The position numbers and the translations under genes are program-made. DNA of 51,616 nucleotides. Source: Verrucomicrobiota bacterium. Its GTDB lineage: Bacteria > Verrucomicrobiota > Verrucomicrobiia > Chthoniobacterales > UBA10450. A model generated the notes under the pieces. The model saw only the letters and a list, made by a program, of their open reading frames with translations. It made no database searches and had not been told where the DNA came from. The DNA lies in the NCBI GenBank assembly GCA_041167205.1, contig JBEEHC010000125.1, positions 1 through 51,616 on the forward strand, in the 5' to 3' direction. Shown here piece by piece: positions 1 to 51,616 of the stretch (the first letter of the stretch is position 1; each line of letters opens with the position of its first letter).

Positions 1-417
1 GTTCGGCTTGTTTTTGTCGTAGGTGACGCGGACCGCATCGGCCGCGCCCTTGGCCGCCTCGAAAGTGTCCGCTACGGCGAGCGCGACGTATTGGCCGTAG
101 TAACGAATGACATCGTCCTCGAACGGCGGGCGGCGCTCTACGCAGATGCCATCAAACCCCTTGCCCATAATCGAGCGGGAAATCTTTCCGATATTCGCGC
201 GATGAAGAATCGCTCGTGCGCCCGGCATCTTTTCCGCCGCAGCGGTGTCGAGCTTTTGGATTTTGCCGTTGGCGATCGTCGCCTCAACCGGAACGGCGTA
301 CAACATTCCGGGGAAGTGGAAGTCCGACGCGTACGTCGCAAGGCCGCTCACCTTCAACGGACCGTCGATGCGCGGCTGGGGTTTCCCGATGACGGACATC
401 TGTGTGCTTTCGGGCAT
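1..417 (-). CDS. xanthine dehydrogenase-family molybdopterin-binding large subunit (PaoC/YagR-like), N-terminal part only; the gene runs off the left edge
   Basis: Hand translation of the minus strand from ATG 417 (in-frame ATG also at 399) gives MPESTQMSVIGKPQPRIDGPLKVSGLATYASDFHFPGMLYAVPVEATIANGKI..., a typical Mo-subunit N-terminus. It follows the 2Fe-2S and FAD subunit genes. It is absent from the ORF track because there is no stop inside the window. Confidence 0.75.
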   Translation of the reverse strand, partial: MPESTQMSVIGKPQPRIDGPLKVSGLATYASDFHFPGMLYAVPVEATIANGKIQKLDTAAAEKMPGARAILHRANIGKISRSIMGKGFDGICVERRPPFEDDVIRYYGQYVALAVADTFEAAKGAADAVRVTYDKNKPN

Positions 418-439
418 AAAGGAAAGGTTGATCTTGTCG

Positions 440-1444
440 TTAGGCCGTTTGCGTCGCGAGCTTTAGCGAGTGGACGAGACAGCGTTTGGCCAGCTCGACC
501 TTGAAACCGTTTTCGCTCTGCGGCTTTGCCCCACTCAACGCCGCTTCCGCCGCCATTCGGAAAACGTCTTCCGTGGCCGATTGGCCCGTCAATGCCTGTT
601 CCGCCTCAGTCGATCTCCAAGGCTTTGTTCCCACGCCGCCAAGCGCAATTCGTGCGCGAGTCACTTTTCCTCCGGCGACCGTCACCACCACTGCGGCGGA
701 GGCGAGCGCAAATTCGTAGGAAGCGCGATCGCGCAGTTTCAAATAAAGAGAGCGGCTTCCGGGCGCAGGAGGCGGAAGGGTGACGTGAGTAATCAAGTCG
801 CCCGGTTCCAGCACGGTCTCGCGATGCGGAGCACTCCCGGGCAAGACGTGGAAGTCGGCAATCGGGATGCTCCGCTCGCCTTTGGGCCCGCGAACATGAA
901 TAGTCGCTTCGAGCGCGGCCAGCGCCACGTTCATATCGGATGGATTCGTCGCAATGCAGTGTTCGCTGGTCCCGAGAATGGCCAGCGAACGATTCGCGCC
1001 ACCAATCGCGGCGCAGCCTGAGCCCGGTTCGCGTTTGTTACACGGCATATTCGTTTCTCGGAAATACATGCACCGTGTCCGCTGCAGCAGATTGCCGCCG
1101 GTAGTCGCCATGTTGCGAAGCTGTGCCGAGGCGCCGCTCAAAATCGCTTCCGAGAGAACGGCGTAGTTCTTCTGAACGAGGGGGTGGTAAGCCAAATCGG
1201 AGTTGCGGACAACGGCGCCAATCGTCAGGCCGCCGTCGGGAAGCGCTTCGATTTTTTCGAGCGGCAGCCGGTTGATGTCTATCAACGTCTGCGGCTGCTC
1301 CACGTTTAATTTCATCAGGTCGATCAGCGTCGTCCCACCGCCGATGAAGCGAATCTCCGCGCCTTGCTGCGCGGTTTTCGCTTTCGCCGCCGTGGCAATC
1401 GCCTGCGCGCTGTCGGTGGCCCGCGTGAGTGCGAAAGTTTTCAT
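440..1444 (-). CDS. xanthine dehydrogenase-family FAD-binding subunit (PaoB/YagS, CoxM-like)
   Basis: Track ORF 440..1846. The homologous part starts at [11 protein letters not shown]... (ATG at 1444). It has the [14 protein letters not shown]-binding motif. Its ATGA overlaps the stop of the upstream subunit gene. The longer N-terminal extension is arginine-rich noise. Confidence 0.85.
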
Positions 1445-2109
1445 CCCGTTTTCTGCGGCTTGGCGTTTTGCCGCACGCTTTGAATAGCAGCGACAATGTT
1501 GGGATAGGCGCCGCACCGGCAAATATTGCCGCTCATCAATTCCTTCACGTCCCCGTCCTCCGGGCCGCACGGCTCCTTCAAGAGCGCCACGGCCGACATG
1601 ATCTGCCCGGATGTGCAATAGCCACATTGGTAGGCATCGCAGGTCACGAAGGCAGCCTGCATCGGATGCAAATTTTCTGGCTGTCCAATCCCCTCCAGTG
1701 TTGTGATCTCCTCCCCCTCGTGCATGGCGGCGAAGCAAAGACAGGAATTTACGCGCCGGCCATTTATGTGCACCGTGCACGCCCCGCACTGGCCATGATC
1801 GCATCCCTTCTTCGATCCCGTCAGATGGAGATGCTCGCGCAGGCAATCGAGCAGTGTCGTGCGCGGATCGATCCGCAGATCATGCTTCTTGCCGTTAACT
1901 CGAAGCGTGACCGGAATCGCGTCCTTCGAGACAGATGATGGCGCCTGTTCTTTCACGGAAGATTGCCCGAATGCTGTCGTAACAGGACCCGCGGTCGCCA
2001 GCAAGCCGGCGGTGCCCAGGCGCGAAAGAAACGTGCGACGCGTAGATCGTCCAAACTCGGACCGAGCGTCCGCTCCGGGCTTTTCAGGCGTGTCGTCTCC
2101 ATCAGACAT
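1441..2109 (-). CDS. (2Fe-2S)-binding small subunit of a periplasmic aldehyde/xanthine oxidoreductase, with a Tat signal
   Basis: Twin-arginine signal [17 protein letters not shown]. Two Fe-S cysteine clusters ([25 protein letters not shown]). ATG at 2109 is preceded by a GAGGAGG Shine-Dalgarno. Confidence 0.85.
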
Positions 2110-2270
2110 GCAAACCTCCTCGCATGAAGCGTAGAATATGGTTTTGATTCCTGCCAACCATTATTCAAAAAAGTGACAGCGACCCTCCGCGCACCGCCGT
2201 AAAAATCCGGGCGATTCCTGCATGCCGCCCGTTACGAGCGCGCGGCGGCCATTTAATTCGAGATCGCCGC

Positions 2271-2600
2271 TCATGAGAGGATCTCCAGCACCGCAATCTT
2301 ATTGCCCTCGAGTGTGAAGACGAACTCCAGCTCGACGGGACTACCAGGGAAATTCCCAGTAAGCCGGTTGCTGACTATAACCTTGCCGTCTTTCTGAGCG
2401 GATGTAAGCGGCTCGAGCGTGTACTGGTATTTCTTCTTGGTCTCAGCCTTCCATCGCTTAATGGCCGCTAAACCCTCAATCGTCTGGCCTTCGTCTCGTA
2501 CGACGGCATTTTCGGCAAAGCACTGGGCCACGATTTCGGTATGACCCTGGTTCTCGGCGGCGAAATAGATTGCGATGGGCGCTGGAAATTCGATGTCCAT
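2271..2600 (-). CDS. NTF2/SnoaL-like small protein
   Basis: 109-aa ORF with the pattern AEN.VV.DEG....G..AI..W...T..KY typical of NTF2-fold proteins. It lies 6 nt downstream of the 515-aa gene. Confidence 0.6.
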   Translation of the reverse strand: MDIEFPAPIAIYFAAENQGHTEIVAQCFAENAVVRDEGQTIEGLAAIKRWKAETKKKYQYTLEPLTSAQKDGKVIVSNRLTGNFPGSPVELEFVFTLEGNKIAVLEILS

Positions 2601-2606
2601 ATTCGA

Positions 2607-4154
2607 TCACTTCTTTCCAAGAGGCTGCGGTAGAGTTCGCGGCCTCCCTTTTAGAATTTTGGGGCCTGAACTACGACTGTCGCGATATCCGAGGAGCTTG
2701 CGCCGCTTGATCATGCGGGCCACGGGCGGCGGCACCATTTTCTCCCAACCGGCCTGGCCCGCCCGGAGTTTCGCCAGAACGTCTCGCGAAAAAATGGGCA
2801 GATAGTCCTGCCGATATCCGCGAATGCTCTCAATACTGCGATTCCTCAACAGGTGAGCATAAAGATCCCTAAGATGGGGCGCGACCTGAAGGTTTTCCGC
2901 GGTAACCAACGGCTGATCCGGACTGGGACGAAACGGGTAAACGTAAAGCTTCAGTTCGTTTTTGAACAAGCGGCCGAAGGATTCCAGAATGCCACCGTCC
3001 AGGTCCGAGTAATATTTTTCGTCGAAGATTTGCCGCAGACTGGGCACGCCCATCACAAGGGCGACCCTCCTTTTAGTGTAACGAAACAGGTAACCTGCCA
3101 GCCGGTGGTAGGCGCCGTAGTTGGAGATAAGCACGGTCTTACCCAAGGTGCGGAGCATATCCACCCGGTGGAGAAAATCCTGGTGAGCGATCTCGCCATG
3201 ATCGGTGAGATTGCTAAGGGTCATTTCCATGAGCACGACGAGCTCTTCCCCCTCGACTTCGCGCTCCTGAATAAACTGGGACCGGGCACCCTCCAGCATG
3301 TCGATCGTAACATGGGTGATCGGGTGGAAGCTGCCGCGTTCGACGAGGATGGGCTTTTTGTACAGAACGTCAGAGACGTGCACTACTTCGCCGTCGGCCG
3401 TGAACATGGCGGCTCCGGCCAATCTCTGCTGCACCAATTGCAGGGTCATGACGCGGTTGTCCACATCGCGAAAGGCCGGGCCGGAAAACTCGATCGTGTT
3501 GACTTGCAGCCGCTCGGTCGTTAGACCGTCAAGCAACGAGGCGATCAACTCCTTCGGCTGCTCATGCCGGTACAAGGCCCCGTGAACCAGGTTGACGCCC
3601 ACGATGCCCAACGCTTCTTGTTGCTGGAGGTTCTCCCGGTCATTCAACCGCGCATGAATGATGATCTGGGACGGTCTTGCCCGTGGGTGATCCTGGAACC
3701 GAATTCCCAGCCACCCATGTGAATTTTCGCGCTGAAGATAACTGCGCGCCGCCACGGTATCCGCAAAGACAAAGAATTTGACGCTGGCGCCCCGCTTCCT
3801 GCCCAGCCGCTTCAGCAACAGGTGATACTCGTGGTCCAACATGCTTTGCAGGCGCTTTCGGCTCACATAGCGATCAGACCGCCCGTAGATTGCGTCGCTC
3901 ACGGTCATGTCGTAGGCCGAGATTGTTTTGGCAATTGTGCCCGCCGCACCCCCGACGCGGAAAAACCACCGGGCGACCTCCTGCCCAGCGCCGATCTCGG
4001 CAAAGACGCCATATTTGCTCGGATCAAGATTAACCTGGAGCGCCTTTTGGTGGGTGTTCGGAGCTTCGCTCTTCGTCGGCACCAAATTCGGGAGCAACGC
4101 CCTTGTTTCCCGTCCAACTGACCGCAAACCATTCCGGTCTCGTCGCGGTTTCAT
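2607..4154 (-). CDS. conserved hypothetical cytoplasmic protein (~500 aa), function unknown
   Basis: Long uninterrupted ORF with a non-repetitive, protein-like sequence (KYGVFAEIGAGQEVARWFFRVGGAAGTIAKTISAYDMTVSDAIYG...). No catalytic motif that I can name. Its ATGA overlaps the upstream membrane-protein gene. Confidence 0.6.
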   Translation of the reverse strand: MKPRRDRNGLRSVGRETRALLPNLVPTKSEAPNTHQKALQVNLDPSKYGVFAEIGAGQEVARWFFRVGGAAGTIAKTISAYDMTVSDAIYGRSDRYVSRKRLQSMLDHEYHLLLKRLGRKRGASVKFFVFADTVAARSYLQRENSHGWLGIRFQDHPRARPSQIIIHARLNDRENLQQQEALGIVGVNLVHGALYRHEQPKELIASLLDGLTTERLQVNTIEFSGPAFRDVDNRVMTLQLVQQRLAGAAMFTADGEVVHVSDVLYKKPILVERGSFHPITHVTIDMLEGARSQFIQEREVEGEELVVLMEMTLSNLTDHGEIAHQDFLHRVDMLRTLGKTVLISNYGAYHRLAGYLFRYTKRRVALVMGVPSLRQIFDEKYYSDLDGGILESFGRLFKNELKLYVYPFRPSPDQPLVTAENLQVAPHLRDLYAHLLRNRSIESIRGYRQDYLPIFSRDVLAKLRAGQAGWEKMVPPPVARMIKRRKLLGYRDSRSSGPKILKGRPRTLPQPLGKK

Positions 4155-4654
4155 TTTGCGCTATTCAAACTCGCCAGGGTCACGTGATCACGGAACCTGA
4201 TCGCGACAACGATGGTAAGGAGGACAAAGAGCATCAATACTACCAGCTGGGTGAGCTGGAAGGGCGGCTCGGTCTGCGTCGGAGCGAGCACTTGCAGGGC
4301 CGGCACTTTTTGAAACGCCTGCACGACTCCAACAAACACATTTAGATAGAGCGCTACTGAAGCGCTGACGATGTAGATCCAGCGCCAAGCGCCGGCGAGT
4401 TGACGGGGATAGCGCGCGTAGATCGCAATTGCCAGGACGATCAGCGATATGATTCCAACTACATGAGGCGCACCGAAATGATGAAGTGGAAAGCCGAAGC
4501 CGGTGGCACTTGTCGCGACTGTGGTGATCAGGAACCATTTCGTCCAACCATCGAGACGCTTGTTGGCGAGCAGGCCAAATAAGACGACCAATCCAGAGGC
4601 GATGGCGGCGAGGCTGATTAACACGTGAACTATCGTGTATGCGCGGAGTATCAT
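4151..4654 (-). CDS. integral membrane protein (about 5 TM helices), unknown function
   Basis: 167-aa ORF made of hydrophobic helices. It is translationally coupled (4-nt overlap) to the 515-aa gene. Confidence 0.6.
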   Translation of the reverse strand: MILRAYTIVHVLISLAAIASGLVVLFGLLANKRLDGWTKWFLITTVATSATGFGFPLHHFGAPHVVGIISLIVLAIAIYARYPRQLAGAWRWIYIVSASVALYLNVFVGVVQAFQKVPALQVLAPTQTEPPFQLTQLVVLMLFVLLTIVVAIRFRDHVTLASLNSAK

Positions 4655-4714
4655 AAGATCTCTCTTGGAGATGCTGCGTCTAAGCCTCGATGAACGCGAG
4701 CAATTCCTCGGTCT

Positions 4715-5539
4715 TCAGGCACGCAGGAACGTCAGTAGGTCGGCGTTAATGGTGTCGGCCTCAGTCGTGGGCATGCCGTGCGGAAAGCCCTGGTAGGTTT
4801 TCAGTGTGCTATTCTTCAGCAACTTTGCTGACAGCGGTGCCGAATCGGCATAAGGCACGATCTGGTCGTCATCGCCGTGCATCACTAGGACCGGCACAGT
4901 GATCTTCTTCAGGTCTTCGGTGAAGTCCGTCTGAGAGAAGGCGACGATACCGTCATAATGTGCCTTTGCGCCTCCCATCATGCCTTGGCGCCACCAATTC
5001 CGGATCACGGGCTCAGAGGGTTTCGCGCCAGGCCGGTTGTAACCGTAGAACGGTCCAGCCGGCACATCGTAATAGAACTGGGCTCGGTGGGCGGCCACCT
5101 GCGCCTGAAATCCGTCAAACACCTCCTTGGGCAGCCCGCCCGGATTCGCCTCCGTCTTTACCATCAGCGGCGGTACCGCGCTGATGATCACCGCTTTTGC
5201 TACCCGGCTTTCGCCGTGCCGCGCCAGGTAGTGGACCACTTCACCGCCGCCGGTCGAGTGACCGACATGCACCGCCTCCTTGAGATCGAGATGTGCAGTT
5301 AGCGCCGCCAGGTCGTCGGCGTAATGATCCATGTCATGGCCATCACCGGTCTGACTGGAACGGCCATGGCCGCGCCGGTCGTGGGCTATGACGCGATAGC
5401 CGTGCTTGAGGAAGAACAGCATCTGCGTGTCCCAGTCATCGGCCGACAACGGCCAACCGTGGCTGAAGACGATGGGCTGTCCGTTGCCCCAGTCCTTATA
5501 ATAGATTTCCGTGCCGTCTTTGGTGGTGATCGTGCTCAT
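4715..5539 (-). CDS. alpha/beta hydrolase, non-haem (cofactor-free) chloroperoxidase / arylesterase family
   Basis: N-terminus [38 protein letters not shown], nucleophile elbow GHSTGGGE, and C-terminal HGDDDQIVP and PHG, the textbook pattern of this family. Confidence 0.9.
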
Positions 5540-5592
5540 ATTATTTGTTTTCTGTTAGCGGCTCATCGCCGCGAAGGGCCTTAGCCGGGGTG

Positions 5593-6096
5593 TCATGATG
5601 ATTGTCCGCCGATTGTTGCGGGAACGATCCGGTAGTCGCGTTGGAAGACCAGATTGTGCAGGGCGGCGGTGGCGATGGCGCGTAGCGTAGGAAGCTCGCC
5701 GGCTGCCTGCTCCTGAGTGAAGACGTTAAGCGGCCAGGTGCCGACGGTGCCACCCCGCAAGTGCGGGTGGTGGAATCCCGAGCCGTAAAAGGCGTCGATG
5801 ATGATCGGGTTGAGGCCGGTCGCCCGCTGCTCCGGCCAGGAGAGTGACCAGACGGACTCGATCCCACCACTGGCTGAACTTCGAACGCCGGTGGCCGTCA
5901 CCTCGCCGGTGCCGAGCAGGAGGTGCGCGTTGATCTCGTTCAGGGCTTGGCGGGCGTACGGATCGAGAAGGCTCACGGCTTCCGCAAAGAGTTGTTCCTT
6001 GTCGCGCCGGGAGACGGCGTCGCCGTGGGTGCCGTCCCTCAGGTCGGCGAAGTGGCGAAGCAATTCATCGATGTAGGCGGGCTGAGAGGTGGTCAT
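5593..6096 (-). CDS. hypothetical protein
   Basis: 167-aa ORF lying 7 nt downstream of the ADH stop in the same orientation. No recognisable motif. Confidence 0.5.
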   Translation of the reverse strand: MTTSQPAYIDELLRHFADLRDGTHGDAVSRRDKEQLFAEAVSLLDPYARQALNEINAHLLLGTGEVTATGVRSSASGGIESVWSLSWPEQRATGLNPIIIDAFYGSGFHHPHLRGGTVGTWPLNVFTQEQAAGELPTLRAIATAALHNLVFQRDYRIVPATIGGQSS

Positions 6097-6103
6097 GATT
6101 TGG

Positions 6104-7120
6104 CTAGCTTGATATCGTTAGGACCACGCGGAATCGCACCTTGCCGCTGTGCATCTGCTCGTAGGCTTCCGCTACGCGGCTGAGCGGGTATTTCTCGATC
6201 ATCGGGTGCACGCCGCTCAACGCGCTGAATTCCAATGTGTCCTGCGAATCTTTCGCGGTGCCGGAATACCACCCCGACACCGATCGCCTTCCCATGATCA
6301 ACGGCATCACGTTCACGGACAACGGTTCGTTAGGCGCGGCCGGCACCAGCAGGTTGCCGTCCGGCGCCAATCCATCCACCAGCGCGGAAATCGCCTCTGC
6401 GTTCGGCGCTGTTCCCAGGATCACGCGCGCGCCGCCGAGCTTTTGCAATTCCGCCGCCGCATCGCCACTGCCGGAATCGATGTAGTGATGTGCGCCCAGT
6501 TTTTTCGCCAACGGTTCTTTATCCTTTCCGCGGCCCACCGCCACGGTCTTGAATCCCATCTGCCGCGCGTACTGCACTCCGAGATGTCCCAGTCCGCCGA
6601 TGCCGTGCACCGCCACCAGGTCGCCGGCGCGCGCGCCCGAATGGCGGAGCGCGTTGAAGACGGTGACGCCCGCGCACATGAACGGCCCGGCTTCTTCCGC
6701 CGGCAATTCATCCGGAATCACGGCCAGCACCGCCGCCGGTGCGATCAAGTACTCGGCATATCCGCCGTCGAAATCGATCCCGGTGACTTTGCGATTGACG
6801 CACATGGCGAAGTCCCCGCGCCGGCACGGTTCGCAAACGAAACAATGTCCTCCATGCCAGCCCACCCCGACGCGCTGGCCTTTGCTCCATGCAGTGACGT
6901 TGGGGCCGACCGCATCGACGCGGCCCGCGATCTCGTGACCCGGCACGCGAGGAAATTGAAGCCCCGGCCAGATACCCTCCTTGACGAGCATATCGCTATG
7001 GCAAATGCCGCACGCCTCCACCTTCACGCGAACCTGCCCGGCGCCTGGCTCCGGGATCTCGCGTTCCACCAATTCAAAATCCCCACCCGCTTTGCTGATC
7101 TGCGCCGCCTTCATCCTCAT
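6104..7120 (-). CDS. zinc-dependent alcohol dehydrogenase (AdhA-like, MDR superfamily)
   Basis: GICHSD catalytic Zn motif, structural Zn cysteines (CFVCEPCRRGDFAMC), and GIGGLGH Rossmann motif. An alternative start lies two codons downstream (7114). Confidence 0.9.
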   Translation of the reverse strand: MRMKAAQISKAGGDFELVEREIPEPGAGQVRVKVEACGICHSDMLVKEGIWPGLQFPRVPGHEIAGRVDAVGPNVTAWSKGQRVGVGWHGGHCFVCEPCRRGDFAMCVNRKVTGIDFDGGYAEYLIAPAAVLAVIPDELPAEEAGPFMCAGVTVFNALRHSGARAGDLVAVHGIGGLGHLGVQYARQMGFKTVAVGRGKDKEPLAKKLGAHHYIDSGSGDAAAELQKLGGARVILGTAPNAEAISALVDGLAPDGNLLVPAAPNEPLSVNVMPLIMGRRSVSGWYSGTAKDSQDTLEFSALSGVHPMIEKYPLSRVAEAYEQMHSGKVRFRVVLTISS

Positions 7121-7133
7121 AATGCGATTACTC

Positions 7134-7220
7134 TCGTGGACGGATAAGGCGTCCAGCTATTGGACATATGAGGGATTTATTCCCACTGCCTCGGAACGAG
7201 CACCGCCTCGTCCTTTCGAA
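7134..7220 (-). promoter_or_regulatory. conserved intergenic element copy S1 (upstream of ADH)
   Basis: Aligns without gaps to 8072..8158 (75/87 identical by hand count). Contains the cccactgcctc core and the hairpin ACGAG-caccgc-CTCGT. Confidence 0.7.
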
Positions 7221-7252
7221 CGAGATGATGCCACGGCTTCACTATTTCCCTG

Positions 7253-8008
7253 TCAACGCAGACCACCCGCGACGCGCAGCGTTTCGCCTGTAATCCACGC
7301 GCTGTCTGGAGAAGCGAGGAACACCACGGCCGGCGCGATATCATTTGGTTGAGCGATGCGGCCGAGCGGCGTGCGCGCCGTCGTTTGTTTTTCGAAGTCA
7401 CTTCCCGCGAAACCGCCGGCATCGAAGCCTTCGGTTACAACGGGGCCAGGATTGATGGCGTTCACGCGGATGCCCTTTGGTCCAAGCTCATTTGCCAACA
7501 CGCCGGTGATTGCATCCACTGCACCCTTCGTTGCCGAGTAAACTACCGACATCGGCGGGGTTGCTGAGCTCGCGAGAGAACTGATGTTAATGACACTGCC
7601 CCCTTCCGGCCCAAAATGTTTTGCGGCCTCCTGGGTAGTTAAGATTAGCCCGAGAACGTTCGTGTTGAACTGCCGGTGAAACTCATCCTCGGTCACTGCT
7701 TCCAGGGGTTCGAAGCGATAGACGCCCGCGTTGTTGACGAGAATATCGAGCGCGCCGAAAGCCTTCTTCGACTCCGCGAATAAGCGATCAACCTCCGCCT
7801 TCTTGGCCACATTGGCTTGGACCGCCACGGCCTTTCCACCCTTGTTGATAATCTCGGCTACGACCTTGTCAGCGTCTGTCTTGCTGGAGGCGTAGTTGAC
7901 GATCACCGCGGCGCCTTCAGCCGCGAGATGTTTGGCGATGGAAGCGCCAATTCCTTTCGATGCGCCCGTCACGACCGCGACTTTCCCGTTCAGTTTTCCG
8001 TCTTTCAT
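7253..8008 (-). CDS. SDR-family oxidoreductase (FabG-like)
   Basis: TGASKGIGASIA cofactor motif, NNAG, and the S...YSATK catalytic motif. Confidence 0.9.
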   Translation of the reverse strand: MKDGKLNGKVAVVTGASKGIGASIAKHLAAEGAAVIVNYASSKTDADKVVAEIINKGGKAVAVQANVAKKAEVDRLFAESKKAFGALDILVNNAGVYRFEPLEAVTEDEFHRQFNTNVLGLILTTQEAAKHFGPEGGSVINISSLASSATPPMSVVYSATKGAVDAITGVLANELGPKGIRVNAINPGPVVTEGFDAGGFAGSDFEKQTTARTPLGRIAQPNDIAPAVVFLASPDSAWITGETLRVAGGLR

Positions 8009-8071
8009 TGCGTGCCTCTCATTTTTTGGTTTTTTGGAAATTCATCACCTCCACTGGTGTAAAATCTAACT

Positions 8072-8158
8072 TCGTGGACAGACGAGGCATCCAGCCAGTG
8101 GACATAGGAGTGATTTGTTCCCACTGCCTCAGAACGAGTACCGCCTCGTTCTTTCGAA
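8072..8158 (-). promoter_or_regulatory. conserved intergenic element copy S2 (upstream of SDR 7253..8008)
   Basis: Same 87-nt element as S1. Perfect 7-bp hairpin GAACGAG-taccgc-CTCGTTC. Confidence 0.7.
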
Positions 8159-8293
8159 GGAGGTGTAGCGACCCCGCCCCCAGACGGGTTGCCGATCTAG
8201 AGGACCGGCAGGCGATGCGCCCGCCCTACAATTCTTGGATTTGTGTAGGACGACCGCTCCGGTTGCCAGCGGCGCTCGTCCCCACGTCTTTTG

Positions 8294-8704
8294 CTAAGAA
8301 GGGTGCGTTGGAAACGTATCTCCAAACATGGGATGTCCGCTCTTGGACTGCTCGCTGGTGGCCTCGTCCTGGATGACATCCCAATGCTCGACCAGAATCC
8401 CGTCGTTGATGCGAAGGATGTCCGCTGCAATCCAGTTCACGGGCTGGCCGAAGCCGGAAAATCGCCCGTGTACGATCACCAAGTCTTTCTCGGCCACAAT
8501 CGTGCCCGGTTCATACTCGAACTCCGACGGCATGCTCTTGATTAAATCAAACAGACCTTCACGCCCGGGGGCGATGTGAGCGCTATGCTGGATGTAGTTG
8601 GGCGACCAATAGCGCTCAGCCGCCGCGTAGTCACGTTTGTTGAATAGAGTGTCAAAAGCCTCGAGTACGAGTGCCTTGTTTGTTTCTTGTTGGGTTGGGT
8701 TCAT
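8294..8704 (-). CDS. SnoaL-like / NTF2-family protein
   Basis: NKALVLEAFDTLFNKRDYAAAERYWSPNYIQHS...VEHWDV is the SnoaL polyketide-cyclase-like pattern. ATG 8704 has a GAGGA Shine-Dalgarno. The track ORF extends to a GTG at 8740. Confidence 0.75.
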   Translation of the reverse strand: MNPTQQETNKALVLEAFDTLFNKRDYAAAERYWSPNYIQHSAHIAPGREGLFDLIKSMPSEFEYEPGTIVAEKDLVIVHGRFSGFGQPVNWIAADILRINDGILVEHWDVIQDEATSEQSKSGHPMFGDTFPTHPS

Positions 8705-8736
8705 TGAATTTGTCCTCACAGTCTGTCGCTGATTCT

Positions 8737-9138
8737 TCACATTGCGAGTTGCTGCTCTACTATCTCATCGACGCGGTCCGGATAGAACGCGACGTGTCCT
8801 CTGATCTGCTCTACGGCAGGAAACGGCTCCTGGTACGACCACACCGCATTGACGGACTTCTTTCCTCCGGCAGGAATGCTGTAGTAATTGCAGTCGCCTT
8901 TGTACGGACAGTAAGTTGCGTGATCCGTCCGCTCCAACTGCGAAAAATCCACGTCCTCACGTGGAATATATTCCACCGGCGGATACGACGCTTCGCGAAG
9001 CGTCAGGGCGTTGCGGGTATCGGCAATCACACGGCCCGCGACGGATACGACAACGCGAGCCGGATTGGGCTGGATGGAAATCGGATGATCTGGACCCGGA
9101 AGCTTGACCTGTTTTTCTCTCATGTTTCGGTTTTCCAT
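8737..9138 (-). CDS. DUF427 domain protein
   Basis: The YCPYKGDCNYYS and AVWSYQEP...HVAFYPDRVD motifs are characteristic of DUF427. The start is uncertain (ATG 9138 or 9123). Confidence 0.7.
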   Translation of the reverse strand: MENRNMREKQVKLPGPDHPISIQPNPARVVVSVAGRVIADTRNALTLREASYPPVEYIPREDVDFSQLERTDHATYCPYKGDCNYYSIPAGGKKSVNAVWSYQEPFPAVEQIRGHVAFYPDRVDEIVEQQLAM

Positions 9139-9160
9139 TCTGTTCGTGCTCAGCCCAGAA

Positions 9161-9934
9161 TTAGTCAGCCAGGTTTCCTCCGTCCACTGGAATGGTCGCA
9201 CCGGTCATGTAGGAGGCGTTTGCCGAAGCAACAAAGACGATTACGTGAGCGATCTCTTCCGGTGTTCCGAGACGTTTGACGGGCACGGTCGAGACGAGTG
9301 CAGCCTTGTTTTCATCCGTGTTGGTGAAGCGTGTGAGCATGCCCGTATCTGTAGTGCCCGGAGCGACTACGTTTACCCGAACTCCGGTCCCTGCCACTTC
9401 CAGCGCAGCGGACTTTGTCAGCCCTTCCACCGCATGTTTGCTGGCTACATAAACGGATGCCCCAGCAGCGCCTACGCTTCCAAAGGTCGAAGAGACATTA
9501 ACGATGCTCCCGCTTCCCTGTGGCAGCATTGCCCGCAGTTCGTGCTTCATGCTTAACAGCACGCCAAGAACGTTGGTATCAAACGTGGCCGCGTAGCTCT
9601 GCTCGGTCTGTTCGGTTACGAGACCCTTCAATCCTTCCGTCCCGGCATTATTGACGGCAATATCCAGGCGTCCGAAACGCTTGACCGTTTGGTCCACAAG
9701 GTCGCGTACATCCTCGTCCTTGCGGACATCAGTCCGGACAAAAATGGCTTCAGCTCCGAGCCCTTGTAGCTCTGCAGCTAACTCTTGCCCTTCTTTGTCA
9801 TGACGACCGGAGACAACAACATGTGCCCCTTGTTGCGCAAAGATTATTGCAGCAGCGCGACCGATTCCTGTCAGTGCACCGGTGATCAAAACAACGGGTG
9901 CACTCTCTTCGAGTTCTCTGCTTGTTGTTTTCAT
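9161..9934 (-). CDS. SDR-family oxidoreductase
   Basis: ITGALTGIGRAAA, NNAG, and S...YVASKHAV motifs. The start is taken at MKTTSRELEES (9934). Confidence 0.9.
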   Translation of the reverse strand: MKTTSRELEESAPVVLITGALTGIGRAAAIIFAQQGAHVVVSGRHDKEGQELAAELQGLGAEAIFVRTDVRKDEDVRDLVDQTVKRFGRLDIAVNNAGTEGLKGLVTEQTEQSYAATFDTNVLGVLLSMKHELRAMLPQGSGSIVNVSSTFGSVGAAGASVYVASKHAVEGLTKSAALEVAGTGVRVNVVAPGTTDTGMLTRFTNTDENKAALVSTVPVKRLGTPEEIAHVIVFVASANASYMTGATIPVDGGNLAD

Positions 9935-10016
9935 ACCGTAAACGTCGGCCTCTTGTGGCGCCGTTAAATAATGCTTTGTTTGCTCTGCGCCCATGCCTCA
10001 CAGGCATGGGCACGGA

Positions 10017-10922
10017 ATGGAACTACGACATCTCCGTTACTTCGTCGCAGTCGCTGACGCCGGAAGTCTGACGGTGGCCGCAGCGCGAAAACTGCACACG
10101 TCGCAACCTTCGTTGAGCCGGCAGATTCGAGACCTTGAAGGCGAGGTGGGTGCTCAACTTTTGGTGCGTGGCGCTCGCGGCATCAAACTGACACCAGCGG
10201 GTCGAGCCTTTCTCGATCACGCTCGCGTGGCGCTAGCGCAGGTTGAAGCGGCAGCCGGCGCCGCACACCGGGTCGCTCATCCCGCCAAGCCATGCTTCGT
10301 TCTGGGATTTCTGACCGGTCACGAATTGACGTGGATGCCGGAAACCTTGCAGATGTTGCGCGACGAACTGCCTAACGTCGACGTGATGATATCGAGTCAA
10401 TACTCGCCCCAGCTCGCGGATGCCCTTTCGCAGGGAAAAGTCGATGCAGCTTTTCTTCGACGGGAACAAGGGACTCCTGAACTGGGCTTTAAACTTCTCG
10501 TCAAGGAGCCCTTGGTGGTGGTCTTGCCTCACGACCACCGCCTGGCTGCGCTCAAATCTATCAGTCCCCGGGACATAGCGGGCGAGACGTTCGTGGGCGT
10601 GTCGGACACGGCACCCGTACTTCGCGCGGTCATCGACGATTACCTAAAGCGTTCCGGAATCAAGATCACGCCCGATCACAAGGCTGACCACCTCGCCATG
10701 GGAATGTCCTTAATAGCGTCCACGCGCGGCGTTGGGCTGTTGCCTGCTTACGCACAAGACTTTCTTGCTTCGTCTTTAACGAGTCGTCCTCTCAAGGGAA
10801 AGACACCGACTGTCGATCTGGTCTTTGGCTACAAGAAGTCGAACAAATCTCCCATTCTAAAGCTATTGCTTTCGAGATTGGACGAGTTGGTCGCTCGCGT
10901 TTCCAAGAGGGGGAAAGTGTGA
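10017..10922 (+). CDS. LysR-family transcriptional regulator
   Basis: MELRHLRYFVAVADAGSLTVAAARKLHTSQPSLSRQIRDLE helix-turn-helix plus a LysR substrate-binding domain. It is divergent from the SDR/DUF427/SnoaL operon. Confidence 0.9.
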   Translation: MELRHLRYFVAVADAGSLTVAAARKLHTSQPSLSRQIRDLEGEVGAQLLVRGARGIKLTPAGRAFLDHARVALAQVEAAAGAAHRVAHPAKPCFVLGFLTGHELTWMPETLQMLRDELPNVDVMISSQYSPQLADALSQGKVDAAFLRREQGTPELGFKLLVKEPLVVVLPHDHRLAALKSISPRDIAGETFVGVSDTAPVLRAVIDDYLKRSGIKITPDHKADHLAMGMSLIASTRGVGLLPAYAQDFLASSLTSRPLKGKTPTVDLVFGYKKSNKSPILKLLLSRLDELVARVSKRGKV

Positions 10923-11025
10923 AATTAGAACATGGAACGCAAAAACTCAGGCCGGGATCAAAGACAAGGTCGTCGTCATTGTTTGCTTAGCGATTATCTT
11001 CAGTGCGTGCAGCCGTTCAAAATCG

Positions 11026-11442
11026 ATGAAAGAACGAATCAGCGATAAGGAACTCGTCGCGATGTGGTATCAGGCATTTGATCGCAAGGATCCACATCTC
11101 CTCGACCAAATCCTGAGCGAGGACTGGGTCGATATTCCGTCACCTCCCGGGATTCCGCCCGGACCTGCCGGAGTGAAACCGACTTTCGCGCGGCTCACCA
11201 CGACTTTTCCTGATCTGAAGCTAACCATCGAGGACATCCTCCAGGATGGGAACAAGGTGGTTGGCCGCGCCAGAATGACTGGGACTCAAAAAGAAGCGTT
11301 CATGGATTTTCCCTCGAAGAACCGCAAGATCGACATCCAGGTCGTCGACATCCACGAGGTCAAAGGTGGCAAGGTTATCCGGACCTGGCACACCGAAGAT
11401 TGGATGAGCGGATTGCGTCAGCTCGGTGTGTTCGAGAAGTAG
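11026..11442 (+). CDS. SnoaL-like predicted ester cyclase; a lipoprotein signal peptide may be disrupted by a frameshift upstream
   Basis: 138-aa ORF with W.D....PG...G....F..L...FPD....I.D....G.KV and ...HEV..GKV..W, the ester-cyclase/NTF2 pattern. See the finding at 10932. Confidence 0.8.
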   Translation: MKERISDKELVAMWYQAFDRKDPHLLDQILSEDWVDIPSPPGIPPGPAGVKPTFARLTTTFPDLKLTIEDILQDGNKVVGRARMTGTQKEAFMDFPSKNRKIDIQVVDIHEVKGGKVIRTWHTEDWMSGLRQLGVFEK

Positions 11443-11457
11443 GTCCGAGCCGATGGC

Positions 11458-13167
11458 CTAATTGCGATCAGCCGATGCGGCGAGGGCGATTTGGACGCCG
11501 GCGATGGCCATGCCGCCTTCGCCGACAGCGGCAGCGCAACGTTTCACCGAGCCGGACCGAACATCGCCCGCGGCAAAAACGCGGGGAAGACTGGTCTCGA
11601 GCGGGCCCGGTCGACGTTCGTTCTCTTTCCAGGCGGGCGAATCCTCCACGTCGGATCCCGTTTTGATAAATCCTTTTCCGTCCCGCTCGATCTCGGCCGG
11701 CAGCCATTCGGTGCAGGGATTGGCGCCAATCATCGAAAAAATCGCGGGGGTTCGGACAACGCGCCGCTCGCCGGTCGTGGTGTTTTCCAGCTCGGCTTCT
11801 TCCACCGTTTTCCCGCCGGACATTTTGCGAACCTGGGTCTGAAAGAGAATCTCGATGTTCTCTTTCACTTCCACCCGTCGTGAAAGGTAGGTCGACATCT
11901 TGGAGAGATCGCCGCCGCGGATAACAAGGAGGACTTTGGCGGCGCCATCAGAAAGGAACATCGCGGCCTGTCCCGCCGAATTGCCGCTCCCGGCGACGAT
12001 GACAGTTGCGCCGCGACAAATCTGACCTTCGAGCGCGGTCGCGGCATAATAAACGCCCACACCTTCAAATTGTTCGCACCCCTCCGCCTCCAATCGGCGG
12101 TAGTTCGCGCCGGTCGCGATCAGGACACTCTTCGCTCGCAGCACGGCCGAACAACCATCGACTTGAACACAGACGGGGTATTCATCGGCCCCGTCGTAAT
12201 GAAGGGAAAGCGCTTGCGCCGGCGTGGAAAACTTCGCACCGAACCGATACGCCTGAAGCTGAGCGAGCCAGGTCAAATCGCCGCCACTGACCCCGGTCGG
12301 GAAACCAAAAAAGTTTTCGATCAAGGAGGAGGAGCCAGCCTGGCCGCCCGGCGCATAACTTTCCAGCACGACTGTTCTTAACCCTTCAGAAGCGGCATAA
12401 ACGGCCGCGGCCAGACCCGCCGGACCGGCTCCGACGATCGCCAGGTCCGCCATGATTTCGGTTTCGTTCTCGAACGCGAGTGGACGAAGCAACCCGGCTA
12501 CTTGCGCGACCTCGCGCAGTGAAGGCCTCCGTAAAGGAGCGCCTCCGGGCGTAATCAGCGCGGGCAAATCGCGGCTGGTCAGATGCAGGCGTTTGCTCAA
12601 GGTCTGCCCCTGTTCGCTCTCAAAGTCGATGAGCCGATGCGGGATGCGATTCTTGTCGAGGAAATCATCGAGCTGGCGTCCATCGCGCGCATCGCGGTTT
12701 GCCAAAACACGTATTCCCGCGAATTCGCGATCGCGGCGGAGCCGCCGCCGTCGCATGATCAATGCATCGACGATTGTTTTGCTCACGCCGGGAATTTCGG
12801 CCAGCGCTCGCCGAAGTTCCGCGGCCGGAATGTGGAGTATCTCGGCCTCATCCGAGGTGACTCTGCTCGAACCGAGGATCGACGTGCCCTGCAGCATCGA
12901 GACGTCGCCCATGAAATCGCGTTCACGCGCGATCGCGAGATTATATTCGGTGCCATCGCGCGTCTCGAAGGCCTCGAGCTCGCCGCGCAAAACAATGGCC
13001 AATCCGAGATCGCGCTGCCCAGCTTTAAAAAGCACGTCGCCGCGTTTCATCACCCGGCGTTCGCCCAAAGGTTCGAGGAGCGAAAGCTGGTGATCGTCCA
13101 GCTTCGGGAAGGCGATGCTTTCCGTGTCGCGATAGAACTGTTCGTCTTGCTGTTCTTCGGGTGTCAT
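11458..13167 (-). CDS. cyclic-nucleotide-binding domain fused to a thioredoxin-reductase-like FAD/NAD(P) oxidoreductase
   Basis: The N-terminal cNMP-binding fold carries FGDVSML-type (FMGDVSMLQG) and RRALAEIP motifs. The C-terminal half has GAGPAGLAAAVYAASEG, GSGNSAGQAA and AAGDVRSGSVKR, as in TrxB. Confidence 0.85.
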   Translation of the reverse strand: MTPEEQQDEQFYRDTESIAFPKLDDHQLSLLEPLGERRVMKRGDVLFKAGQRDLGLAIVLRGELEAFETRDGTEYNLAIARERDFMGDVSMLQGTSILGSSRVTSDEAEILHIPAAELRRALAEIPGVSKTIVDALIMRRRRLRRDREFAGIRVLANRDARDGRQLDDFLDKNRIPHRLIDFESEQGQTLSKRLHLTSRDLPALITPGGAPLRRPSLREVAQVAGLLRPLAFENETEIMADLAIVGAGPAGLAAAVYAASEGLRTVVLESYAPGGQAGSSSLIENFFGFPTGVSGGDLTWLAQLQAYRFGAKFSTPAQALSLHYDGADEYPVCVQVDGCSAVLRAKSVLIATGANYRRLEAEGCEQFEGVGVYYAATALEGQICRGATVIVAGSGNSAGQAAMFLSDGAAKVLLVIRGGDLSKMSTYLSRRVEVKENIEILFQTQVRKMSGGKTVEEAELENTTTGERRVVRTPAIFSMIGANPCTEWLPAEIERDGKGFIKTGSDVEDSPAWKENERRPGPLETSLPRVFAAGDVRSGSVKRCAAAVGEGGMAIAGVQIALAASADRN

Positions 13168-13243
13168 TTCCCGGACTTTACCGCGCCTGAGCGCGCGATC
13201 AAAACGCGAAGATTCCGGCGGCGACAGATGAGTCCGAATTGTC

Positions 13244-13810
13244 CTATGTCTGTTTCTTCCGGAGCGACTTGAGTGCGCCTCCCCACGCGACTAGCTGGTC
13301 GAGCATATCGTTGACTGACTGTTCCTTCGTCGGCCCCGGCTTGAAGACGCTGTAGTTTTCGAAGTCGGTAAACATGGAGAGCAAGACCTGGTTGCGCACG
13401 GTGGCCATTTGCACTTCGGCCAGCACCAGACGCAGCTGCTCGACCGAGCGCACTCCTTGAACGCCGCCGTAGCTAACGAAGCCAGCCGCCTTGTTGTTCC
13501 ACTCGGCGAAGAGAAAATCGATCGCGTTCTTGAGCGCGCCAGGAATGCCGTGGTTGTACTCGGGCGTGACGAAAACGTAGGCGTCGAAAGAGTCGATCTT
13601 AGCGGCCCATGCTTTGGTGTGAGGCTTACTGTATTGCCCCATTATGGGCGGCACCGGCTCGTCGAGTAGCGGCAGGTTGAAGTCCTTGATGTCCACGAGC
13701 TCGAACTCGGCGTCGCTGCGCTTTTGCGCGATTTCGTAAACCCATTTGGCCACGGCCTCGCCGTTGCGACCGGGCCGGGTGCTTCCGATGATGATGGCAA
13801 TCTTTATCAT
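13244..13810 (-). CDS. NAD(P)H-dependent FMN reductase
   Basis: MIKIAIIIGSTRPGRNG...TPEYNHGIPGALKNAID signature. ATG at 13810. Confidence 0.85.
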   Translation of the reverse strand: MIKIAIIIGSTRPGRNGEAVAKWVYEIAQKRSDAEFELVDIKDFNLPLLDEPVPPIMGQYSKPHTKAWAAKIDSFDAYVFVTPEYNHGIPGALKNAIDFLFAEWNNKAAGFVSYGGVQGVRSVEQLRLVLAEVQMATVRNQVLLSMFTDFENYSVFKPGPTKEQSVNDMLDQLVAWGGALKSLRKKQT

Positions 13811-13842
13811 GATTTGGATTTCCTTTGTCTTTTGTTTTTGAA

Positions 13843-14907
13843 TCATTTTGCTAACCGCTCGCGATCCGGTGTGACCGCCAGCGCTGTCCGGACGAGAGGA
13901 GCAACGCGCGTCCCAAGCAGTTCGATCGCACGCATCAGTTTCGCGTGCGGCAAGGCCGCGACGCTCATTTGAAACGTAAGGCGAGAGATCCCGCCTAACG
14001 ACTCGTTCAGGCGGAGAATCTTTTCGGCGACGGTTTCCGCATCGCCCACGAGAAGCGCCCCGGTAGGTCCAAGCAGGGCGTCGAACTGGGCACGCGTGGC
14101 CGGCGGCCAGCCGCGTTCCTTGCCGATCTCAGTAAAGCTCTGCGCATAGCCGGGAAAGAAGTCGTCTGCCGCCCTGGACGAACTTTCGGCGACGTAGCCT
14201 AACGAATGGATTCCGACCTTGAGCTGGTCCGGAGAATGGCCGGCGCGCAGACCGGCCTGGTAGTAACGGTCGATCAACGGCCGGAACCGGTGCGGCTCGC
14301 CGCCAATGATCGCGACCATGAGCGGCAGCCCGAGCGTGCCGGCGCGAATGAAAGAGCCGGGCGTGCCGCCGACGCCGAGCCAAACCGGCAGCGGGTTCTG
14401 CAACGGGCGCGGGTAAACTCCCTGCCCGGTAAGAGGCGCGCGGTGCCGGCCCGACCAATGCACATGTGTGTTCTCGCGAATGTTCAGAAGCAGGTCGAGC
14501 TTCTCGGCGAAGAGAGAGTCGTAGTCCTCGAGCTCGAGCCCAAAGAGCGGAAATGCTTCAATGAAGGAGCCGCGCCCGGCGACGATCTCCGCCCTTCCGT
14601 TCGAAAGGAGGTCGAGAGTGGCGAACTCCTGGAAAACGCGCACGGGATCCGCTGCGCTCAATACGGTAACAGCGCTGGTCAGCCGGATGCGGCTCGTCCG
14701 GGCCGCGGCGGCCGCAAGGATCACAGTCGGCGCGGAGTCCAGGAACTCACGCCGATGGTGTTCCCCGATGCCAAAGACATCCAGGCCCACCTCGTCAGTG
14801 AGCGTGATTGCTTCGAGCAACTCTCTCAGATGTTTCGCCGGATCGACTGCCCGGTTCGCGGCCCGGTCAACGGTGGCCGCGACGAAACTGTCTACGCCAA
14901 TTTCCAT
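13843..14907 (-). CDS. LLM-class (luciferase-like) flavin-dependent oxidoreductase
   Basis: MEIGVDSF....GLDVFGIGEHH, typical of the luciferase-like monooxygenase family. It lies directly upstream of the FMN reductase gene. Confidence 0.85.
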   Translation of the reverse strand: MEIGVDSFVAATVDRAANRAVDPAKHLRELLEAITLTDEVGLDVFGIGEHHRREFLDSAPTVILAAAAARTSRIRLTSAVTVLSAADPVRVFQEFATLDLLSNGRAEIVAGRGSFIEAFPLFGLELEDYDSLFAEKLDLLLNIRENTHVHWSGRHRAPLTGQGVYPRPLQNPLPVWLGVGGTPGSFIRAGTLGLPLMVAIIGGEPHRFRPLIDRYYQAGLRAGHSPDQLKVGIHSLGYVAESSSRAADDFFPGYAQSFTEIGKERGWPPATRAQFDALLGPTGALLVGDAETVAEKILRLNESLGGISRLTFQMSVAALPHAKLMRAIELLGTRVAPLVRTALAVTPDRERLAK

Positions 14908-14927
14908 GTGTTCCTACTTTCTTGTGT

Positions 14928-15311
14928 TCAAGCTGCGACGCGTTGCTGCAAGAGGCCTGCAAAGGCGGAGCGAACGCTTAGGAAAACGACGCCCCAGAAC
15001 ACCGTCACGACGATCGCCAGAGCGATACCGCTCGGTGCCATTAGAACATGAAACAGCAGAATGTTCACGATGATGGGAGCGAGCAGGGTCAGCGCGAGCG
15101 GGACGTAGCGATTGACCAGGAGCAGGATGGCCGAGACGAGCTGGAGCAGAAAGACGACGACCAGGTAATTGGACGCGGCGAGCGCTCCGACGAACTGACC
15201 GGCCGTTCCTGAAGGCAACGTGCTGTGAATGAAGTGAAGGAAGCCGTTCAGTCCGAAGACCAGAAAGACGAAGCCTAGGAGAAAACGGGAGATGACAGTG
15301 ATGATTTTCAT
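14928..15311 (-). CDS. DoxX-family membrane protein
   Basis: 127-aa, 4-TM protein (RFLLGFVFLVFGLNGFLHF...). The ATG at 15311 faces the MarR gene. Confidence 0.8.
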   Translation of the reverse strand: MKIITVISRFLLGFVFLVFGLNGFLHFIHSTLPSGTAGQFVGALAASNYLVVVFLLQLVSAILLLVNRYVPLALTLLAPIIVNILLFHVLMAPSGIALAIVVTVFWGVVFLSVRSAFAGLLQQRVAA

Positions 15312-15337
15312 GTTAGTTTCTTTTGCTTGATACAAAG

Positions 15338-15355
15338 TATATTGATATCAATATA
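15338..15355. promoter_or_regulatory. perfect 18-bp palindrome TATATTGATATCAATATA, probable MarR operator
   Basis: Read directly from the sequence. It is centred in the 65-bp divergent DoxX/MarR intergenic region. Confidence 0.6.
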
Positions 15356-15376
15356 TCTGTCAAGGAACAATTCCTC

Positions 15377-15835
15377 ATGAAACAAAAGCGATTCAGGCAA
15401 GCGGAAGACTCCTCGGGCGTGCATCTCTGGCTCGTCTTCATGAAAGCCTTCCAGGCGCTGATCCCGCATGCGGCGAGCAGCATCAAACGCACAGAACTGG
15501 GAGACTCTGATTTTCGCGTCCTCGAAGCGCTCCTGCATAAGGGACCGCTCCCCGTGAATACCGTGGGTCCGAAAGTCTGGCTCACGCCGGGATCGATCAG
15601 CGTGGCGGTCGATCGGCTGGTCAAGAAAGGGCTGGTTTCGCGCAAGGCCCATGCCGACGACCGCCGGGTGCGCCAGGTGGAACTAACACCGAAGGGGCGG
15701 GCGCTGATTACGCGCGGGTTTGGCGAGCACGCGGCCGCGATGGAAAATATTGCGAGCGTCCTTTCAGAAAACGAGCGGCTCACCTTGCTGCGGCTGCTCA
15801 AGAAACTGGGCAAACACGCGGCGGAAGCCCGTTGA
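15377..15835 (+). CDS. MarR-family transcriptional regulator
   Basis: Winged-helix region FRVLEALLHKGPLPVNTVGPKVWLTPGSISVAVDRLVKKGLVSRK..DDRRV. Start taken at MKQKRF (15377). Confidence 0.85.
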   Translation: MKQKRFRQAEDSSGVHLWLVFMKAFQALIPHAASSIKRTELGDSDFRVLEALLHKGPLPVNTVGPKVWLTPGSISVAVDRLVKKGLVSRKAHADDRRVRQVELTPKGRALITRGFGEHAAAMENIASVLSENERLTLLRLLKKLGKHAAEAR

Positions 15836-15860
15836 TCGGCGTTGGTCAACGCGCTGCGAA

Positions 15861-18800
15861 CTAAGCCGCTGGCTCCGCTCCCAACGGGGGCTCCGGTTGG
15901 ATCGGTGCTGGCCTGGACGTCTTGGTGTGGCGCTCTTTGAACCACATGATCACGACGTAAAACACGGGCGTGAGAAAGAGGCCGAAGCCGGTGACGCCGA
16001 GCATGCCGAAGAAAACGGCAGTACCGAGCGCCTGTCGCATTTCCGCGCCGGCGCCTTTGCTGAGGACAAGCGGAAGGACGCCGAAAATGAAGGCAAAGGA
16101 AGTCATCAGGATCGGACGCAGCCGCAAACGAGCCGCTTCGACGGCGGCGGCGAAGCGATCCTTTTTATCACGGTCCTCGATTTGCTTGGCGAACTCGACA
16201 ATCAGGATGGCGTTCTTGCAGGCGAGCCCGACCAGCACGACGAAGCCGATCTGCGTGAAGATGTTGTTCTCCATCGAGCGCAGCCAGACGCCGCCGATCG
16301 CGCTGAACAGGCACATCGGGACAATGAGAATGATAGCGAGCGGCAAAGACCAGCTTTCGTAAAGCGCCGCCAGCAGGAGGAAGACGAACAGGACGCAGAG
16401 CGGGAAGATGTAGATCGCGCTATTGCCGGCGAGCTTTTGCTGCAGCGCGATCTCCGTCCAGTCTGTCGTGAAGCTCGTGGGCAGAGTTTCTTTGGCGATA
16501 CGGTCGATGGCTGCGAGGGCGTCGCCCGTGCTGGCGCCGGGCGCTGGTTGGCCGCTGAGGTCGGCGGCCGGAAACATATTGTAGCGGGTGACCTTGTCGG
16601 CGCCGCTCACTTCCCGGACGGTCGAGACGGAACCGAGCGGAACAATTCCACCCATGGCATTGCGCGTTTTGAGCAAGCGGATGTCGTCGGGCTTGAGGCG
16701 AAACTCAGAGTCGGCCTGGGCCGTGACCCGGTAGGTTCTTCCAAAAAGCGTGAGGTCGTTCACGTAGCTCGAACCGAGGTAGGTCTGGAGCGTGCCGAAG
16801 ATATTGCTGAGCGGCACGCTCATGCTCTTCGCCTTCACCCGATCCACATCGAGCCAGAGCTGCGGCACGTTGGCGCGGAAGGTCGTCAGGTTATTGGTCA
16901 GGCCAGGGGTCTGGTTTGCTTTTCTCGTCATGGCGAAAGCTTGCGCCTGCAGTTCTTCCAGACCAGCGTTGCCGCGGTCCTGAATGAAGAGCTTGTAGCC
17001 GCCGGCGTTGCCAATCCCGGCCACAGGTGGTGGTGGAAAGACGACGACCAGGGCCTCAGGAATTTCCGCGCGAACCCGGGCGTTCATCTTCGCCACGATC
17101 GACGGCAATCCCTCCTCGGGCGTGGTTCGCTCCGAGAATTCCTTGAAAGGCAGAAAGACGGCGGCAGTGTTGGTTTGATTCCCGCCGAAAAGATTGAAGC
17201 CGGCGAATTCCACGGTGTTGAGTACGCCAGGCGTTTCGCGTCCAATCTTTGAAATCTTGTCCACGACAGCTTGCGTGCGATCGAGCGAAGAGGCGTCGGG
17301 CAATTGTGCGAAAACGATCGCATAGCCGCGATCCTGCGTGGGCAGGAACCCGGCCGGCACAACTTTGAAACCGAGACCGGTCAGGAAGAGTAACCCGGCG
17401 TAGATGAGCAGCACGACGACCGCGAGCCGGGTAAGCCGCCCAACCGTATTACCGTAGGCATTCGAGCTCCAAGCGAAGACTTTGTTGAACCCTTTGAAGA
17501 ACCAGCCGAGCAAGCCATCGATCAGACGCTGGAACGAATCCTTCTTCGCGCCGCGTGGCTTGAGCAGAAGCGACGCGAGTGCAGGCGAAAGGGTAAGCGA
17601 ATTCAACGCGGAGATCGCGGTCGAAACCGCAATGGTGAGCGCAAATTGCCGAAAGAATATGCCCGTGATGCCGCTGATAAACGCGGTCGGGATAAAGACC
17701 GAGCAAAGCACGAGCGCAATCGCGACCAAAGCCCCGCCCACTTCAGTCATGGCTTTGCGCGCCGCGTCACGCGGGCTAAGACCGTCTTCAATGTGATGCT
17801 CGATGGCCTCGACGACGACGATGGCGTCATCGACCACGATGCCGATCGCGAGAACAAGGCCGAAGAGCGAGATGTTGTTGATCGAAAACCCGAAGGCCTG
17901 CATCGCGGCGAAGGTGCCGATCAACGAAACCGGAATGGCGATGAGCGGAATGAGCGCCGCGCGCCACGTTTGTAGAAAGATGAGGACAACCAGGACGACT
18001 AGCGCGATGGCTTCGAAGAGCGTCTTCTGCACTTCGTGGATCGACTCGCGGACAGACACGGTTGGGTCGTAGACAATTGTGTAGTCGAGCCCGGCGGGAA
18101 ACCGTTTCTTCAGCTCGGCCATCTTCGCGCGCACGGCGTCGGAGGTGGCGAGGGCGTTCGAACCCGGGAGCTGAAAGATGGCCATCGCCGTCGCCGGTTT
18201 TCCGCCGAGCTGGCTGTTGACCGTGTAGTCGCGAGCCGCGAGCTCAACTCGCGCGACATCGCGCACGCGCGTGACTTGCCCGTCGGCGCCAGTCTTGATG
18301 ATGATGTCGCCAAACTCCTTTTCGTCCGCGAGCCGGCCCTGCGTGCTGACCGTGTATTGAAAGGCCGTGGCGCCTTTCGGCACGGGCGGCGCGCCGATGA
18401 TTCCCGCCGCCACTTGCACATTCTGCTCCTGAATCGCCGTCACCACGTCCTGCGCGGTGAGCCCACGCGAAGAGACCTTGTTAGGATCGAGCCAGATCCG
18501 CATCGAATATTCGCGCGCGCCGAAGACATTGATGTCGCCAACACCATCGACACGCGCGAGCTCATCGCGAACCTGGAGCAGCGCATAATTGCTGGTAAAA
18601 AGCTGATCCAGCGACCCGTCCGGTGAAACGAGATGCACGACCATGGTAATGTCCGGCGACTGTTTCTTCGTGGTGACGCCGATGCGTTGAACGTCAGGCG
18701 GGAGGATGGGAATCGCGATGGCGACGCGGTTTTGCACCAGCACCTGCGCCGTATCGAGATTCGTGCCGAGCTTGAAAGTGATGCTCAACGTCATGTTGCC

Positions 18801-19061
18801 GTCGCTCGTGCTTTGCGAAGACATGTAGAGCATGTTCTCGACGCCGTTGACCTGTTGTTCGATCGGCGTCGCCACGGTTTCCGATACGACCTTCGCGTTT
18901 GCACCCGGATAGTTGGTCGTAACCTGGATGGTGGGCGGTGCGATCTGGGGATATTGCGCGATCGGAAGCGTCGAAAGCGCAATCACGCCGACGAGCGTGA
19001 TGACAATACTGATCACGCCGGCGAAGATCGGGCGGTCGATGAAAAAGTGAGGAAAGTTCAT
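15861..19061 (-). CDS. RND multidrug efflux permease (HAE1, AcrB/MexB-like)
   Basis: 1066 aa. MNFPHFFIDRPIFAGVISIV N-terminus and a 12-TM RND architecture. Confidence 0.95.
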   Translation of the reverse strand: MNFPHFFIDRPIFAGVISIVITLVGVIALSTLPIAQYPQIAPPTIQVTTNYPGANAKVVSETVATPIEQQVNGVENMLYMSSQSTSDGNMTLSITFKLGTNLDTAQVLVQNRVAIAIPILPPDVQRIGVTTKKQSPDITMVVHLVSPDGSLDQLFTSNYALLQVRDELARVDGVGDINVFGAREYSMRIWLDPNKVSSRGLTAQDVVTAIQEQNVQVAAGIIGAPPVPKGATAFQYTVSTQGRLADEKEFGDIIIKTGADGQVTRVRDVARVELAARDYTVNSQLGGKPATAMAIFQLPGSNALATSDAVRAKMAELKKRFPAGLDYTIVYDPTVSVRESIHEVQKTLFEAIALVVLVVLIFLQTWRAALIPLIAIPVSLIGTFAAMQAFGFSINNISLFGLVLAIGIVVDDAIVVVEAIEHHIEDGLSPRDAARKAMTEVGGALVAIALVLCSVFIPTAFISGITGIFFRQFALTIAVSTAISALNSLTLSPALASLLLKPRGAKKDSFQRLIDGLLGWFFKGFNKVFAWSSNAYGNTVGRLTRLAVVVLLIYAGLLFLTGLGFKVVPAGFLPTQDRGYAIVFAQLPDASSLDRTQAVVDKISKIGRETPGVLNTVEFAGFNLFGGNQTNTAAVFLPFKEFSERTTPEEGLPSIVAKMNARVRAEIPEALVVVFPPPPVAGIGNAGGYKLFIQDRGNAGLEELQAQAFAMTRKANQTPGLTNNLTTFRANVPQLWLDVDRVKAKSMSVPLSNIFGTLQTYLGSSYVNDLTLFGRTYRVTAQADSEFRLKPDDIRLLKTRNAMGGIVPLGSVSTVREVSGADKVTRYNMFPAADLSGQPAPGASTGDALAAIDRIAKETLPTSFTTDWTEIALQQKLAGNSAIYIFPLCVLFVFLLLAALYESWSLPLAIILIVPMCLFSAIGGVWLRSMENNIFTQIGFVVLVGLACKNAILIVEFAKQIEDRDKKDRFAAAVEAARLRLRPILMTSFAFIFGVLPLVLSKGAGAEMRQALGTAVFFGMLGVTGFGLFLTPVFYVVIMWFKERHTKTSRPAPIQPEPPLGAEPAA

Positions 19062-19089
19062 CGCGCTTTCGCTCGCAGATGGGTCACTA

Positions 19090-20298
19090 TCATTTCGGCG
19101 TTGCGGCTGGCGTGGCTTCGGGCGGCTTTTCAGACGGCGCCGCGGCGGGCGGCTGCACCGGCGGCTCTTCTTGAATTGGCTTAACCGGCATCCCTGGCTG
19201 GATTAATTGCAGGCGCGTGGAGACCACCTTCTCGCCATCCTTCAGTCCACTCTTCACGATGCGTTTGCCGTCGAACATCGTTCCGGTCTCAATATTGCGG
19301 TGCTCGAGTGTGTTGTCCGCTTTGACCACAAAGACGTACTTCACTCCCTGCTGTGAGCTAATCACTTTATCTGGAATAAGTGCGGCCCGATATGGCGTCG
19401 CGCCGGCTACCCGCACGCGCACGAAGAAGCCCGGGGTGATAAGATTAGGGTTCCAGTTTTTTAGCACCGCGCGCGCGCGGACCGTGCCCGTCCCGGGATC
19501 GAGGCGGTTGTCAACGAAGTCAATGTAACCTTCATGTGGAAAATCGGTTTCGTTGCCGAGCTCGACGAAGGCCGGGATTTTTGCGGTGCGCGCGCTCACG
19601 CGTTTGCCCTCTTCGCTGAGCTTTATGTACTTGAGAATTGCATTTTCGTCAGCGTCGACCTTCGCGTAAATCGGATCGACTGAGACAACGGTGGTAAGCA
19701 CGCTTTCCGGGCCGGCGCCCGGCTGGACGAGGTTCCCGAGCGTGATGCGCGCGTCGCTCACGCGGCCGTCGATGGGCGATTTGATTTGGGTGAACTCCAG
19801 ATTCAGCGCGGCAGAGTTTTTCGCTGCTTCAGCCGCTGCCGCTGCGGCGGAGGACCCTTGGTAGGTAGCGGCCTTCTGGTCAAATTCGCTGGCGGAGATT
19901 GTATTCTTGGCCCGCAATTCCTTCGCGCGATCCAGTTCAATCTGCGAAAGCTTCAACTGCGCCTGCATGCGTTCCAGCTCGGCTGCGGCTCGATCAAAGT
20001 CCGCCTGGTAGGGACGCGGGTCGATCACATAAAGCAGGTCGCCCTTCTTTAGGATCGCCCCGGCCTCGAAATGGATCTCAGTAATATAGCCGGACACGCG
20101 TGGACGGATCTCGACCGATTCCACGGCCTCCAGGCGCCCCGTGAATTCGTCCCATTCCTTTACCTCTTTCTCGATCACAGTAACGACATTGACCGGGAGC
20201 GGGCCCTGCTGCGGCGCGGAGTTCTTTTTGCATCCAGCCGTCAAGAGGATCGACAACATTCCAACTCCAATAAACATGTTTTTCACGATAGCTTTCAT
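19090..20298 (-). CDS. RND efflux periplasmic adaptor (MFP) lipoprotein
   Basis: Lipobox LLTAGC, coiled-coil hairpin, and barrel-sandwich motifs (GDLLYVIDPRPYQ). Confidence 0.9.
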   Translation of the reverse strand: MKAIVKNMFIGVGMLSILLTAGCKKNSAPQQGPLPVNVVTVIEKEVKEWDEFTGRLEAVESVEIRPRVSGYITEIHFEAGAILKKGDLLYVIDPRPYQADFDRAAAELERMQAQLKLSQIELDRAKELRAKNTISASEFDQKAATYQGSSAAAAAAEAAKNSAALNLEFTQIKSPIDGRVSDARITLGNLVQPGAGPESVLTTVVSVDPIYAKVDADENAILKYIKLSEEGKRVSARTAKIPAFVELGNETDFPHEGYIDFVDNRLDPGTGTVRARAVLKNWNPNLITPGFFVRVRVAGATPYRAALIPDKVISSQQGVKYVFVVKADNTLEHRNIETGTMFDGKRIVKSGLKDGEKVVSTRLQLIQPGMPVKPIQEEPPVQPPAAAPSEKPPEATPAATPK

Positions 20299-21071
20299 TG
20301 TCGCGTTGTTGGTTTGGTTGTTGCAGCTTCTTCGATCTGGGCTGCAACCTCCTTCGGCCTGGAGATGTAGACCGCGTGGCTGGCGCCTGGGACTTCGACC
20401 TTGTGGCTCTTGGCTCGTTCGGCATACCAGCGTTCCAGGTCAGGGTTGATGGCTCTGTCTTTTGCCGCTACCAGCATCCAACTCCGTTTGCTTCTCCAGG
20501 CAGCTGTGGTGATGACTGCTTTGAAATTGTCAGCCGCGTTGAGCACCTGCGCTCGCGCCATAAAAGCGGCCTGCTCTTCAGGCAGGTCGGCCGCGAAGTA
20601 TTCACGAAACTGCGCGGGATCGAGGTAAGTGAAACCATCCGCCGTCTTCTTTATCGCAGTCGACTTGCTAAGGTCGCTCGGGAAGCGTTTTCCGTCGTCA
20701 GCCTCATTCTCTCCAGCATCTGGCATGTGGGCGGCGATGTAGACCAAACCTGCGACAGATGGATCCGTCCCTGCTTCGGTAATTACTGCGCCTCCGTAGC
20801 TGTGGGCGACAAGAATGCACGGTCCATCTTGTTGAGCGAGGACCCGCTTTGTGGCAGCCACATCTTCCTTAAAGGATGTCTCCGGCTCCTGAACGATGCT
20901 GACCTTGTAGCCATCCTTGATCAGAATGTCGTAAACACCCTTCCAGCCCGAACCATCTGCCCAGGCACCGTGAACCAGCACGATATTCCGAACCCGGGGC
21001 GCATCGTTTTGCGCCCGGAGCAGGGCACAACAAGTGATCAGCCATAATGCGATGAAGAAGGACTGAAACAT
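20295..21071 (-). CDS. secreted alpha/beta hydrolase
   Basis: Signal peptide MFQSFFIALWLITCCALLRAQ, then VLVHGAWADGSGW and AHSYGG nucleophile motif. It overlaps the MFP start by 4 nt. Confidence 0.8.
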   Translation of the reverse strand: MFQSFFIALWLITCCALLRAQNDAPRVRNIVLVHGAWADGSGWKGVYDILIKDGYKVSIVQEPETSFKEDVAATKRVLAQQDGPCILVAHSYGGAVITEAGTDPSVAGLVYIAAHMPDAGENEADDGKRFPSDLSKSTAIKKTADGFTYLDPAQFREYFAADLPEEQAAFMARAQVLNAADNFKAVITTAAWRSKRSWMLVAAKDRAINPDLERWYAERAKSHKVEVPGASHAVYISRPKEVAAQIEEAATTKPTTRQ

Positions 21072-21172
21072 TCCTCGTCCTGCTCGAACGATCTTGATTT
21101 TGTTAATCGTTGCCCTTTTAGGAACATGAGGAACGACTCCGCCATCAGGTTTGACTGCCATCGGCTGCGTAA

Positions 21173-21562
21173 CTACGGCTCTTGCTCAATCAGTTGCTTG
21201 AAATTCAAAAGGTATTCCTCCGCGCTTTGACCAGAGATTGAAGGATCGAAAACTGAACGTAACTTTAGTGTGATTTCTGTGGCATCATCGGACAGCGGTT
21301 CGAACAAAACCACCCCCAGCCCCACGCTATCCCCAATTGTTCGCCAGGCTATCTTCCGCTCAGGAATCTGCCGTATGACCTCGATCACTCCGCTCTGTTC
21401 TTTGCCACCCCGACCATTGCTGAACGAGAAATGTGTGTCGTCGATTCGCTCGATGTTATCGAGTGATTTGATGAACTTCGGAAGTTCTTCGAAGCACAAC
21501 CACCGTTCATAGACTTCGGCGACCGGCGCATTCACGACGATCGATTTCTCGGCGGCGTTCAT
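21173..21562 (-). CDS. SRPBCC-family (polyketide cyclase/dehydrase-like) protein
   Basis: SIVVNAPVAEVYERWLCFEELPKF... is the typical SRPBCC start. ATG at 21562. Confidence 0.7.
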   Translation of the reverse strand: MNAAEKSIVVNAPVAEVYERWLCFEELPKFIKSLDNIERIDDTHFSFSNGRGGKEQSGVIEVIRQIPERKIAWRTIGDSVGLGVVLFEPLSDDATEITLKLRSVFDPSISGQSAEEYLLNFKQLIEQEP

Positions 21563-21780
21563 GGGTTTGCCTATTGATGACTCATTCAGGCCGAGAACCG
21601 CGCATAACTCTCCCTGGCAAAGGTCCGACTCCATCCGTCCGTGTAGTTGAAGACCGTCATGCTCAAGGAAAGCAACGGATCATGACGTCGCGCGGTGCGG
21701 CGAAAGATTCTTCGCCAAAATTCTGCGAAGCTATTCCTGCGTTGTTGTTGGATTTTCATACTCTTGGGTGCCGGGTTGGA

Positions 21781-22188
21781 TCAATGAACCAGAACGGGCC
21801 GGCTGGATTGGCGGGAGGTCGCAAAAGCGCCGCGCGCTGCGAAAACCCTGGCCAAAGATCCTCTAAACGAAGTGGAAAGCGTTTCAGCCATTCGTCGTGA
21901 CCGCCAATACCAACCGGGCGGGGTGTCTGACAACAATTCTGCCCGTTGCACTTCCGGAGATAAGCCGAGTGCTTCGCACACGTTCAGGAAGGAGTAGGGC
22001 CAGATGAAATCGTTCGATGCGACCCAGCTGTAGGCGTCTCTGTACATCTCGCGTCCGACGCGATCCAGCGCTCCGCGAAATCTCCGCAAGTCCTGTTTCG
22101 CTTGAACCATTACGCCCTTGGCTAAAGCAACGTGAGGTCCGGAACTCGCTAACGCTTCCGCCGTTTCATCGCTCTGGATCGTTTTCAT
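21781..22188 (-). CDS. hypothetical protein
   Basis: 135-aa ORF directly downstream of element S3. No motif recognised. Confidence 0.45.
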   Translation of the reverse strand: MKTIQSDETAEALASSGPHVALAKGVMVQAKQDLRRFRGALDRVGREMYRDAYSWVASNDFIWPYSFLNVCEALGLSPEVQRAELLSDTPPGWYWRSRRMAETLSTSFRGSLARVFAARGAFATSRQSSRPVLVH

Positions 22189-22219
22189 CACGCGAAAGGT
22201 TAATCCTCCGCGTCAATCT

Positions 22220-22286
22220 CCAGCCATTGGGCATAGGAGGGAATTATTTACACTGCCTGCGAAGGAGATCCGTCTCCTCCCTTTGG
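22220..22286 (-). promoter_or_regulatory. conserved intergenic element copy S3 (overlaps the last codons of the histidine kinase)
   Basis: ccagccattgggcataggagggaattatttacactgcctgcgaaGGAGAtccgTCTCCtccctttgg. The core is shared with S1/S2/S4 and the hairpin has compensatory changes. Confidence 0.65.
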
Positions 22287-25200
22287 AGGAGGCTCGTCCC
22301 TGGGCCAGGAGGGCGCTCCCTGCGCGTAGGGGGAAATCACGACAATCTTTGTCCCTTTGCCGCGCGCACTCGTCACGCTCAGGGCTCCGCCCATTTGGGC
22401 GACACGTTCTTGCATTCCGGTAAGACCGAAGCCGTCATGATGCCCGTTCATCTTGAAACCAACCCCGTTGTCTTGAAGCTCCAAACGGACTTCCGTGGCA
22501 TTGAAGCTGAGCCGGGCTTCGAAGCGGGTCGCATGGGCATATTTGAGCGTGTTCGTTAACGCTTCCTGCCCGATATGCAGCAGGTTTTCCTGCACCAGCG
22601 GCGAAAGTTCGCGTGTCTTGCCGCGACGTTGGAACTCGGCGTGAAGGCCTGTGCCCGCGGTGGCATCCTTGATGAGGCTTTGGAGAGCTTGCCAAAAGGC
22701 GGCATCTTCCAACGCTTGTGGCCGCAACGCGCGCACCGACCGGCGCGCTTCATTCAAACCTGCCCGCGCCAGATCGCGTGCGCTTTGGAGATGATTGATC
22801 GCGTCCTTCTTGTAGCCTTTGGTGGTTGCGTCGTCGGCCGCCTGCAATTGAACGATCACGCCCGTGAGCCCCTGCGCCAAAGTGTCGTGGATGTCTCGCG
22901 CCATTCGATTGCGTTCTTCCAAGACCGCTGCGCGCCGACTTTGGTCGGCAAACTCATTGAGTTGAATGGCGAACATCGCCTGGTGGGCAAGCGCTTGCGC
23001 CAATTCGATCTCCTCGGGCCGGTAAGACGGTCGAGCTGTGTGGCGAATGCCGATGAATCCCTTCACCTGCCCACCCACTAAAGTTGGAATCACCAGAAAC
23101 TTTCTGGTTCCCCTCGAGCGGAAATAGTCGCGAAGCGCGATCGACACACGCGGATCGTTTTCAATGTCTTCGCACGCAAGCGGAACCCCCGTGAAAAACA
23201 TCTCCGGCAGCCCGGGATTATCTCTCCACGAGAGCGGATCTTTCACGAACGGATGTTCCGGCTCGACGGCGGCAAGATTTGCGCCATGCACGCCCCCACG
23301 CCAAACGAGTGCATCTGTCGGTTCGTCTAGTAACCACAAAACGACACCCGGCGCGTTCAAGAGGCGGCCAATTGTGCTCAGCATTTGCCCAATGAATTGC
23401 TCAGGCGGAGGCGCGGTCGCGAGAATGTCGAGGCTTTGCACCAAGGCCTCGACTTGTCCTCGTGCCACCTGCTCGGAAGCCTGCAACGCGCCTTCCGCTC
23501 GTTTCCGCTCAAGGGCAATACTGGCCAGATGGGTGATCTGTTCAATAATTTCAAGCTGTTCCGAAGTGGGAGTGCGCGGCTCGCGATAATAAATCGCGAA
23601 CGTCCCCAGCACCCTGGCCTCTGAGGAGAGAATTGGGGTCGACCAGCAGGCTCGCAACCCATGCGGTAAGGCGAGATCGCGATAGTCGGCCCAAAGCGGA
23701 TCGGTCGCGATGTCAGAAACGATTACCGGCTGCGCCCGGTAAGCAGCCGTCCCGCATGAACCCGCCGAAGGGCCAATGACCGCGCCGTCGATCGCGTCGA
23801 TGTAGGCTTGGGGAAGGCTGGGTGCGGCACCGTGGCGCAGCTGAGTGCCATTCGGCTCCAGCAACAAGATGGAAGAGAGAGCCCCGCTGGACAGCTCCTC
23901 GACCAGCCGGCATAGAGCATCCAGAATAATGGGAAGCGAATCGCCCCGAGCCACCATCTCAAGCAGCCGCTTTTCTCCAGCCAGTAACGCCTCCGCGTGT
24001 TTGCGGGCGGTAATATCCACCGTGGTCCCGATATAGTTATCTATGTCGCCGGATGGCGTTATGACCGGACGGCCCACACCCTGGACATTCCTAATCGATC
24101 CATCCGCCAGCGCGATTCGGAATTCCATGTCAAAACCGCTCCTTTCGCGCACGGCCTCCTCGAGACCTCGCTCAATAGATGATCGATCTTCCGGATGAAC
24201 CGTTTCCAAAAATAATTCGAAAGATGGCTCGGCCTTTTCCGGATCGAAGCCGAAGATCCGGAAATGTTCGTCCGACCAGACGACCTTTCCGGTGGAGAGG
24301 TTCCAACCCCAGGTGCCGGTGTGACTGATTCTCTGGCCATCAGCGAGAAAACCCTCGCTTCGCCGCAGAGCCTCCTCGGCCCGATCCCGCTCAATCGCCA
24401 CTCGCGTGAGGTGCGTCGCTAGCTCGATCAACTCGAGGTCGTGCGAGTTCGGGCTTCGGGGTTCGCGATAATATAGGCAGAAGGTTCCCAAAACTCTTCC
24501 TTCCGACGAAAGCACTGGATTCGACCAGGAAGCTCGCAGCCCATGTCTTAAGGCCGAAGCACGATGCTCCGGCACGTCCCAAAGTGGATCGGTCGCAAGG
24601 TCGGAGACGATGACCGCCGATCCCCGGTATGCCGCCGTCCCACACGAGCCGGCGCAAGGACCGATGGGCAGACTGGCCATTTGCTGTGTCCATTCTTTTG
24701 GAACACTCGGTCCCGCCACGGAATCCAGATGAAGGCCATCGGCGCGAAGCAACAAAACAGAAGCAAGCGTGCCGGTTCGCTGCTCTTCGATCACTCGGCA
24801 CAAGACATCGAGGATGCTGGCCAGCGGCGCGCCTGTCGCGATCATCTCGAGCAGGCGTTTTTCACCGGTGAGCAGTGCCTCTGCGCGTTTGCGTTCGGTA
24901 ACGTTTTTAACCGCGCCAACGTACTCAGCGACCATTCCTGATTTGTCTTTCACGGCATGACACAGGATCTCGAGATGCTTGATCGATCCGTTGGGCATCA
25001 CGATTCGATGTCCGTATTCGAAATCTTTCATCTCCCGGGCTGCCCGCTCGACGGTTTGATCACACGAAGCGAGATCGTCCGGATGAATCCCTTCGCGCGC
25101 CCGCTCGAGAGTGGGCTTGGTCGATGGATCCCATTCATAGATTCGAAACACTTCCTCCGACCAAAAAATCTCGCCGGTGACAACATTCCAACTGAAGCTG

Positions 25201-25556
25201 CCAGTAAGACTGAGGCGTTCGGACTCTGCCATATAGGCCCGCGTTTGCCGTAGTGCTGCCTCTGCCCGCTTGCGCTCAGAGTTTTCCTGGAGGAGCTCCG
25301 CGTTATGCCGGGTGATGAGGCGGATTTGATACAGCGCAAACAACAGCATCACAAACCCGGCCAGTGCGGCCACGGGAAACCACACGGTTTGATAATACGG
25401 CGTCTGGGAAACGGCTCCGACCAGCCCGGGAATGCCGTCCTGAGCGGACCAGGGCGGGCGAGTGATTTGATTGATTGATTTCTGCGGATTGAGCGCGTTG
25501 GCAAAATCACTCAACGCGAACGCCATTACCAGGACACTGGCACACAGAACTTTCAT
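22248..25556 (-). CDS. sensor histidine kinase: 2 TM, PAS-GAF-PAS-GAF-GAF, HisKA_3, HATPase_c (NarX/DegS type)
   Basis: The H-box ARDIHDTLAQGLTG is typical of HisKA_3. The C-terminus carries an ATPase G-box (GFGLTGMQERV). Two internally duplicated PAS-GAF modules are present (L[TA]GEKRLLEM...GSCGTAAYR...). Confidence 0.9.
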   Translation of the reverse strand: MKVLCASVLVMAFALSDFANALNPQKSINQITRPPWSAQDGIPGLVGAVSQTPYYQTVWFPVAALAGFVMLLFALYQIRLITRHNAELLQENSERKRAEAALRQTRAYMAESERLSLTGSFSWNVVTGEIFWSEEVFRIYEWDPSTKPTLERAREGIHPDDLASCDQTVERAAREMKDFEYGHRIVMPNGSIKHLEILCHAVKDKSGMVAEYVGAVKNVTERKRAEALLTGEKRLLEMIATGAPLASILDVLCRVIEEQRTGTLASVLLLRADGLHLDSVAGPSVPKEWTQQMASLPIGPCAGSCGTAAYRGSAVIVSDLATDPLWDVPEHRASALRHGLRASWSNPVLSSEGRVLGTFCLYYREPRSPNSHDLELIELATHLTRVAIERDRAEEALRRSEGFLADGQRISHTGTWGWNLSTGKVVWSDEHFRIFGFDPEKAEPSFELFLETVHPEDRSSIERGLEEAVRERSGFDMEFRIALADGSIRNVQGVGRPVITPSGDIDNYIGTTVDITARKHAEALLAGEKRLLEMVARGDSLPIILDALCRLVEELSSGALSSILLLEPNGTQLRHGAAPSLPQAYIDAIDGAVIGPSAGSCGTAAYRAQPVIVSDIATDPLWADYRDLALPHGLRACWSTPILSSEARVLGTFAIYYREPRTPTSEQLEIIEQITHLASIALERKRAEGALQASEQVARGQVEALVQSLDILATAPPPEQFIGQMLSTIGRLLNAPGVVLWLLDEPTDALVWRGGVHGANLAAVEPEHPFVKDPLSWRDNPGLPEMFFTGVPLACEDIENDPRVSIALRDYFRSRGTRKFLVIPTLVGGQVKGFIGIRHTARPSYRPEEIELAQALAHQAMFAIQLNEFADQSRRAAVLEERNRMARDIHDTLAQGLTGVIVQLQAADDATTKGYKKDAINHLQSARDLARAGLNEARRSVRALRPQALEDAAFWQALQSLIKDATAGTGLHAEFQRRGKTRELSPLVQENLLHIGQEALTNTLKYAHATRFEARLSFNATEVRLELQDNGVGFKMNGHHDGFGLTGMQERVAQMGGALSVTSARGKGTKIVVISPYAQGAPSWPRDEPPPKGGDGSPSQAV

Positions 25557-25596
25557 TCAGCTGCGGGCGCCGAAATCGGCTTTACTGAGCAAGCTC

Positions 25597-25639
25597 ACTT
25601 TTTAACACTGCCGAGAACGAGTTTCGCAGATTAATCTGC
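25597..25639 (-). promoter_or_regulatory. partial element copy S5 upstream of the kinase, containing the palindrome GCAGATTAATCTGC
   Basis: aacactgccgagaacgag matches the cccactgcctcagaacgag core. The hairpin position is occupied by a longer stem containing a 14-bp perfect palindrome (25626..25639). Confidence 0.5.
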
Positions 25640-25750
25640 TCTTGTCAGCAGCGATCGGCCGCACCGGACGGAGCTCGGAAACGACAGCCGTTCCGGAGAT
25701 AAACGAATCATAAGAATTATCCGACCGCCGGCGTTAAATACTCTTGGTTT

Positions 25751-25978
25751 TCAGCAAAAGCGGACCGCGCTAGCACGTTTTCCGGGCCGCCAGCCACCAC
25801 TTGCAGTCCAAGTTGCGCCATATGCTCTTCGGCCAATGTCGCCGAGGTCGGGATAAGCCTGTTGATAATTCTGTTGCAACCGGTTTTTGAGACGCGAAAT
25901 CGCGGCGGTCAATGCCTCGAGGAAAATAGGAATCGGCTGCGGCACCCTGTCCGTCACGATGGAATTACTGCTCCTCAT
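25751..25978 (-). CDS. small hypothetical ORF downstream of element S4 (doubtful; possibly frameshifted)
   Basis: 75-aa track ORF. After PDLGDI a +1 frame reads more protein-like (AEEHMAQLGLQVVAGGPENVLARSAFAENQEYLTPAVG*). No homology recognised. Confidence 0.25.
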   Translation of the reverse strand: MRSSNSIVTDRVPQPIPIFLEALTAAISRLKNRLQQNYQQAYPDLGDIGRRAYGATWTASGGWRPGKRASAVRFC

Positions 25979-26024
25979 TTGGTTTAGTAATCACCGGGGA
26001 AAGTTAGTGACGCGATTGCCGTGT

Positions 26025-26091
26025 CCGCCATTGAGCATCGGACGTAATTATTTCCACTGCCTCAGGACGAGCGCTGGCTCGTCTCTTTAAA
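26025..26091 (-). promoter_or_regulatory. conserved intergenic element copy S4 (between the response regulator stop and the small ORF/kinase)
   Basis: ccgccattgagcatcggacgtaattatttccactgcctcagGACGAGCgctgGCTCGTCtctttaaa. Confidence 0.65.
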
Positions 26092-26118
26092 GGAGCCCGG
26101 AAAACTCGCCTAACGACA

Positions 26119-26871
26119 CTAAAGCTGAATCAGGCCGCGCTGGTTGGCGGCAGCAATGGCTTCGGTTCGGCTCATCACATTCAATTTCGAAAAAATGCTT
26201 CTGACGTGGGTCTTTACGGTGGTTTCGCTGATGAAGAGATCTGTGCCTATCTCCTTGTTGCTTCTGCCGCGAGCAAGCAGCTTCAGCACATCGATTTCAC
26301 GCCCCGTCAACGCTTCCCCGCTCATGCGTGACGCGAGCTTGGCCCCGAGAGCGGGGGGAATGCAGGTTTCCCCGGCGTGCACTTTTCGAATCGCGTCTAA
26401 TAGTTCGTCCAACGGCGCGTCCTTCAGCAGGTAGGCCCTCGCTCCTGCCCGGACCGCTTGATAGATTTCCTCATCGGTATCGTAGGTGGTGTGCACGATC
26501 ACCCGTGCGGAAACATCCAAGTCGCGAACTTCTCGGATCACGCCGACTCCGTTCAATTGCGGCATACGCAAATCGAGCAGGGAAACATCGGGGAGATGCT
26601 TCTTCCATAACTCAACCGCTTCGCGGCCATCGCTGGCCTTGGCCACAACGGTCATGTCATCCTGTCGGCCAATCGTCGCCGCCAAACCCTCGAGGATCAG
26701 CGCATGGTCGTCGGCAATGAGGAGGCGGATCTTTTTGGTGCGAGATGTCTTGTCGATTCCGCGACGAGTCTGAATTCGAAGTCGTGACGAAGAAGCAGAA
26801 CTTTTTTTGGCTTTCGGCTTCCTCTTCATCTCATCGGCGATTGCTCGCTTTACCTGCCACTGTGATATCAT
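26119..26871 (-). CDS. NarL/LuxR-family response regulator (REC + HTH_LuxR)
   Basis: IRLLIADDHALILEGL...DLRMP receiver domain and a C-terminal LTGREIDVLKLLARGRSNKEIGTDLFISETTVKTHV. There is a K/R/S-rich N-terminal extension. ATG 26829 is an alternative start that avoids the receiver remnant. Confidence 0.9.
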   Translation of the reverse strand: MISQWQVKRAIADEMKRKPKAKKSSASSSRLRIQTRRGIDKTSRTKKIRLLIADDHALILEGLAATIGRQDDMTVVAKASDGREAVELWKKHLPDVSLLDLRMPQLNGVGVIREVRDLDVSARVIVHTTYDTDEEIYQAVRAGARAYLLKDAPLDELLDAIRKVHAGETCIPPALGAKLASRMSGEALTGREIDVLKLLARGRSNKEIGTDLFISETTVKTHVRSIFSKLNVMSRTEAIAAANQRGLIQL

Positions 26872-26902
26872 CCTGGCGGCCGGTTGTCGCCGCTAAACCC
26901 TC
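26843..26902 (-). pseudogene. remnant of a receiver-domain coding segment (partial duplication of the adjacent response regulator)
   Basis: The minus-strand frame encodes EGLAATTGRQDDITVAGKAS versus EGLAATIGRQDDMTVVAKAS in the intact regulator (16/20 identical). The nucleotide similarity to 26640..26700 is visible directly. Confidence 0.6.
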
Positions 26903-27039
26903 CGGTCTTGCTTTTGTCATATTTGATTCATTTCGAGCAGACGCCGTCGTGTCGCGAAGCAAATGCCAATGAGGCGACGCAGCCGGAATTTGCGCGTTGT
27001 GCAGCGCACCCGGATGAGTAATTTGCGATCCTCGTAAAC

Positions 27040-27112
27040 GCACCGCTAGCTCAATTGGCAGAGCAAGTGACTCTTAATCACTGGGTTGTTGGTTCGATTC
27101 CAACGCGGTGCA
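27040..27112 (+). tRNA. tRNA-Lys (anticodon CTT)
   Basis: Hand-folded cloverleaf. Acceptor GCACCGC/GCGGTGC, D arm GCTC-AATTGGCA-GAGC, anticodon arm AGTGA-CTCTTAA-TCACT, T arm GTTGG-TTCGATT-CCAAC, discriminator A. CCA is not encoded. Confidence 0.9.
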
Positions 27113-27119
27113 GATTTCG

Positions 27120-28748
27120 TCAGTCGACGTACTGTTGCGCGATCGGCATTCGGCGCCCGACGCCGAAGGCGCGGCTGGTGACCTTGATGCCAGGCGCGGC
27201 TTGCTCCCGCTTGTATTCGTTGAGGTCCACTCGCCGCTGCACCCACCGCACTGTCTTTTCGTCGAAGCCATGCGCAATGATGTCGCGCGCGCTCATGTTT
27301 TCCTCGACGTAGAGGCGTAGGATTTCGTCGAGCACATCGTACGGCGGCAAGCTGTCCTGATCGGTCTGGCCAGGCCTTAGTTCGGCGCTCGGCGGCTTTT
27401 CGATGGTCGACACGGGAATGATTTCCTCACGCCGATTTATCCAGCGCGCCAGCGCGTAAACCATGGTCTTCGGCACGTCGCTGATCACCGCCAGACCGCC
27501 GGCCATGTCGCCGTAAAGTGTGCAGTAGCCAACGGCCAATTCGCTCTTGTTTCCCGTGGTGAGAAGCAGGTGGCCAAACTTATTCGAAAGCGCCATCAGG
27601 GTCATTCCACGCAAGCGCGCCTGCATGTTTTCTTCCGCCGTGTCCTCGGGCAGACCGGCGAAAATTTCCGTGAACTGGGACTTGAACGCGGCAAAGGCGT
27701 TGCCGATGGGAATTTGCAGGCATTTAATGCCGAGATTTCGGGCCAGCGCGAGCGCGTCGTCGATGCTGCCGCGTGATGAGTATGGGCTCGGCATCGATGC
27801 GCCGAGGACGTTCTCCGGACCAAGCGCGTTCACGGCCACCGCCGCAACGACCGCGGAGTCGATGCCTCCGCTCAATCCCAGCACAGCGGATTTGAAATTA
27901 CACTTTGTCAGATAATCGCGCACGCCTAACGAGAGAGCGTCGAACAGGTCGGCCATGTCATCGGCCTTCGCCAGTTGCACCGGCTGCGACGCCTCGGTCT
28001 CGACGATTTCCTCGGAGGTGCGGAAGGCCGGTAATTGCGCGATCAATTCGCCCTGGGAATTCACCGCGATCGAATTGCCATCAAAAACCAATTGATCGTT
28101 GCCACCGACCGCGTTGCAGTAGCAGATCGACCGGCGATAGGTCCGGGCCAGCGTCACGACCATCTCGCGTCGAATGGCCGGCTTGCCCAAACCGAAGGGC
28201 GACGCGCTCAGGTTCAGAATAATCTCCGCCCCCTGCTCCACCAACGAGCGCACGGGCTCAATCTCGTAGAGCGGGCGCGGCAAGTAACGCTCCGTCCAGA
28301 TGTCTTCGCAGATGGTGACGCCGATTTTCTTGGCACCGAACATCAACGGAGCCACGCTCCTCGCCGGTTCGAAGTAGCGATCTTCATCGAAGACGTCGTA
28401 AGTCGGCAGGAGCGATTTGTGCGTTTTGGCGATCGGTGCGCCCGGTTGCAGCAAAGCCGCCGCATTGTGAAACGGCTTTCCGCGCCCCTGGTTTCGATCC
28501 ACGAAACCAACCAGCAAACCGGCGCTCCCGATTCGCGCCTGGAGCTTTTCCAGGATCTCGAGATTTTGCGGAACGAACCGCGATTTGAAGAGAAGGTCCT
28601 GTGGCGGATAACCGGGAATGGCGAGCTCTGGCGTGACGACCAATTCCGCTCCCGCGGCGACAAGCCGCTCATAGGCCACGGCAATCTTCTCAAAATTGCC
28701 GCTCAAATCCCCGACGGTGGGGTTGATTTGAGCGAAACCGATCTTCAT
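27120..28748 (-). CDS. nadE: glutamine-dependent NAD+ synthetase
   Basis: An N-terminal nitrilase/CN-hydrolase domain (MKIGFAQINPTVGD..., CEDIW) plus the synthetase P-loop GLSGGIDSAV. Confidence 0.95.
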   Translation of the reverse strand: MKIGFAQINPTVGDLSGNFEKIAVAYERLVAAGAELVVTPELAIPGYPPQDLLFKSRFVPQNLEILEKLQARIGSAGLLVGFVDRNQGRGKPFHNAAALLQPGAPIAKTHKSLLPTYDVFDEDRYFEPARSVAPLMFGAKKIGVTICEDIWTERYLPRPLYEIEPVRSLVEQGAEIILNLSASPFGLGKPAIRREMVVTLARTYRRSICYCNAVGGNDQLVFDGNSIAVNSQGELIAQLPAFRTSEEIVETEASQPVQLAKADDMADLFDALSLGVRDYLTKCNFKSAVLGLSGGIDSAVVAAVAVNALGPENVLGASMPSPYSSRGSIDDALALARNLGIKCLQIPIGNAFAAFKSQFTEIFAGLPEDTAEENMQARLRGMTLMALSNKFGHLLLTTGNKSELAVGYCTLYGDMAGGLAVISDVPKTMVYALARWINRREEIIPVSTIEKPPSAELRPGQTDQDSLPPYDVLDEILRLYVEENMSARDIIAHGFDEKTVRWVQRRVDLNEYKREQAAPGIKVTSRAFGVGRRMPIAQQYVD

Positions 28749-28804
28749 GCCGTGCCACGCAAACTATGCGCAGCCCGACGGTCGGCAATCGCTTTCGCGC
28801 CCCG

Positions 28805-28969
28805 CTACGGCTTGCTGGTCAGCTTGACCGCCGGCGAGGTATGCTTGTAGCCCTTGTTCAGGGCATCGTCAGCGCCTTCCACGAACACTTTGCCCCATTG
28901 AATGAGGCAGGCCGCCAGGAAACCGGCCACCATGCAAATGATGACTTTTTGAGTAAATGTCGCGTGCAT
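28805..28969 (-). CDS. possible 54-aa single-TM small protein
   Basis: Hand translation: MHATFTQKVIICMVAGFLAACLIQWGKVFVEGADDALNKGYKHTSPAVKLTSKP*. It falls below the ORF-track size cut-off. Confidence 0.3.
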   Translation of the reverse strand: MHATFTQKVIICMVAGFLAACLIQWGKVFVEGADDALNKGYKHTSPAVKLTSKP

Positions 28970-29012
28970 TTCCGACTTTACGGAGCAGAAGCGGTGCCAT
29001 GGCCGGGCGACG

Positions 29013-29705
29013 TTACCAGAAGCCCCACTGGCCAGTTTTCATGATCCAGAGGCCGAGCAGTAGGTTGGTGATGGCATGGGCCAAGACACACGACGTCAGG
29101 CTTTTTGTCCGATACGCGACACAATTGTAAAGCGCGCCGGCAATGAGAGCCGCGATCCAGTCCGCTCGCGCATGGGCAAACCCGAACCCGACGGTGACAA
29201 CCACGAAGGAGAGCCACGAGAACGCGCCCATCGGCACGGCGTAGAATTTCTCGTTGATGAAATAGCGCAGCAAAAATCCGCGCCAGAAAATCTCCTCGAC
29301 CAGCGGTACGACCACGACCAGCCGCAGAAAACGGACGATAATCGTCGTCCAGTACGCCGCTGTTTGGCCCGAAAAAATCCCGGGATTGAAGCCGTCGCGA
29401 CGCGGCCCGAACCCCAGCAGTTCCTGGGGTGCAATCCACAACGCGGAAACCAGCAGCGCCGCCGCAGCTGTGAAAAGGACTCGCCTGGCTGCGCCAAACT
29501 GATACTCGCGCCAAAACCAGATGAGCAGCGCGCCGCAGATTATTGTTTGAGCCGGGTAGATCCAATACTCCGGAGAAGCGAGCCAAAAAGCGCGGCCCAC
29601 GTTTTGAAGCAGCCTGCGCAACGCGAGTAGAAGAAGAAACGCGGCCATCGGCAGCGTGAAAGCCACCAGCTTGCGCCGGGCGAGTTTGTCATTCGCAGAA
29701 TCCAT
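29013..29705 (-). CDS. CPBP-family intramembrane glutamic endopeptidase (CAAX protease-like; the type often linked to exosortase loci)
   Basis: EEIFWRGFL and FGFAH....ALYN....S...HAITN motifs. The start is taken at MDSANDK (29705); the upstream extension is arginine-rich noise. Confidence 0.85.
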   Translation of the reverse strand: MDSANDKLARRKLVAFTLPMAAFLLLLALRRLLQNVGRAFWLASPEYWIYPAQTIICGALLIWFWREYQFGAARRVLFTAAAALLVSALWIAPQELLGFGPRRDGFNPGIFSGQTAAYWTTIIVRFLRLVVVVPLVEEIFWRGFLLRYFINEKFYAVPMGAFSWLSFVVVTVGFGFAHARADWIAALIAGALYNCVAYRTKSLTSCVLAHAITNLLLGLWIMKTGQWGFW

Positions 29706-29740
29706 TTGGTCTTTCGGTTGAATGGTTAAGATTCTTTTCG

Positions 29741-30022
29741 ATGAATTCCAACGGCGACGGCAAGCAGGAACCGGCGGATCCGGAAAATGCCATGCGCCTG
29801 CTCGAGCTCGAATTGATGCGACAACGCATGGCGCGGCAGCAGGCGGGCTCGCCCTATCGTTCATTGCGGGCGGCGAGTTTCGTTTTTCTCTTCGCCGTAA
29901 TTCTGGGCGCGTTGCTGGCGTTCTACTACGTCTTTTACTCCGGCGGGCTCGATGAGTTCCGCACTCGTAACGCGCCGGAACCGAGTCCGAGCCTCGCGTC
30001 TCGTTCGCCTTCGGCTCCATGA
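29741..30022 (+). CDS. small membrane protein (one TM helix), hypothetical
   Basis: 93-aa ORF with the hydrophobic segment AASFVFLFAVILGALLAFYYVFY. It lies immediately upstream of the hybrid kinase. Confidence 0.4.
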   Translation: MNSNGDGKQEPADPENAMRLLELELMRQRMARQQAGSPYRSLRAASFVFLFAVILGALLAFYYVFYSGGLDEFRTRNAPEPSPSLASRSPSAP

Positions 30023-30038
30023 TGGTACACTCCCTGTG

Positions 30039-31928
30039 ATGGACCAGGCTCAGTTACTCGACGTTGCCCATGACGCCATCATTCTGACCGACGCCCAGGG
30101 CACCATCACCTTTTGGAATCGGGGCGCCTGCCGCATTTACGGTTGGAAAAAAAACGAGGCGCTCGGTCAGAACGTCCACGCGCTGCTTCGCACGGAGCTT
30201 TCTGACGGCGCGCAAAATCTCGAATCGAGTCTGAAGGAGCAATCGCATTGGGCAGGCGAGCTCGAGCAAGTCCGGCGGGACGGAGAGCGGATCGTTGTCG
30301 CGAGTCGATGGACCAGCGAGAGCGGGAACCCCGCTTCACCGCGGTTGCAGATCAACACTGACATTACGGTGCACAAGCGGGAAGAAGCAGCCTTGTGTGA
30401 AAGCGAAGAACGTTATCGGCGCTTCGTGATGGAAGATTTCACGGGCACTCTGAGCATCCGAGCTGACGGACGAATCCTGACTTGCAATCCGGCCTTCGCG
30501 AACATTTTCGGATTCGCTTCGATCGAAGAAGCGACCACCGGAAATTTTCTCGAGCTTCTTCGCAGCCGGAAAGATGGCGTCGAATTGCTCGAAATGGTGC
30601 GGCAGCACGGAATCATCGAACGACATGAACTCGAGATGAGTCAGCGCGATGGCGACCCCGTCTACGTCGTGGCCCGCCTCGTCGGCTCGTTTGCGGACGG
30701 CGCGCTGACCGACTTGCAGGTCTACCTCGTTAACGACACCAAGCGGAAGCGGCTTGAACAACAGCTGGTGCAGTCGCAAAAAATGGAGGGCTTGGGGACA
30801 TTGGCCGGCGGAATCGCGCACGATTTTAACAACATTCTCGCCATCATCTTGGGATATACGAACCGGCTGGAGACCCTAGGAGCCAAGCCCGAGACGTCCG
30901 GCGCCGTCAAGATAATCAAGGAAGCGGTCGAGCGCGGAGCGGCCCTCGTGCAACAACTGCTGACATCGGCCCGGCAGACGGAGGCGCGCTTTTCCGCGCT
31001 CGATCTGAACGCGCTCGTCCGCGAGCTCGAGAAAATGCTGCAGGCGACGTTTCCAAAAATGATCGACTTCGAGCTGCACTTGCAGGCGGATCTTCCCTTG
31101 ATCACCGCGGATCGCAGTCAGATTCATCAGGTGTTGCTGAACCTCTGCGTGAATGCGCGGGACGCGATGCCAGACGGTGGAACGCTCGCGCTGGAAACTT
31201 CGATGACGCCCGGCGCGGAGTTGATCGAATCGTTCACGGGCGCGGCCGCGCAGAACTATGCGTGTATTCGGGTGCGCGACACCGGGAGCGGCATGACCCG
31301 GCAGGTGAAGTCGCATATCTTTGAGCCTTTTTTTACCACGAAGGAGCGCGGCAAAGGGACCGGCCTCGGATTGTCCGTCGTGTATGGCGTGGTGAACAAT
31401 CACCGTGGTTTTGTTCAGGTGGATAGCGAGCCGAACGCCGGCACGACCTTCATAGTCTATCTGCCCGTCGAACATGCCATCGAAGAAACGGGCAGTGGCG
31501 TCATCGGGAGAATCCCGCGCAAGCAAGGGGCTTCGCAGACGATCCTGCTCGTCGAAGACGAGGAAATGCTGCGCGATCTCGGGGTGACAATCCTGGAAGG
31601 CGAAGGCTATCGCGTGCTCGCCGCAAAAGACGGAGTAGAAGCCGTCGAGCTTTTTGAAGCGCATCGCGACGATATAGGACTTGTGGTCTGCGACCTGGGC
31701 TTGCCGCGACTGGGCGGGCGCGAAGCCTTTCTTAAAATGAAAGAAAGCAGACCGGGCGTGCGGGCGATTGTCGCAAGCGGTTATCTCGAGCCGGCGATCC
31801 GCTCTGAAATGCTAAAAGCCGGCGTGCTCGATACGATTCAGAAACCGTACGACTTCAATGACCTGCTGACAAAGATCCGCTCCGCGATCGGCCCGGAAGA
31901 AGACGACGACCATCCGCAATTGTTCTGA
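30039..31928 (+). CDS. cytoplasmic hybrid sensor histidine kinase (PAS-PAS-HisKA-HATPase_c-REC)
   Basis: H-box GGIAHDFNNILAII, N/G boxes (LNLCVNARDAM, DTGSGM, GTGLGLS), and a C-terminal receiver (ILLVEDEE...VVCDLGLP...K). Start at MDQAQLL (30039). Confidence 0.9.
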   Translation: MDQAQLLDVAHDAIILTDAQGTITFWNRGACRIYGWKKNEALGQNVHALLRTELSDGAQNLESSLKEQSHWAGELEQVRRDGERIVVASRWTSESGNPASPRLQINTDITVHKREEAALCESEERYRRFVMEDFTGTLSIRADGRILTCNPAFANIFGFASIEEATTGNFLELLRSRKDGVELLEMVRQHGIIERHELEMSQRDGDPVYVVARLVGSFADGALTDLQVYLVNDTKRKRLEQQLVQSQKMEGLGTLAGGIAHDFNNILAIILGYTNRLETLGAKPETSGAVKIIKEAVERGAALVQQLLTSARQTEARFSALDLNALVRELEKMLQATFPKMIDFELHLQADLPLITADRSQIHQVLLNLCVNARDAMPDGGTLALETSMTPGAELIESFTGAAAQNYACIRVRDTGSGMTRQVKSHIFEPFFTTKERGKGTGLGLSVVYGVVNNHRGFVQVDSEPNAGTTFIVYLPVEHAIEETGSGVIGRIPRKQGASQTILLVEDEEMLRDLGVTILEGEGYRVLAAKDGVEAVELFEAHRDDIGLVVCDLGLPRLGGREAFLKMKESRPGVRAIVASGYLEPAIRSEMLKAGVLDTIQKPYDFNDLLTKIRSAIGPEEDDDHPQLF

Positions 31929-31975
31929 GCCGAACCTCGTCCCGTTGCCCTGGTCGAAAGCGTGGACGCGTTTGT

Positions 31976-32131
31976 CTGTCATCCCGAGGCGCGCAGAAGC
32001 CGAGGGACCTCGCAATTGCTCAAACGCTTCCGCGACATGTCACGAGACCTTCGGATTCGGCGTTACGGCTTTGCCTCCGCCCGACTTCCGGGTGTGAGGT
32101 CCTTCGCCGTCTCCGCGGCTCAAGATGACAG
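31976..32131. repeat. MITE/REP-like unit: two 38-nt inverted arms (CTGTCATCCCGAGGCGCGCAGAAGCCGAGGGACCTCGC ... GTGAGGTCCTTCGCCGTCTCCGCGGCTCAAGATGACAG)
   Basis: The arms at 31976..32013 and 32094..32131 match at 30/38 positions as reverse complements (hand count). The unit lies between convergent genes. Confidence 0.6.
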
Positions 32132-32155
32132 CGGCGGCGGCGGCTCGACCATCCG

Positions 32156-33019
32156 CTAAGGCAGGATGGTGACGCCGCCAGGTTTCGGCCCTTCGACCAG
32201 CGCCTTGTTACTCTTCCGCTGAGTAATCACGAAAGTGTTATTGTCCCCGTGCTTTGACCAGGGGCCGTGCGGCACTTCGCTGAATTCGACAAATTTCCAA
32301 TCGGTCACATCGGTTTCCTGCAATCCGAGATAGTCCCGCACGGCCGGGGAAACATCCAGGCCCGCGCCTCTGTTTAGATTCGGTTTCGGCCGCTCGTTTC
32401 CGAAGACATATTGCCAATGATCGGTCCGGAACGGGCCGGCGTCTTCCCATTGGGCGTAGACGGTCTTATTGCCTTTGCGAATCGCGATCCAACGCCCCTT
32501 GCACGTCGAAGCCCCTGGACCCTGATACGCCTCCTTGAACCATGGCACCACCCGCGGGGCTTCGGGCCGATGACCGTTGGTGGATTTGTCGTTGTACGGC
32601 AGCGCGACATAAAATGGATTCTGATGGGGCGTGAATTTCGCGGGCATAAAATCATGCCGCTGTGCGCGGTCCGGGTTATCGAAGCCGCCGTAATTCTGCG
32701 TCCAATTCGCGTCCCAGGAACTGGAGCGATTTGGCGTTGGATTGTTTGCGGTCGGCTTTTCACCGATCCAGAAAACAGTGGTCACGATCTCTTTTTTCCA
32801 CTGAAAACGTTCGCCTGGCTTGGCCAGAAGAGGAGGATCCGTCTTGGCCGAGGACGCGTACGGATCGACTTTGAGCAGGGTCTCACCCTGCGGCTTGCTC
32901 GATTTCTTGCTGAGCTTCACAATCCCGCCCGGCACCGCAGCCGGTGCATTCTGAGTGAAAAGACCGGCAACGGACGACAGCAAGACTGCGATTGTGTGAG
33001 TAAGAGTTCCCGGTTTCAT
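32156..33019 (-). CDS. secreted hypothetical protein, weak RlpA/expansin-like double-psi beta-barrel signature
   Basis: Signal peptide MKPGTLTHTIAVLLSSVAGLFTQNAPA. The C-terminal CKGRWIAIRKGNKTVYAQWEDAGPF...GAGLDVSPAV resembles the DPBB core; this is a pattern-level call only. Confidence 0.55.
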   Translation of the reverse strand: MKPGTLTHTIAVLLSSVAGLFTQNAPAAVPGGIVKLSKKSSKPQGETLLKVDPYASSAKTDPPLLAKPGERFQWKKEIVTTVFWIGEKPTANNPTPNRSSSWDANWTQNYGGFDNPDRAQRHDFMPAKFTPHQNPFYVALPYNDKSTNGHRPEAPRVVPWFKEAYQGPGASTCKGRWIAIRKGNKTVYAQWEDAGPFRTDHWQYVFGNERPKPNLNRGAGLDVSPAVRDYLGLQETDVTDWKFVEFSEVPHGPWSKHGDNNTFVITQRKSNKALVEGPKPGGVTILP

Positions 33020-33236
33020 CGGAGAAGTGCGACGCCGTGCAAACGCGCAGGAATAAGATTCGTCTACTCTGAATCGGCCTGCGTGGCCCTCGCGGGTGTA
33101 ATATGGCGCAGTTTTCGCCTTTGCGCCAGAGAGCGATCTGTCTTTCACCGAACGCTCGATTTTCTCGACCGTATGCTGCAACTAGCCAGGGTGCCCACCG
33201 GCTCGTAAGCTGCTGACTCGAAACACGCTTCCTCGC

Positions 33237-34793
33237 ATGAACGGCACTACTTTCCCGGCTTCTCCCGTAGTCGCGCCAACTTCGCGTGGGATAAACTGGT
33301 TTCCGTTGGCCGTCTTCGCGCTCGTCTGGATCGAACTCATTTCGCGACTCCGTTTCGAATGGTCGATCAATCCGCAATATGGCTACGGATGGACGGTTCC
33401 CTTCCTGGCGGCGTACATCTTTTGGCGGCGCTACGAAAACACGCCTCCGCCATCGCCGCCTAACCTCAGAATTCTCCCGGGATTAGTCATCGTCCTGGCC
33501 GCTGCGTTCCTGATCCCGGTCCGCCTCGTTCAGGAAGCGAATCCCGATTGGCGACTGCTCAGTTGGGCCATGGCGCTTTCCGCCGGAGTCATCACCGCGT
33601 GTGGAATTTATCTGACCGGCGGCCTGCGGTGGGCGCGGCACTTCGCTTTTCCCATCCTGTTTTTTCTCGTCGCCGTGCCGTGGCCGACCAATGTCGAACA
33701 ATTCGTCATCCAGGGCCTGATGCGCGTCGACGCCCTCATCAACGTGGAAATTCTCAACGCGATCGGAATTCCCGCCGTGCAGTTGGGGAATGTCATCGAA
33801 GTCGGCTCCGGTTTTGTCGGCATCGATGAAGCGTGCACCGGCATTCGATCATTGCAGGCCACGTTCATGGTCTCGCTGTTTCTCGGTGAATTCTATGAAT
33901 TCGCCGTCGGGCGGCGAATCATCCTGGTCGTGGCGGGTGCGATCCTGGCTTTCCTCTGCAACCTGGTGCGCACATTTCTTTTGGTCTACGTCGGCGCAGT
34001 GCATGGCTCCGAGAGGATCAAGAGCTGGCACGACCCGGCGGGGCACACGATTCTCATCGTCTGCCTGCTTGCCCTTTGGGGATTGAGCATGCTCCTGCGC
34101 GCCAAACACCCGACCGCACCGCAAGTAGCCGGACCACGGCAAACTTTCCGCGTGCCGCGTTTGGTCCTCGGCGCTCTTCTGGCCCTGACCCTCGCCGCCG
34201 AAGCGGGCACCCAGATTTGGTATCGCGCCCGCGAGTCACAGACGGTTCGACTCGAGCCCTGGATAGTCACATGGCCGTCTCAGGCAACGAATTGGAAAAC
34301 GGTACCCATCGCGGATAGCGCTCAGGAGCTTCTGCGTTACAACGAAGGGGGTGGCGGCGTCTGGACAGGAGAAGATGGCCACAAGTGGAATATGTTTTTC
34401 TTTCGCTGGCTCCCCGGCCGCACCGCCGGCCTTTTCATCAAGAATCACCGGCCCGATATCTGTCTTCCCGCCAGCGGCATGAAGCAACGCGGCGGCGTGC
34501 AGAACAAATTCCTCACCGTCAACAACGTCGTCCTGCCGATTCGCTCCTACGTTTTCGAAAACAACGGACGATCGCTGCACGTTTTTTATTGTTATTGGGA
34601 TGGAACACCAGCGGAGCCGGGAATGGTCGACTACGAAAACTGGACGCCCAGGGGCCGTCTGGATGCTGTTCGGAAAGGAAAGCGCGACGTCGGCGCTCAG
34701 ATGCTCGAAATCGTTGGCTGGGGCTATGACGACGCTGAAAAAGCCGAGCAAGCCGCGCTCGAGCAGCTCAGCAAGATCGTCCGGCGCGAATAG
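33237..34793 (+). CDS. exosortase fused to an EpsI-like C-terminal domain
   Basis: Polytopic N-terminal half with the exosortase catalytic motifs DEACTGIRSL (Cys), NLVRTF (Arg) and WHDPAGH (His). About 200 aa of soluble C-terminal domain follow after a further TM helix. Confidence 0.85.
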   Translation: MNGTTFPASPVVAPTSRGINWFPLAVFALVWIELISRLRFEWSINPQYGYGWTVPFLAAYIFWRRYENTPPPSPPNLRILPGLVIVLAAAFLIPVRLVQEANPDWRLLSWAMALSAGVITACGIYLTGGLRWARHFAFPILFFLVAVPWPTNVEQFVIQGLMRVDALINVEILNAIGIPAVQLGNVIEVGSGFVGIDEACTGIRSLQATFMVSLFLGEFYEFAVGRRIILVVAGAILAFLCNLVRTFLLVYVGAVHGSERIKSWHDPAGHTILIVCLLALWGLSMLLRAKHPTAPQVAGPRQTFRVPRLVLGALLALTLAAEAGTQIWYRARESQTVRLEPWIVTWPSQATNWKTVPIADSAQELLRYNEGGGGVWTGEDGHKWNMFFFRWLPGRTAGLFIKNHRPDICLPASGMKQRGGVQNKFLTVNNVVLPIRSYVFENNGRSLHVFYCYWDGTPAEPGMVDYENWTPRGRLDAVRKGKRDVGAQMLEIVGWGYDDAEKAEQAALEQLSKIVRRE

Positions 34794-34862
34794 TCCCTCC
34801 CCCTTCTACGTTGGACGTTTTCTTCCTTCGCTTCCCGTCTGCCTGAGAGCTACTCTCCCGCC

Positions 34863-35783
34863 ATGTCCCCCAGACCTCTCGTACGACTCCTTTCGGTCGC
34901 TCTCTTCGCCGGCACTCTCTTCGCCGAGACAGATCCATCGCCCTCCCCGCCTCTCTCTCCGTCGCCCCGTCCCGTCAGTTCTTCGATCACGATCACCGCT
35001 ACCTTTTGGAACATTCAATGGTTTCCCGGCCGGCGGCCCAACGCTTCGCGCGCCGAAGAAAATCGCCAAATTCGCTCCGTCCATCGCGATCTCGCACAGC
35101 TTGCTCCCGTTCCCGACGTCATCGGCCTGGAGGAAGTGCGCGATTCAAAGCACGCATCCCTTGCCATCGAGCCCTTGAGCGGATTCAAAGTCGATGTCTG
35201 TTCGAATTTTCCGGCACGGGAAGGTCAGCAGGAAGCGCAACAGATCGCGATCGCCAGCCGATTCCAACCGATCAGCGCCTGGGCGGAAGCGTGGAAGCCC
35301 GGTGGCGCGATCATGCCTCCCCGCGGTTTCGCGTTTGCCTCCTACCAAGTATCGCCCAAGCAAGTGCTCCTGGTCTACGCCTTGCATCTGAAAAGTAATC
35401 GCGGCGAAATCCACGAAGACATGCGCATCCGGGAGGAGTCGATGCACCAACTGCTTTCGCACATGAAAGCAATGAGAAACACCTACGAAAAGATGGGCAC
35501 GCTCACCTGGATCGTCGGCGGCGATTTCAACACCGCGCCGGACGAGCCCCGCTTCGCCGGAGAAAAGACTGTTCCCGGTTTGCTGGCGGACGATTTCAGC
35601 TGGGCGTGGCAGGGGATCCCATTGTCTTCGCGCATAACGATACCAGGCGATCTGCGCTATCCGGCCGCCTGTTTCGATCAAATCTTTTATCGCGGCGCGA
35701 CGGTAACCAGAGCCTGGGTGGCAGACACCTCACCGCAATCGAGCGATCATCGCGCCGTGAACGCGGTGCTCCAACTCAGGTAG
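34863..35783 (+). CDS. secreted endonuclease/exonuclease/phosphatase (EEP) family protein
   Basis: Signal peptide, then WNIQWF, GLEEV, GGDFN and SDHRAV motifs in the canonical EEP order. Confidence 0.8.
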   Translation: MSPRPLVRLLSVALFAGTLFAETDPSPSPPLSPSPRPVSSSITITATFWNIQWFPGRRPNASRAEENRQIRSVHRDLAQLAPVPDVIGLEEVRDSKHASLAIEPLSGFKVDVCSNFPAREGQQEAQQIAIASRFQPISAWAEAWKPGGAIMPPRGFAFASYQVSPKQVLLVYALHLKSNRGEIHEDMRIREESMHQLLSHMKAMRNTYEKMGTLTWIVGGDFNTAPDEPRFAGEKTVPGLLADDFSWAWQGIPLSSRITIPGDLRYPAACFDQIFYRGATVTRAWVADTSPQSSDHRAVNAVLQLR

Positions 35784-35878
35784 CGACGCCTCTCCGAGGC
35801 GTCCGTCGAATCTCATCGTCGGTCGTCCGAGATAATCGGACGTTTCGGAGAAACGTCCCTACCTGAAGGAAGTCGTCA

Positions 35879-37249
35879 CTACTCCAGAAACTTCCCCGGA
35901 TTCAGAATCCCCGCCGGATCGAGCGCATCCTTGATCGCGCGATGCACTTCGCGCGACACATCGCTGGTCGCCTCCGGCCACCAGCGTTTCTTCGCCAGGC
36001 CTATCCCGTGTTCGCCGGTGATCACCCCGCCCCAGTCGAGCACCTGCTGAAAGAGTTCGTCCAGCGCACTCTCCACTTTTTTCTGGACTGCAAGATCGTC
36101 GTAATTCGCCGCCATGATATTTACGTGGATATTCCCATCTCCCGCGTGACCAAAACAGGCGACCGGGAAACCGTGCCGTTTCTGCAGCGTTTCGGCGAAC
36201 TCGATCAGGTCAACCAATCTCGACCGCGGCACGACGATATCCTGATTCAGTTTCGTTAGGCCGGTAGCTCGCAGCGAGTTGCTGAAATCCCGGCGCAACT
36301 GCCATAGGTTCTCGCATTCCTTTTCCGTGGTCGCGGTAGCAAGCGAATTTGGCTTCCTCCCCGCGATCAATTTCTCGAGCGCCGCCGCCTCGCTCCGCAC
36401 GCTCTCCGCCTGGCCATCGACTTCGACTAATAAATGCGCGTTCCCGGCTGGCACGTGTCCTTCCCCGTGATCGCGCCGGGCCGCTTCGAGTGTGAAATGA
36501 TCCGCAATCTCGAGCGATGCCGGAAGAAACCCGGCATGGAAAATCGCCTGCACCGCAGCAGCCGCCTCCTTCATTGTCGTGAACGCCGCGGAAAGCGTCG
36601 CCCGCGCGGGTGGTAGCGGCAGCAATCGCACCGTGATCTCCGTGACTACTCCCAGCATTCCTTCCGATCCAACGAACAGCCCCAGCAGGTTGAAACCCGT
36701 TTTGTTCTTGTGCACCCGCCCGCCTGTGCGCAAGACCTCCCCGCTCGCGAGCACCACTTCGAGCCCGATCACATATTGGCGCGTCACTCCGTATTTCAAA
36801 CAACGCGGTCCGCCAGCATTCGTCGCTACGTTCCCGCCCATGCTGCAATCCTTCCTGCTCGCGGGGTCCGGCGGATAAAACAACTGCTGCTCCCGCGCCT
36901 TCTCTTGCAGATCGGCGGTAATCACTCCCGGTTCCACGATCGCGATGGCGTCGGCGAAACTGATTTCCTTGATCCTATTCATGCGTGCGAGCGAAAGCGA
37001 GACCCCTCCGCGCACCGGCACACAGCCGCCCACGTAGCCATAACCCGCCCCTCGCGCCGTGACCGGAATTTTTTCCTGCGATGCGAATCGAAGCAGTCTG
37101 CTCACTTGCTCCGTCGATTTCGCGAAGACGACCACATCCGGGGGATGATTCGCAAACCACTTATCGCCGCTGTGGGCTTGCAACTCCGTCGCCTCATCCG
37201 ACACCGCCTCTGCGCCCAGCAGCTCGCGCAATTTTTCCGCGAGGTTCAA
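35879..37249 (-). CDS. FAD-linked oxidase (GlcD / D-lactate dehydrogenase family)
   Basis: FAD_binding_4 motifs (PVTARGAGYGYVGG, GGNVATNAGG) and C-terminal GGVITGEHGIGLAK. TTG start at 37249, 6 nt after AGGAG. Confidence 0.9.
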   Translation of the reverse strand: MNLAEKLRELLGAEAVSDEATELQAHSGDKWFANHPPDVVVFAKSTEQVSRLLRFASQEKIPVTARGAGYGYVGGCVPVRGGVSLSLARMNRIKEISFADAIAIVEPGVITADLQEKAREQQLFYPPDPASRKDCSMGGNVATNAGGPRCLKYGVTRQYVIGLEVVLASGEVLRTGGRVHKNKTGFNLLGLFVGSEGMLGVVTEITVRLLPLPPARATLSAAFTTMKEAAAAVQAIFHAGFLPASLEIADHFTLEAARRDHGEGHVPAGNAHLLVEVDGQAESVRSEAAALEKLIAGRKPNSLATATTEKECENLWQLRRDFSNSLRATGLTKLNQDIVVPRSRLVDLIEFAETLQKRHGFPVACFGHAGDGNIHVNIMAANYDDLAVQKKVESALDELFQQVLDWGGVITGEHGIGLAKKRWWPEATSDVSREVHRAIKDALDPAGILNPGKFLE

Positions 37250-37261
37250 TTTCTTCTCCTA

Positions 37262-37342
37262 ATCCTGCTCCTGATCATGATCCTGCTCCTGATCTCCCGT
37301 TTAGATCCTGGATCAAGATTAAGATCAGGATCATGAGCAGGA
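37262..37342. repeat. GATC-dense direct/inverted repeat block in the fabI-glcD spacer
   Basis: atcctgctcctgatc occurs twice directly (37262, 37280) and once as an inverted partial copy (gatcaggatcatgagcagga, 37323). Seven GATC sites lie within 37273..37332. Confidence 0.6.
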
Positions 37343-37350
37343 ATGGGAAC

Positions 37351-38127
37351 TCACATTCCCATTATCTGGTAGCCGCCATCGACGTAGATCACCTGCCCGG
37401 TAATCGCCGCGGCGCCGTCGCTCGCCAGAAAAACTCCCGTCTCTCCCAGCTCGGCCGGATCGCAACTGCGTTTGAGCGGCGCACGCTCCTGATAATGCTT
37501 TAGCATCGCCGTGAATCCGCTGATCCCGCGGGCCGCCAGCGTATTGACCGCACCGGCCGAAATGCAGTTCACCCGGATTTTCTTCGGTCCGAGATCGTAG
37601 GCAAGGTAGCGGGTCGAAGCCTCGAGACTGGCCTTAGCCACGCCCATCACATTGTAATGCGGCACCACTTTTTCCGCGCCGTAATAGGTCATCGCGACAA
37701 TGCTACCGCCGTTCGTCATCATCGGCGCCGCTTCTCGCGCGAGCCCGACGAGCGAATAGGCGCTGATGTCGTGCGCGGTGCGAAACGCTTCGCGCGTCGT
37801 GCTGACGAAATCGCCCTCGAGCGCCTCCTTGGGAGCGAACGCCACCGAATGCAACATCAGATCGAGCCGGTCGGTTTCCCCCCGAACCTTTTTGAAAAAC
37901 TCCGCGATCTCAGCGTCGCTCGACACGTCGCAGGGATAAAGAGGGGTGCCTTCGCCAAACTCTCCCACCAGCTCCTCCACATTCTCTTTCAGCCGTTCGC
38001 CTTGATAATTGAAAATCAAGCGCGCGCCAGCCGCCGCCCAAGCCTTCGCGATCGCCCACGCGATGCTCCGCTTATTCGCCACGCCAATAACGACACCGAC
38101 CTTGCCCGCTAAAACCTGGTTCGCCAT
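37351..38127 (-). CDS. fabI: enoyl-[acyl-carrier-protein] reductase (NADH)
   Basis: GKVGVVIGVANKRSIAWAIA N-terminus and the Y...YNVMGVAKASLE catalytic Tyr/Lys pattern, typical of FabI. Confidence 0.95.
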   Translation of the reverse strand: MANQVLAGKVGVVIGVANKRSIAWAIAKAWAAAGARLIFNYQGERLKENVEELVGEFGEGTPLYPCDVSSDAEIAEFFKKVRGETDRLDLMLHSVAFAPKEALEGDFVSTTREAFRTAHDISAYSLVGLAREAAPMMTNGGSIVAMTYYGAEKVVPHYNVMGVAKASLEASTRYLAYDLGPKKIRVNCISAGAVNTLAARGISGFTAMLKHYQERAPLKRSCDPAELGETGVFLASDGAAAITGQVIYVDGGYQIMGM

Positions 38128-38223
38128 AACGCATCACCATACCCGCCGTTTTGCACCTCGCAAAACCGGAGCCCCATTTGGCCGCACGAGCAGGCATGGT
38201 CGATGCTTTGAACATCAGTTGAG

Positions 38224-38817
38224 ATGTTCTTCATATCGCTCTCTCGCTTTCGCCTGATGGGATTCGCTTCGGTCCTGGCTGCGTGTCTCGGTTCAAGCGT
38301 CACACCCTCCTCCGCCCAGCCCACCTTCCTAACGGTCGCCTCCACCCCATACGATCGCCAAATGAACCCGATTTCGCCGGTCCTGAATTCTTCGGCTGGC
38401 CCGCTGGCAGGTCGAACATCTCTCGCCACCATCAATCAATGGATAACCAGCTTGCGCGCGATCCCGTACAAATATTCTCTTCAGTGGAAAACGCCCGCGC
38501 AGGTCAACTCCGATGTCGCCGCCGATTGCAAAGGAAAAGCCATCCTGCTCTACGCGATATTGCGGGCAAATGGCGCGACGCATGTTCGCTTCGTGATCGG
38601 TAAACATCATGTCGCTGACTTGAGAACGCACGCCTGGTTGGAGTGGGACACGACAAGCGGCACTTACCTCCTTGATCCCACATTTAACCGCACTGTAGAA
38701 CGAGTCACAGGGCGCGATCCGGCAACATACATTCCGCACTACGCTTACAACGGTCCCCGCAAATACCGCGCTAGTTATTACCGCCCTTCCTCCGCCTCTG
38801 TGGTTGCGAGCAACTGA
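38224..38817 (+). CDS. secreted transglutaminase-like cysteine peptidase domain protein
   Basis: Signal peptide, then a Cys-His-Asp arrangement DCKGKAILLY ... HAWLEW ... LLDPT. The start could be 38257. Confidence 0.65.
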   Translation: MFFISLSRFRLMGFASVLAACLGSSVTPSSAQPTFLTVASTPYDRQMNPISPVLNSSAGPLAGRTSLATINQWITSLRAIPYKYSLQWKTPAQVNSDVAADCKGKAILLYAILRANGATHVRFVIGKHHVADLRTHAWLEWDTTSGTYLLDPTFNRTVERVTGRDPATYIPHYAYNGPRKYRASYYRPSSASVVASN

Positions 38818-38847
38818 GCCGTCCCAAGCAGAGGGCCGTCTTCGGTC

Positions 38848-39312
38848 CTATTGCGATGAAACAGGCTTTGGTTTTTGGGTGAAGGTCGGGAGCTTCGAGA
38901 TAAGGGCGATCATCCCATCAATGTCTGACTGCCGCTTCGCCTCGAGCCAGACGTCCACCTTCCAGGCATCATAAAGCTTAAGCGCAGCTTCCTGACTGAT
39001 GGTTCCGTCCAGTGCAACTTTCCTGTGCCACGTTAAAGGGAACATGCCCAGGCGACCGGCTACCGTCGTGCTCTTGGCGTCCCGCTTGAAATGCGGCCAG
39101 CCGCCGATGTAGATGTTCACCGTTCCAGACAGCGGCGGCATCGCGCGGCCGGAATAGGCATCGAAGTCAGATCCAACGGATTTCGTCCACTCAATCTTCT
39201 TCGACGAAACCGGACCCAGAAACTCCGCGAGCTCTTTTGGTGGCATTGGCTTCCCGGCCTCCGCGTGAGTGGAGACCAGCAACGCGAGGAGAAGTACAAA
39301 TGAAATACGCAT
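38848..39312 (-). CDS. secreted hypothetical protein
   Basis: Signal peptide MRISFVLLLALLVSTHAEA. No recognisable domain. Confidence 0.55.
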   Translation of the reverse strand: MRISFVLLLALLVSTHAEAGKPMPPKELAEFLGPVSSKKIEWTKSVGSDFDAYSGRAMPPLSGTVNIYIGGWPHFKRDAKSTTVAGRLGMFPLTWHRKVALDGTISQEAALKLYDAWKVDVWLEAKRQSDIDGMIALISKLPTFTQKPKPVSSQ

Positions 39313-39404
39313 GAGCCAAGATCAGGCGCGACTCTGACCCGCGCAAGCGGCAGCCGCTGCGTCACATTAGTCAGCCCCGAACCCCAAAGTCGAAACCAGT
39401 GCGC

Positions 39405-39767
39405 TTAGGCGGTGCGCTTTTCTTCCGGCAGAGTGACATGATAAACAAGCTTGGCCCGAAGCTCATCGAGTAAGTCTGGATGCATGAACTCGTAGTCATC
39501 CGGGATGTGAAGGCAGATGACTCGCTTTCCGTGCAGAGCTTCGGGAAACTTTCGTCTCAGCCGATTCACGTGCGACTTCTCCATACAAAAAATAATGTCC
39601 GCCCATCCCAAGTGTCCTTCGGTGACAACAATGCGAGCATCGGGCTGCGTGCCAACGGAGCGGACCTGATAGTGAGGTGAACCCTCGAACAACTTTTCGG
39701 CCGTAAGACTGCGAAATCGGTTTCGACTGCAGACGAAGAGCAGCTTCTTAGTCGCAGAGACAGTCAC
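39405..39767 (-). CDS. low-molecular-weight phosphotyrosine phosphatase-like protein
   Basis: CX5R(S) P-loop LLFVCSRNRFRSLTAE near the N-terminus. GTG start at 39767. Confidence 0.7.
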   Translation of the reverse strand: MTVSATKKLLFVCSRNRFRSLTAEKLFEGSPHYQVRSVGTQPDARIVVTEGHLGWADIIFCMEKSHVNRLRRKFPEALHGKRVICLHIPDDYEFMHPDLLDELRAKLVYHVTLPEEKRTA

Positions 39768-39784
39768 AAGAAAATGCGAACACC

Positions 39785-39907
39785 ATCTAACGAGAACAAG
39801 ATGAGCGACGCCTGCCGAGAGCGCGCGTCGATTGGAATGAAGGTGTTTTCATAATCTGGTGTGACGCGCCAGAGCGGCCAGCGGTTAGCTGCAGCGATTG
39901 GTTAGGT
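39785..39907 (-). repeat. attC-like site A (123 bp)
   Basis: Minus strand: ACCTAAC-caatc-GCTGCAGC...GGCGTCGCTCATC-ttgttctc-GTTAGAT. The ends fit RYYYAAC and GTTRRRY. It is similar to site B at both ends with a divergent centre. Confidence 0.6.
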
Positions 39908-40321
39908 GCTGGGCGTGGCTATACATAAAGCTTTGAGCTCGGACAATGGCATCTGTGGCGACCCAACAGTGTCGCCGTAAACAGCCAAGACTGCGGAGGG
40001 AGAGAGCCGACGCGAGAGCAGCCGACGCGCAAAAAAGACGACGGCTGCATCCGGTGCACGGGACCCGGCTGGAATTCTGAAGGGCACCGTCGATCCGACA
40101 GCGACCGCGTCTGCGCCAGTGGAGCGCTTCCAAAGCTCATCGATCACGATGTGTGGGCGAGAGGCATCTGAAACGAAATGACCATAAGCCACGACTTGCG
40201 AACGCGCGACTTGAGAACGGATGTCCACCGGCGCGAAATCTTCGAGAGTGATCCACGCTAGCGCAGCGACGAATGCTGCTCCCACGCAGATCAACATCCA
40301 CTTTAGCGTGCGCGTTCGCAT
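39902..40321 (-). CDS. cassette-like ORF: N-terminally anchored hypothetical protein
   Basis: One TM helix (LKWMLICVGAAFVAALAWI). The stop TAA lies inside the ACCTAAC inverse core of site A. The start abuts the GTTAGGT core of site B. Confidence 0.5.
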   Translation of the reverse strand: MRTRTLKWMLICVGAAFVAALAWITLEDFAPVDIRSQVARSQVVAYGHFVSDASRPHIVIDELWKRSTGADAVAVGSTVPFRIPAGSRAPDAAVVFFARRLLSRRLSPSAVLAVYGDTVGSPQMPLSELKALCIATPST

Positions 40322-40325
40322 ACGC

Positions 40326-40448
40326 ACCTAACGAGAATAAGATGAGCGACGGCTGGCGGGAGAGCGCGTCCCTGTGGATTGAGGGTGGATTTTCACGCAA
40401 GACTACGAACCAAAGCTGCCAGCCGTTCGCTCCATCGCTTGGTTAGAT
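40326..40448 (-). repeat. attC-like site B (123 bp)
   Basis: Minus strand: ATCTAAC-caagc-GATGGAGCGAACGGCTGGC...GCCAGCCGTCGCTCATC-ttattctc-GTTAGGT. It has an 18-bp inner stem with two unpaired bases (G, A) on the 5' arm. Confidence 0.65.
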
Positions 40449-40464
40449 GCGTTGGGGGACGTCA

Positions 40465-40761
40465 TCAAGGGAGTGGACGGCGCCTGAGCCGGGATATCAG
40501 CACGAACAGAGCGATCCATAGAAGCGGGCTCGCGATCCACGCCGCGATGCACGCAGCCACGAGCAGCGAAGGGTGCTCGATCTGCGACACAGCAACGTGG
40601 GAGAGCAAGATAGAAAACGGGAACACTACGACTTCGAAAAGCGGTCGTGATATCGCGCGCACCATTGTGTTGGCGCCAGGCGCGGGTGAAAGGAGGCAGA
40701 TAACCAATATGACTGCGAACAGCTGATGCACAGCAAAGATGGTCAGGGCGCGTTTTAGCAT
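40465..40761 (-). CDS. cassette-like ORF: 98-aa three-TM hypothetical membrane protein
   Basis: The ATG is part of GTTAGATG. The stop lies 17 nt before site B. Confidence 0.5.
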   Translation of the reverse strand: MLKRALTIFAVHQLFAVILVICLLSPAPGANTMVRAISRPLFEVVVFPFSILLSHVAVSQIEHPSLLVAACIAAWIASPLLWIALFVLISRLRRRPLP

Positions 40762-40798
40762 CTAACGAGAATTAGACGAATATTTTTCGTCTAACTCG
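40760..40798 (-). repeat. truncated attC-like copy C (right half plus short hairpin)
   Basis: Minus strand: CGAGTTAGACGAA-aaata-TTCGTCTAATTCTC-GTTAGAT. It shares cgtc..ttctcGTTAGAT with sites A and B but lacks an RYYYAAC partner. Confidence 0.45.
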
Positions 40799-40867
40799 GC
40801 ATTTCGGGGTGAATGAGGGGGAAGTTGCACGATTGAACCGGTTTTCCGCGGCAATCGCCGCTGCCTC

Positions 40868-41539
40868 CTAGCAAACGATGGCGTGGCGGCGGCAGACGCC
40901 GGAGAGCATTTCCCAAAGCGCGTCGAGAATGCGGTCGACGGCATTCGTAGTGGTCGCGGCGTTGTCGTCGGTGATGTAATCAGCGAGCATGGCGCGTTCG
41001 GCGGCGGCGTGTTCGCGATCGGCTTCGACGTGGACACTGAAGTATTGGTAGTCCCGCGGCTCGGTCATCTGGTAATTCTCGACCAGGCCTTTGATCTTCG
41101 ATTCGGAGACGGCGGGAATCTGGCTTTCGTAGGCGTAAAGCGCGGCCAGGCCTTCGGTGGTTGTGCCTTCGGAGCAAACGGAGCGGAACGTACCGATCAG
41201 GTTCGAGGTTTCATTCCACTTTGGGGACGACTGGACGTCTTCCTTTGAAACACCGAGGCCTTCGGCGAATTGGAGCCACAGCTCGGGATGATTCGGAGTG
41301 CCGGCTTCTTCGTCGATGAGGTTACCGAGCAATTGCTTGCGCGTCGGTTGATCGTCGCAGCGCGCGTGCACCGCCGAAAGATAGGTCGGGAAGGCGGCGA
41401 CGTGGTGATAATATTGGCGCGCGTAATCGGCCAGCGCGGCCATGCTCAATTCGCCGCGGGTCCACGCCAGGTAGAACGGATGGGTGAGAAGATGCTTCGC
41501 GGCGATTTGTCGATCGATGGAGTCGAGGTGTGTGTTCAT
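40868..41539 (-). CDS. CADD-family haem-oxygenase-like di-iron enzyme (TenA/PqqC superfamily; Chlamydia CT610-type pABA synthase homologue)
   Basis: HPFYLAWTRGELSMAALADYARQYYHHVAAFPTYLSAVHARCDD...LIDEEAG.PNHPELW...LYAYESQIP...YFSVHVEADREH closely parallels the CADD sequence as I remember it. ATG at 41539. Confidence 0.8.
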   Translation of the reverse strand: MNTHLDSIDRQIAAKHLLTHPFYLAWTRGELSMAALADYARQYYHHVAAFPTYLSAVHARCDDQPTRKQLLGNLIDEEAGTPNHPELWLQFAEGLGVSKEDVQSSPKWNETSNLIGTFRSVCSEGTTTEGLAALYAYESQIPAVSESKIKGLVENYQMTEPRDYQYFSVHVEADREHAAAERAMLADYITDDNAATTTNAVDRILDALWEMLSGVCRRHAIVC

Positions 41540-41600
41540 ATTGGTTCTCCGAGTTGGTTGGTATTTATCCGCGCGATGGATGAAGTGCGAATCTTTTTTG

Positions 41601-41670
41601 AAATGTAGAGGCGTTTGTGTCAAACGCCTGTTGTATTGGTTCAGGCGCTTGGCACAAGCGCCTCTACATT
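41601..41670. repeat. REP-like palindromic element R1 (AATGTAGAGGCG...CGCCTCTACATT)
   Basis: Terminal 12-13-bp inverted repeats enclose two inner hairpins (GGCGTTTGtgtCAAACGCC, AGGCGCTTGgcaCAAGCGCCT). Confidence 0.7.
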
Positions 41671-44600
41671 CACATCGCGGCCAGGATGTGTTTGATGCCG
41701 CGAATGGGAATGACGACCCAGCTCGGGCGATTGTTCAGCTCGTAGCCGACTTCGTAGACAGCTTTGTCGAGCAGATACGCTTCGAGCAGGACCTGGAGAT
41801 CGCCCTCGCGTGGCGGGATGAAAGACGCTCCCCTGGTCGTCTTGAGATATCTCTGCAAGAAAACGCTGCTCATCTGCCGATACCAAAGATCGGCCCAGCG
41901 CTCGAGGAACGGGATGTCTTCCGGACGCATGGCGGGCTGCCAGAGCGCGCTGTAAGCGGCGTACTGGAACGAGCGCATCATGCCGGCGACGTCGCGCAAC
42001 GCGGAACGCTTCAGCTTGCGCTCGCTGAGCGGACGCGCCGGCTCGCCTTCAAAATCGAGAATGACGAAATCCTTTCCGGTATAGAGCGCTTGTCCGAGGT
42101 GGTAGTCGCCGTGAATGCGGATCTTCGAGGCGGCGGAACGTTGATCGAGAATGCGCTGCTCCTGCGCGAGGATCTTCTGTTCCGCGGCGAGCACTTCCTT
42201 CGCTTCCACTTGGAACGCTTCGGGGAGGCCCGGCAATTCTTTTTGAAGCAAGGCAAACGCGCGGCGCAACGATGCGCGCATATTTTGATAAACGGAACGC
42301 TGCGAGAGCGCGTTGAATGGTTCGGGCGCGAAGGCGCGATCGTCCGGGTCGGAGGCGAGCGCGAGATGCAGCTCGCCGGTCCGTCGGCCGAGCAGCTTCG
42401 CCTTTTGCGGGTAGATGCCGCCGATCAATTCCTCCAGGAGCGGGCCGGGCGGCGCGTGCTCGATCTGCAAATCCGCTTTTCGCCCCAGCACCCGCTCGTA
42501 AAAGCGACCGACGGAATCGAGCGTGAGCGCCCACGCATCGCCTTCATTGGCCACGGCGGCCTGCAAAAGACAAACAACCGTCGGCTCAAATTTTCCCCGG
42601 CGATATTCGATCGCGCCGGCAAACGCGGGCACATGCGCGAATCCGCGCCGCTCGGTCAGGAACCGGGTAATCTCGACGTCGGGATTCACGCCATCCTCGA
42701 GCTTGCGGTAAAGCTTCAGGAAAAATTTGTTCTCGAACAACATCGACGAGTTGCTCTGCTCCGCCGCGACGACATGGGAGGGCGGAATCTTATCGTCGAG
42801 CGTCAGCGCGCTGCCGGGCGCTCCCAGCAGATCACCGGATTTTCCTTTCAAACTCTGACCTTGCGTGATGGTCCGGAAAAGGTGCTCCCGGAAAGCGGCA
42901 TCCCAGATCGCATCGTGAAGGATCGCTTCCTCCGCGCCGGCAAAACGCGCGATCACCGCCTGCGGGGCCGCTTTGGCGATCGCATGAGCCGGTTCTCCGA
43001 CGGCGATCTGTACGGGCAGCGCGTAGGTCTCCGGCGGGCCGTCAGTGTATGTGACTTCGAGGAACCAGAACTGCGCGCCACCTTCGCCAGGCATCGGCAC
43101 TTGCTCCGCAATGCGCAGCTCGCGAATCGTGCGCGCTTTCGCGCCGAACCAACGGCAATGCCGAATGAAATCCGGCAAGACCTCCCGCTCGAAACGGGAG
43201 CGCTGACCATCGGCCAGAAGCGTCTGCAAATTCGGCGCGGCATTGAGCGTGGGCACGACGCGCTCTTGTGACGCGCGCACGGCGGCCGGCTGAGCGCGGA
43301 GCACAAACCAGTAGTGCGCGTGCGGCCCGAGCGTAATCGGATACGGGGATTCCTTGATCGCGGGGAAGTAGTTTTGGCTGAACACCTCCATCAGGCTGCA
43401 ACCCGCGAAGCGTGACAGGTCGATCTCCGCCGCCTGCGAAAACCGTGACAGGTTCACGACGACGAGCATGATCTCGTCTTCGTGCCGGCGCAGAAATGCC
43501 AGGACCTTCGGATTATCCGGATAGAGAAACTCGAGCGAGCCGCGCGAAAACGCCTTGAAATTTTTTCGCATCGCGATGACGCGGCGCATCCACCACAGGA
43601 GCGACGACAAATTCTTCTGCTGATTTTCGACGTTGATTGCCTCGTAGTGGTACTCCGGGTCGATCGTGATCGGCAGATAAAGCTGTTGCGGATTCGCCTT
43701 GGAAAAACCAGCGTTGCGGTCGGGGCTCCATTGCATCGGCGTACGCACGCCGTTGCGGTCGCCGAGATAAAAATTGTCGCCCATCCCGATTTCGTCGCCG
43801 TAGTAGAGGACGGGCGTCCCGGGCATGGAGAAGAGCAAAATATTGAGCAGCTCGATCTTGCGGCGGCTGTTCGCGAGCAAGGGCGCGAGGCGGCGGCGGA
43901 TGCCGAGATTAATGCGCGCCAGCGGATCGTTCGCGTAAACGCGATACATGTAATCGCGCTCCTCGTCGGTCACCATTTCGAGAGTGAGCTCGTCGTGATT
44001 GCGCAGGAACATTGCCCATTGGCAGTTCTCGGGAATCGCCGGTGTCTGATCTAGAATGTCGATGATCGGAAATCGGTCCTCCATCTGCAACGACATGAAC
44101 ATCCGCGGCATGAGCGGAAAGTGGAAGTTCATGTGCGACGCGTCGCCTTTGCCGAAGTAGGCCACGGCGTCTTCGGGCCACTGGTTTGCCTCGGCCAGAA
44201 GCATGCGGCCTTGGAAATGCGCGTCGACGTGCGCGCGTAATTTCACCAGGTATTCGTGCGTCTCGCGAAGATTCTCGCAGCTCGTCCCTTCGCGCTCATA
44301 TAGGTAAGGCACAGCATCGAGCCGCAAGCCGTCGACGCCCATGTTCAGCCAGAAATCGAGCACCTTCTCAACGAGGGCGTGGACCTCCGGGTTATCGAAA
44401 TTCAGGTCGGGCTGATGCGAATAAAAGCGGTGCCAGTAATAAGCCTTCGCCACCGGATCCCACGACCAGTTCGAGGTCTCGAAATCTTTGAAGATGATCC
44501 GCGCCTCCTTGTATTTTTCCGGCGTATCGCTCCAGACATATAGGTTGCGCTCCGGCGATCCGGGCGCGGCCCGGCGCGATTTCTGGAACCACGGGTTGTG

Positions 44601-44945
44601 ATCGGAGGTGTGATTGATCACGAGTTCCGTGATCACCTTCAGGCCGCGCTCATGGGCGGCGGCAAGAAAGGCCTGGAAATCGGCGAGCGTTCCGTAGTTC
44701 GGATTGACGTCGTAATAGTCGGCGATGTCGTAGCCGTCATCGCGCAGGGGAGAAGGATAAAAGGGCAGCAGCCAGATGGCGGTGACGCCGAGCTCCTGGA
44801 GATAATCGATCTTCTCGATCAGGCCGCGAAAATCACCGATGCCGTCACCGTTGCTGTCGTGGAAGGTCTTGACGTGCAGCTCGTAGATGATCGCGTCCTT
44901 GTACCAGAGGGGATCGACGGCGGGATCACTCGCGGGCTGTGACAT
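41670..44945 (-). CDS. treS: trehalose synthase (maltose alpha-D-glucosyltransferase) fused to maltokinase
   Basis: GH13 N-terminus WYKDAIIYELHVKTFHDSNGDGIGDFRGL...LLPFYPSPLRDDGYD, and a C-terminal aminoglycoside-kinase-like Mak/Pep2 domain (IRIHGDYHLGQAL...ILDFEGEP). ATG at 44945. Confidence 0.95.
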   Translation of the reverse strand: MSQPASDPAVDPLWYKDAIIYELHVKTFHDSNGDGIGDFRGLIEKIDYLQELGVTAIWLLPFYPSPLRDDGYDIADYYDVNPNYGTLADFQAFLAAAHERGLKVITELVINHTSDHNPWFQKSRRAAPGSPERNLYVWSDTPEKYKEARIIFKDFETSNWSWDPVAKAYYWHRFYSHQPDLNFDNPEVHALVEKVLDFWLNMGVDGLRLDAVPYLYEREGTSCENLRETHEYLVKLRAHVDAHFQGRMLLAEANQWPEDAVAYFGKGDASHMNFHFPLMPRMFMSLQMEDRFPIIDILDQTPAIPENCQWAMFLRNHDELTLEMVTDEERDYMYRVYANDPLARINLGIRRRLAPLLANSRRKIELLNILLFSMPGTPVLYYGDEIGMGDNFYLGDRNGVRTPMQWSPDRNAGFSKANPQQLYLPITIDPEYHYEAINVENQQKNLSSLLWWMRRVIAMRKNFKAFSRGSLEFLYPDNPKVLAFLRRHEDEIMLVVVNLSRFSQAAEIDLSRFAGCSLMEVFSQNYFPAIKESPYPITLGPHAHYWFVLRAQPAAVRASQERVVPTLNAAPNLQTLLADGQRSRFEREVLPDFIRHCRWFGAKARTIRELRIAEQVPMPGEGGAQFWFLEVTYTDGPPETYALPVQIAVGEPAHAIAKAAPQAVIARFAGAEEAILHDAIWDAAFREHLFRTITQGQSLKGKSGDLLGAPGSALTLDDKIPPSHVVAAEQSNSSMLFENKFFLKLYRKLEDGVNPDVEITRFLTERRGFAHVPAFAGAIEYRRGKFEPTVVCLLQAAVANEGDAWALTLDSVGRFYERVLGRKADLQIEHAPPGPLLEELIGGIYPQKAKLLGRRTGELHLALASDPDDRAFAPEPFNALSQRSVYQNMRASLRRAFALLQKELPGLPEAFQVEAKEVLAAEQKILAQEQRILDQRSAASKIRIHGDYHLGQALYTGKDFVILDFEGEPARPLSERKLKRSALRDVAGMMRSFQYAAYSALWQPAMRPEDIPFLERWADLWYRQMSSVFLQRYLKTTRGASFIPPREGDLQVLLEAYLLDKAVYEVGYELNNRPSWVVIPIRGIKHILAAM

Positions 44946-45076
44946 GCGGCTAACAGTTGGCGCAACAATAGCCGCCGCGCAATCGTTCGATTCCTGTCGC
45001 TGCCACGCGCGACGGCGTGACCGATCGCGCAAGAAACGCTTCGCACGGCGAAGCGCCTACAGAAGAGGCTTCAGCG

Positions 45077-45934
45077 TTATTTCTTCGGGAGGGCCATCGC
45101 GGAAGCCGCGACGCACTGCCACTCGCCGTTACGCTCCACCCAAGTGTCGGTAAAACGATAGGCCTGCGAAAAAGCCTTGCCCGCCAGAGTCTTGCCGGTT
45201 TCCCGCGCGATGCCGGTGACGACCGCCACGCTCGGACCGAAAAAATGCACAGTCATATCGGAGGACGCGGCGGTCGCGTAGACGTTCTTATCTTTCCGCG
45301 CCTCTGCAATCATCGTCGACTTGTTCCCCACCTTGCCGCTGGAGGAAGTGCCGACAAAGTCGTCCGCCACCAGCTGCTCGATGATCGAGACGTCATGCGT
45401 CAGGAAGGAACTTTCCCAACGTTGTTCGAGAGCTTTCAACTTCGAGCCGATGTCGCCTTGGTTTTGATCCAGGGCCGGTGACTCAGCGGGAACCGGCGTT
45501 GAGATCGGAGTTGGTTTCGGCGTTGGTTTTGGGGTTGGAGTTGCGATTGGCCTGGGGGTCGGAGTTGGTTTGGGTCTGGGCGTTGCAACTGGTCTGGGCG
45601 GTGGAGTCGGTATTGGTCGGGGCGTGGTGGTCGCGAGCGGCCTCGGCGTTGGCAAGGCTACAGTCGCCGCTGGTCTCGGACGAGGAGACGCTATTGGCTC
45701 AAGAGTCGGCGTTGGTATCGGCTCGAAAAGGGGGGTCGTCATCGGCTGCAGAGTCAAAGTCTCCGTCGCTTCAGGCGTTGGACTCGGCCTCGATTTGGGC
45801 GGTGTCGAAATTGGCGTGACCGATTCTTCGGCCGGCGCCGGACTCTTGTGTTTGAAAGGAGTGGAGGCGGCATCTTGCGCCCGCACAAATGGCGCAGCGG
45901 CGAGGAAAAAGGTCGCGATTGCGAGTAAGCGCAT
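45077..45934 (-). CDS. secreted protein: signal peptide, Pro/Thr-rich linker, C-terminal DUF4440/NTF2-like domain
   Basis: MRLLAIATFFLAAAPFVRA, then PTP/PRP repeats, then LEQRWESSFLTHDVSIIEQLVADDFVG...WVERNGEWQCVA. Confidence 0.75.
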   Translation of the reverse strand: MRLLAIATFFLAAAPFVRAQDAASTPFKHKSPAPAEESVTPISTPPKSRPSPTPEATETLTLQPMTTPLFEPIPTPTLEPIASPRPRPAATVALPTPRPLATTTPRPIPTPPPRPVATPRPKPTPTPRPIATPTPKPTPKPTPISTPVPAESPALDQNQGDIGSKLKALEQRWESSFLTHDVSIIEQLVADDFVGTSSSGKVGNKSTMIAEARKDKNVYATAASSDMTVHFFGPSVAVVTGIARETGKTLAGKAFSQAYRFTDTWVERNGEWQCVAASAMALPKK

Positions 45935-46053
45935 GGTGTTTTTCAGATTGTCTCCTTACGAGGAATTGGTCAGATCGGAAACTAGCGCGCGCTCGTCGAC
46001 ACGGTCAAGCCGAATAGATTCCGCGGAGCGCGACGGTTTGTAAGCGGCGCTCC

Positions 46054-46419
46054 TTACCAAACTTCGGTCATCTCGGGGACGAAATGTTGCGCGCGGTCCG
46101 CCTCGTCGTGGATACCGGCTTGCACTCGATGGATTAGAGTCGCGAACAGGCGATCAAATACTTCGAGGAGAACACGGGCAATCCTCCGCACGACATCGAA
46201 GTCGAGGGGGATCGTTACATCGTCTGGCCGTTCCAGGCGTTCGGGTATAAGATTGGCCAATTGAAAATCCGTGCACTGCGCAGCAATGGGGAAAAAGAGC
46301 TCGGCCAGAAGTTTGACGAGCCTGCTTTCCACGATGAGGTCCTGAAGAATGGCGCTTTGCCGCTGAGCGTTCTAGAGACCCACCTGAAAGAATGGGTGGA
46401 AAAACACAGGAACGCATAG
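46054..46419 (+). pseudogene. 5'-truncated remnant of a DUF885-family gene with an in-frame TAG (46135..46137)
   Basis: Hand translation: LPNFGHLGDEMLRAVRLVVDTGLHSMD*SREQAIKYFEENTGNPPHDIEVEGDRYIVWPFQAFGYKIGQLKIRALRSNGEKELGQKFDEPAFHDEVLKNGALPLSVLETHLKEWVEKHRNA*. This matches the conserved DUF885 C-terminus, where the stop replaces the conserved Trp. Confidence 0.7.
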
Positions 46420-46429
46420 GACGATCCTG

Positions 46430-47092
46430 ATGATGGACTTCTTACCCAAGAACGCAGCGCAGGAGGAGCCGGTCGACGCGGCGGCTCCGCGCATGCCCGC
46501 GTCCACGCCGGAACTCGAGCCGGGCGCGCCGACCGATCTCGAACTCATGCACGCGATCCAAAAGGAAGATCCTGAGGCGCTCTCGCTTTTGTATGATCGA
46601 TACAACGGCATCCTGAAGGCGCTCATCCTGCGCGTGATTCATAATGAGGCGGAAGCCGACGATCTCCTGCAGGAAATCTTTATGGAGATCTGGAACCAGG
46701 CGAAAAATTTCTCCGCGCAAAAGGGGAAACCGCTCGGCTGGATGGTGACCCTGGCGCGACGCCGCGCGATCGACGGCCTGCGGAAAAAACAGGCCTACGC
46801 GCGTGCGGGGGAGCGGTTGCAAACCGAGACGGAGCAGCAACCGGACGCATGGGTGCACAACGCGACCGAGGAAGAAATCACCTTCAGCGACACACGAATT
46901 CTCGTGCGCCGCGTGATCGACACCCTGCCCGTGGCCCAGCAGCAGGCCATAAATCTCGCATTTTTTCGGGGAATGAGTCAGCGCGAAATCGCCGCACATA
47001 CGAATACACCATTAGGCACGGTCAAAACGCGGCTCGAATTAGGGCTAAAGAAAATCTACGACGGCCTGAAGGAGCTGAGAGATGAGCTTTGA
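46430..47092 (+). CDS. ECF-type RNA polymerase sigma factor (sigma-70 family, group 4)
   Basis: Region 2 (DLLQEIFMEIWNQAKNF...GWMVTLARRRAIDGLRK) and region 4 (FFRGMSQREIAAHTNTPLGTVKTRL). Confidence 0.9.
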   Translation: MMDFLPKNAAQEEPVDAAAPRMPASTPELEPGAPTDLELMHAIQKEDPEALSLLYDRYNGILKALILRVIHNEAEADDLLQEIFMEIWNQAKNFSAQKGKPLGWMVTLARRRAIDGLRKKQAYARAGERLQTETEQQPDAWVHNATEEEITFSDTRILVRRVIDTLPVAQQQAINLAFFRGMSQREIAAHTNTPLGTVKTRLELGLKKIYDGLKELRDEL

Positions 47093-47318
47093 AGAATTTC
47101 AGAACCAGGCGCGCCTTTATGTCATCGGCGCGCTGGAAGCGGAAGAGACTGAGGCCTTTGAGCTGGCCCGCAAACAGTTTGGGAAACCGGCGGAAGATTA
47201 CATCGCCCAGTGTTACAGCATGCACGAAGCGTTCGCCCTGAGTTTGCGTCCCGCGACATCGTCCGACGCCCTGAAAGAGCGGCTGATGACGATGGTGCGC
47301 AAGCGGCAAGCGAGCTAA
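47082..47318 (+). CDS. short putative anti-sigma factor
   Basis: 78-aa ORF overlapping the sigma gene by 11 nt. LYVIGALEAEETEAFE resembles the RskA/ChrR-type N-terminal helix. It has no TM segment. Confidence 0.5.
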   Translation: MSFEEFQNQARLYVIGALEAEETEAFELARKQFGKPAEDYIAQCYSMHEAFALSLRPATSSDALKERLMTMVRKRQAS

Positions 47319-47330
47319 CACGGTTCTGTG

Positions 47331-47370
47331 AAATGTAGAGGCGCTCGCTGCGGCGAGCGCCTCTACATTT
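47331..47370. terminator. REP-like element R2: perfect 18-bp-stem hairpin between convergent genes (probable bidirectional terminator)
   Basis: AAATGTAGAGGCGCTCGC-tgcg-GCGAGCGCCTCTACATTT. It has the same termini as R1 and R3. Confidence 0.65.
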
Positions 47371-47854
47371 TCAGCTCGTGCAAAATAAATTCCTGGAGAA
47401 ATCCGTAGAAATTCACCTGGAACAAACCAAGGTCGCGCCGTGATCCGATCGGGGAACGATAGTGATCGCACAGCTCGGCCTCGTTGAAATTGTACTTGGC
47501 GGCGATGACCAGGCGGGCCTGGTTCAGCGCGTTTAGCCACGCGTCCGCATTCTTGGTCGGAATTCGCAGCGTGCAATTTGCGAATGGTTTTGTGCTTCCG
47601 TTGAGCTGCTGCAAGTCGAGCACGACGGTCTCCGTCGCCGTCTGAAAAAGGCGGCGCAATTCCGGCTCGACATACAGCTTCCATTCCGCGCACGTTTCCC
47701 GCTCCGAGGCTGGGGCGGGCGAACTGAACAAACGTTGCTGTGCCGCCTCTACCCCGTCGGTCCGCGTGCTCTCCGGAATCTGCCGCAGAAGTTCAGCCAG
47801 AAAGGGATCGAGCTCGGAAATCTCGAGGCAATCTCCCTGGCGGCGAATTTCCAT
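47363..47854 (-). CDS. hypothetical protein coupled to clpS (possibly DUF2017-like)
   Basis: The ATG at 47854 lies 1 nt after the clpS stop. The stop TAG lies inside element R2. The domain call rests on gene context only. Confidence 0.5.
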   Translation of the reverse strand: MEIRRQGDCLEISELDPFLAELLRQIPESTRTDGVEAAQQRLFSSPAPASERETCAEWKLYVEPELRRLFQTATETVVLDLQQLNGSTKPFANCTLRIPTKNADAWLNALNQARLVIAAKYNFNEAELCDHYRSPIGSRRDLGLFQVNFYGFLQEFILHELKM

Positions 47855-47855
47855 A

Positions 47856-48161
47856 TCAGCTTGTTCGTTCGAGCGTAGCGAGGAGCAGGTAACCGTGCAG
47901 TTGCTGGACGTAAAGCTCCGCGCGTTCCCGCATGCCGCTCCATAGAATCGAGCGCCCCTGTTGATGCACTTCGAGCATGTGTTTCTCAGCTTGCTCGCGC
48001 GGGAGGCCAAACACTTTCTGGAAGACCATCGTGACGTAGGTCATCAAGTTGACCGGGTCATTGTGCACGACGACCTGCCATGGAAGATCGAGTTCCTCGG
48101 CCGTGCGAGTCTCTTGCTCGATGGCGGGATTTTCGACTGATAACTCGAAGGGAGTGTGCAT
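47856..48161 (-). CDS. clpS: ATP-dependent Clp protease adaptor ClpS
   Basis: VVVHNDPVNLMTYVTMVFQKVFGL..EQAEKHMLEVHQQGRSI is the ClpS core. Confidence 0.9.
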   Translation of the reverse strand: MHTPFELSVENPAIEQETRTAEELDLPWQVVVHNDPVNLMTYVTMVFQKVFGLPREQAEKHMLEVHQQGRSILWSGMRERAELYVQQLHGYLLLATLERTS

Positions 48162-48292
48162 CGGGGCGAACCGGCGCGGCGTCAGTCAGTTACCTGGCGC
48201 CACTTCCGCCATCCCTTCGTGGCTGCCAAATCATGAAAAAGACGCTACCACAGGCTATGCCCGGTTCAACCGATGCCACTCAACTGGAGTGC

Positions 48293-48347
48293 CGGTCTAT
48301 GACCGCAGTCGGTGTGCGTAGGACGTGCTATCGGCGGTCATAGACCG
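48293..48347. repeat. 14-bp perfect inverted repeat with a 27-nt loop (CGGTCTATGACCGC ... GCGGTCATAGACCG)
   Basis: Read directly from the sequence. It lies between the ybeY stop and the clpS start. Confidence 0.5.
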
Positions 48348-48350
48348 TCG

Positions 48351-48809
48351 CTACAGGAGAAGAGCCGCCACGAGTTTCTTCTGCGCGCGTTCCATTTCCG
48401 CGGCGTCGGCGGGCGCCTTGTCGTCAAACCCATGCAGATGGAGAAGCCCATGCGCGATGTACAAACGCAGCTCAGTCTCGAGCGAATTCCCAAATCGACG
48501 CGCGTGAGCTCGCGCTGTCTCGGCGCTGATAAAAATCTCGCCGTGCTGAAATGTAATTACATCCGTCGGCCCGGGGAGATGAAGGAAACGGCGGTGCAAT
48601 TCCGCCATGCGCCGGTTCGAGACCAGGATCACATTCAGCTCCGCCACGCTCGCCAGGCCACCGAGTTTTTTCCTCGGAATCTTCAGGCACTTCGCGAGCG
48701 CACGCGACGCGAACTCTTGCAACGCCGCGAGTGGGAGACGCATTGCCCTTTGCCGGTTCTGCACGGTGATCCGGGGCGCTGTACCGGTCGCGTGATCTGC
48801 TTTTTTCAC
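48351..48809 (-). CDS. ybeY: rRNA maturation endoribonuclease YbeY
   Basis: Zn motif HGLLHLHGFDD and upstream TDVITF. The GTG at 48809 gives a 152-aa protein starting just after the panE stop. The track ORF extends further upstream. Confidence 0.85.
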   Translation of the reverse strand: MKKADHATGTAPRITVQNRQRAMRLPLAALQEFASRALAKCLKIPRKKLGGLASVAELNVILVSNRRMAELHRRFLHLPGPTDVITFQHGEIFISAETARAHARRFGNSLETELRLYIAHGLLHLHGFDDKAPADAAEMERAQKKLVAALLL

Positions 48810-48810
48810 C

Positions 48811-49782
48811 TTACGCTCGCGCCTGCGCTTCAGTTGTTTCACTGGCCCGTTGTGAATCCATTGCCTTGAGCTTTGCATAAAGAGCTTGCAGTCGCGGCGC
48901 AGAGGCCCCGGCGGCAACGGCCCGGCGCAACGGTTCGCCCCAGATCGCCTCTACCTCAAGCGGGCGGCCGGCTTGGAAATCAATGAGGGTCGAGGGCTTG
49001 TAGGCTCCCATCGATTCCGTCCGTTTTATTTGCTCGAGCGCCGCCGCGGCGGGCAGTGGAAATCCACACTTGTTCGCAGCGACGATAACTTCTTCCATCA
49101 ATGCGAGGCATTCACTTCGAAGATATTCATCTGAAAGAATAGATTCGGTGTCTATTCCTCCGGCCGCGACTGAGAGACCGTTGAACGGAATGTTCCAGAC
49201 CAGTTTGCGCCAGCGTTCGAGCACGAGGTTCTCCACGACACTGCAGATCACCCCACACCGCTTGAACTCCCAGGCGACGTCATGCGTCCGCGGCTGAGGG
49301 CAGTGGTTGTATTCGCCGATCGCGACCCGGCCGGGATCGTAGAGCTCGATCACACTCGGTGAAACGCGGTTGAGGCAGACAAAGCAAAGTCCGCCCAACA
49401 CACGTTCCGCGCCGAAATTCTCCGCCAGGAATTCCTCGTTGCCGAAACCGTTTTGCAAAGTGAGCAACATCGTCTTGTCGCGCAGAAGCGGCGGGATCAG
49501 TTCGAGGAGATCGCTGTTTGATGTCGCCTTGACCGCGACGAAAACGAGATCGCACGGCCCAATCTCTTCGGTAGACGCGTGGTGATTCACTTTTGCCACG
49601 CGCAGGTTCTCGCCTTTGCCGCGAATCCGAATTCCAAAGCGGCGGATCTCCGCGACGTCGCCGCGCATCAAGAAATGCACGTCTCGCCCAAAATAGGCGA
49701 GTTTCGCCCCGTAATAACATCCGATCGCGCCCGAACCGACGATGGCTATTCGAAAGTGAGGCAATAGATAGCGGCCTCGCAT
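48811..49782 (-). CDS. panE: 2-dehydropantoate 2-reductase
   Basis: ApbA/PanE N-terminus IAIVGSGAIGCYYGAKLA and C-terminal KPSTLIDFQAGRPLEVEAI. Confidence 0.85.
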   Translation of the reverse strand: MRGRYLLPHFRIAIVGSGAIGCYYGAKLAYFGRDVHFLMRGDVAEIRRFGIRIRGKGENLRVAKVNHHASTEEIGPCDLVFVAVKATSNSDLLELIPPLLRDKTMLLTLQNGFGNEEFLAENFGAERVLGGLCFVCLNRVSPSVIELYDPGRVAIGEYNHCPQPRTHDVAWEFKRCGVICSVVENLVLERWRKLVWNIPFNGLSVAAGGIDTESILSDEYLRSECLALMEEVIVAANKCGFPLPAAAALEQIKRTESMGAYKPSTLIDFQAGRPLEVEAIWGEPLRRAVAAGASAPRLQALYAKLKAMDSQRASETTEAQARA

Positions 49783-49786
49783 CCCG

Positions 49787-51067
49787 TCATGCTGGAGGTC
49801 GAGTTTCGGCCTGAAAGTTCCGCGTGATGAGCCGCGCGCCTTTATTGAAAGTGAGGTAGGCCCATGCCCATTCCATCAGCACGGCGATACGATTGCGGAA
49901 GCCGACCAGAAAAATGATGTGGACGAAAAGCCACACGACCCATGCCGGCAGTCCGCTGAGATGAATGAAATTCAAGTCCGCGACTGCTTTGTTCCGGCCA
50001 ATTGTCGCCATACTTCCCTTGTTCCAATAACGAAAGCGCTGGGGCTTCCGGCCATCGACCATCGCCAGGATATTCCGCGCGGCGTGACGACCTTCTTGCA
50101 TCGCGACCGGCGAAACGCCTGGCAGTGGCTTGCCATCGTGATGGACAAAATTTGCGAGATCTCCAATCACCTGGACTTCGCGGTGACCGGGGATGGTTAG
50201 GTCCTCGTTCACGATGACGCGTCCGGCCTTGTCGACCGGAACGCCCATTGTTTTTCCGACAAAGGAGGCCGCATTGCCCGCGGCCCAGATTTTCACCCGG
50301 CAGGGGATGAATTCCTCGCCGACTTCAACGCCTGCATCGGTCAGGTTTCTTGCGTGAATGCCGGTACGCACTTCGACACCGAGCTGTTTCAGCTGCTTCA
50401 TCGCGCTCACGGATAAGTCTTCCGGAAAACTGGAAAGGACGCGTTGCTCGCCCTCCACCAAAATCACCCGCGCGCTCGCAGGATCGATGTGCCGGAAATC
50501 TTTCGCGAGCGTGTAACGCGAAATCTCGGCAATCGCCCCCGCCATTTCCACCCCGGTCGGTCCGCCACCGATGACGACGAAGGTCATCGCCGCCGCTTTG
50601 GCCGCTTCGTCCGTGATTTTCTCGGCGTATTCGAAGGCCAGCAGCAGACGCCGGCGGATTTCCACTGCGTCCTCGAGACTCTTCAGGCCCGGTGCGAATC
50701 TTTCCCATTCGTCATGTCCGAAATAGGAATGTCGTGAGCCGGTCGCGAGAATGAGATAGTCGTAGGCGATTTCCCGATCGCCGATGTCCACGGTCTTCGC
50801 CCCTACATTGACCGACTTCACTTCCGCCAGAATCACCTCCGTGTTCAAGAAGTCGCTCAGGATGTGGCGGATCGGCGCGGCGATATCCGCTGGAGAAAGC
50901 GCGGCAGTCGCGACTTCGTACAAGAGCGGCTGGAAGAGATGATGATTTGTCCGGTCGAGCACGGTCACCCGCACCGCTTCCTTGCCGAGCTTCTTCGCGG
51001 CCTCGAGCCCGCCAAAGCCGGCCCCCACTATCACGACGTGGGGGATGTGTGAAGGGGCGCTTTCCAT
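49787..51067 (-). CDS. ndh: type II NADH:quinone oxidoreductase (NDH-2)
   Basis: HVVIVGAGFGGLEAAKKL, NHHLFQPLLYEVATA, and a second GGGPTGVEMAG dinucleotide fold. ATG at 51067. The upstream track extension is antisense to rpmI. Confidence 0.9.
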   Translation of the reverse strand: MESAPSHIPHVVIVGAGFGGLEAAKKLGKEAVRVTVLDRTNHHLFQPLLYEVATAALSPADIAAPIRHILSDFLNTEVILAEVKSVNVGAKTVDIGDREIAYDYLILATGSRHSYFGHDEWERFAPGLKSLEDAVEIRRRLLLAFEYAEKITDEAAKAAAMTFVVIGGGPTGVEMAGAIAEISRYTLAKDFRHIDPASARVILVEGEQRVLSSFPEDLSVSAMKQLKQLGVEVRTGIHARNLTDAGVEVGEEFIPCRVKIWAAGNAASFVGKTMGVPVDKAGRVIVNEDLTIPGHREVQVIGDLANFVHHDGKPLPGVSPVAMQEGRHAARNILAMVDGRKPQRFRYWNKGSMATIGRNKAVADLNFIHLSGLPAWVVWLFVHIIFLVGFRNRIAVLMEWAWAYLTFNKGARLITRNFQAETRPPA

Positions 51068-51178
51068 GCGCGCAATTTCCGCTGTTAAAAACTGGAAGCG
51101 AGCACTTTGTTCTCGCGCTGGAGCCTGAGCGCAATAGCGTTTGTCACGAGGCGAAACTGCCGCTATCTTCCGCGCCTT

Positions 51179-51388
51179 ATGCCGAAAGCAATCGCGCGCA
51201 ACAAAACACGAAAGGCAGTCTCGAAGCGGTTCAAGATCACCGGGACGGGCAAAGTCATGCGGCAACATGCTTCGCGCAGGCATCTGCTTTCCTCGAAGAG
51301 CGCCAAGCGCAAACGCCACATGGCCAAGTCGGCTGAAGTCGACAAGACGGATACCTATCGGATCAAGTCGAACATGCCGTTCGGTTAG
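51179..51388 (+). CDS. rpmI: 50S ribosomal protein L35
   Basis: MPKAIARNKTRKAVSKRFKITGTGKVMRQHASRRHLL..KSAKRKRH, the canonical L35 sequence. Confidence 0.9.
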   Translation: MPKAIARNKTRKAVSKRFKITGTGKVMRQHASRRHLLSSKSAKRKRHMAKSAEVDKTDTYRIKSNMPFG

Positions 51389-51397
51389 GCGCGGGGG

Positions 51398-51463
51398 ATG
51401 TAGAGACGCTTGTGCCAAGCGCGTGGCCAAATAATAGGCGCTTGGCACAAGCGCCTCTACATT
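51398..51463. repeat. REP-like palindromic element R3
   Basis: GATGTAGAGACGCTTGTGCCAAGCGCG-tggccaaataat-AGGCGCTTGGCACAAGCGCCTCTACATT. Same architecture as R1. Confidence 0.7.
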
Positions 51464-51545
51464 CAGCAAAAGACCGTTGCGCGATGGCGATCTTTCGCGA
51501 ACAGTTTGTCTCCGTCAGGGGCTATGGACTGAGGACTTACGAACC

Positions 51546-51615
51546 CCGCCAGAGCAGGAATGCAGCAACGGTAGTCTGATCCTCCTTGCCGTAGTTCTCT
51601 GGCGGACTTTTTTTT
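51546..51615 (+). terminator. intrinsic-terminator-like structure at the window end
   Basis: CCGCCAGAG ... CTCTGGCGG (9 bp) with an inner GCAAcGG/CCTTGC stem, followed by AC and eight T residues. Confidence 0.5.
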
Positions 51616-51616
51616 G

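Follow-up and report, generated by a model that had tools for sequence, protein, structure and literature searches.

Two neighbouring oxidoreductase genes on the minus strand of the DNA analysed here (51,616 nt, hereafter the window) are preceded by almost the same sequence, and the question raised by this locus is whether that sequence works as an RNA structure or as a regulatory site in the DNA. A first-pass annotation had aligned positions 7134-7220 with 8072-8158 and described them as the founding pair of a five-copy family, in which a covarying hairpin stands beside a conserved block. Our recount gives a gapless alignment with exactly 75 of 87 positions identical, as had been counted by hand, and the first-pass annotation was also right about the conserved block, the stem sequences of copies S1 to S4 and the intervals of 13 and 63 nt that separate the two sites from the minus-strand start codons (7120 and 8008). 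Most likely, the element is a new sequence family of a known type, the upstream half of a regulator-controlled promoter, and not a new structured RNA.

The unit shared by the family is a core of 69 nt, four full copies of which lie in the window, all on the minus strand. S1 (7156-7224) precedes a gene for a Zn-dependent alcohol dehydrogenase (ADH; 6104-7120, minus strand), whose best NCBIfam resemblance is to the aldehyde reductase Ahr, below the cut-off of that family, and S2 (8094-8162) precedes a gene for an SDR oxidoreductase (7253-8008, minus strand). The further same-orientation copies reported near 22220 and 26025 are full copies as well. S3 (22223-22291) overlaps the last codons of a histidine kinase gene (stop TAA at 22248-22250) and stands before the gene of a conserved 136-aa protein without known domains (21781-22191, minus strand), while S4 (26027-26095) lies between a response-regulator gene and a small ORF (25751-25978, minus strand), which is truncated or frameshifted as compared to a 121-aa family. 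The covariance-model search proposed in the first-pass annotation, done with filters off and a threshold of E<=10, recovers exactly these four copies at 75-89 bits (88.5, 81.5, 86.3 and 74.7 bits for S1 to S4), the next-best match in the window scoring 13 bits; S1 reaches 74 bits with nhmmer. The pattern GGCAGTGNNAANAANT has five matches in the window, where chance would give 0.16, and each of them is on the minus strand. The fifth copy claimed at 25597-25639 did not hold up. This S5 (25597-25621, minus strand), which lies about 40 nt ahead of the kinase start (ATG at 25556), was found as a pattern match and is missed both by nhmmer (E<=20) and by the covariance model (E<=10). It shares with the family only CTCGTTC-tc-GGCAGTG-tt-AAAAAGT, the rest of the block being absent, and its palindrome GCAGATTAATCTGC is not homologous to the family hairpin. 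At best, S5 is a relic of about 25 nt and not a full family member.

Together with one Chthoniobacterales MAG and soil metagenomes, the window yields 30 distinct copies, which score 28-79 bits over a noise below 10 bits; 29 of them align over the 69 nt without any gap. All 30 are oriented toward the downstream gene, and in different species they occupy orthologous positions, before ADH, SDR, small-ORF and 136-aa genes, in spite of diverged intergenic flanks. Thus, copies orthologous to S2 precede the SDR orthologues of loci L004 and L006, the S3 position (kinase, element, 136-aa gene) is kept in L015, L016, L019, L022, L023, L025 and L026, and that of S4 in L008, L011, L015, L016 and L019. These observations bear out the earlier proposal of a selected, orientation-specific cis-regulatory family. 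In the diverged copy L026:4089, the hairpin and GGCAGTG are gone and GGAAATAATTCC...CCCAATAG remains, with a TAACTT hexamer at offset 20. A scan of one genome per species with a strict 20-base pattern gave one true match, in the Chthoniobacterales MAG, and two chance matches, so that either the element is restricted to this clade or the pattern was too strict. A search of the literature for such a motif found nothing.

Read 5' to 3' on the gene strand, the core begins with heptamer A (CTCNTYC), followed by 4 nt (GAAA), the inverted heptamer B (GGACGAG), six variable nucleotides and heptamer C (CTCGTTC); it continues with 3 nt, GGCAGTG, the AT-rich block (G)AAATAATT, CCGTCCTATGCCCAA and T(A/G)GC. 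In S1, these subparts correspond on the minus strand to 7218-7224 (A), 7207-7213 (B), 7194-7200 (C) and 7184-7190 (GGCAGTG). The heptamer CTCNTYC is therefore present three times, at columns 1-7, inverted at 12-18 and direct at 25-31, with spacings of 4 and 6 nt in 29 of the 30 copies, and its fourth position varies freely in all three occurrences. Such a threefold repeat with fixed spacing and a free central position is the pattern of protein half-sites. The 35 bases between heptamer C and the -35 position, GGCAGTG-GAAATAATTCC-GTCCTATGCCCAATAGC, are almost invariant and have no repeat structure. Little or no variation is seen at columns 44-48 (AA.AA) and C63 and none at T66 and G68, and the AT block AA.AA.T is invariant in a genome of 58% G+C. 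The combination of an inverted repeat with a strongly conserved block resembling a protein-binding site, noticed at first pass, is thus supported. A leader peptide starting from a conserved ATG (MSNSW...) was considered and rejected, since 12 of the 30 copies have TTA or ACG in place of this ATG.

Downstream of the core, a -10-like hexamer of the form nAnnnT starts 18-20 nt after its end in all 30 copies, which stand before 10 families of downstream genes; one exceptional copy reads TAAGAG at offset 19 and AAGAGT at offset 20. The stricter TAnnnT is present in 21 of 30 copies, the background per position being 0.048 for nAnnnT and 0.0049 for TAnnnT. The ADH/SDR subtype has its nAnnnT (GAGAGT or GAAGKT) at the same offset as the other subtype. 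In the window, the hexamers (all on the minus strand) are GAGAGT for S1 (7130-7135), 20 nt after the core and 9 nt before the ADH ATG at 7120; for S2 (8063-8073) GAAGTT at offset 20, overlapping TAGATT at offset 25; TAACCT for S3 (22197-22202), 5 nt before the GTG start at 22191, a spacing found in 8/8 orthologues; and TAACTT for S4 (26001-26006). The invariant T66 and G68 lie 17-18 nt upstream of the hexamer, as would be expected for the T and G of a TTGnnn box, and the -35 candidate reads T(A/G)GCnn, a weak match. A canonical sigma-70 scan found no strong promoter on the element. The tRNA-Lys and SRP RNA genes of the window are preceded by TTGTGC-16-TAATTT and TTGCGC-17-AACAGT, respectively, which suggests that this organism uses canonical promoters. 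Between hexamer and start codon lie 5-6 nt in all eight 136-aa orthologues and likewise in the cupin and enoyl-CoA hydratase (ECH) genes; among the four ADH copies, the interval is 9 nt in S1 and L005 and ambiguous in the remaining two. A Shine-Dalgarno sequence at normal distance is missing from the 136-aa and cupin genes. The distance from element to start codon ranges from 31 to about 100 nt; in S2, about 55 nt of leader, with GAGAGG as Shine-Dalgarno sequence, precede the SDR ATG (8008). Finally, the copy L004:6698 lies between divergently oriented genes, MgtC being encoded on the opposite strand, and transcription of its gene must therefore start locally.

The genes around the element include a two-component system. 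The response-regulator gene upstream of S4 (26119-26871, minus strand) encodes a receiver and a GerE helix-turn-helix domain (Pfam), hence a NarL/FixJ-type protein, with ChrA, VraR, DesR, NarL and DevR as the closest solved structures. The sensor histidine kinase (22248-25556, minus strand) consists of PAS, three GAF, HisKA_3 and HATPase_c domains, and the 136-aa gene beyond S3 has SRPBCC, hydrolase, MFP and RND pump genes downstream of it. The order GerE regulator, element, small ORF, kinase(s), HisKA_3 kinase, element, 136-aa gene is found in the window and in L008, L011 and L015-L021, the regulator gene lying directly upstream of the element in all of them, and the part kinase, element, 136-aa gene is kept also in L022-L026. 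In L022-L027 the regulator gene is not adjacent to the element: it is 8 kb away in L026 and not on the fragment in L022-L025. HisKA_3 kinases pair with NarL/GerE regulators, and members of this family such as NarL, DesR, ComA, GacA and DevR bind heptamer or hexamer repeats, both inverted and direct. Two features of a response-regulator operator are found here, namely repeated half-sites with fixed spacing and, in the genomic neighbourhood, genes for a NarL-type regulator and a HisKA_3 kinase. Judging from these sequence features, the linked NarL-type regulator probably binds the element.

Taken together, the fixed nAnnnT hexamer, T66 and G68 at the place of a -35 box and the start codons 5-9 nt further on indicate a promoter. 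We consider it reasonably probable that the 69-nt element is a regulatory sequence acting at the DNA level and that it forms the upstream part (about -101 to -33) of a sigma-70-type promoter shared by these genes. The first-pass annotation had left the choice between promoter, leader or both to transcript mapping; the hexamer and the closely following start codons favour the promoter. According to this scheme, T(A/G)GC would be the start of a weak -35, followed by a 17-18 nt spacer and the -10 (TAACCT, TAGCCT or GAGAGT), the AT-rich block at about -59 to -52 would occupy a position like that of an UP element, and transcription would start about 6 nt beyond the hexamer. For the 136-aa, cupin, enoyl-CoA hydratase and ADH genes this start would fall at the start codon or within a few nucleotides of it, giving leaderless or nearly leaderless mRNAs. 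The phosphorylated NarL-type regulator, whose gene adjoins two copies, would bind the heptamers as a dimer or tetramer and recruit RNA polymerase to the weak -35. It would thereby switch on its own kinase operon, a positive feedback, together with oxidoreductase, detoxification and efflux genes, activation being here presumed over repression.

Some observations count against the promoter reading. Thirty-five almost invariant bases are far more than an UP element or an ordinary spacer needs, the match of T-R-G-C to a -35 is weak, the inverted repeat pairs in 93-95% of alignment cells, the regulator gene does not adjoin the element in L022-L027, and with gaps of only 15-32 nt after the upstream stop codon, read-through RNA will contain the element anyway. 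Furthermore, a hairpin with variable arms brackets the TTAAC hexamer in the 136-aa group, which a plain -10 box leaves unexplained. There is a small chance that something hitherto undescribed reads the 35-base block and the hairpin, either as a new leader RNA, structured or bound by protein, that works together with the promoter, or as a new mode of promoter recognition on a rigid scaffold of 70 bp. The conserved 121-aa or 136-aa proteins without known domains are possible candidates for such a docking factor, and either version would be specific to soil Chthoniobacterales.

A rival explanation, the one preferred at first pass, is that the element functions at the RNA level. As a 5' leader or intercistronic segment, made together with the upstream gene or from an unseen promoter, it would bind a protein or ligand through its B:C hairpin and conserved single-stranded block and so control translation, stability or processing of the downstream cistron. 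The pairing frequency just mentioned speaks for it, since controls slid along the alignment reach only 40-55%, and so do the covariation score, attained by only 2-4 of 500 shuffles, the column pair 13:30, which is G:T in 25 of 29 copies and would be a pair on the sense strand only, one clean compensatory change (S3), and the copy L019:9850, where four changes keep 6 of 7 pairs through wobble. However, 5-25% of unstructured related alignments reach such shuffle counts, and the covariation described at first pass fails in the larger alignment: the arms GGACGAG/CTCGTTC are conserved in sequence among 29 distinct copies, and double-sided changes occur in only two stem pairs. RNAalifold predicts a single 6-bp hairpin of -5 kcal/mol and nothing in the other 80-odd columns; the covariation term is +0.11 kcal/mol with these 29 sequences and -0.14 kcal/mol with 22 sequences over 113 columns. 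The only stem position that varies freely, 15:28, is CG in 19 copies, CA in 5, UG in 2, GC in 2 and GG in 1, and is thus broken in 6 of 29; counted as independent events, about four changes break the pair and three keep it. The MFE z-scores of eight copies are ordinary, at -1.6, -0.9, -2.5, -0.4, -1.0, -0.9, -1.0 and -0.1, and the folds disagree, A:B being formed in some copies and B:C in others. Apparent covariation among five paralogous copies can thus vanish once 29 are aligned. Rfam 15 at the gathering threshold yields in the window only the tRNA and the SRP RNA, and at E<=10 over 7000-8300 only chance matches below 20 bits, in agreement with the first-pass annotation, which did not recognise the element as any described riboswitch or leader class. 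Three additional structures were tried and rejected: an alternative A:B helix as attenuator, mismatched at its central pair in 16 of 22 copies and not above shuffles; a GGAA/TTCC mini-hairpin plus a GGCA/TGYC helix, 79% paired, without covariation and in a register that differs between subtypes; and the hairpin around TTAAC as a feature of the whole family, which has 4-9 bp in the 136-aa group and some small-ORF copies and is absent in ADH, S4 and other copies. Where present, this second hairpin near the start codon would suit an RNA function, as would the position of copies 15-32 nt after same-strand genes, which makes them probably transcribed. An RNA function also leaves unexplained the conserved heptamer A, the fixed hexamer and the start codons after it, and it lacks an expression platform: no intrinsic terminator was detected at the element, where YGAGGCAGTG and not a T run follows the stem, nor a Shine-Dalgarno-sequestering arrangement, and the distance to the start codon is variable. 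Overall, we regard an RNA function as unlikely, albeit with a modest chance of being right.

A different explanation for the 35-nt block is that it is the recognition sequence of an alternative sigma factor, the heptamers being an accessory operator. The factor could be ECF-like, with GGAAY/NAAAT (columns 42-46) as -35 and CAATRG 16 nt downstream as -10, or the start could be driven by the AATAAT box. The invariance or near-invariance of AA.AA, C63, T66 and G68 would agree with this, as would GGGAAC, the classical ECF -35, in two copies, the distance of 16 nt between AAY and CAAT, which matches ECF promoter geometry, and a gene set (OsmC, Dps/ferritin, ADH, SDR, efflux) that resembles a stress regulon. 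Yet the window and the related loci examined contain no sigma or anti-sigma gene except rpoN, several genes away in L016 and L019; the presumed spacer is no less conserved than the presumed boxes, an unusual feature in an ECF promoter; with AATAAT as the box, the -7 T is missing in the ADH/SDR subtype; and the downstream nAnnnT hexamer remains unaccounted for. Direct inspection gave no fitting spacing for sigma-54, sigma-28, sigma-32 or ECF consensus promoters, and in the alignment the GG-N10-GC of sigma-54 is absent, AA standing 12 nt after the GG of GGCAGTG and no other such pair being conserved. We therefore give an alternative sigma factor only a slight chance. As for a REP- or MITE-like dispersed repeat without gene-specific role, the element is indeed short, repeated, intergenic and provided with an inverted repeat. 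The scattering in both orientations irrespective of genes, named at first pass as the sign of such a repeat, was looked for and not found: every copy is co-oriented with its downstream gene, orthologous positions are kept across species despite diverged flanks, the window has only four copies, none on the other strand, and the spacing to the -10-like hexamer is fixed. To this explanation we attach almost no credence.

If the shared-promoter reading is true, the element marks out the genes controlled by an uncharacterised two-component system of the abundant, largely uncultured soil Chthoniobacterales. This regulon would comprise aldehyde/alcohol oxidoreductases, SDRs, a cupin, an enoyl-CoA hydratase and a molybdo-enzyme operon, as well as SRPBCC/hydrolase genes, an RND efflux pump and the kinases of the system itself. 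The element would provide a ready search motif for mapping the regulon in metagenomes and a first look at promoter structure, possibly with leaderless mRNAs, in Verrucomicrobia. It opens no new class of mechanism.

With leader RNAs and riboswitch candidates (CMfinder-type motifs, Rfam) the element shares a conserved, orientation-specific intergenic hairpin motif upstream of functionally related genes, but it differs from them by the absence of covariation, multi-helix architecture, expression platform and Rfam match, and by the -10-like hexamer downstream. UP elements are A/T-rich sites bound by alpha-CTD at about -57 to -38; the invariant AA.AA.T at about -59 to -52, numbered from the presumed transcription start, is similar in position, although it does not reach the length of the full UP consensus and is surrounded by conserved G/C-rich sequence. 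A likeness in layout exists to promoters activated by NarL/FixJ regulators, such as the NarL heptamers, the des promoter of DesR, the tripartite site of ComA and the 6-N6-6 box of GacA/UvrY: a receiver-GerE regulator beside the element and a HisKA_3 kinase, 7-nt half-sites in inverted and direct orientation with fixed spacing (the inverted pair being 6 unconserved bases apart), sites upstream of a weak -35 candidate, and an apparently autoregulated kinase operon. The difference is that the heptamers would stand far upstream (about -71 to -101), followed by 35 nearly invariant bases without repeats; to our knowledge, the half-site CTCNTYC does not belong to any characterised member of the NarL/FixJ family. 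In the DosR/DevR regulon of mycobacteria, the GAF-containing HisKA_3 kinases DosS/DosT and a NarL-type regulator act with a 20-bp palindromic box before many stress genes. The box sequence there is unrelated, the phylum is another, and the kinase described here has in addition PAS and, in relatives, receiver domains. On the other hand, both systems have a kinase with GAF and HisKA_3 domains, the regulator has DevR among its closest homologues of solved structure, and in both a palindromic box of about 20 bp precedes a dispersed stress/redox regulon that includes the kinase operon.

The plus-strand stretches 7134-7220 and 8072-8158 of the window align without gaps and are identical at exactly 75 of 87 positions, the figure that the first-pass annotation had reached by hand. 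Repeat finding within the window extends this pair to a 69-nt family of four members, S1 (7156-7224), S2 (8094-8162), S3 (22223-22291) and S4 (26027-26095), which share the orientation already described for them: each is on the minus strand, immediately in front of a gene of that strand. A covariance model (CM) run on the window with filters off returns exactly these four copies (75-89 bits), the next match scoring 13 bits, and the pattern GGCAGTGNNAANAANT matches five minus-strand sites and no plus-strand site, where chance would give 0.16. Both the element family and its anatomy are genuine, standing well clear of chance expectation. The proposed fifth copy, S5 (25597-25621), has in common with the family only CTCGTTC-tc-GGCAGTG-tt-AAaAAgT; since neither nhmmer nor the CM detects it in the window, it is treated as a relic, and four of the five copies originally listed stand as full members.

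S1 and S2 precede the genes for a Zn-ADH (6104-7120, minus strand) and an SDR (7253-8008, minus strand), respectively. S4 lies between the gene of a receiver+GerE (NarL-type) response regulator (26119-26871, minus strand) and a small ORF (25751-25978, minus strand), while S3 overlaps the final codons of the gene for a histidine kinase with PAS, GAF and HisKA_3 domains (22248-25556, minus strand) and precedes a 136-aa ORF, after which come SRPBCC, hydrolase, MFP and RND pump genes. The small ORF (minus strand, region 25560-25980) is truncated or frameshifted with respect to its 121-aa homologues, its conserved C-terminal part recurring in a different frame. In relatives it is followed by kinase+receiver (or MEDS) genes, which are missing here; the resulting gap contains the S5 relic. 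Taken together, these features suggest a past deletion or rearrangement at 25560-25980. Between the SnoaL gene and S2 we also found a G+C-rich hairpin, GGCGGGCG-cat-CGCCTGCC (8213-8232, minus strand), which is kept in the related locus L006 with an A:T in place of the window's G:T; since no T run follows it, it may serve as a terminator that lacks the U tract.

Relatives were sought with a strict 20-base pattern. Among genomes, one per species, there was one true match, before the SDR orthologue of a Chthoniobacterales MAG, plus two chance matches; metagenome contigs gave eight true and five chance loci, and nhmmer applied to the loci from both scans added three diverged copies. Further contigs were fetched through seven homologues of the small ORF after S4, which belongs to a family of 217 proteins without a Pfam domain whose sole taxon-labelled match is a Verrucomicrobiota MAG. 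In those contigs the locus order is kept: GerE regulator, element, small ORF, DUF4118-HisKA kinase plus receiver (or MEDS), then large GAF/PAS/HisKA_3 kinase, element, 136-aa gene, SRPBCC and hydrolase or MFP-RND genes. The total is 30 distinct copies scoring 28-79 bits (noise <10 bits), and the strand of all 30 matches that of the downstream gene. These genes represent ten families: ADH, SDR, small ORF, 136-aa, cupin, enoyl-CoA hydratase (ECH), DUF302, a 52-aa/NDH-2 pair, a Fer2/molybdo-enzyme operon and the kinase operon. The 121-aa (e.g., L008:248-613) and 136-aa (window 21781-22191) proteins are conserved, have no Pfam or NCBIfam match and are always encoded by the first gene after an element. 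Since the copies are uniformly co-oriented with genes and near-identical before orthologous genes of different organisms, despite diverged intergenic flanks, a REP/MITE origin is excluded.

The element had been thought to carry a covarying hairpin. The 29 cores analyzed (69 columns) align with zero gaps and a mean identity of 86%, and the stem, columns 12-18 with 25-31, is paired in 93-95% of cells; this pairing is due almost entirely to sequence conservation of both arms, GGACGAG and CTCGTTC, only two stem pairs changing on both sides. The stem covariation score is matched by 2-4 of 500 shuffles, a level that, by the scoring tool's own caveat, 5-25% of unstructured related alignments also reach. 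RNAalifold on the 69 columns predicts a 6-bp hairpin as the only structure (-4.95 kcal/mol, covariation term +0.11), and the covariation term over 113 columns is -0.14. The one freely varying stem position, 15:28, is CG in 19 copies, CA in five, UG in two, GC in two and GG in one. Counted by lineage, pairing here was broken in about four events (the CTCATTC clade of loci L022, L023, L025 and L026, and copies L019:14889, L022:9303 and L025:7320) and kept in three (S3, compensatory; L006:4138 and L019:9850, wobble). The compensatory change in S3 is thus genuine but isolated. Single-sequence folds have ordinary z-scores (-0.1 to -2.5) and disagree between copies, and an Rfam search gave no match to the element. 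For all these reasons, a covarying hairpin is unsupported. Likewise, an attenuator acting through an alternative helix between heptamers A and B (see below) was rejected, as this helix has a central mismatch in 16 of 22 copies and does not exceed controls.

A third heptamer, CTCNTYC, occurs upstream of the stem (columns 1-7) and is equally conserved; the hairpin does not account for it. The three heptamers are direct, inverted and direct, with spacers of 4 nt (GAAA) and 6 variable nt, and each varies at its fourth position. A set of three rigidly spaced half-sites, each free at its centre, is what protein-DNA recognition would be expected to show. When the -10-like hexamer described below is set as -12 to -7, the whole core spans about -101 to -33, with heptamers A, B and C at -101 to -95, -90 to -84 and -77 to -71 (B/C dyad centre near -80.5), GGCAGTG at -67 to -61, an A/T block at the UP-like position -59 to -52, and CCAATAGC overlapping -35. 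Copies before ADH, SDR and DUF302 genes are of the subtype GGGAAYAAAT and the remaining copies of the subtype GNAAATAATT, the two being distinguished by columns 43 and 49, which are linked. A diverged copy, L026:4089-4156 (28 bits), before a Fer2/FAD-binding/molybdopterin oxidoreductase operon, no longer has the hairpin or GGCAGTG and retains the AT block, GGAAATAATTCC...CCCAATAG and TAACTT at offset 20 (nt after column 69), which shows the most constrained half of the element.

In all 30 copies a -10-like hexamer, nAnnnT, begins 18-20 nt after column 69, the one irregular copy reading TAAGAG at offset 19 and AAGAGT at offset 20. TAnnnT is present in 21 of 30 (per-position background 0.0049, and 0.048 for nAnnnT). 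The hexamer is TAACCT, TAGCCT or TAACTT in the TCS-associated subtype and GAGAGT, GAAGGT or GAAGTT in the ADH/SDR subtype. The invariant T66 and G68 of the core (T-R-G-C) stand 17-18 nt upstream, at the place expected for the T and G of TTGnnn. As a local reference for promoter geometry we used the canonical-looking promoters before the genes for tRNA-Lys(CTT) (26990-27040, plus strand) and SRP RNA (51470-51513, plus strand). They read TTGTGC-16-TAATTT and TTGCGC-17-AACAGT, respectively, from which it seems that this organism employs the canonical sigma-70 geometry. The distance from hexamer to start codon is 5-6 nt for 8/8 136-aa orthologues, the cupin gene and the ECH gene, and 9 nt for two of four ADH copies. 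Such spacing suggests mRNAs with no leader or almost none; the leaders of the small ORF and SDR genes, by contrast, measure 50-60 nt and carry normal Shine-Dalgarno sequences. One copy occupies the intergenic region between divergent genes, the opposite-strand gene being MgtC, and the gene that this copy precedes must therefore have a local transcription start. The motif C-(G/A)-TGAT-(C/T) around the predicted start (columns 101-106 of alignment A4; e.g., window 22187-22192, L011, L019) is common to the small-ORF and 136-aa groups, and is the start codon only in the latter.

Several other repeats were observed in the window. A 30-nt sequence, AGGCGCTTGGCACAAGCGCCTCTACATTCA, which includes an 8-bp hairpin (GGCGCTTG/CAAGCGCC), is perfectly repeated in direct orientation at 41643-41672 and 51436-51465 (plus strand), one copy directly after the stop of a 1120-aa minus-strand ORF and the other some 50 nt ahead of the SRP RNA gene, with an imperfect inverted copy just before it (51399-51430). 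A 46-nt direct repeat of 87% identity is found at 39784-39829 and 40325-40370 (plus strand), 541 nt apart. The 12-nt periodic repeats (GGNGTTGG...) at 45495-45585 (plus strand), within the region of a 285-aa minus-strand ORF, are probably a repetitive coding segment.

From heptamer C to the -35, 35 bases hardly vary between genes or species, and they have no internal repeats. Because this conservation exceeds the needs of an UP element or spacer, a further factor, an unusual contact with sigma or a role at the RNA level may be involved. The sense-strand G:T at column pair 13:30 (25 of 29 copies) and the multi-wobble variant L019:9850 would both be expected of an RNA stem, and in the 136-aa group a hairpin with variable arms surrounds the TTAAC hexamer; we consider it unlikely that the element is an RNA leader. 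That it is an alternative-sigma promoter appears more doubtful still. The element probably serves a NarL-type two-component regulon of Chthoniobacterales as its common promoter and upstream activating region. The NarL-type regulator, phosphorylated by the adjacent HisKA_3 kinase(s), would bind the heptamers and presumably activate a promoter with a weak -35 and a putative start just past the hexamer, thereby inducing its own kinase operon and dispersed oxidoreductase, detoxification and efflux genes. If so, the element can be used to map that regulon in soil Verrucomicrobia that are uncultured. The nearest solved relatives of the regulator are ChrA, VraR, DesR, NarL and DevR, and members of its family (NarL, DesR, ComA, GacA, DevR) bind inverted and direct heptamer or hexamer repeats.

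Follow-up and report, generated by a model that had tools for sequence, protein, structure and literature searches.

The question raised by this locus is whether a sequence block that recurs around one two-component gene pair marks the genes that this pair controls. The minus strand of the window (the whole stretch of 51,616 nucleotides analysed here) contains four full copies of the element (S1 to S4) and a fragment (S5):

7157..7224, minus strand: S1 conserved upstream module, upstream of the Zn-ADH gene (6104-7120); ADH/SDR subtype, with GGGAATAAATCC as its A/T block
8095..8162, minus strand: S2 conserved upstream module, upstream of the SDR gene (7253-8008)
22224..22291, minus strand: S3 conserved upstream module, upstream of orf136 (21781-22191)
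26028..26095, minus strand: S4 conserved upstream module, upstream of orf75 (25751-25978)
25599..25621, minus strand: S5 fragment, with heptamer 3, GGCAGTG, and an A-run only

Several copies of ~100 nt, 70-87% identical, occupy intergenic DNA over a span of 19 kb. Searching with a 26-nt consensus (up to 3 mismatches allowed) gives 3 matches versus 0.00 expected, the pattern GGCAGTGNNAANAA gives 6 versus 0.7, and CTCGTTCN{1,4}GGCAGTG gives 3, including S5, versus 0.00. The repeat reported in the initial annotation is real, with four full copies and a fragment where chance predicts none.

We numbered the element such that its position 95 corresponds to -12. The block begins with three CTCnTTC heptamers in alternating orientation (CTCnTTC / GGAnGAG / CTCnTTC) at about -101 to -71; heptamers 1 and 2 form a 7-4-7 inverted repeat, and heptamers 2 and 3 form a 7-6-7 inverted repeat. 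After the heptamers come AGGCAGTG (about -68 to -61), an A/T block, AAATAATTCC, in the place of an UP element (about -59 to -50), and TCCnTCCT...YCCAATRG, which reaches -34 and is followed by a non-conserved spacer of ~21 bp. In S3, these parts are found as follows:

22291-22285, minus strand: heptamer 1, CTCCTCC
22280-22274, minus strand: heptamer 2, GGAGGAG
22267-22261, minus strand: heptamer 3, CTCCTTC
22258-22251, minus strand: AGGCAGTG
22249-22240, minus strand: A/T block, AAATAATTCC
22238-22235, minus strand: TCCT
22229-22224, minus strand: CAATGG

Within the window, the heptamer palindrome does not occur outside S1 to S4. Conservation of the core (-68 to -34) is stronger and less interrupted than in a typical operator array, and the core does not look like any known NarL-family site. 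AGGCAGTG seems invariant partly because of how copies were found, namely with a sequence pattern; among copies reached via proteins, AAGGACTG, ACTTACTA, and AGGGATTG occur in its place. The block is modular: in "Type II" copies (L065-L070, plus the one on the plus strand of L072), the A/T-TCC-CAATAGC core and the -10 hexamer are retained, heptamers 1 and 2 are missing, and a perfect 7-4-7 palindrome replaces heptamer 3 and AGGCAGTG. Palindrome centres lie at about -69, -80.5, and -92.5, a distance of 11-12 bp that places them on one face of the helix. The two 7-4-7 positions are separated by 24 bp centre to centre, which is no whole number of helical turns and counts against the reading that we favour below.

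A hexamer of the sigma-70 -10 type follows the block in a fixed register. We compared 45 distinct copies from the window, related genomes, and soil metagenomes. In 43 of them, [T/G]AnnnT begins at position 93-96 (in 27, at position 95), and strict TAnnnT is found at position 93-96 in 27 of the 45. At other positions of the 45 nt downstream, [T/G]AnnnT has a background of ~2% per position and strict TAnnnT one of <1%. The hexamer lies 20-22 nt from the end of the conserved block (43/45 distinct copies), and this register is constant across more than nine gene families, while the 21-nt spacer is unrelated between the gene groups compared (orf136, orf118/orf75, alpha/beta-hydrolase, cupin/enoyl-CoA hydratase, SnoaL, MauE-like, 163-aa protein, DUF4126-like, and ADH/SDR). 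A hexamer at this fixed distance places the block at about -101 to -34 and bears out the earlier proposal that the block is promoter or operator sequence acting at the DNA level. Geometry is less certain in the ADH/SDR subgroup, where the first base of the hexamer is G rather than T and the spacer contains an extra conserved block. The predicted -10 hexamers in the window are:

7130..7135, minus strand: S1, GAGAGT
8068..8073, minus strand: S2, GAAGTT (alternative TAGATT, 8068-8063)
22197..22202, minus strand: S3, TAACCT
26001..26006, minus strand: S4, TAACTT

If transcription starts 6-7 nt after the hexamer, S3 would initiate at ~22192-22189, at the orf136 GTG (22191, 5 nt after TAACCT) or ATG (22188). 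S1 would produce a leader of ~3 nt before the ADH ATG at 7120, and S4 would initiate at ~25995, leaving a leader of ~17 nt to the orf75 ATG at 25978; the SDR ATG downstream of S2 is at 8008. All orf136 orthologues have an ATG 5-8 nt after the hexamer, and in most the distance is 5 nt. Because the predicted start coincides with the start codon, or lies only a few bases from it, in orf136, ADH, and several others, several target genes, including orf136, appear to be leaderless or nearly so. No -35 hexamer is recognisable: nothing but T-R-G appears at positions 71-77, and TTGACA is absent. An ordinary sigma-70 promoter of this organism is present at the tRNA-Lys gene (TTGTGC-16-TAATTT). The presence of a -10 and ~70 bp of conserved upstream sequence without a -35 suggests that the promoter needs an activator, and to judge from the sequence, the layout is that of an activator-dependent promoter.

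The two-component genes beside S3 and S4 are:

22248..25556, minus strand: sensor kinase, PAS-GAF-PAS-GAF-GAF-HisKA_3-HATPase (Pfam HisKA_3 and HATPase_c)
26119..26871, minus strand: NarL/FixJ-type response regulator (Pfam Response_reg and GerE)

The true start of the regulator is probably downstream of 26871. The PDB sequences closest to it are ChrA, VraR, DesR, and NarL, and DevR (3c3w) is a distant match only; all NCBIfam matches fall below curated cut-offs, and the regulator is an equivalog of no named regulator. As the initial annotation stated, the window has no other HisKA_3/GerE pair, although a second kinase, a hybrid HisKA protein, is encoded at 29952-31928.

The genes downstream of S1 to S4 are:

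15861..22191, minus strand: presumed S3-driven operon, made up of the next five genes
21781-22191, minus strand: orf136
21173-21634, minus strand: SRPBCC gene
20295-21161, minus strand: alpha/beta-hydrolase gene
19090-20298, minus strand: MFP gene
15861-19061, minus strand: RND pump gene
6104..8008, minus strand: SDR gene (target of S2) and ADH gene (target of S1)
25751..25978, minus strand: orf75, a shortened, diverged relative of a 118-121-aa protein

The gene for the 118-121-aa protein comes after the regulator in related genomes, with the element in front of it. The order orf136-SRPBCC-MFP-RND is kept in distant loci, always with the element upstream of it, and all copies with enough downstream sequence point at a co-directional open reading frame that starts no more than ~140 nt past the end of the block. 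The proposed redox/alcohol-aldehyde regulon is too narrow, as the content also takes in an RND efflux operon, alpha/beta-hydrolases, SRPBCC, SnoaL, and cupin proteins, and small unknown proteins.

S3 overlaps the last 14 codons of the kinase and its TAA stop, which lies inside the A/T block, such that the kinase frame ends in ...PPPKGGDGSPSQAV* (encoded by 22291-22248), as had been noticed. Comparison with orthologous kinases shows that these stop before the element and that the S3-encoded tail is not conserved protein, suggesting that the tail (~14 aa) is a lineage-specific, accidental read-through into S3. S5 retains CTCGTTC-TC-GGCAGTG followed by an A-run and ends ~43 nt upstream of the kinase ATG (25556). 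It is absent from every related locus examined, lacks the A/T-TCC core and the -10, and has the kinase ATG at the position of the family -10; it is probably a non-functional relic of rearrangement. It is therefore doubtful that the kinase is bracketed by a functional upstream copy, as had been described. Autoregulation of the regulator gene, also put forward, finds no support in the window, where no copy lies upstream of this gene and nothing marks it as a target. Feedback from S4 would instead reach orf75 and the kinase.

The element accompanies the regulator well beyond this window and, as first suggested, defines a multi-operon regulon, which is conserved across Chthoniobacterales genomes. 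S4 starts 24 nt past the regulator stop (26119), and the element lies ~25 nt past this stop in L002, L008, L011, L017, L024, L030, L038, and L051. Loci retrieved through orf136 show the order regulator-kinase-element-orf136 (L059/L060, L061, and L063/L064); in L061, an opposite-strand gene is inserted between kinase and element, and the element stays with its gene. All three loci retrieved through the regulator alone (L071, L072, and L073; 84-90% identity, with differing kinase sensor domains) contain copies, including one directly upstream of the regulator gene in L072; counting all loci other than these three, the element adjoins regulator orthologues in more than 10. The association of the element with the regulator/kinase pair extends to other genomes, even in loci found via the regulator or orf136 alone. 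Neither of the two computable outcomes that the initial annotation listed against its hypothesis was observed, namely copies elsewhere with no link to this two-component system, and orthologous kinases with the tail conserved but no element. Even between genomes with only 58-95% protein identity, copies occupy orthologous positions and precede the same gene families. Type II copies precede orf136 homologues with no regulator within at least 6 kb. L067 and L068 also show the element staying with its gene, as their upstream flanks are entirely different starting ~45 nt before the A/T block.

The reading that we favour takes S1 to S4 as copies of one promoter unit of ~95 bp, present before at least four operons of this soil Verrucomicrobia genome, that most likely marks genes switched on by the adjacent kinase/regulator pair; we give this reading as a whole a probability of about 0.55. 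The link to the regulator is guilt by association, drawn from synteny, and points to the adjacent NarL-type response regulator as the most likely candidate activator. The PAS/GAF HisKA_3 kinase would phosphorylate the regulator, whose dimers would then cooperatively occupy the heptamer repeats, and probably part of the core, and bring in RNA polymerase; the effect would be activation rather than repression. Within the window, S4 would drive orf75 and the kinase (positive feedback on the sensor), S3 the orf136-SRPBCC-hydrolase-MFP-RND efflux operon, S2 the SDR gene, and S1 the Zn-ADH gene. The locus shows these features of a promoter that depends on a NarL/FixJ-type response regulator with tandem operator sites: adjacent REC+GerE and HisKA_3 proteins, inverted half-sites without a -35, a fixed -10 register, and a common motif before several operons that co-occurs with the regulator across genomes.

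Another protein could bind the core (-68 to -34). The module may be read by an unlinked transcription factor or by an alternative (ECF-like or group-3) sigma factor recognising the core, in which case the two-component genes would be members of the regulon rather than its master; we consider this possible but unlikely. For an operator, the core is of unusual length and conservation, and its TG[G/C/T]AAAT resembles the TGnAAC -35 of ECF promoters. Such promoters combine an AAC-containing -35 with a CGT-containing -10 at 16-17 bp, and a sigma/anti-sigma pair is usually linked to them. Here, no CGT lies at the appropriate distance from the -35-like TGnAAAT, and the hexamer is instead a canonical TAnnnT -10 at fixed distance. 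The SDRs, hydrolases, SRPBCC proteins, and small unknown proteins look like a general-stress regulon. A check for sigma and anti-sigma genes, which covered neighbourhoods only, found none in the window or the syntenic loci except for a "faint" Sigma70_r2 match on one contig. The Type II copies distant from any regulator gene would also fit another factor, whereas the repeated tight adjacency to the regulator, across lineages with differing kinases, would have to be coincidence.

An action of the element as RNA (a 5' leader, riboswitch, or attenuator, or a 3' stabilising hairpin of the upstream gene) is very unlikely. Heptamer 2 would pair alternately with heptamer 1, in a GNRA-capped hairpin, or with heptamer 3, and transcription continuing past the end of the regulator, kinase, or SDR gene upstream would include the element. 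These two mutually exclusive 7-bp hairpins, the first with a GAAA loop in most copies, are accompanied by folding z-scores of -1.1 to -2.4, some symmetric changes (S3 GGAGGAG/CTCCTTC; L035 GGATGAG/CTCATTC), and a G-U to A-U exchange on the sense strand; the symmetric changes of the inverted repeat (CTCCTCC/GGAGGAG and CTCCCTC/GAGGGAG) are likewise expected under hairpin selection. However, the central pair of hairpin 1 (87.5% paired) is broken in 17 of 32 copies; that of hairpin 2 (94% paired, one covarying pair) is broken in 4 of 32 and additionally in L059 and L062. RNAalifold finds the second hairpin only, with a covariation term of -0.07, and the four window copies fold differently, with the core unpaired. 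No relevant Rfam family matched 21700-26300 even at E values up to 10, and at gathering score the window yields tRNA and SRP RNA only. The inferred -10, 21 nt downstream of the block, would place the element outside the target gene's own transcript. Neither hairpin is followed by a U-tract, as they are succeeded by YGAGGCAG (sense strand) and by no more than TTTCGAA (antisense strand), and a terminator scan (21500-27200) finds no intrinsic terminator at S3, S4, or S5. An inverted-repeat site for a protein is a better reading of the "hairpin" in the initial annotation than a folded structure. That the copies are a dispersed repeat of the REP or MITE kind, without regulatory meaning, is scarcely credible: the clustering of several similar intergenic copies would suit it, but it is already contradicted by copies at orthologous positions with the same gene families downstream despite the divergence of the proteins, by the co-orientation of every copy with a readable downstream gene, and by the fixed distance to the -10. 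There are also no terminal inverted repeats and no target-site duplications.

Like DevS/DosT-DevR (DosR) of Mycobacterium tuberculosis, the system favoured here combines a GAF-containing HisKA_3 kinase with a NarL-type regulator, and as in the DevR dormancy regulon, a stress regulon, scattered operons share a common upstream motif and the two-component genes adjoin target promoters. At DevR promoters, two to four tandem boxes in helical phase are required (e.g., at -42.5 and -63.5), and cooperative binding spreads from a conserved box to its degenerate neighbours (PMC3177182). Unlike in the DevR system, the kinase here also has PAS modules, the regulon contains an RND efflux pump, ADH/SDR genes, and hydrolases, and the half-sites are 7-mers arranged as 7-4-7 and 7-6-7 before a 35-bp quasi-invariant core. 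The element sequence is also unrelated to the Dev box, TTSGGGACTWWAGTCCCSAA, an 18-20-bp palindrome with essential G and C positions that the element does not contain. GGGAATAAATCC(C) resembles the Dev box superficially only, and its symmetry varies by copy (GGGAATAAATCC versus GGAAATAATTCC).

DesK-DesR likewise employs a NarL-family regulator, and DesR is among the solved structures closest to the regulator here. The site arrangement of Pdes-type Gram-positive promoters matches the three alternating heptamers, but the half-site sequence differs, control concerns a single operon rather than a dispersed regulon, and the long conserved core of the element and its predicted leaderless targets are missing. 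NarL heptamer sites (7-2-7) and lux boxes are GerE-domain dimer sites, with 7-nt half-sites or a 20-bp palindrome, that activate promoters with a poor -35. The element shares with them half-sites of 7 nt and a poor -35, and its candidate regulator also has a GerE domain. Its palindrome centres lie at about -69 to -92 and not at -42.5. Its heptamers, CTCnTTC with 4- and 6-bp spacers, are not the NarL TACYYMT with 2-bp spacing. The kind of system is ordinary; the motif and gene set are previously undescribed.

It is improbable that the quasi-invariant 35-bp core (AGGCAGTG-N-AAATAATTCC-N-TCCT-N5-CAATRG) is a docking surface for a second, lineage-specific factor rather than part of the regulator's operator. 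If it were, activation of these largely leaderless genes would need a three-part system of kinase, regulator, and co-factor, which has no described counterpart. The small uncharacterised proteins orf118/orf75 and orf136 are always found with the system and, like an unrecognised sigma-like subunit, are candidates for such a factor.

A repeat search of the window revealed a minus-strand family of four copies of 69-101 nt (S1 to S4), each ahead of a gene. The copies from the repeat search and the genes assigned by Pfam are as follows.

7134-7234, minus strand, element copy S1, ahead of the Zn-ADH gene
8072-8172, minus strand, element copy S2, ahead of the SDR gene
22201-22301, minus strand, element copy S3, ahead of orf136
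26027-26095, minus strand, element copy S4, ahead of orf75
6104-7120, Zn-ADH gene
7253-8008, SDR gene
22248-25556, PAS/GAF/PAS/GAF/GAF-HisKA_3-HATPase kinase gene
26119-26871, REC+GerE regulator gene

Three of the four copies are matched by a 26-nt consensus with at most 3 mismatches (0.00 expected), and the pattern GGCAGTGNNAANAA matches the four full copies and a fragment, S5, at 25599-25612 (0.7 expected in the window). The pattern CTCGTTCN{1,4}GGCAGTG matches S1, S2, and S5 against an expectation of 0.00 in the window, indicating that S5 is not a chance match. With four copies and S5, far above chance, the repeated element described in the initial annotation around the kinase and regulator and before the ADH and SDR genes is real.

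On the gene-sense strand, a full copy reads CTCnTTC - GAAA - GGAnGAG - N6 - CTCnTTC - NN - AGGCAGTG and continues with N - (G)AAATAATTCC or GGAATAAATCC - N - TCCT - N4-5 - YCCAATRG. The block is numbered from 6 to 73. Information content is high in the segments listed here and drops at the middle base of each heptamer, across the 6-nt gap, and at a small number of linker positions.

Element positions 6-12, 17-23, and 30-36, heptamers 1 to 3
Element positions 39-46, AGGCAGTG
Element positions 48-57, A/T block
Element positions 68-73, CAATRG

AGGCAGTG looks invariant in part because the search pattern selected for it; copies retrieved through proteins differ at those positions.

An alignment of 45 distinct copies, anchored at G73, was used to compare the 45 nt beyond the block. 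TAnnnT begins at position 93-96 in 27 of the 45 (at 95 in 18) and in <1% per position elsewhere, and the relaxed form [T/G]AnnnT begins there in 43/45, compared with about 2% for each of the other positions. From one gene group to the next, the 21-nt stretch separating G73 from the hexamer shows no sequence relationship. A spacing conserved in length only is characteristic of a sigma-70 -10 element. If the hexamer spans -12 to -7, the conserved block extends from about -101 to -34. The aligned copies show only T-R-G at the -35 position, with no TTGACA, and an A/T block at the usual place of an UP element, -59 to -50. The promoter of the window's tRNA-Lys gene, TTGTGC-16-TAATTT, shows that ordinary sigma-70-type promoters are in use in this organism. 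The predicted -10 elements in the window are the following.

7135-7130, minus strand, GAGAGT of S1, for the ADH ATG at 7120
8073-8068, minus strand, GAAGTT of S2, for the SDR ATG at 8008
22202-22197, minus strand, TAACCT of S3, for the orf136 GTG at 22191
26006-26001, minus strand, TAACTT of S4, for the orf75 ATG at 25978

Among the orf136 orthologues the ATG always follows the hexamer by 5-8 nt (mostly 5 nt), and the cupin and MauE-like genes agree with this; for the ADH genes the distance is 9-10 nt, leaving a leader of about 3 nt. The mRNAs of the orf136, cupin, MauE-like, and ADH genes are predicted to be leaderless or almost so. Two rearrangements among the loci collected from related genomes and soil metagenomes (numbered L002 to L073) speak for the promoter being self-contained: L061 has an opposite-strand gene inserted between the kinase and the element, which still accompanies orf136, and in L067 and L068 the upstream flanks are unrelated from about 45 nt before the A/T block.

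Other promoter assignments were unsuccessful. A generic promoter scan found no sigma-70 -35/-10 pair within the block at the copies. By eye, AATAAT is a fair -10 in subtype B only and without a -35, and is superseded by the downstream hexamer. Sigma-54 (GG-N10-GC), sigma-28, sigma-32, ECF, and PvdS-type promoters, sought by hand on both strands, fail in spacing or key bases. Separately, the spacer of the ADH/SDR subtype (7158-7136, 8096-8074, and orthologous copies) contains an extra conserved CTGGGCGCCTCATCAGTCCAC between the core and the -10, which may be a second site particular to the two oxidoreductase promoters. The hexamer of this subtype starts with G, not T, and a short stem UGGRC...GYCCA with some compensatory change is possible.

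Some copies, which we call type II, retain the A/T-TCC-CAATAGC core and the -10 without heptamers 1 and 2. They occur in L065-L070, where orf136 homologues have no adjoining two-component system, and at the L072 regulator promoter. Positions 30-47 of type II copies form a perfect 7-4-7 palindrome (CTCCCTC-TTAG-GAGGGAG in L065, CTCCTCC-GTAG-GGAGGAG in L072). The same positions in type I hold heptamer 3 and a half-degenerate AGGCAGTG, with an upstream 7-4-7 pair in addition. The possible dimer sites are centered at about -69, -80.5, and -92.5; being 11-12 bp apart, they would lie on the same helix face. This arrangement resembles that of DevR promoters, which have between two and four phased boxes in tandem, a good box serving to nucleate binding at its degenerate neighbors (PMC3177182).

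An exact-pattern scan across 185,579 species genomes returned 13 listed matches, among them 6 real copies by the criterion of full flanking similarity. All six lie in Verrucomicrobiota MAGs labelled Candidatus Udaeobacter, Chthoniobacterales, Spartobacteria, or Verrucomicrobiae (lineage Verrucomicrobiota, Spartobacteria, Chthoniobacterales). "Candidatus Udaeobacter"-type Chthoniobacterales are frequent in soil metagenomes, and nearly all that is known of them comes from MAGs. A metagenome scan added about 25 real copies on soil contigs, and a profile search of the retrieved loci recovered further divergent copies missed by the pattern, often two or three per locus. Every copy with enough downstream sequence is followed by a co-directional ORF. 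The recurring families are ADH, SDR, a 274-aa alpha/beta-hydrolase, a 118-121-aa unknown protein related to orf75, orf136, cupin, enoyl-CoA-hydratase-like, SnoaL-like, NDH-2-like, and DUF4126-like membrane proteins. In the MAG locus L009 (3710-4722), the ADH orthologue behind the element is split across frames (137- and 213-aa ORFs, fragmented tblastn matches); either it is a pseudogene or the assembly is in error.

We then examined the link to the two-component system. L002 and L008 share the order regulator, element, orf118 (the 118-121-aa relative of orf75), PAS/GAF kinase, element, orf136, SRPBCC, hydrolase. L002 alone has an extra HisKA kinase (DUF4118-HisKA) and a stand-alone receiver (REC) between orf118 and the PAS/GAF kinase, both missing in the window. 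The element lies about 25 nt past the regulator stop in L002, L008, L011, L017, L024, L030, L038, and L051. Because these loci had been retrieved via the element, further loci were retrieved via proteins. Those found through orf136 (58-71% identity; L059/L060, L061, and L063/L064) have the order regulator-kinase-element-orf136-SRPBCC-MFP-RND. Retrieval with the regulator only (84-90% identity) gave L071, L072, and L073, all of which have copies and whose kinase sensor domains differ; L072 has two divergent overlapping copies between a MauE-like gene and the regulator gene. The co-occurrence of orthologous kinase/regulator pairs with the element in these protein-retrieved loci favors the proposed link.

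Neither heptamer palindromes nor core motifs occur in the window outside S1-S4, including upstream of the regulator gene, which is therefore unmarked as a target there; S4 would drive orf75, and the kinase as well if co-transcribed. The closest solved relatives of the regulator are DesR, VraR, ChrA, and NarL. It is the equivalog of no named regulator in NCBIfam, and its close relatives in the protein collection number more than 5,600. Its receiver domain does not begin until residue 51, and the alignments with orthologues start at residue 10, 32, or 41, suggesting that the true start is probably downstream of 26871. A 68-nt segment inside the gene is duplicated at 75% identity (26624-26691 and 26835-26902, encoding ...EGLAAT.GRQDD.TV..KAS...), the second copy lying at and just upstream of the annotated start (26871) and overlapping the first dozen annotated codons.

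The kinase frame does overlap S3, as first noted: it runs through the first 44 nt of the copy and ends ...PPPKGGDGSPSQAV, with its TAA stop inside the A/T block, within GTG-TAA-ATAA. The orthologues in L002 and L008 end ...LPDKQAAVP, about 10-15 nt before the profile-aligned element start, and that in L026 ends ...EFLVDG, about 90 nt ahead of the element. Since orthologous kinases stop before the element, the window's 14 element-encoded codons are a lineage-specific read-through to the first stop, and the tail is not conserved as protein. Several distant loci, L026 (~10140-10170), L061 (~4185-4215), L062, and L063, have a further conserved stretch, (AT)CAACTCTCAAC(T), between the end of the kinase gene and the element; the window lacks it. 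The PAS-GAF module of the kinase is duplicated internally (92-nt repeat, 76% identity, 23687-23778 and 24575-24666).

S5 consists only of heptamer 3, GGCAGTG, and the A-run, and the kinase ATG occupies the expected place of its -10. None of the related loci searched has S5, L002 has two additional genes in the equivalent interval, and orf75 is truncated in comparison with its 118-aa relatives, so that S5 is most simply a rearrangement remnant. Bracketing of the kinase by a working upstream copy is doubtful. The orf75 gene (25751-25978) encodes a diverged, C-terminally shortened relative of the 118-121-aa protein (L002 relative at 6523-6879), which always follows the regulator in related genomes.

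Taken together, the element is very probably the protein-bound upstream portion of a sigma-70-type promoter that depends on an activator. The adjoining NarL-type regulator is the favored candidate for the protein that binds it, with somewhat better than even odds. For the full statement, an activator-dependent promoter module read by this candidate regulator, we estimate a probability of about 0.55. The main rival holds that a different factor or an alternative sigma factor reads the core, with the two-component genes only members of the regulon; the unusual conservation of the core speaks for it, and we regard it as possible but rather unlikely. The recurring downstream families place copies at orthologous positions, where the proteins are 58-95% identical, which excludes a mobile or junk repeat; a selfish repeat is poorly supported and has next to no weight.

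An element acting as RNA is similarly poorly supported and highly improbable. Rfam gave nothing relevant at gathering score in the whole window or at E up to 10 in 21700-26300. In RNAalifold, 32 distinct copies yield only a hairpin between heptamers 2 and 3, with a covariation term of -0.07; pair counting gives this hairpin 94% pairing and one covarying pair. The hairpin between heptamers 1 and 2 has 87.5% pairing, its central pair being broken in 17/32 copies; the central pair of the hairpin between heptamers 2 and 3 is broken as well in later-found copies (C.A in L059, U.C in L062). Folded one at a time, the window's four copies give different structures (z-scores -1.1 to -2.4) and leave the core unpaired. 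There is thus no convincing covariation and no fold common to the copies. A variable middle base in the heptamers would be the expected behavior of a protein half-site, CTC-n-TTC. A leader peptide from an ATG within the core was rejected as well: the ATG is unconserved (TTTACC, AACGTC, or TATTTC instead), and reading frames differ among orthologous copies.

Returning to the preferred reading of a regulator-bound promoter module, the system is in kind a classical two-component regulon with a composite promoter and involves no new principle. We found no relevant literature on the motif or system in Udaeobacter and no description of the motif, regulon, or system in Rfam or NCBIfam. The analysis offers a promoter architecture (position of the -10, absence of a -35, predicted leaderless starts, and upstream activator module) and a regulon comprising an RND efflux operon, ADH, SDR, hydrolases, SRPBCC/SnoaL/cupin proteins, and two unknown small-protein families. 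It provides a testable handle on chemical-stress sensing and response in this lineage, the stress probably being xenobiotic, aldehyde, or redox. It also connects a stress response of RND efflux and oxidoreductases with the two uncharacterized families of small proteins, and the promoter, regulator, and kinase are parts for heterologous reporter assays.

Of the small proteins, orf136 (21781-22191) is the first gene, apparently leaderless, of an orf136-SRPBCC-MFP-RND efflux operon in the clade. The stretch FLNVCEALGLSPEV had raised the idea of an autoregulatory helix-turn-helix protein, which is not supported. Its AlphaFold model is mostly helical (mean pLDDT 71), the best Foldseek match in the PDB has E = 2.4, and neither Pfam nor NCBIfam has a family for it; its own family comprises about 944 representative clusters at E <= 1e-3. 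Genes of the bAvd/23S-rRNA-intervening-sequence-protein family (L061 3796-4191, L062 2800-3105, L063 8273-8665) lie at differing places in syntenic kinase-orf136-MFP-RND clusters, suggesting a small mobile or frequently inserted gene.

The window contains other repeats. A second, unrelated intergenic motif lies on the minus strand at 39783-39829, 40324-40370, and 40758-40779. The first two sites share the 21-nt core TCATCTTRTTCTCGTTAGRTG inside a 46-nt repeat, and the third has the variant TCGTCTAATTCTCGTTAGATG. This motif precedes consecutive small ORFs (39405-39767 and 39902-40327) and could be another shared promoter or operator. Finally, an exact 30-nt repeat, AGGCGCTTGGCACAAGCGCCTCTACATTCA, at 41643-41672 and 51436-51465 includes the perfect hairpin GGCGCTTG-GCAC-CAAGCGCC, and one of the two copies is found some 50 nt ahead of the SRP RNA gene (51513-51607).

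Follow-up and report, generated by a model that had tools for sequence, protein, structure and literature searches.

[quoted passage not shown] Surveys of CALINs leave attI aside, since the only attI sites that IntegronFinder recognises are those of class 1-3 integrons, and these by exact match (PMC4889954). Such arrays can be stably placed, as in Xanthomonas, where CALINs occur at conserved chromosomal positions beside lamG, secF and recD (bioRxiv 10.1101/2025.06.18.660453). The published taxon-specific attC models do not cover Verrucomicrobia (PMC8352920). In soil, Chthoniobacterales and Ca. Udaeobacter are described as both pervasive and abundant (10.1101/053942, 10.64898/2026.08.07.743348), and none of the papers searched links integrons to Chthoniobacterales.

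Here we describe a locus that, with a probability of about 0.85, is an integron recombination platform minus its integrase, composed of an attI site and two mobile cassettes, each consisting of an ORF together with its attC site. It is located in the chromosome of a soil Chthoniobacterales bacterium (Verrucomicrobiota), embedded between housekeeping genes, and was found on a metagenome contig (JGI 3300044703), of which the whole stretch of 51.6 kb, called the window below, was analysed. A sequence-only reading of the window had proposed an integron-style mini-array of the CALIN type or a decayed sedentary integron; the array is present where that reading placed it, and the CALIN interpretation is supported. 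In the direction of reading, the features are as follows.

40868..41539, minus strand: CADD/TenA-PqqC-family gene, the upstream flank (223 aa; Pfam Haem_oxygenas_2, 6.9e-33, and TENA_THI-4)
40760..40797, minus strand: attI-type site, matching the intI-linked sites of complete integrons
40332..40765, minus strand: cassette 1 (434 nt, T40765 to G40332), with a 98-aa ORF (40761 to 40465) followed by attC site B
40326..40448, minus strand: attC site B (123 nt; R'' ATCTAAC, R' GTTAGGT; 109.7 bits, E = 1e-24, with model R1, which includes the site itself)
39791..40331, minus strand: cassette 2 (541 nt, T40331 to G39791), with a 141-aa ORF followed by attC site A
39785..39907, minus strand: attC site A (123 nt; R'' ACCTAAC, R' GTTAGAT; 91.4 bits, E = 3e-20, with model R1, which includes the site itself)
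39405..39767, minus strand: low-molecular-weight phosphatase-like gene, the downstream flank (120 aa; Pfam LMWPc, 2.2e-06)

As the sequence-only reading had it, the window contains no intI: a tblastn search of the 51.6 kb gave no IntI homologue at E < 1e-3, an absence that refers to the window. Because no intI lies within 10.8 kb on one side and 39.7 kb on the other, the locus, with its two attC sites 418 nt apart on the minus strand, falls under the definition of a CALIN; the arrangement of a complete integron, in which intI adjoins attI and the cassettes, does not occur in the window. Viewed alone, the two-cassette array is an ordinary CALIN with two small genes of unassigned function. A third site matches the attI of the lineage, and the locus is therefore an attI followed by two cassettes without intI. 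The window also holds another family of palindromic intergenic repeats, at 41602-41670 and 51398-51465.

Both 123-bp sites carry the RYYYAAC and GTTRRRY ends that had been read from the sequence. Site B, read from 40448 to 40326 as ATCTAAC-caagc-GATGGAGCGAACGGCTGGC...GCCAGCCGTCGCTCATC-ttattctc-GTTAGGT, consists in this order of R'', a 5-nt spacer, the L'' arm with an extrahelical G and A, a variable centre, the L' arm, an 8-nt spacer and R', its terminal 6 nt being part of cassette 2. The stem (GAT/ATC, GAGCGA/TCGCTC and CGGCTGGC/GCCAGCCG) has 17 of 17 pairs formed and one unpaired G and one unpaired A, both on the 5' arm; the two extra bases had been recognised correctly, whereas the stem had been given as 18 bp. 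When the sites were folded with DNA parameters, site B adopted the canonical hairpin on both strands, but the minimum-energy fold of site A was a different one. Site B is 86-88 % identical to copies in other loci (L010, L108, L098). In site A, 6 of the 17 stem positions are mismatched (11/17 paired), which places it in the worst class among 112 sites, and its two arms come from different covariation classes, so that it is probably a hybrid or decayed site and, judging from these arms, may be impaired in recombination. The same combination of arms recurs at L113:5151-5273.

Both sites were recovered with a covariance model of their own family, R1, which was built from 110 copies from elsewhere and both window sites, so that the match to the window is partly by construction. 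The model scores the minus strand, which is the strand of the ORFs and agrees with the polarity previously assigned to the sites from their extrahelical bases, and gives only 15 bits for the plus strand of site B; it has no other match in the 51.6-kb window. Combined regular-expression and arm-pairing searches, a motif search and the covariance model all failed to detect additional attC-like sites in the window, and a 24-mer common to both sites occurs twice in it versus 0 times in 100 shuffles.

Both sites are genuine attC sites of integrons, from a lineage-specific family for which we counted 587 copies in 119 genome loci of Chthoniobacterales/Udaeobacter, with up to 16 copies per 8 kb. The modal length is 123-124 nt, the copies are 75-88 % identical to each other, and more than 95 % of 428 sites end in RYCTAAC (R'') and GTTAGRY (R'). 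The L'' and L' arms covary, with 93.3 % of the cells paired and compensatory changes in 14 of the 17 pairs, as against 19-38 % paired in slid controls and 0 of 500 shuffles reaching the observed value. The extrahelical bases are conserved as well (G in 104/112 and A in 111/112 sites, with a spacing of 3 + 1 + 6 + 1), and the unpaired central spacers are asymmetric (5 and 8 nt). On the bottom strand the extrahelical bases are C and T. Those of canonical attC sites are G and T. The first one is C here versus what we take to be G in attC(aadA7) and VCR, a difference that counts against the reading.

The boundaries of the cassettes lie at G|TT. Among 210 informative pairs of the family, the R'' of a cassette is the reverse complement of the R' of the preceding one in 147, and matches its own R' in only 18. 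Both window cassettes follow this rule, R'' being the exact complement of the preceding GTTAGRY core: ATCTAAC in cassette 1 is the reverse complement of GTTAGAT, and ACCTAAC in cassette 2 that of GTTAGGT. Furthermore, full-length IntI homologues that are 48-55 % identical to IntI1 adjoin arrays of the repeat (L075, L012, L019, L026, L089, L108). The integrase of L075 scores 492.8 bits against TIGR02249 'integron integrase' (cut-off 265), covering model positions 1-314 of 315, and intI genes of both orientations occur in the lineage. These hundreds of repeat copies and many intI genes are what the sequence-only reading had proposed to look for beyond the window, and their absence from the genome or lineage would have refuted it. 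The cassette family is very large and apparently undescribed, and resides in an abundant soil lineage.

At the head of the array, the sequence-only reading had seen a third, truncated copy of the attC repeat (40760-40798) and no attI. The sequence is real but is not a truncated attC: neither the family profile nor the model recognises it (the attC model gives only 6.7 bits), and 40760..40797 instead matches the attI of the integrons of this lineage. Its elements are a DR-like core, GTTAGAC (40795 to 40789), an L box GTCTAAT (40777 to 40771), a TCTC spacer and an R box GTTAGAT (40766 to 40760); a 9-bp inverted repeat, TTAGACGAA/TTCGTCTAA, surrounds the loop aaata and forms a perfect hairpin (fold z = -4.5). 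The crossover would lie between G40766 and T40765, and cassette 1 (orf98) begins exactly at G|TTAGAT of this site; a C-rich stretch reaching to about 40830 may belong to attI too. The 18-mer TCGTCTAATTCTCGTTAG together with the upstream hairpin matches the site that separates intI from the first cassette in L012, L092, L146, L211 and L254, and the window sequence GAGTTAGACGAAaaataTTCGTCTAATTCTCGTTAGAT matches the consensus CGAGTTAGAyGAAACTyTTTCGTCTAATTCTCGTTAGRY found after intI (L146, L211 and L254 among others). Hairpin-type attI sites that the window site matches are located about 50 bp past a co-oriented intI in L144, L146, L154, L173, L191, L211, L227, L242 and L254, and 120+ metagenome loci have a single copy of the motif each, at the array head. 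In the window the linkage to intI in cis is absent, the upstream gene being CADD-like.

The 98-aa ORF of cassette 1 starts with the ATG at 40761-40759 in GTTAGATG, that is, as noted before, within the supposed third copy. Its product is hydrophobic and has no family match in Pfam or NCBIfam. The sole homologue, P0127 (88 %), is encoded in a cassette of the complete integron L254; the 5' junction, TTCTCG|TTAGATGCTAAAACGC, is identical in the window and in L254, where it stands behind an attC. The ORF of cassette 2, previously counted as 140 aa, has 141 aa and an N-terminal hydrophobic segment, the candidate starts being GTG 40327, ATG 40321 and a later ATG, and its TAA stop (39904-39902) lies, as had been described, inside the R'' ACCTAAC. 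This protein has only 4 homologues among 5.8 billion proteins. One of them, P0122 (76 %), is encoded by the first cassette in L250, beside a divergent intI N-terminus and attI, with the same stop-containing R'' ACCTAAC but a different attC of 96 nt; another, P0125 (49 %), has an attC after it in L251. Both cassettes have moved between contexts.

The upstream CADD-like gene, already recognised as such in the sequence-only reading, has 6330 homologues, and the TreS-Mak/CADD synteny is found in relatives. It is a housekeeping gene co-oriented with the cassettes, and no other source of transcription into the array is visible. The interval between CADD and the array contains no sigma-70-like promoter and no minus-strand terminator, and no sigma-70-like site was found in 39200-41750, in a scan that covers the sigma-70-type consensus and lets non-canonical promoters escape. 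The relatives do not keep the spacers of the array as promoter regions; had they done so, the integron interpretation was to be given up.

On the other side, the product of the phosphatase-like gene is 88 % identical at the amino acid level to that of the gene which immediately follows CADD in L244, the closest relative, where the two genes adjoin and neither attI nor attC is detected by the model. Compared with L244, the 1073 nt from 40845 to 39773 in the window, which extend from just ahead of attI to about 12 nt beyond the R' of site A, stand in place of 103 nt. A third, fresh cassette containing the phosphatase-like gene was considered and rejected, given its position beside CADD in L244 without attI or attC, the lack of a model match to attC after it (between 39405 and 39312) and the lack of a homologue in the sampled arrays, which cover about 1.3 Mb. 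The earlier description of a flanking gene without a following attC therefore stands, refined to a conserved flank; at most, the gene could be an ancient, fixed cassette. At nine related loci (L121-L123, L244-L249), neither the profile nor the model detects an attC. The interval between CADD and FabI varies among the relatives, but not via the 123-bp repeat; L123 has a decayed attI-like site, CCGTCTCCATCCC[GTTAGAT], at the CADD locus, and L121 and L244 have possible attC fragments.

An integron integrase of the lineage, whichever one and whenever it acted, would recombine the folded bottom strand of the attC of a circular cassette with the double-stranded attI at G|TT. Since cassettes would enter by attC x attI recombination at this point, the orf98 cassette adjoining attI would be the most recently acquired one, and the older orf141 would have been displaced distally. 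The integrase would be supplied in trans from elsewhere in the genome, or would have been adjacent formerly and lost since. Neither cassette leaves space for its own promoter, and read-through from the co-oriented CADD-like gene probably accounts for the transcription of both. With site B structurally intact, excision of cassette 1 (attI x attC) should still be possible, and the mismatches of site A would tend to fix cassette 2.

Action of IntI in trans is plausible. The sequence CBDCJE010000002.1 contains intI, attI and cassettes at 1.36 Mb, and attI with 2 attC sites without intI at 3.33 Mb. For the locus described here such action is presumptive, the window being a metagenome contig to whose genome no intI can be assigned. 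Among the 48 metagenome loci that have at least 1.5 kb upstream of the attI motif, 32 have no IntI there, and at least eight different housekeeping genes have an integrase-less attI site 15-200 nt behind them, without a trace of intI. Contigs that share the upstream housekeeping gene and attI are unrelated past the crossover and carry a different first cassette each, with local alignment scores of 75-148 upstream versus 8 downstream, the latter being the level of shuffled sequences; local scores with shuffled controls were used in this comparison, global identity being misleading at a baseline of about 0.72.

The absence of attC from the close relatives examined at the CADD locus, where L123 has only a decayed attI-like site, means that the locus may be an inactive relic, that is, a complete integron from which intI was deleted and in which attI and the cassettes have ceased to recombine and are decaying. 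Cury et al. (PMC8618304, PMC4889954) propose loss of intI as one way in which CALINs arise, and the lack of intI in the window, the mismatched site A and the possible attC fragments in L121 and L244 are all consistent with it. We nevertheless regard a dead relic as unlikely. The attI fits the intI-linked consensus across the whole simple site and has a perfect hairpin, all 17 pairs of site B are intact, the orf98 cassette has an 88 % identical counterpart in a live-looking integron, and other integrase-less attI loci differ in their first cassette from contig to contig. Moreover, no similarity to an intI 3' end above shuffled controls was seen in the 72 nt that separate the CADD stop from the attI hairpin, and an intI remnant in this interval was accordingly rejected.

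Alternatively, IntI might have placed the cassettes, or a unit of attI and cassettes, at a secondary site of the attG type, located downstream of CADD, that never was a resident platform. IntI is able to insert cassettes at non-att genomic sites (bioRxiv 10.1101/2022.09.11.507474), and the replacement of 103 nt of L244 by the 1073-nt block and the integrase-less attI sites behind housekeeping genes would fit such insertion. Recombination of attC with attG would not, however, bring the left half of attI (DR, hairpin and L box), which is present here, and the decayed attI-like site in L123 suggests an old site at the same locus. In addition, we know of no mechanism that moves attI, and we hold off-target insertion to be improbable. 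Finally, the 123-bp repeats could be REP/MITE-like intergenic repeats or terminators that merely resemble attC, as the other palindromic repeat family in the window might suggest. This can be given hardly any credence: the repeats always share the orientation of the short ORFs with which they form arrays next to integron integrases; R'' complements the upstream R' and not its own; different arrays contain the same ORFs between such sites, and the junctions are identical; and the extrahelical bases are conserved and the spacers, of 5 and 8 nt, asymmetric.

We thus favour an integrase-less integron platform, and tentatively place it in a broader scheme that we consider possible, a 'distributed integron' of Chthoniobacterales. 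Many attI sites downstream of co-oriented, expressed housekeeping genes (glnA, rpsD, ino1, a yfiH-like gene and CADD) would hold small arrays that turn over, with one or a few IntI genes elsewhere acting on all of them in trans, the host promoter replacing Pc and the attI module maybe spreading between loci; the array in the window would be one such satellite. If true, this would say concretely where CALINs come from, the majority of which lack a recognisable intI pseudogene in their vicinity. Should the integrase-less attI sites that follow housekeeping genes function as docking sites, they would bear on the standing question of both the origin and the activity of CALINs. Independently of this scheme, the attI of an integrase-less array can still be intact, and current integron finders take no account of such sites; the very large, homogeneous attC family, the integron integrases of both orientations and the many small arrays of this lineage mark a gap in surveys. 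A model of the 123-bp family could give part of the uncharacterised soil cassette pool a host.

Compared with the described systems, the locus resembles CALINs (PMC4889954) in having two co-oriented attC sites, each after a promoterless ORF without assigned function, and no intI or trace of an intI pseudogene, but unlike them it begins with a recognisable attI. With the sedentary chromosomal integrons, such as the Vibrio VCR arrays and the Xanthomonas integron at ilvD, it shares a lineage-specific attC family of about 123 nt, relatives that carry long chromosomal arrays beside intI, cassettes mostly without assigned function and CALINs at conserved positions; it differs from them in its Chthoniobacterales host, in the occurrence of both intI orientations, and in that the array of the window has two cassettes and no intI. 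The attI1 of class 1 integrons is a simple site with L and R boxes plus the direct repeats DR1 and DR2. What we take to be its architecture recurs in an L box (GTCTAAT) and an R box (GTTAGAT) that are inverted and separated by a few bases, in the G|TT crossover within the R box and in the extra upstream core GTTAGAC, presumably in the DR position; unlike attI1, with which it shares only the GTTAG core, the window site has no adjoining intI, and its upstream repeat and L box form a perfect 9-bp hairpin. As in attG insertion (Loot et al.; bioRxiv 10.1101/2022.09.11.507474), cassettes are found outside a complete integron and beside a host gene that possibly provides a promoter, but the proximal junction in the window is a full attI-type site and not a bare GNT target.

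The locus is a CALIN-type array, and its sequence-only reading as a real integrase-less array proved correct; in addition, it appears to carry its own attI. The sites concerned are:

40797->40760, minus strand, predicted attI, between the CADD-like gene and the orf98 cassette
40448->40326, minus strand, attC site B, 123 nt, ending the orf98 cassette: ATCTAAC-caagc-GATGGAGCGAACGGCTGGC...GCCAGCCGTCGCTCATC-ttattctc-GTTAGGT
39907->39785, minus strand, attC site A, 123 nt, ending the orf141 cassette: ACCTAAC-caatc-GCTGCAGC...GGCGTCGCTCATC-ttgttctc-GTTAGAT

Minus-strand reading confirmed the cores and coordinates proposed for both 123-bp sites, which start 541 nt apart and share an exact 24-mer absent from 100 shuffles. 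The GTTAGAT core preceding the cassette of site B is matched exactly, in reverse complement, by the R'' of that site (ATCTAAC), which does not complement the site's own R' (GTTAGGT); likewise, the R'' of site A (ACCTAAC) exactly complements the GTTAGGT preceding its cassette and not its own R' (GTTAGAT). This complementarity, a sign of site-specific recombination, is predicted by crossover between G and TT, through which the final six bases of every R' derive from the neighbouring cassette.

A 20-mer from the 3' end of the repeat, scanned against 185,579 species genomes, matched at least 119 stretches, nearly all from Chthoniobacterales, Ca. Udaeobacter or 'Verrucomicrobiae' soil MAGs. In these loci, 587 copies were found with a profile derived from sites A and B, up to 16 per 8 kb. 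Family members are most often 123-124 nt long, with R'' = RYCTAAC and R' = GTTAGRY, and the window shares with those loci only the repeat and no ORFs. Across the arrays, R'' complements the R' of the preceding site in 147 of the 210 informative neighbouring pairs, and its own R' in 18 of them. The same attC family is carried, in up to 10 copies, by contigs (L004, L028, L088 and L097) of MAGs labelled Acidobacteria, Terriglobales or Bryobacteraceae, which points to either mis-binned repeat-rich contigs or arrays common to several phyla.

In an alignment of 112 diverse copies, both window sites included, pairing in the 17-pair L''/L' stem amounts to 93.3%, with compensatory changes at 14 pairs; when the partner was shifted by 1-3 columns, pairing fell to 19-38%, and the observed covariation was reached in none of 500 shuffles. 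Of the 112 copies, 104 have G at the first bulge and 111 have A at the second. A covariance model trained on these rows, sites A and B among them, scored the window sites at 109.7 bits (E = 1e-24) and 91.4 bits (E = 3e-20) on the minus strand as against 15 bits for the plus strand of site B, in agreement with the polarity first proposed, and gave nothing further above noise in the window. When folded with DNA parameters, either strand of site B yields a long stem interrupted by two single-base bulges; the two unpaired bases had been noted before, and the stem comprises 17 pairs rather than 18 bp. This fold did not extend to site A, the minimum-energy structure of which differs. Site A is mismatched between its arms at 6 of the 17 stem positions, which places it in the worst class of the 112, and combines a 5' arm of the GCTGCAGCTAAC... 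class with a 3' arm of the ...GTCGCTCATC class, from which we infer a hybrid or decayed attC. The same arm combination recurs in one copy of another locus (L113, 5151-5273), with about 4 mismatches compared with 6 in site A; such mixed-arm sites may be tolerated variants or may have arisen as hybrids when attC sites underwent homologous recombination.

A tblastn search with IntI1 yielded no IntI homologue in the window, as the sequence-only reading had noted, and full-length homologues with 48-55% identity adjoining arrays of this attC family in six loci of the lineage (L075, L012, L019, L026, L089 and L108). The L075 protein matches the complete TIGR02249 'integron integrase' model with 492.8 bits (cut-off 265). 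The lineage has two arrangements of intI: classical divergent (L126, L130, L183, L214) and co-oriented with the cassettes (L134, L164, L166, L211, L254, L108). The attI variant tracks this orientation, reading ...TCGTCTAC... with divergent and ...TCGTCTAA... with co-oriented intI.

Where the lineage has complete integrons, the stretch separating intI from the first cassette closes with ...TTCGTCTA(A/C)TTCTC|GTTAGRY. At least 120 metagenome loci match this attI 18-mer, once each, usually with attC sites next on the same strand. The third site of the window, initially taken for a truncated attC copy in a locus without visible attI, belongs to the subtype CCGAGTTAGACGAAAnnnnTTCGTCTAATTCTCGTTAGRY, which lies about 50 bp past the stop codon of a co-oriented intI in nine loci (L144, L146, L154, L173, L191, L211, L227, L242 and L254). 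Judged from this match, it is most probably an attI instead. An L box (GTCTAAT) and an R box (GTTAGAT) in inverted orientation, together with an extra GTTAGAC upstream, give it an anatomy resembling classical attI. Upstream of it, in place of intI, stands the CADD-like gene, and the 72 nt between them are no more similar to an intI 3' end than shuffled controls.

The 98-aa ORF starts within GTTAGATG, at 40761, inside the third site, and the longer ORF (141 aa) ends with TAA inside ACCTAAC, both as originally described. Neither matches a known family, in keeping with their description as ORFs of unknown function. Among 5.8 billion proteins, orf98 has a single homologue (88% identity), a cassette within L254, a complete integron whose intI is co-oriented and whose attI is of the type seen in the window. 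There it stands behind an attC, in the window behind the attI, and the 5' junction TTCTCG|TTAGATGCTAAAACGC is identical in both. At 4617-5850 of L254, the R'' of this homologue's attC is the insertion point of an IS that encodes an rve-family transposase, the sequence reading ACCTAG|GCTCAAC... where the window has ATCTAACCAAGC. The same protein set holds four homologues of orf141: one with 76% identity occupies the first cassette position next to a divergent intI N-terminus and attI (L250), with the same stop-containing R'' ACCTAAC but a different 96-nt attC, and one with 49% identity is followed by an attC (L251). Both cassettes thus prove to be mobile between contexts.

The window, a soil metagenome contig, has housekeeping genes for TreS-Mak, the CADD-like protein, FabI and a GlcD-like oxidase in the flanks. 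L244, with a CADD 92% identical, was the closest relative found; there, 103 nt separate CADD from the phosphatase-like gene (88% amino acid identity), after which come a 96-aa ORF, the orf154 homologue and the transglutaminase-like gene. This marks the phosphatase-like gene as a conserved flank, and the covariance model found no attC 3' of it, as noted before. In the window, the 103 nt are replaced by 40845->39773, comprising the attI, both cassettes and both attC sites. Content downstream of CADD also differs in the other relatives, with no attC of the window family there; one (L123) has a decayed attI-like site, CCGTCTCCATCCC[GTTAGAT], at the position of the window attI. Between CADD and the cassettes, a scan found no sigma-70-like promoter and no coding-strand terminator. 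Three further features were observed around CADD. Between TreS-Mak and CADD, L123 carries a Y1 (IS200/IS605-type) transposase gene (6300-6620) that is absent from the window. In another relative (L245-L247, 5788-6772), a Gp49/HTH (HigBA-like) toxin-antitoxin pair comes directly after CADD, and next to it stands a 53-aa duplicate of the CADD C-terminus, which suggests that insertion duplicated or displaced the 3' end of CADD. A palindromic element between TreS-Mak and CADD (41602-41670; second copy at 51398-51465, near the window end; relatives' copies at 10058-10121 of L248 and about 6890-6910 of L121) has a 29-nt inverted repeat, 90% complementary, that encloses two short hairpins, and looks like a REP-like repeat or bidirectional terminator family.

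An attI without intI is not peculiar to the window. In 48 metagenome loci, the sequence reaches 1.5 kb or more upstream of the attI motif, and 32 of these lack an IntI homologue. There, the attI follows an ordinary gene in the same orientation, at a distance of 15-220 nt. The genes concerned (glutamine synthetase, ribosomal protein S4, inositol-1-phosphate synthase, YfiH-like oxidase, deacetylase, aminotransferase and others) each recur across several independent contigs; four of the groups are:

ino1: L132, L148, L157, L162, L179, L233
glnA: L171, L177, L231, L189, L125
rpsD: L160, L192, L218
yfiH-like: L143, L165, L195

The glnA-linked sites represent three attI subtypes. Within groups, homology is clear over 200 nt of the upstream gene (local scores 75-148), and the 200 nt past the crossover point are unrelated (score 8, equal to shuffles), so that every contig has a different first cassette. 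Moreover, contig CBDCJE010000002.1 (3.58 Mb) harbours a complete co-oriented integron with intI, attI and cassettes at 1.36 Mb (L026), and at 3.33 Mb (L090) an attI with two attC sites in an 8-kb stretch with no IntI homologue. Together, these observations, from other loci rather than from the genome of the window, make it plausible that IntI acts in trans on integrase-less attI sites. That such sites form a distributed set of docking sites served in trans is a testable, if still speculative, extension.

Verrucomicrobia/Verrucomicrobiota are among the taxa listed with integrons (PMC4889954, PMC8618304); the searched literature contained no paper linking integrons to Chthoniobacterales or Udaeobacter, and the integrons of this lineage appear to be undescribed in it. 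Taxon-specific attC models do not extend to the phylum Verrucomicrobia (PMC8352920), and current tools look for attI solely as exact class 1-3 sequences (PMC4889954). CALINs are defined and common, the majority having no nearby intI pseudogene (PMC4889954); they occupy conserved loci in Xanthomonas (10.1101/2025.06.18.660453), and cassette insertion at non-att sites is known (10.1101/2022.09.11.507474). To these known CALINs, the present locus adds an array with a predicted attI, in a lineage whose integrons are apparently new to the searched literature.
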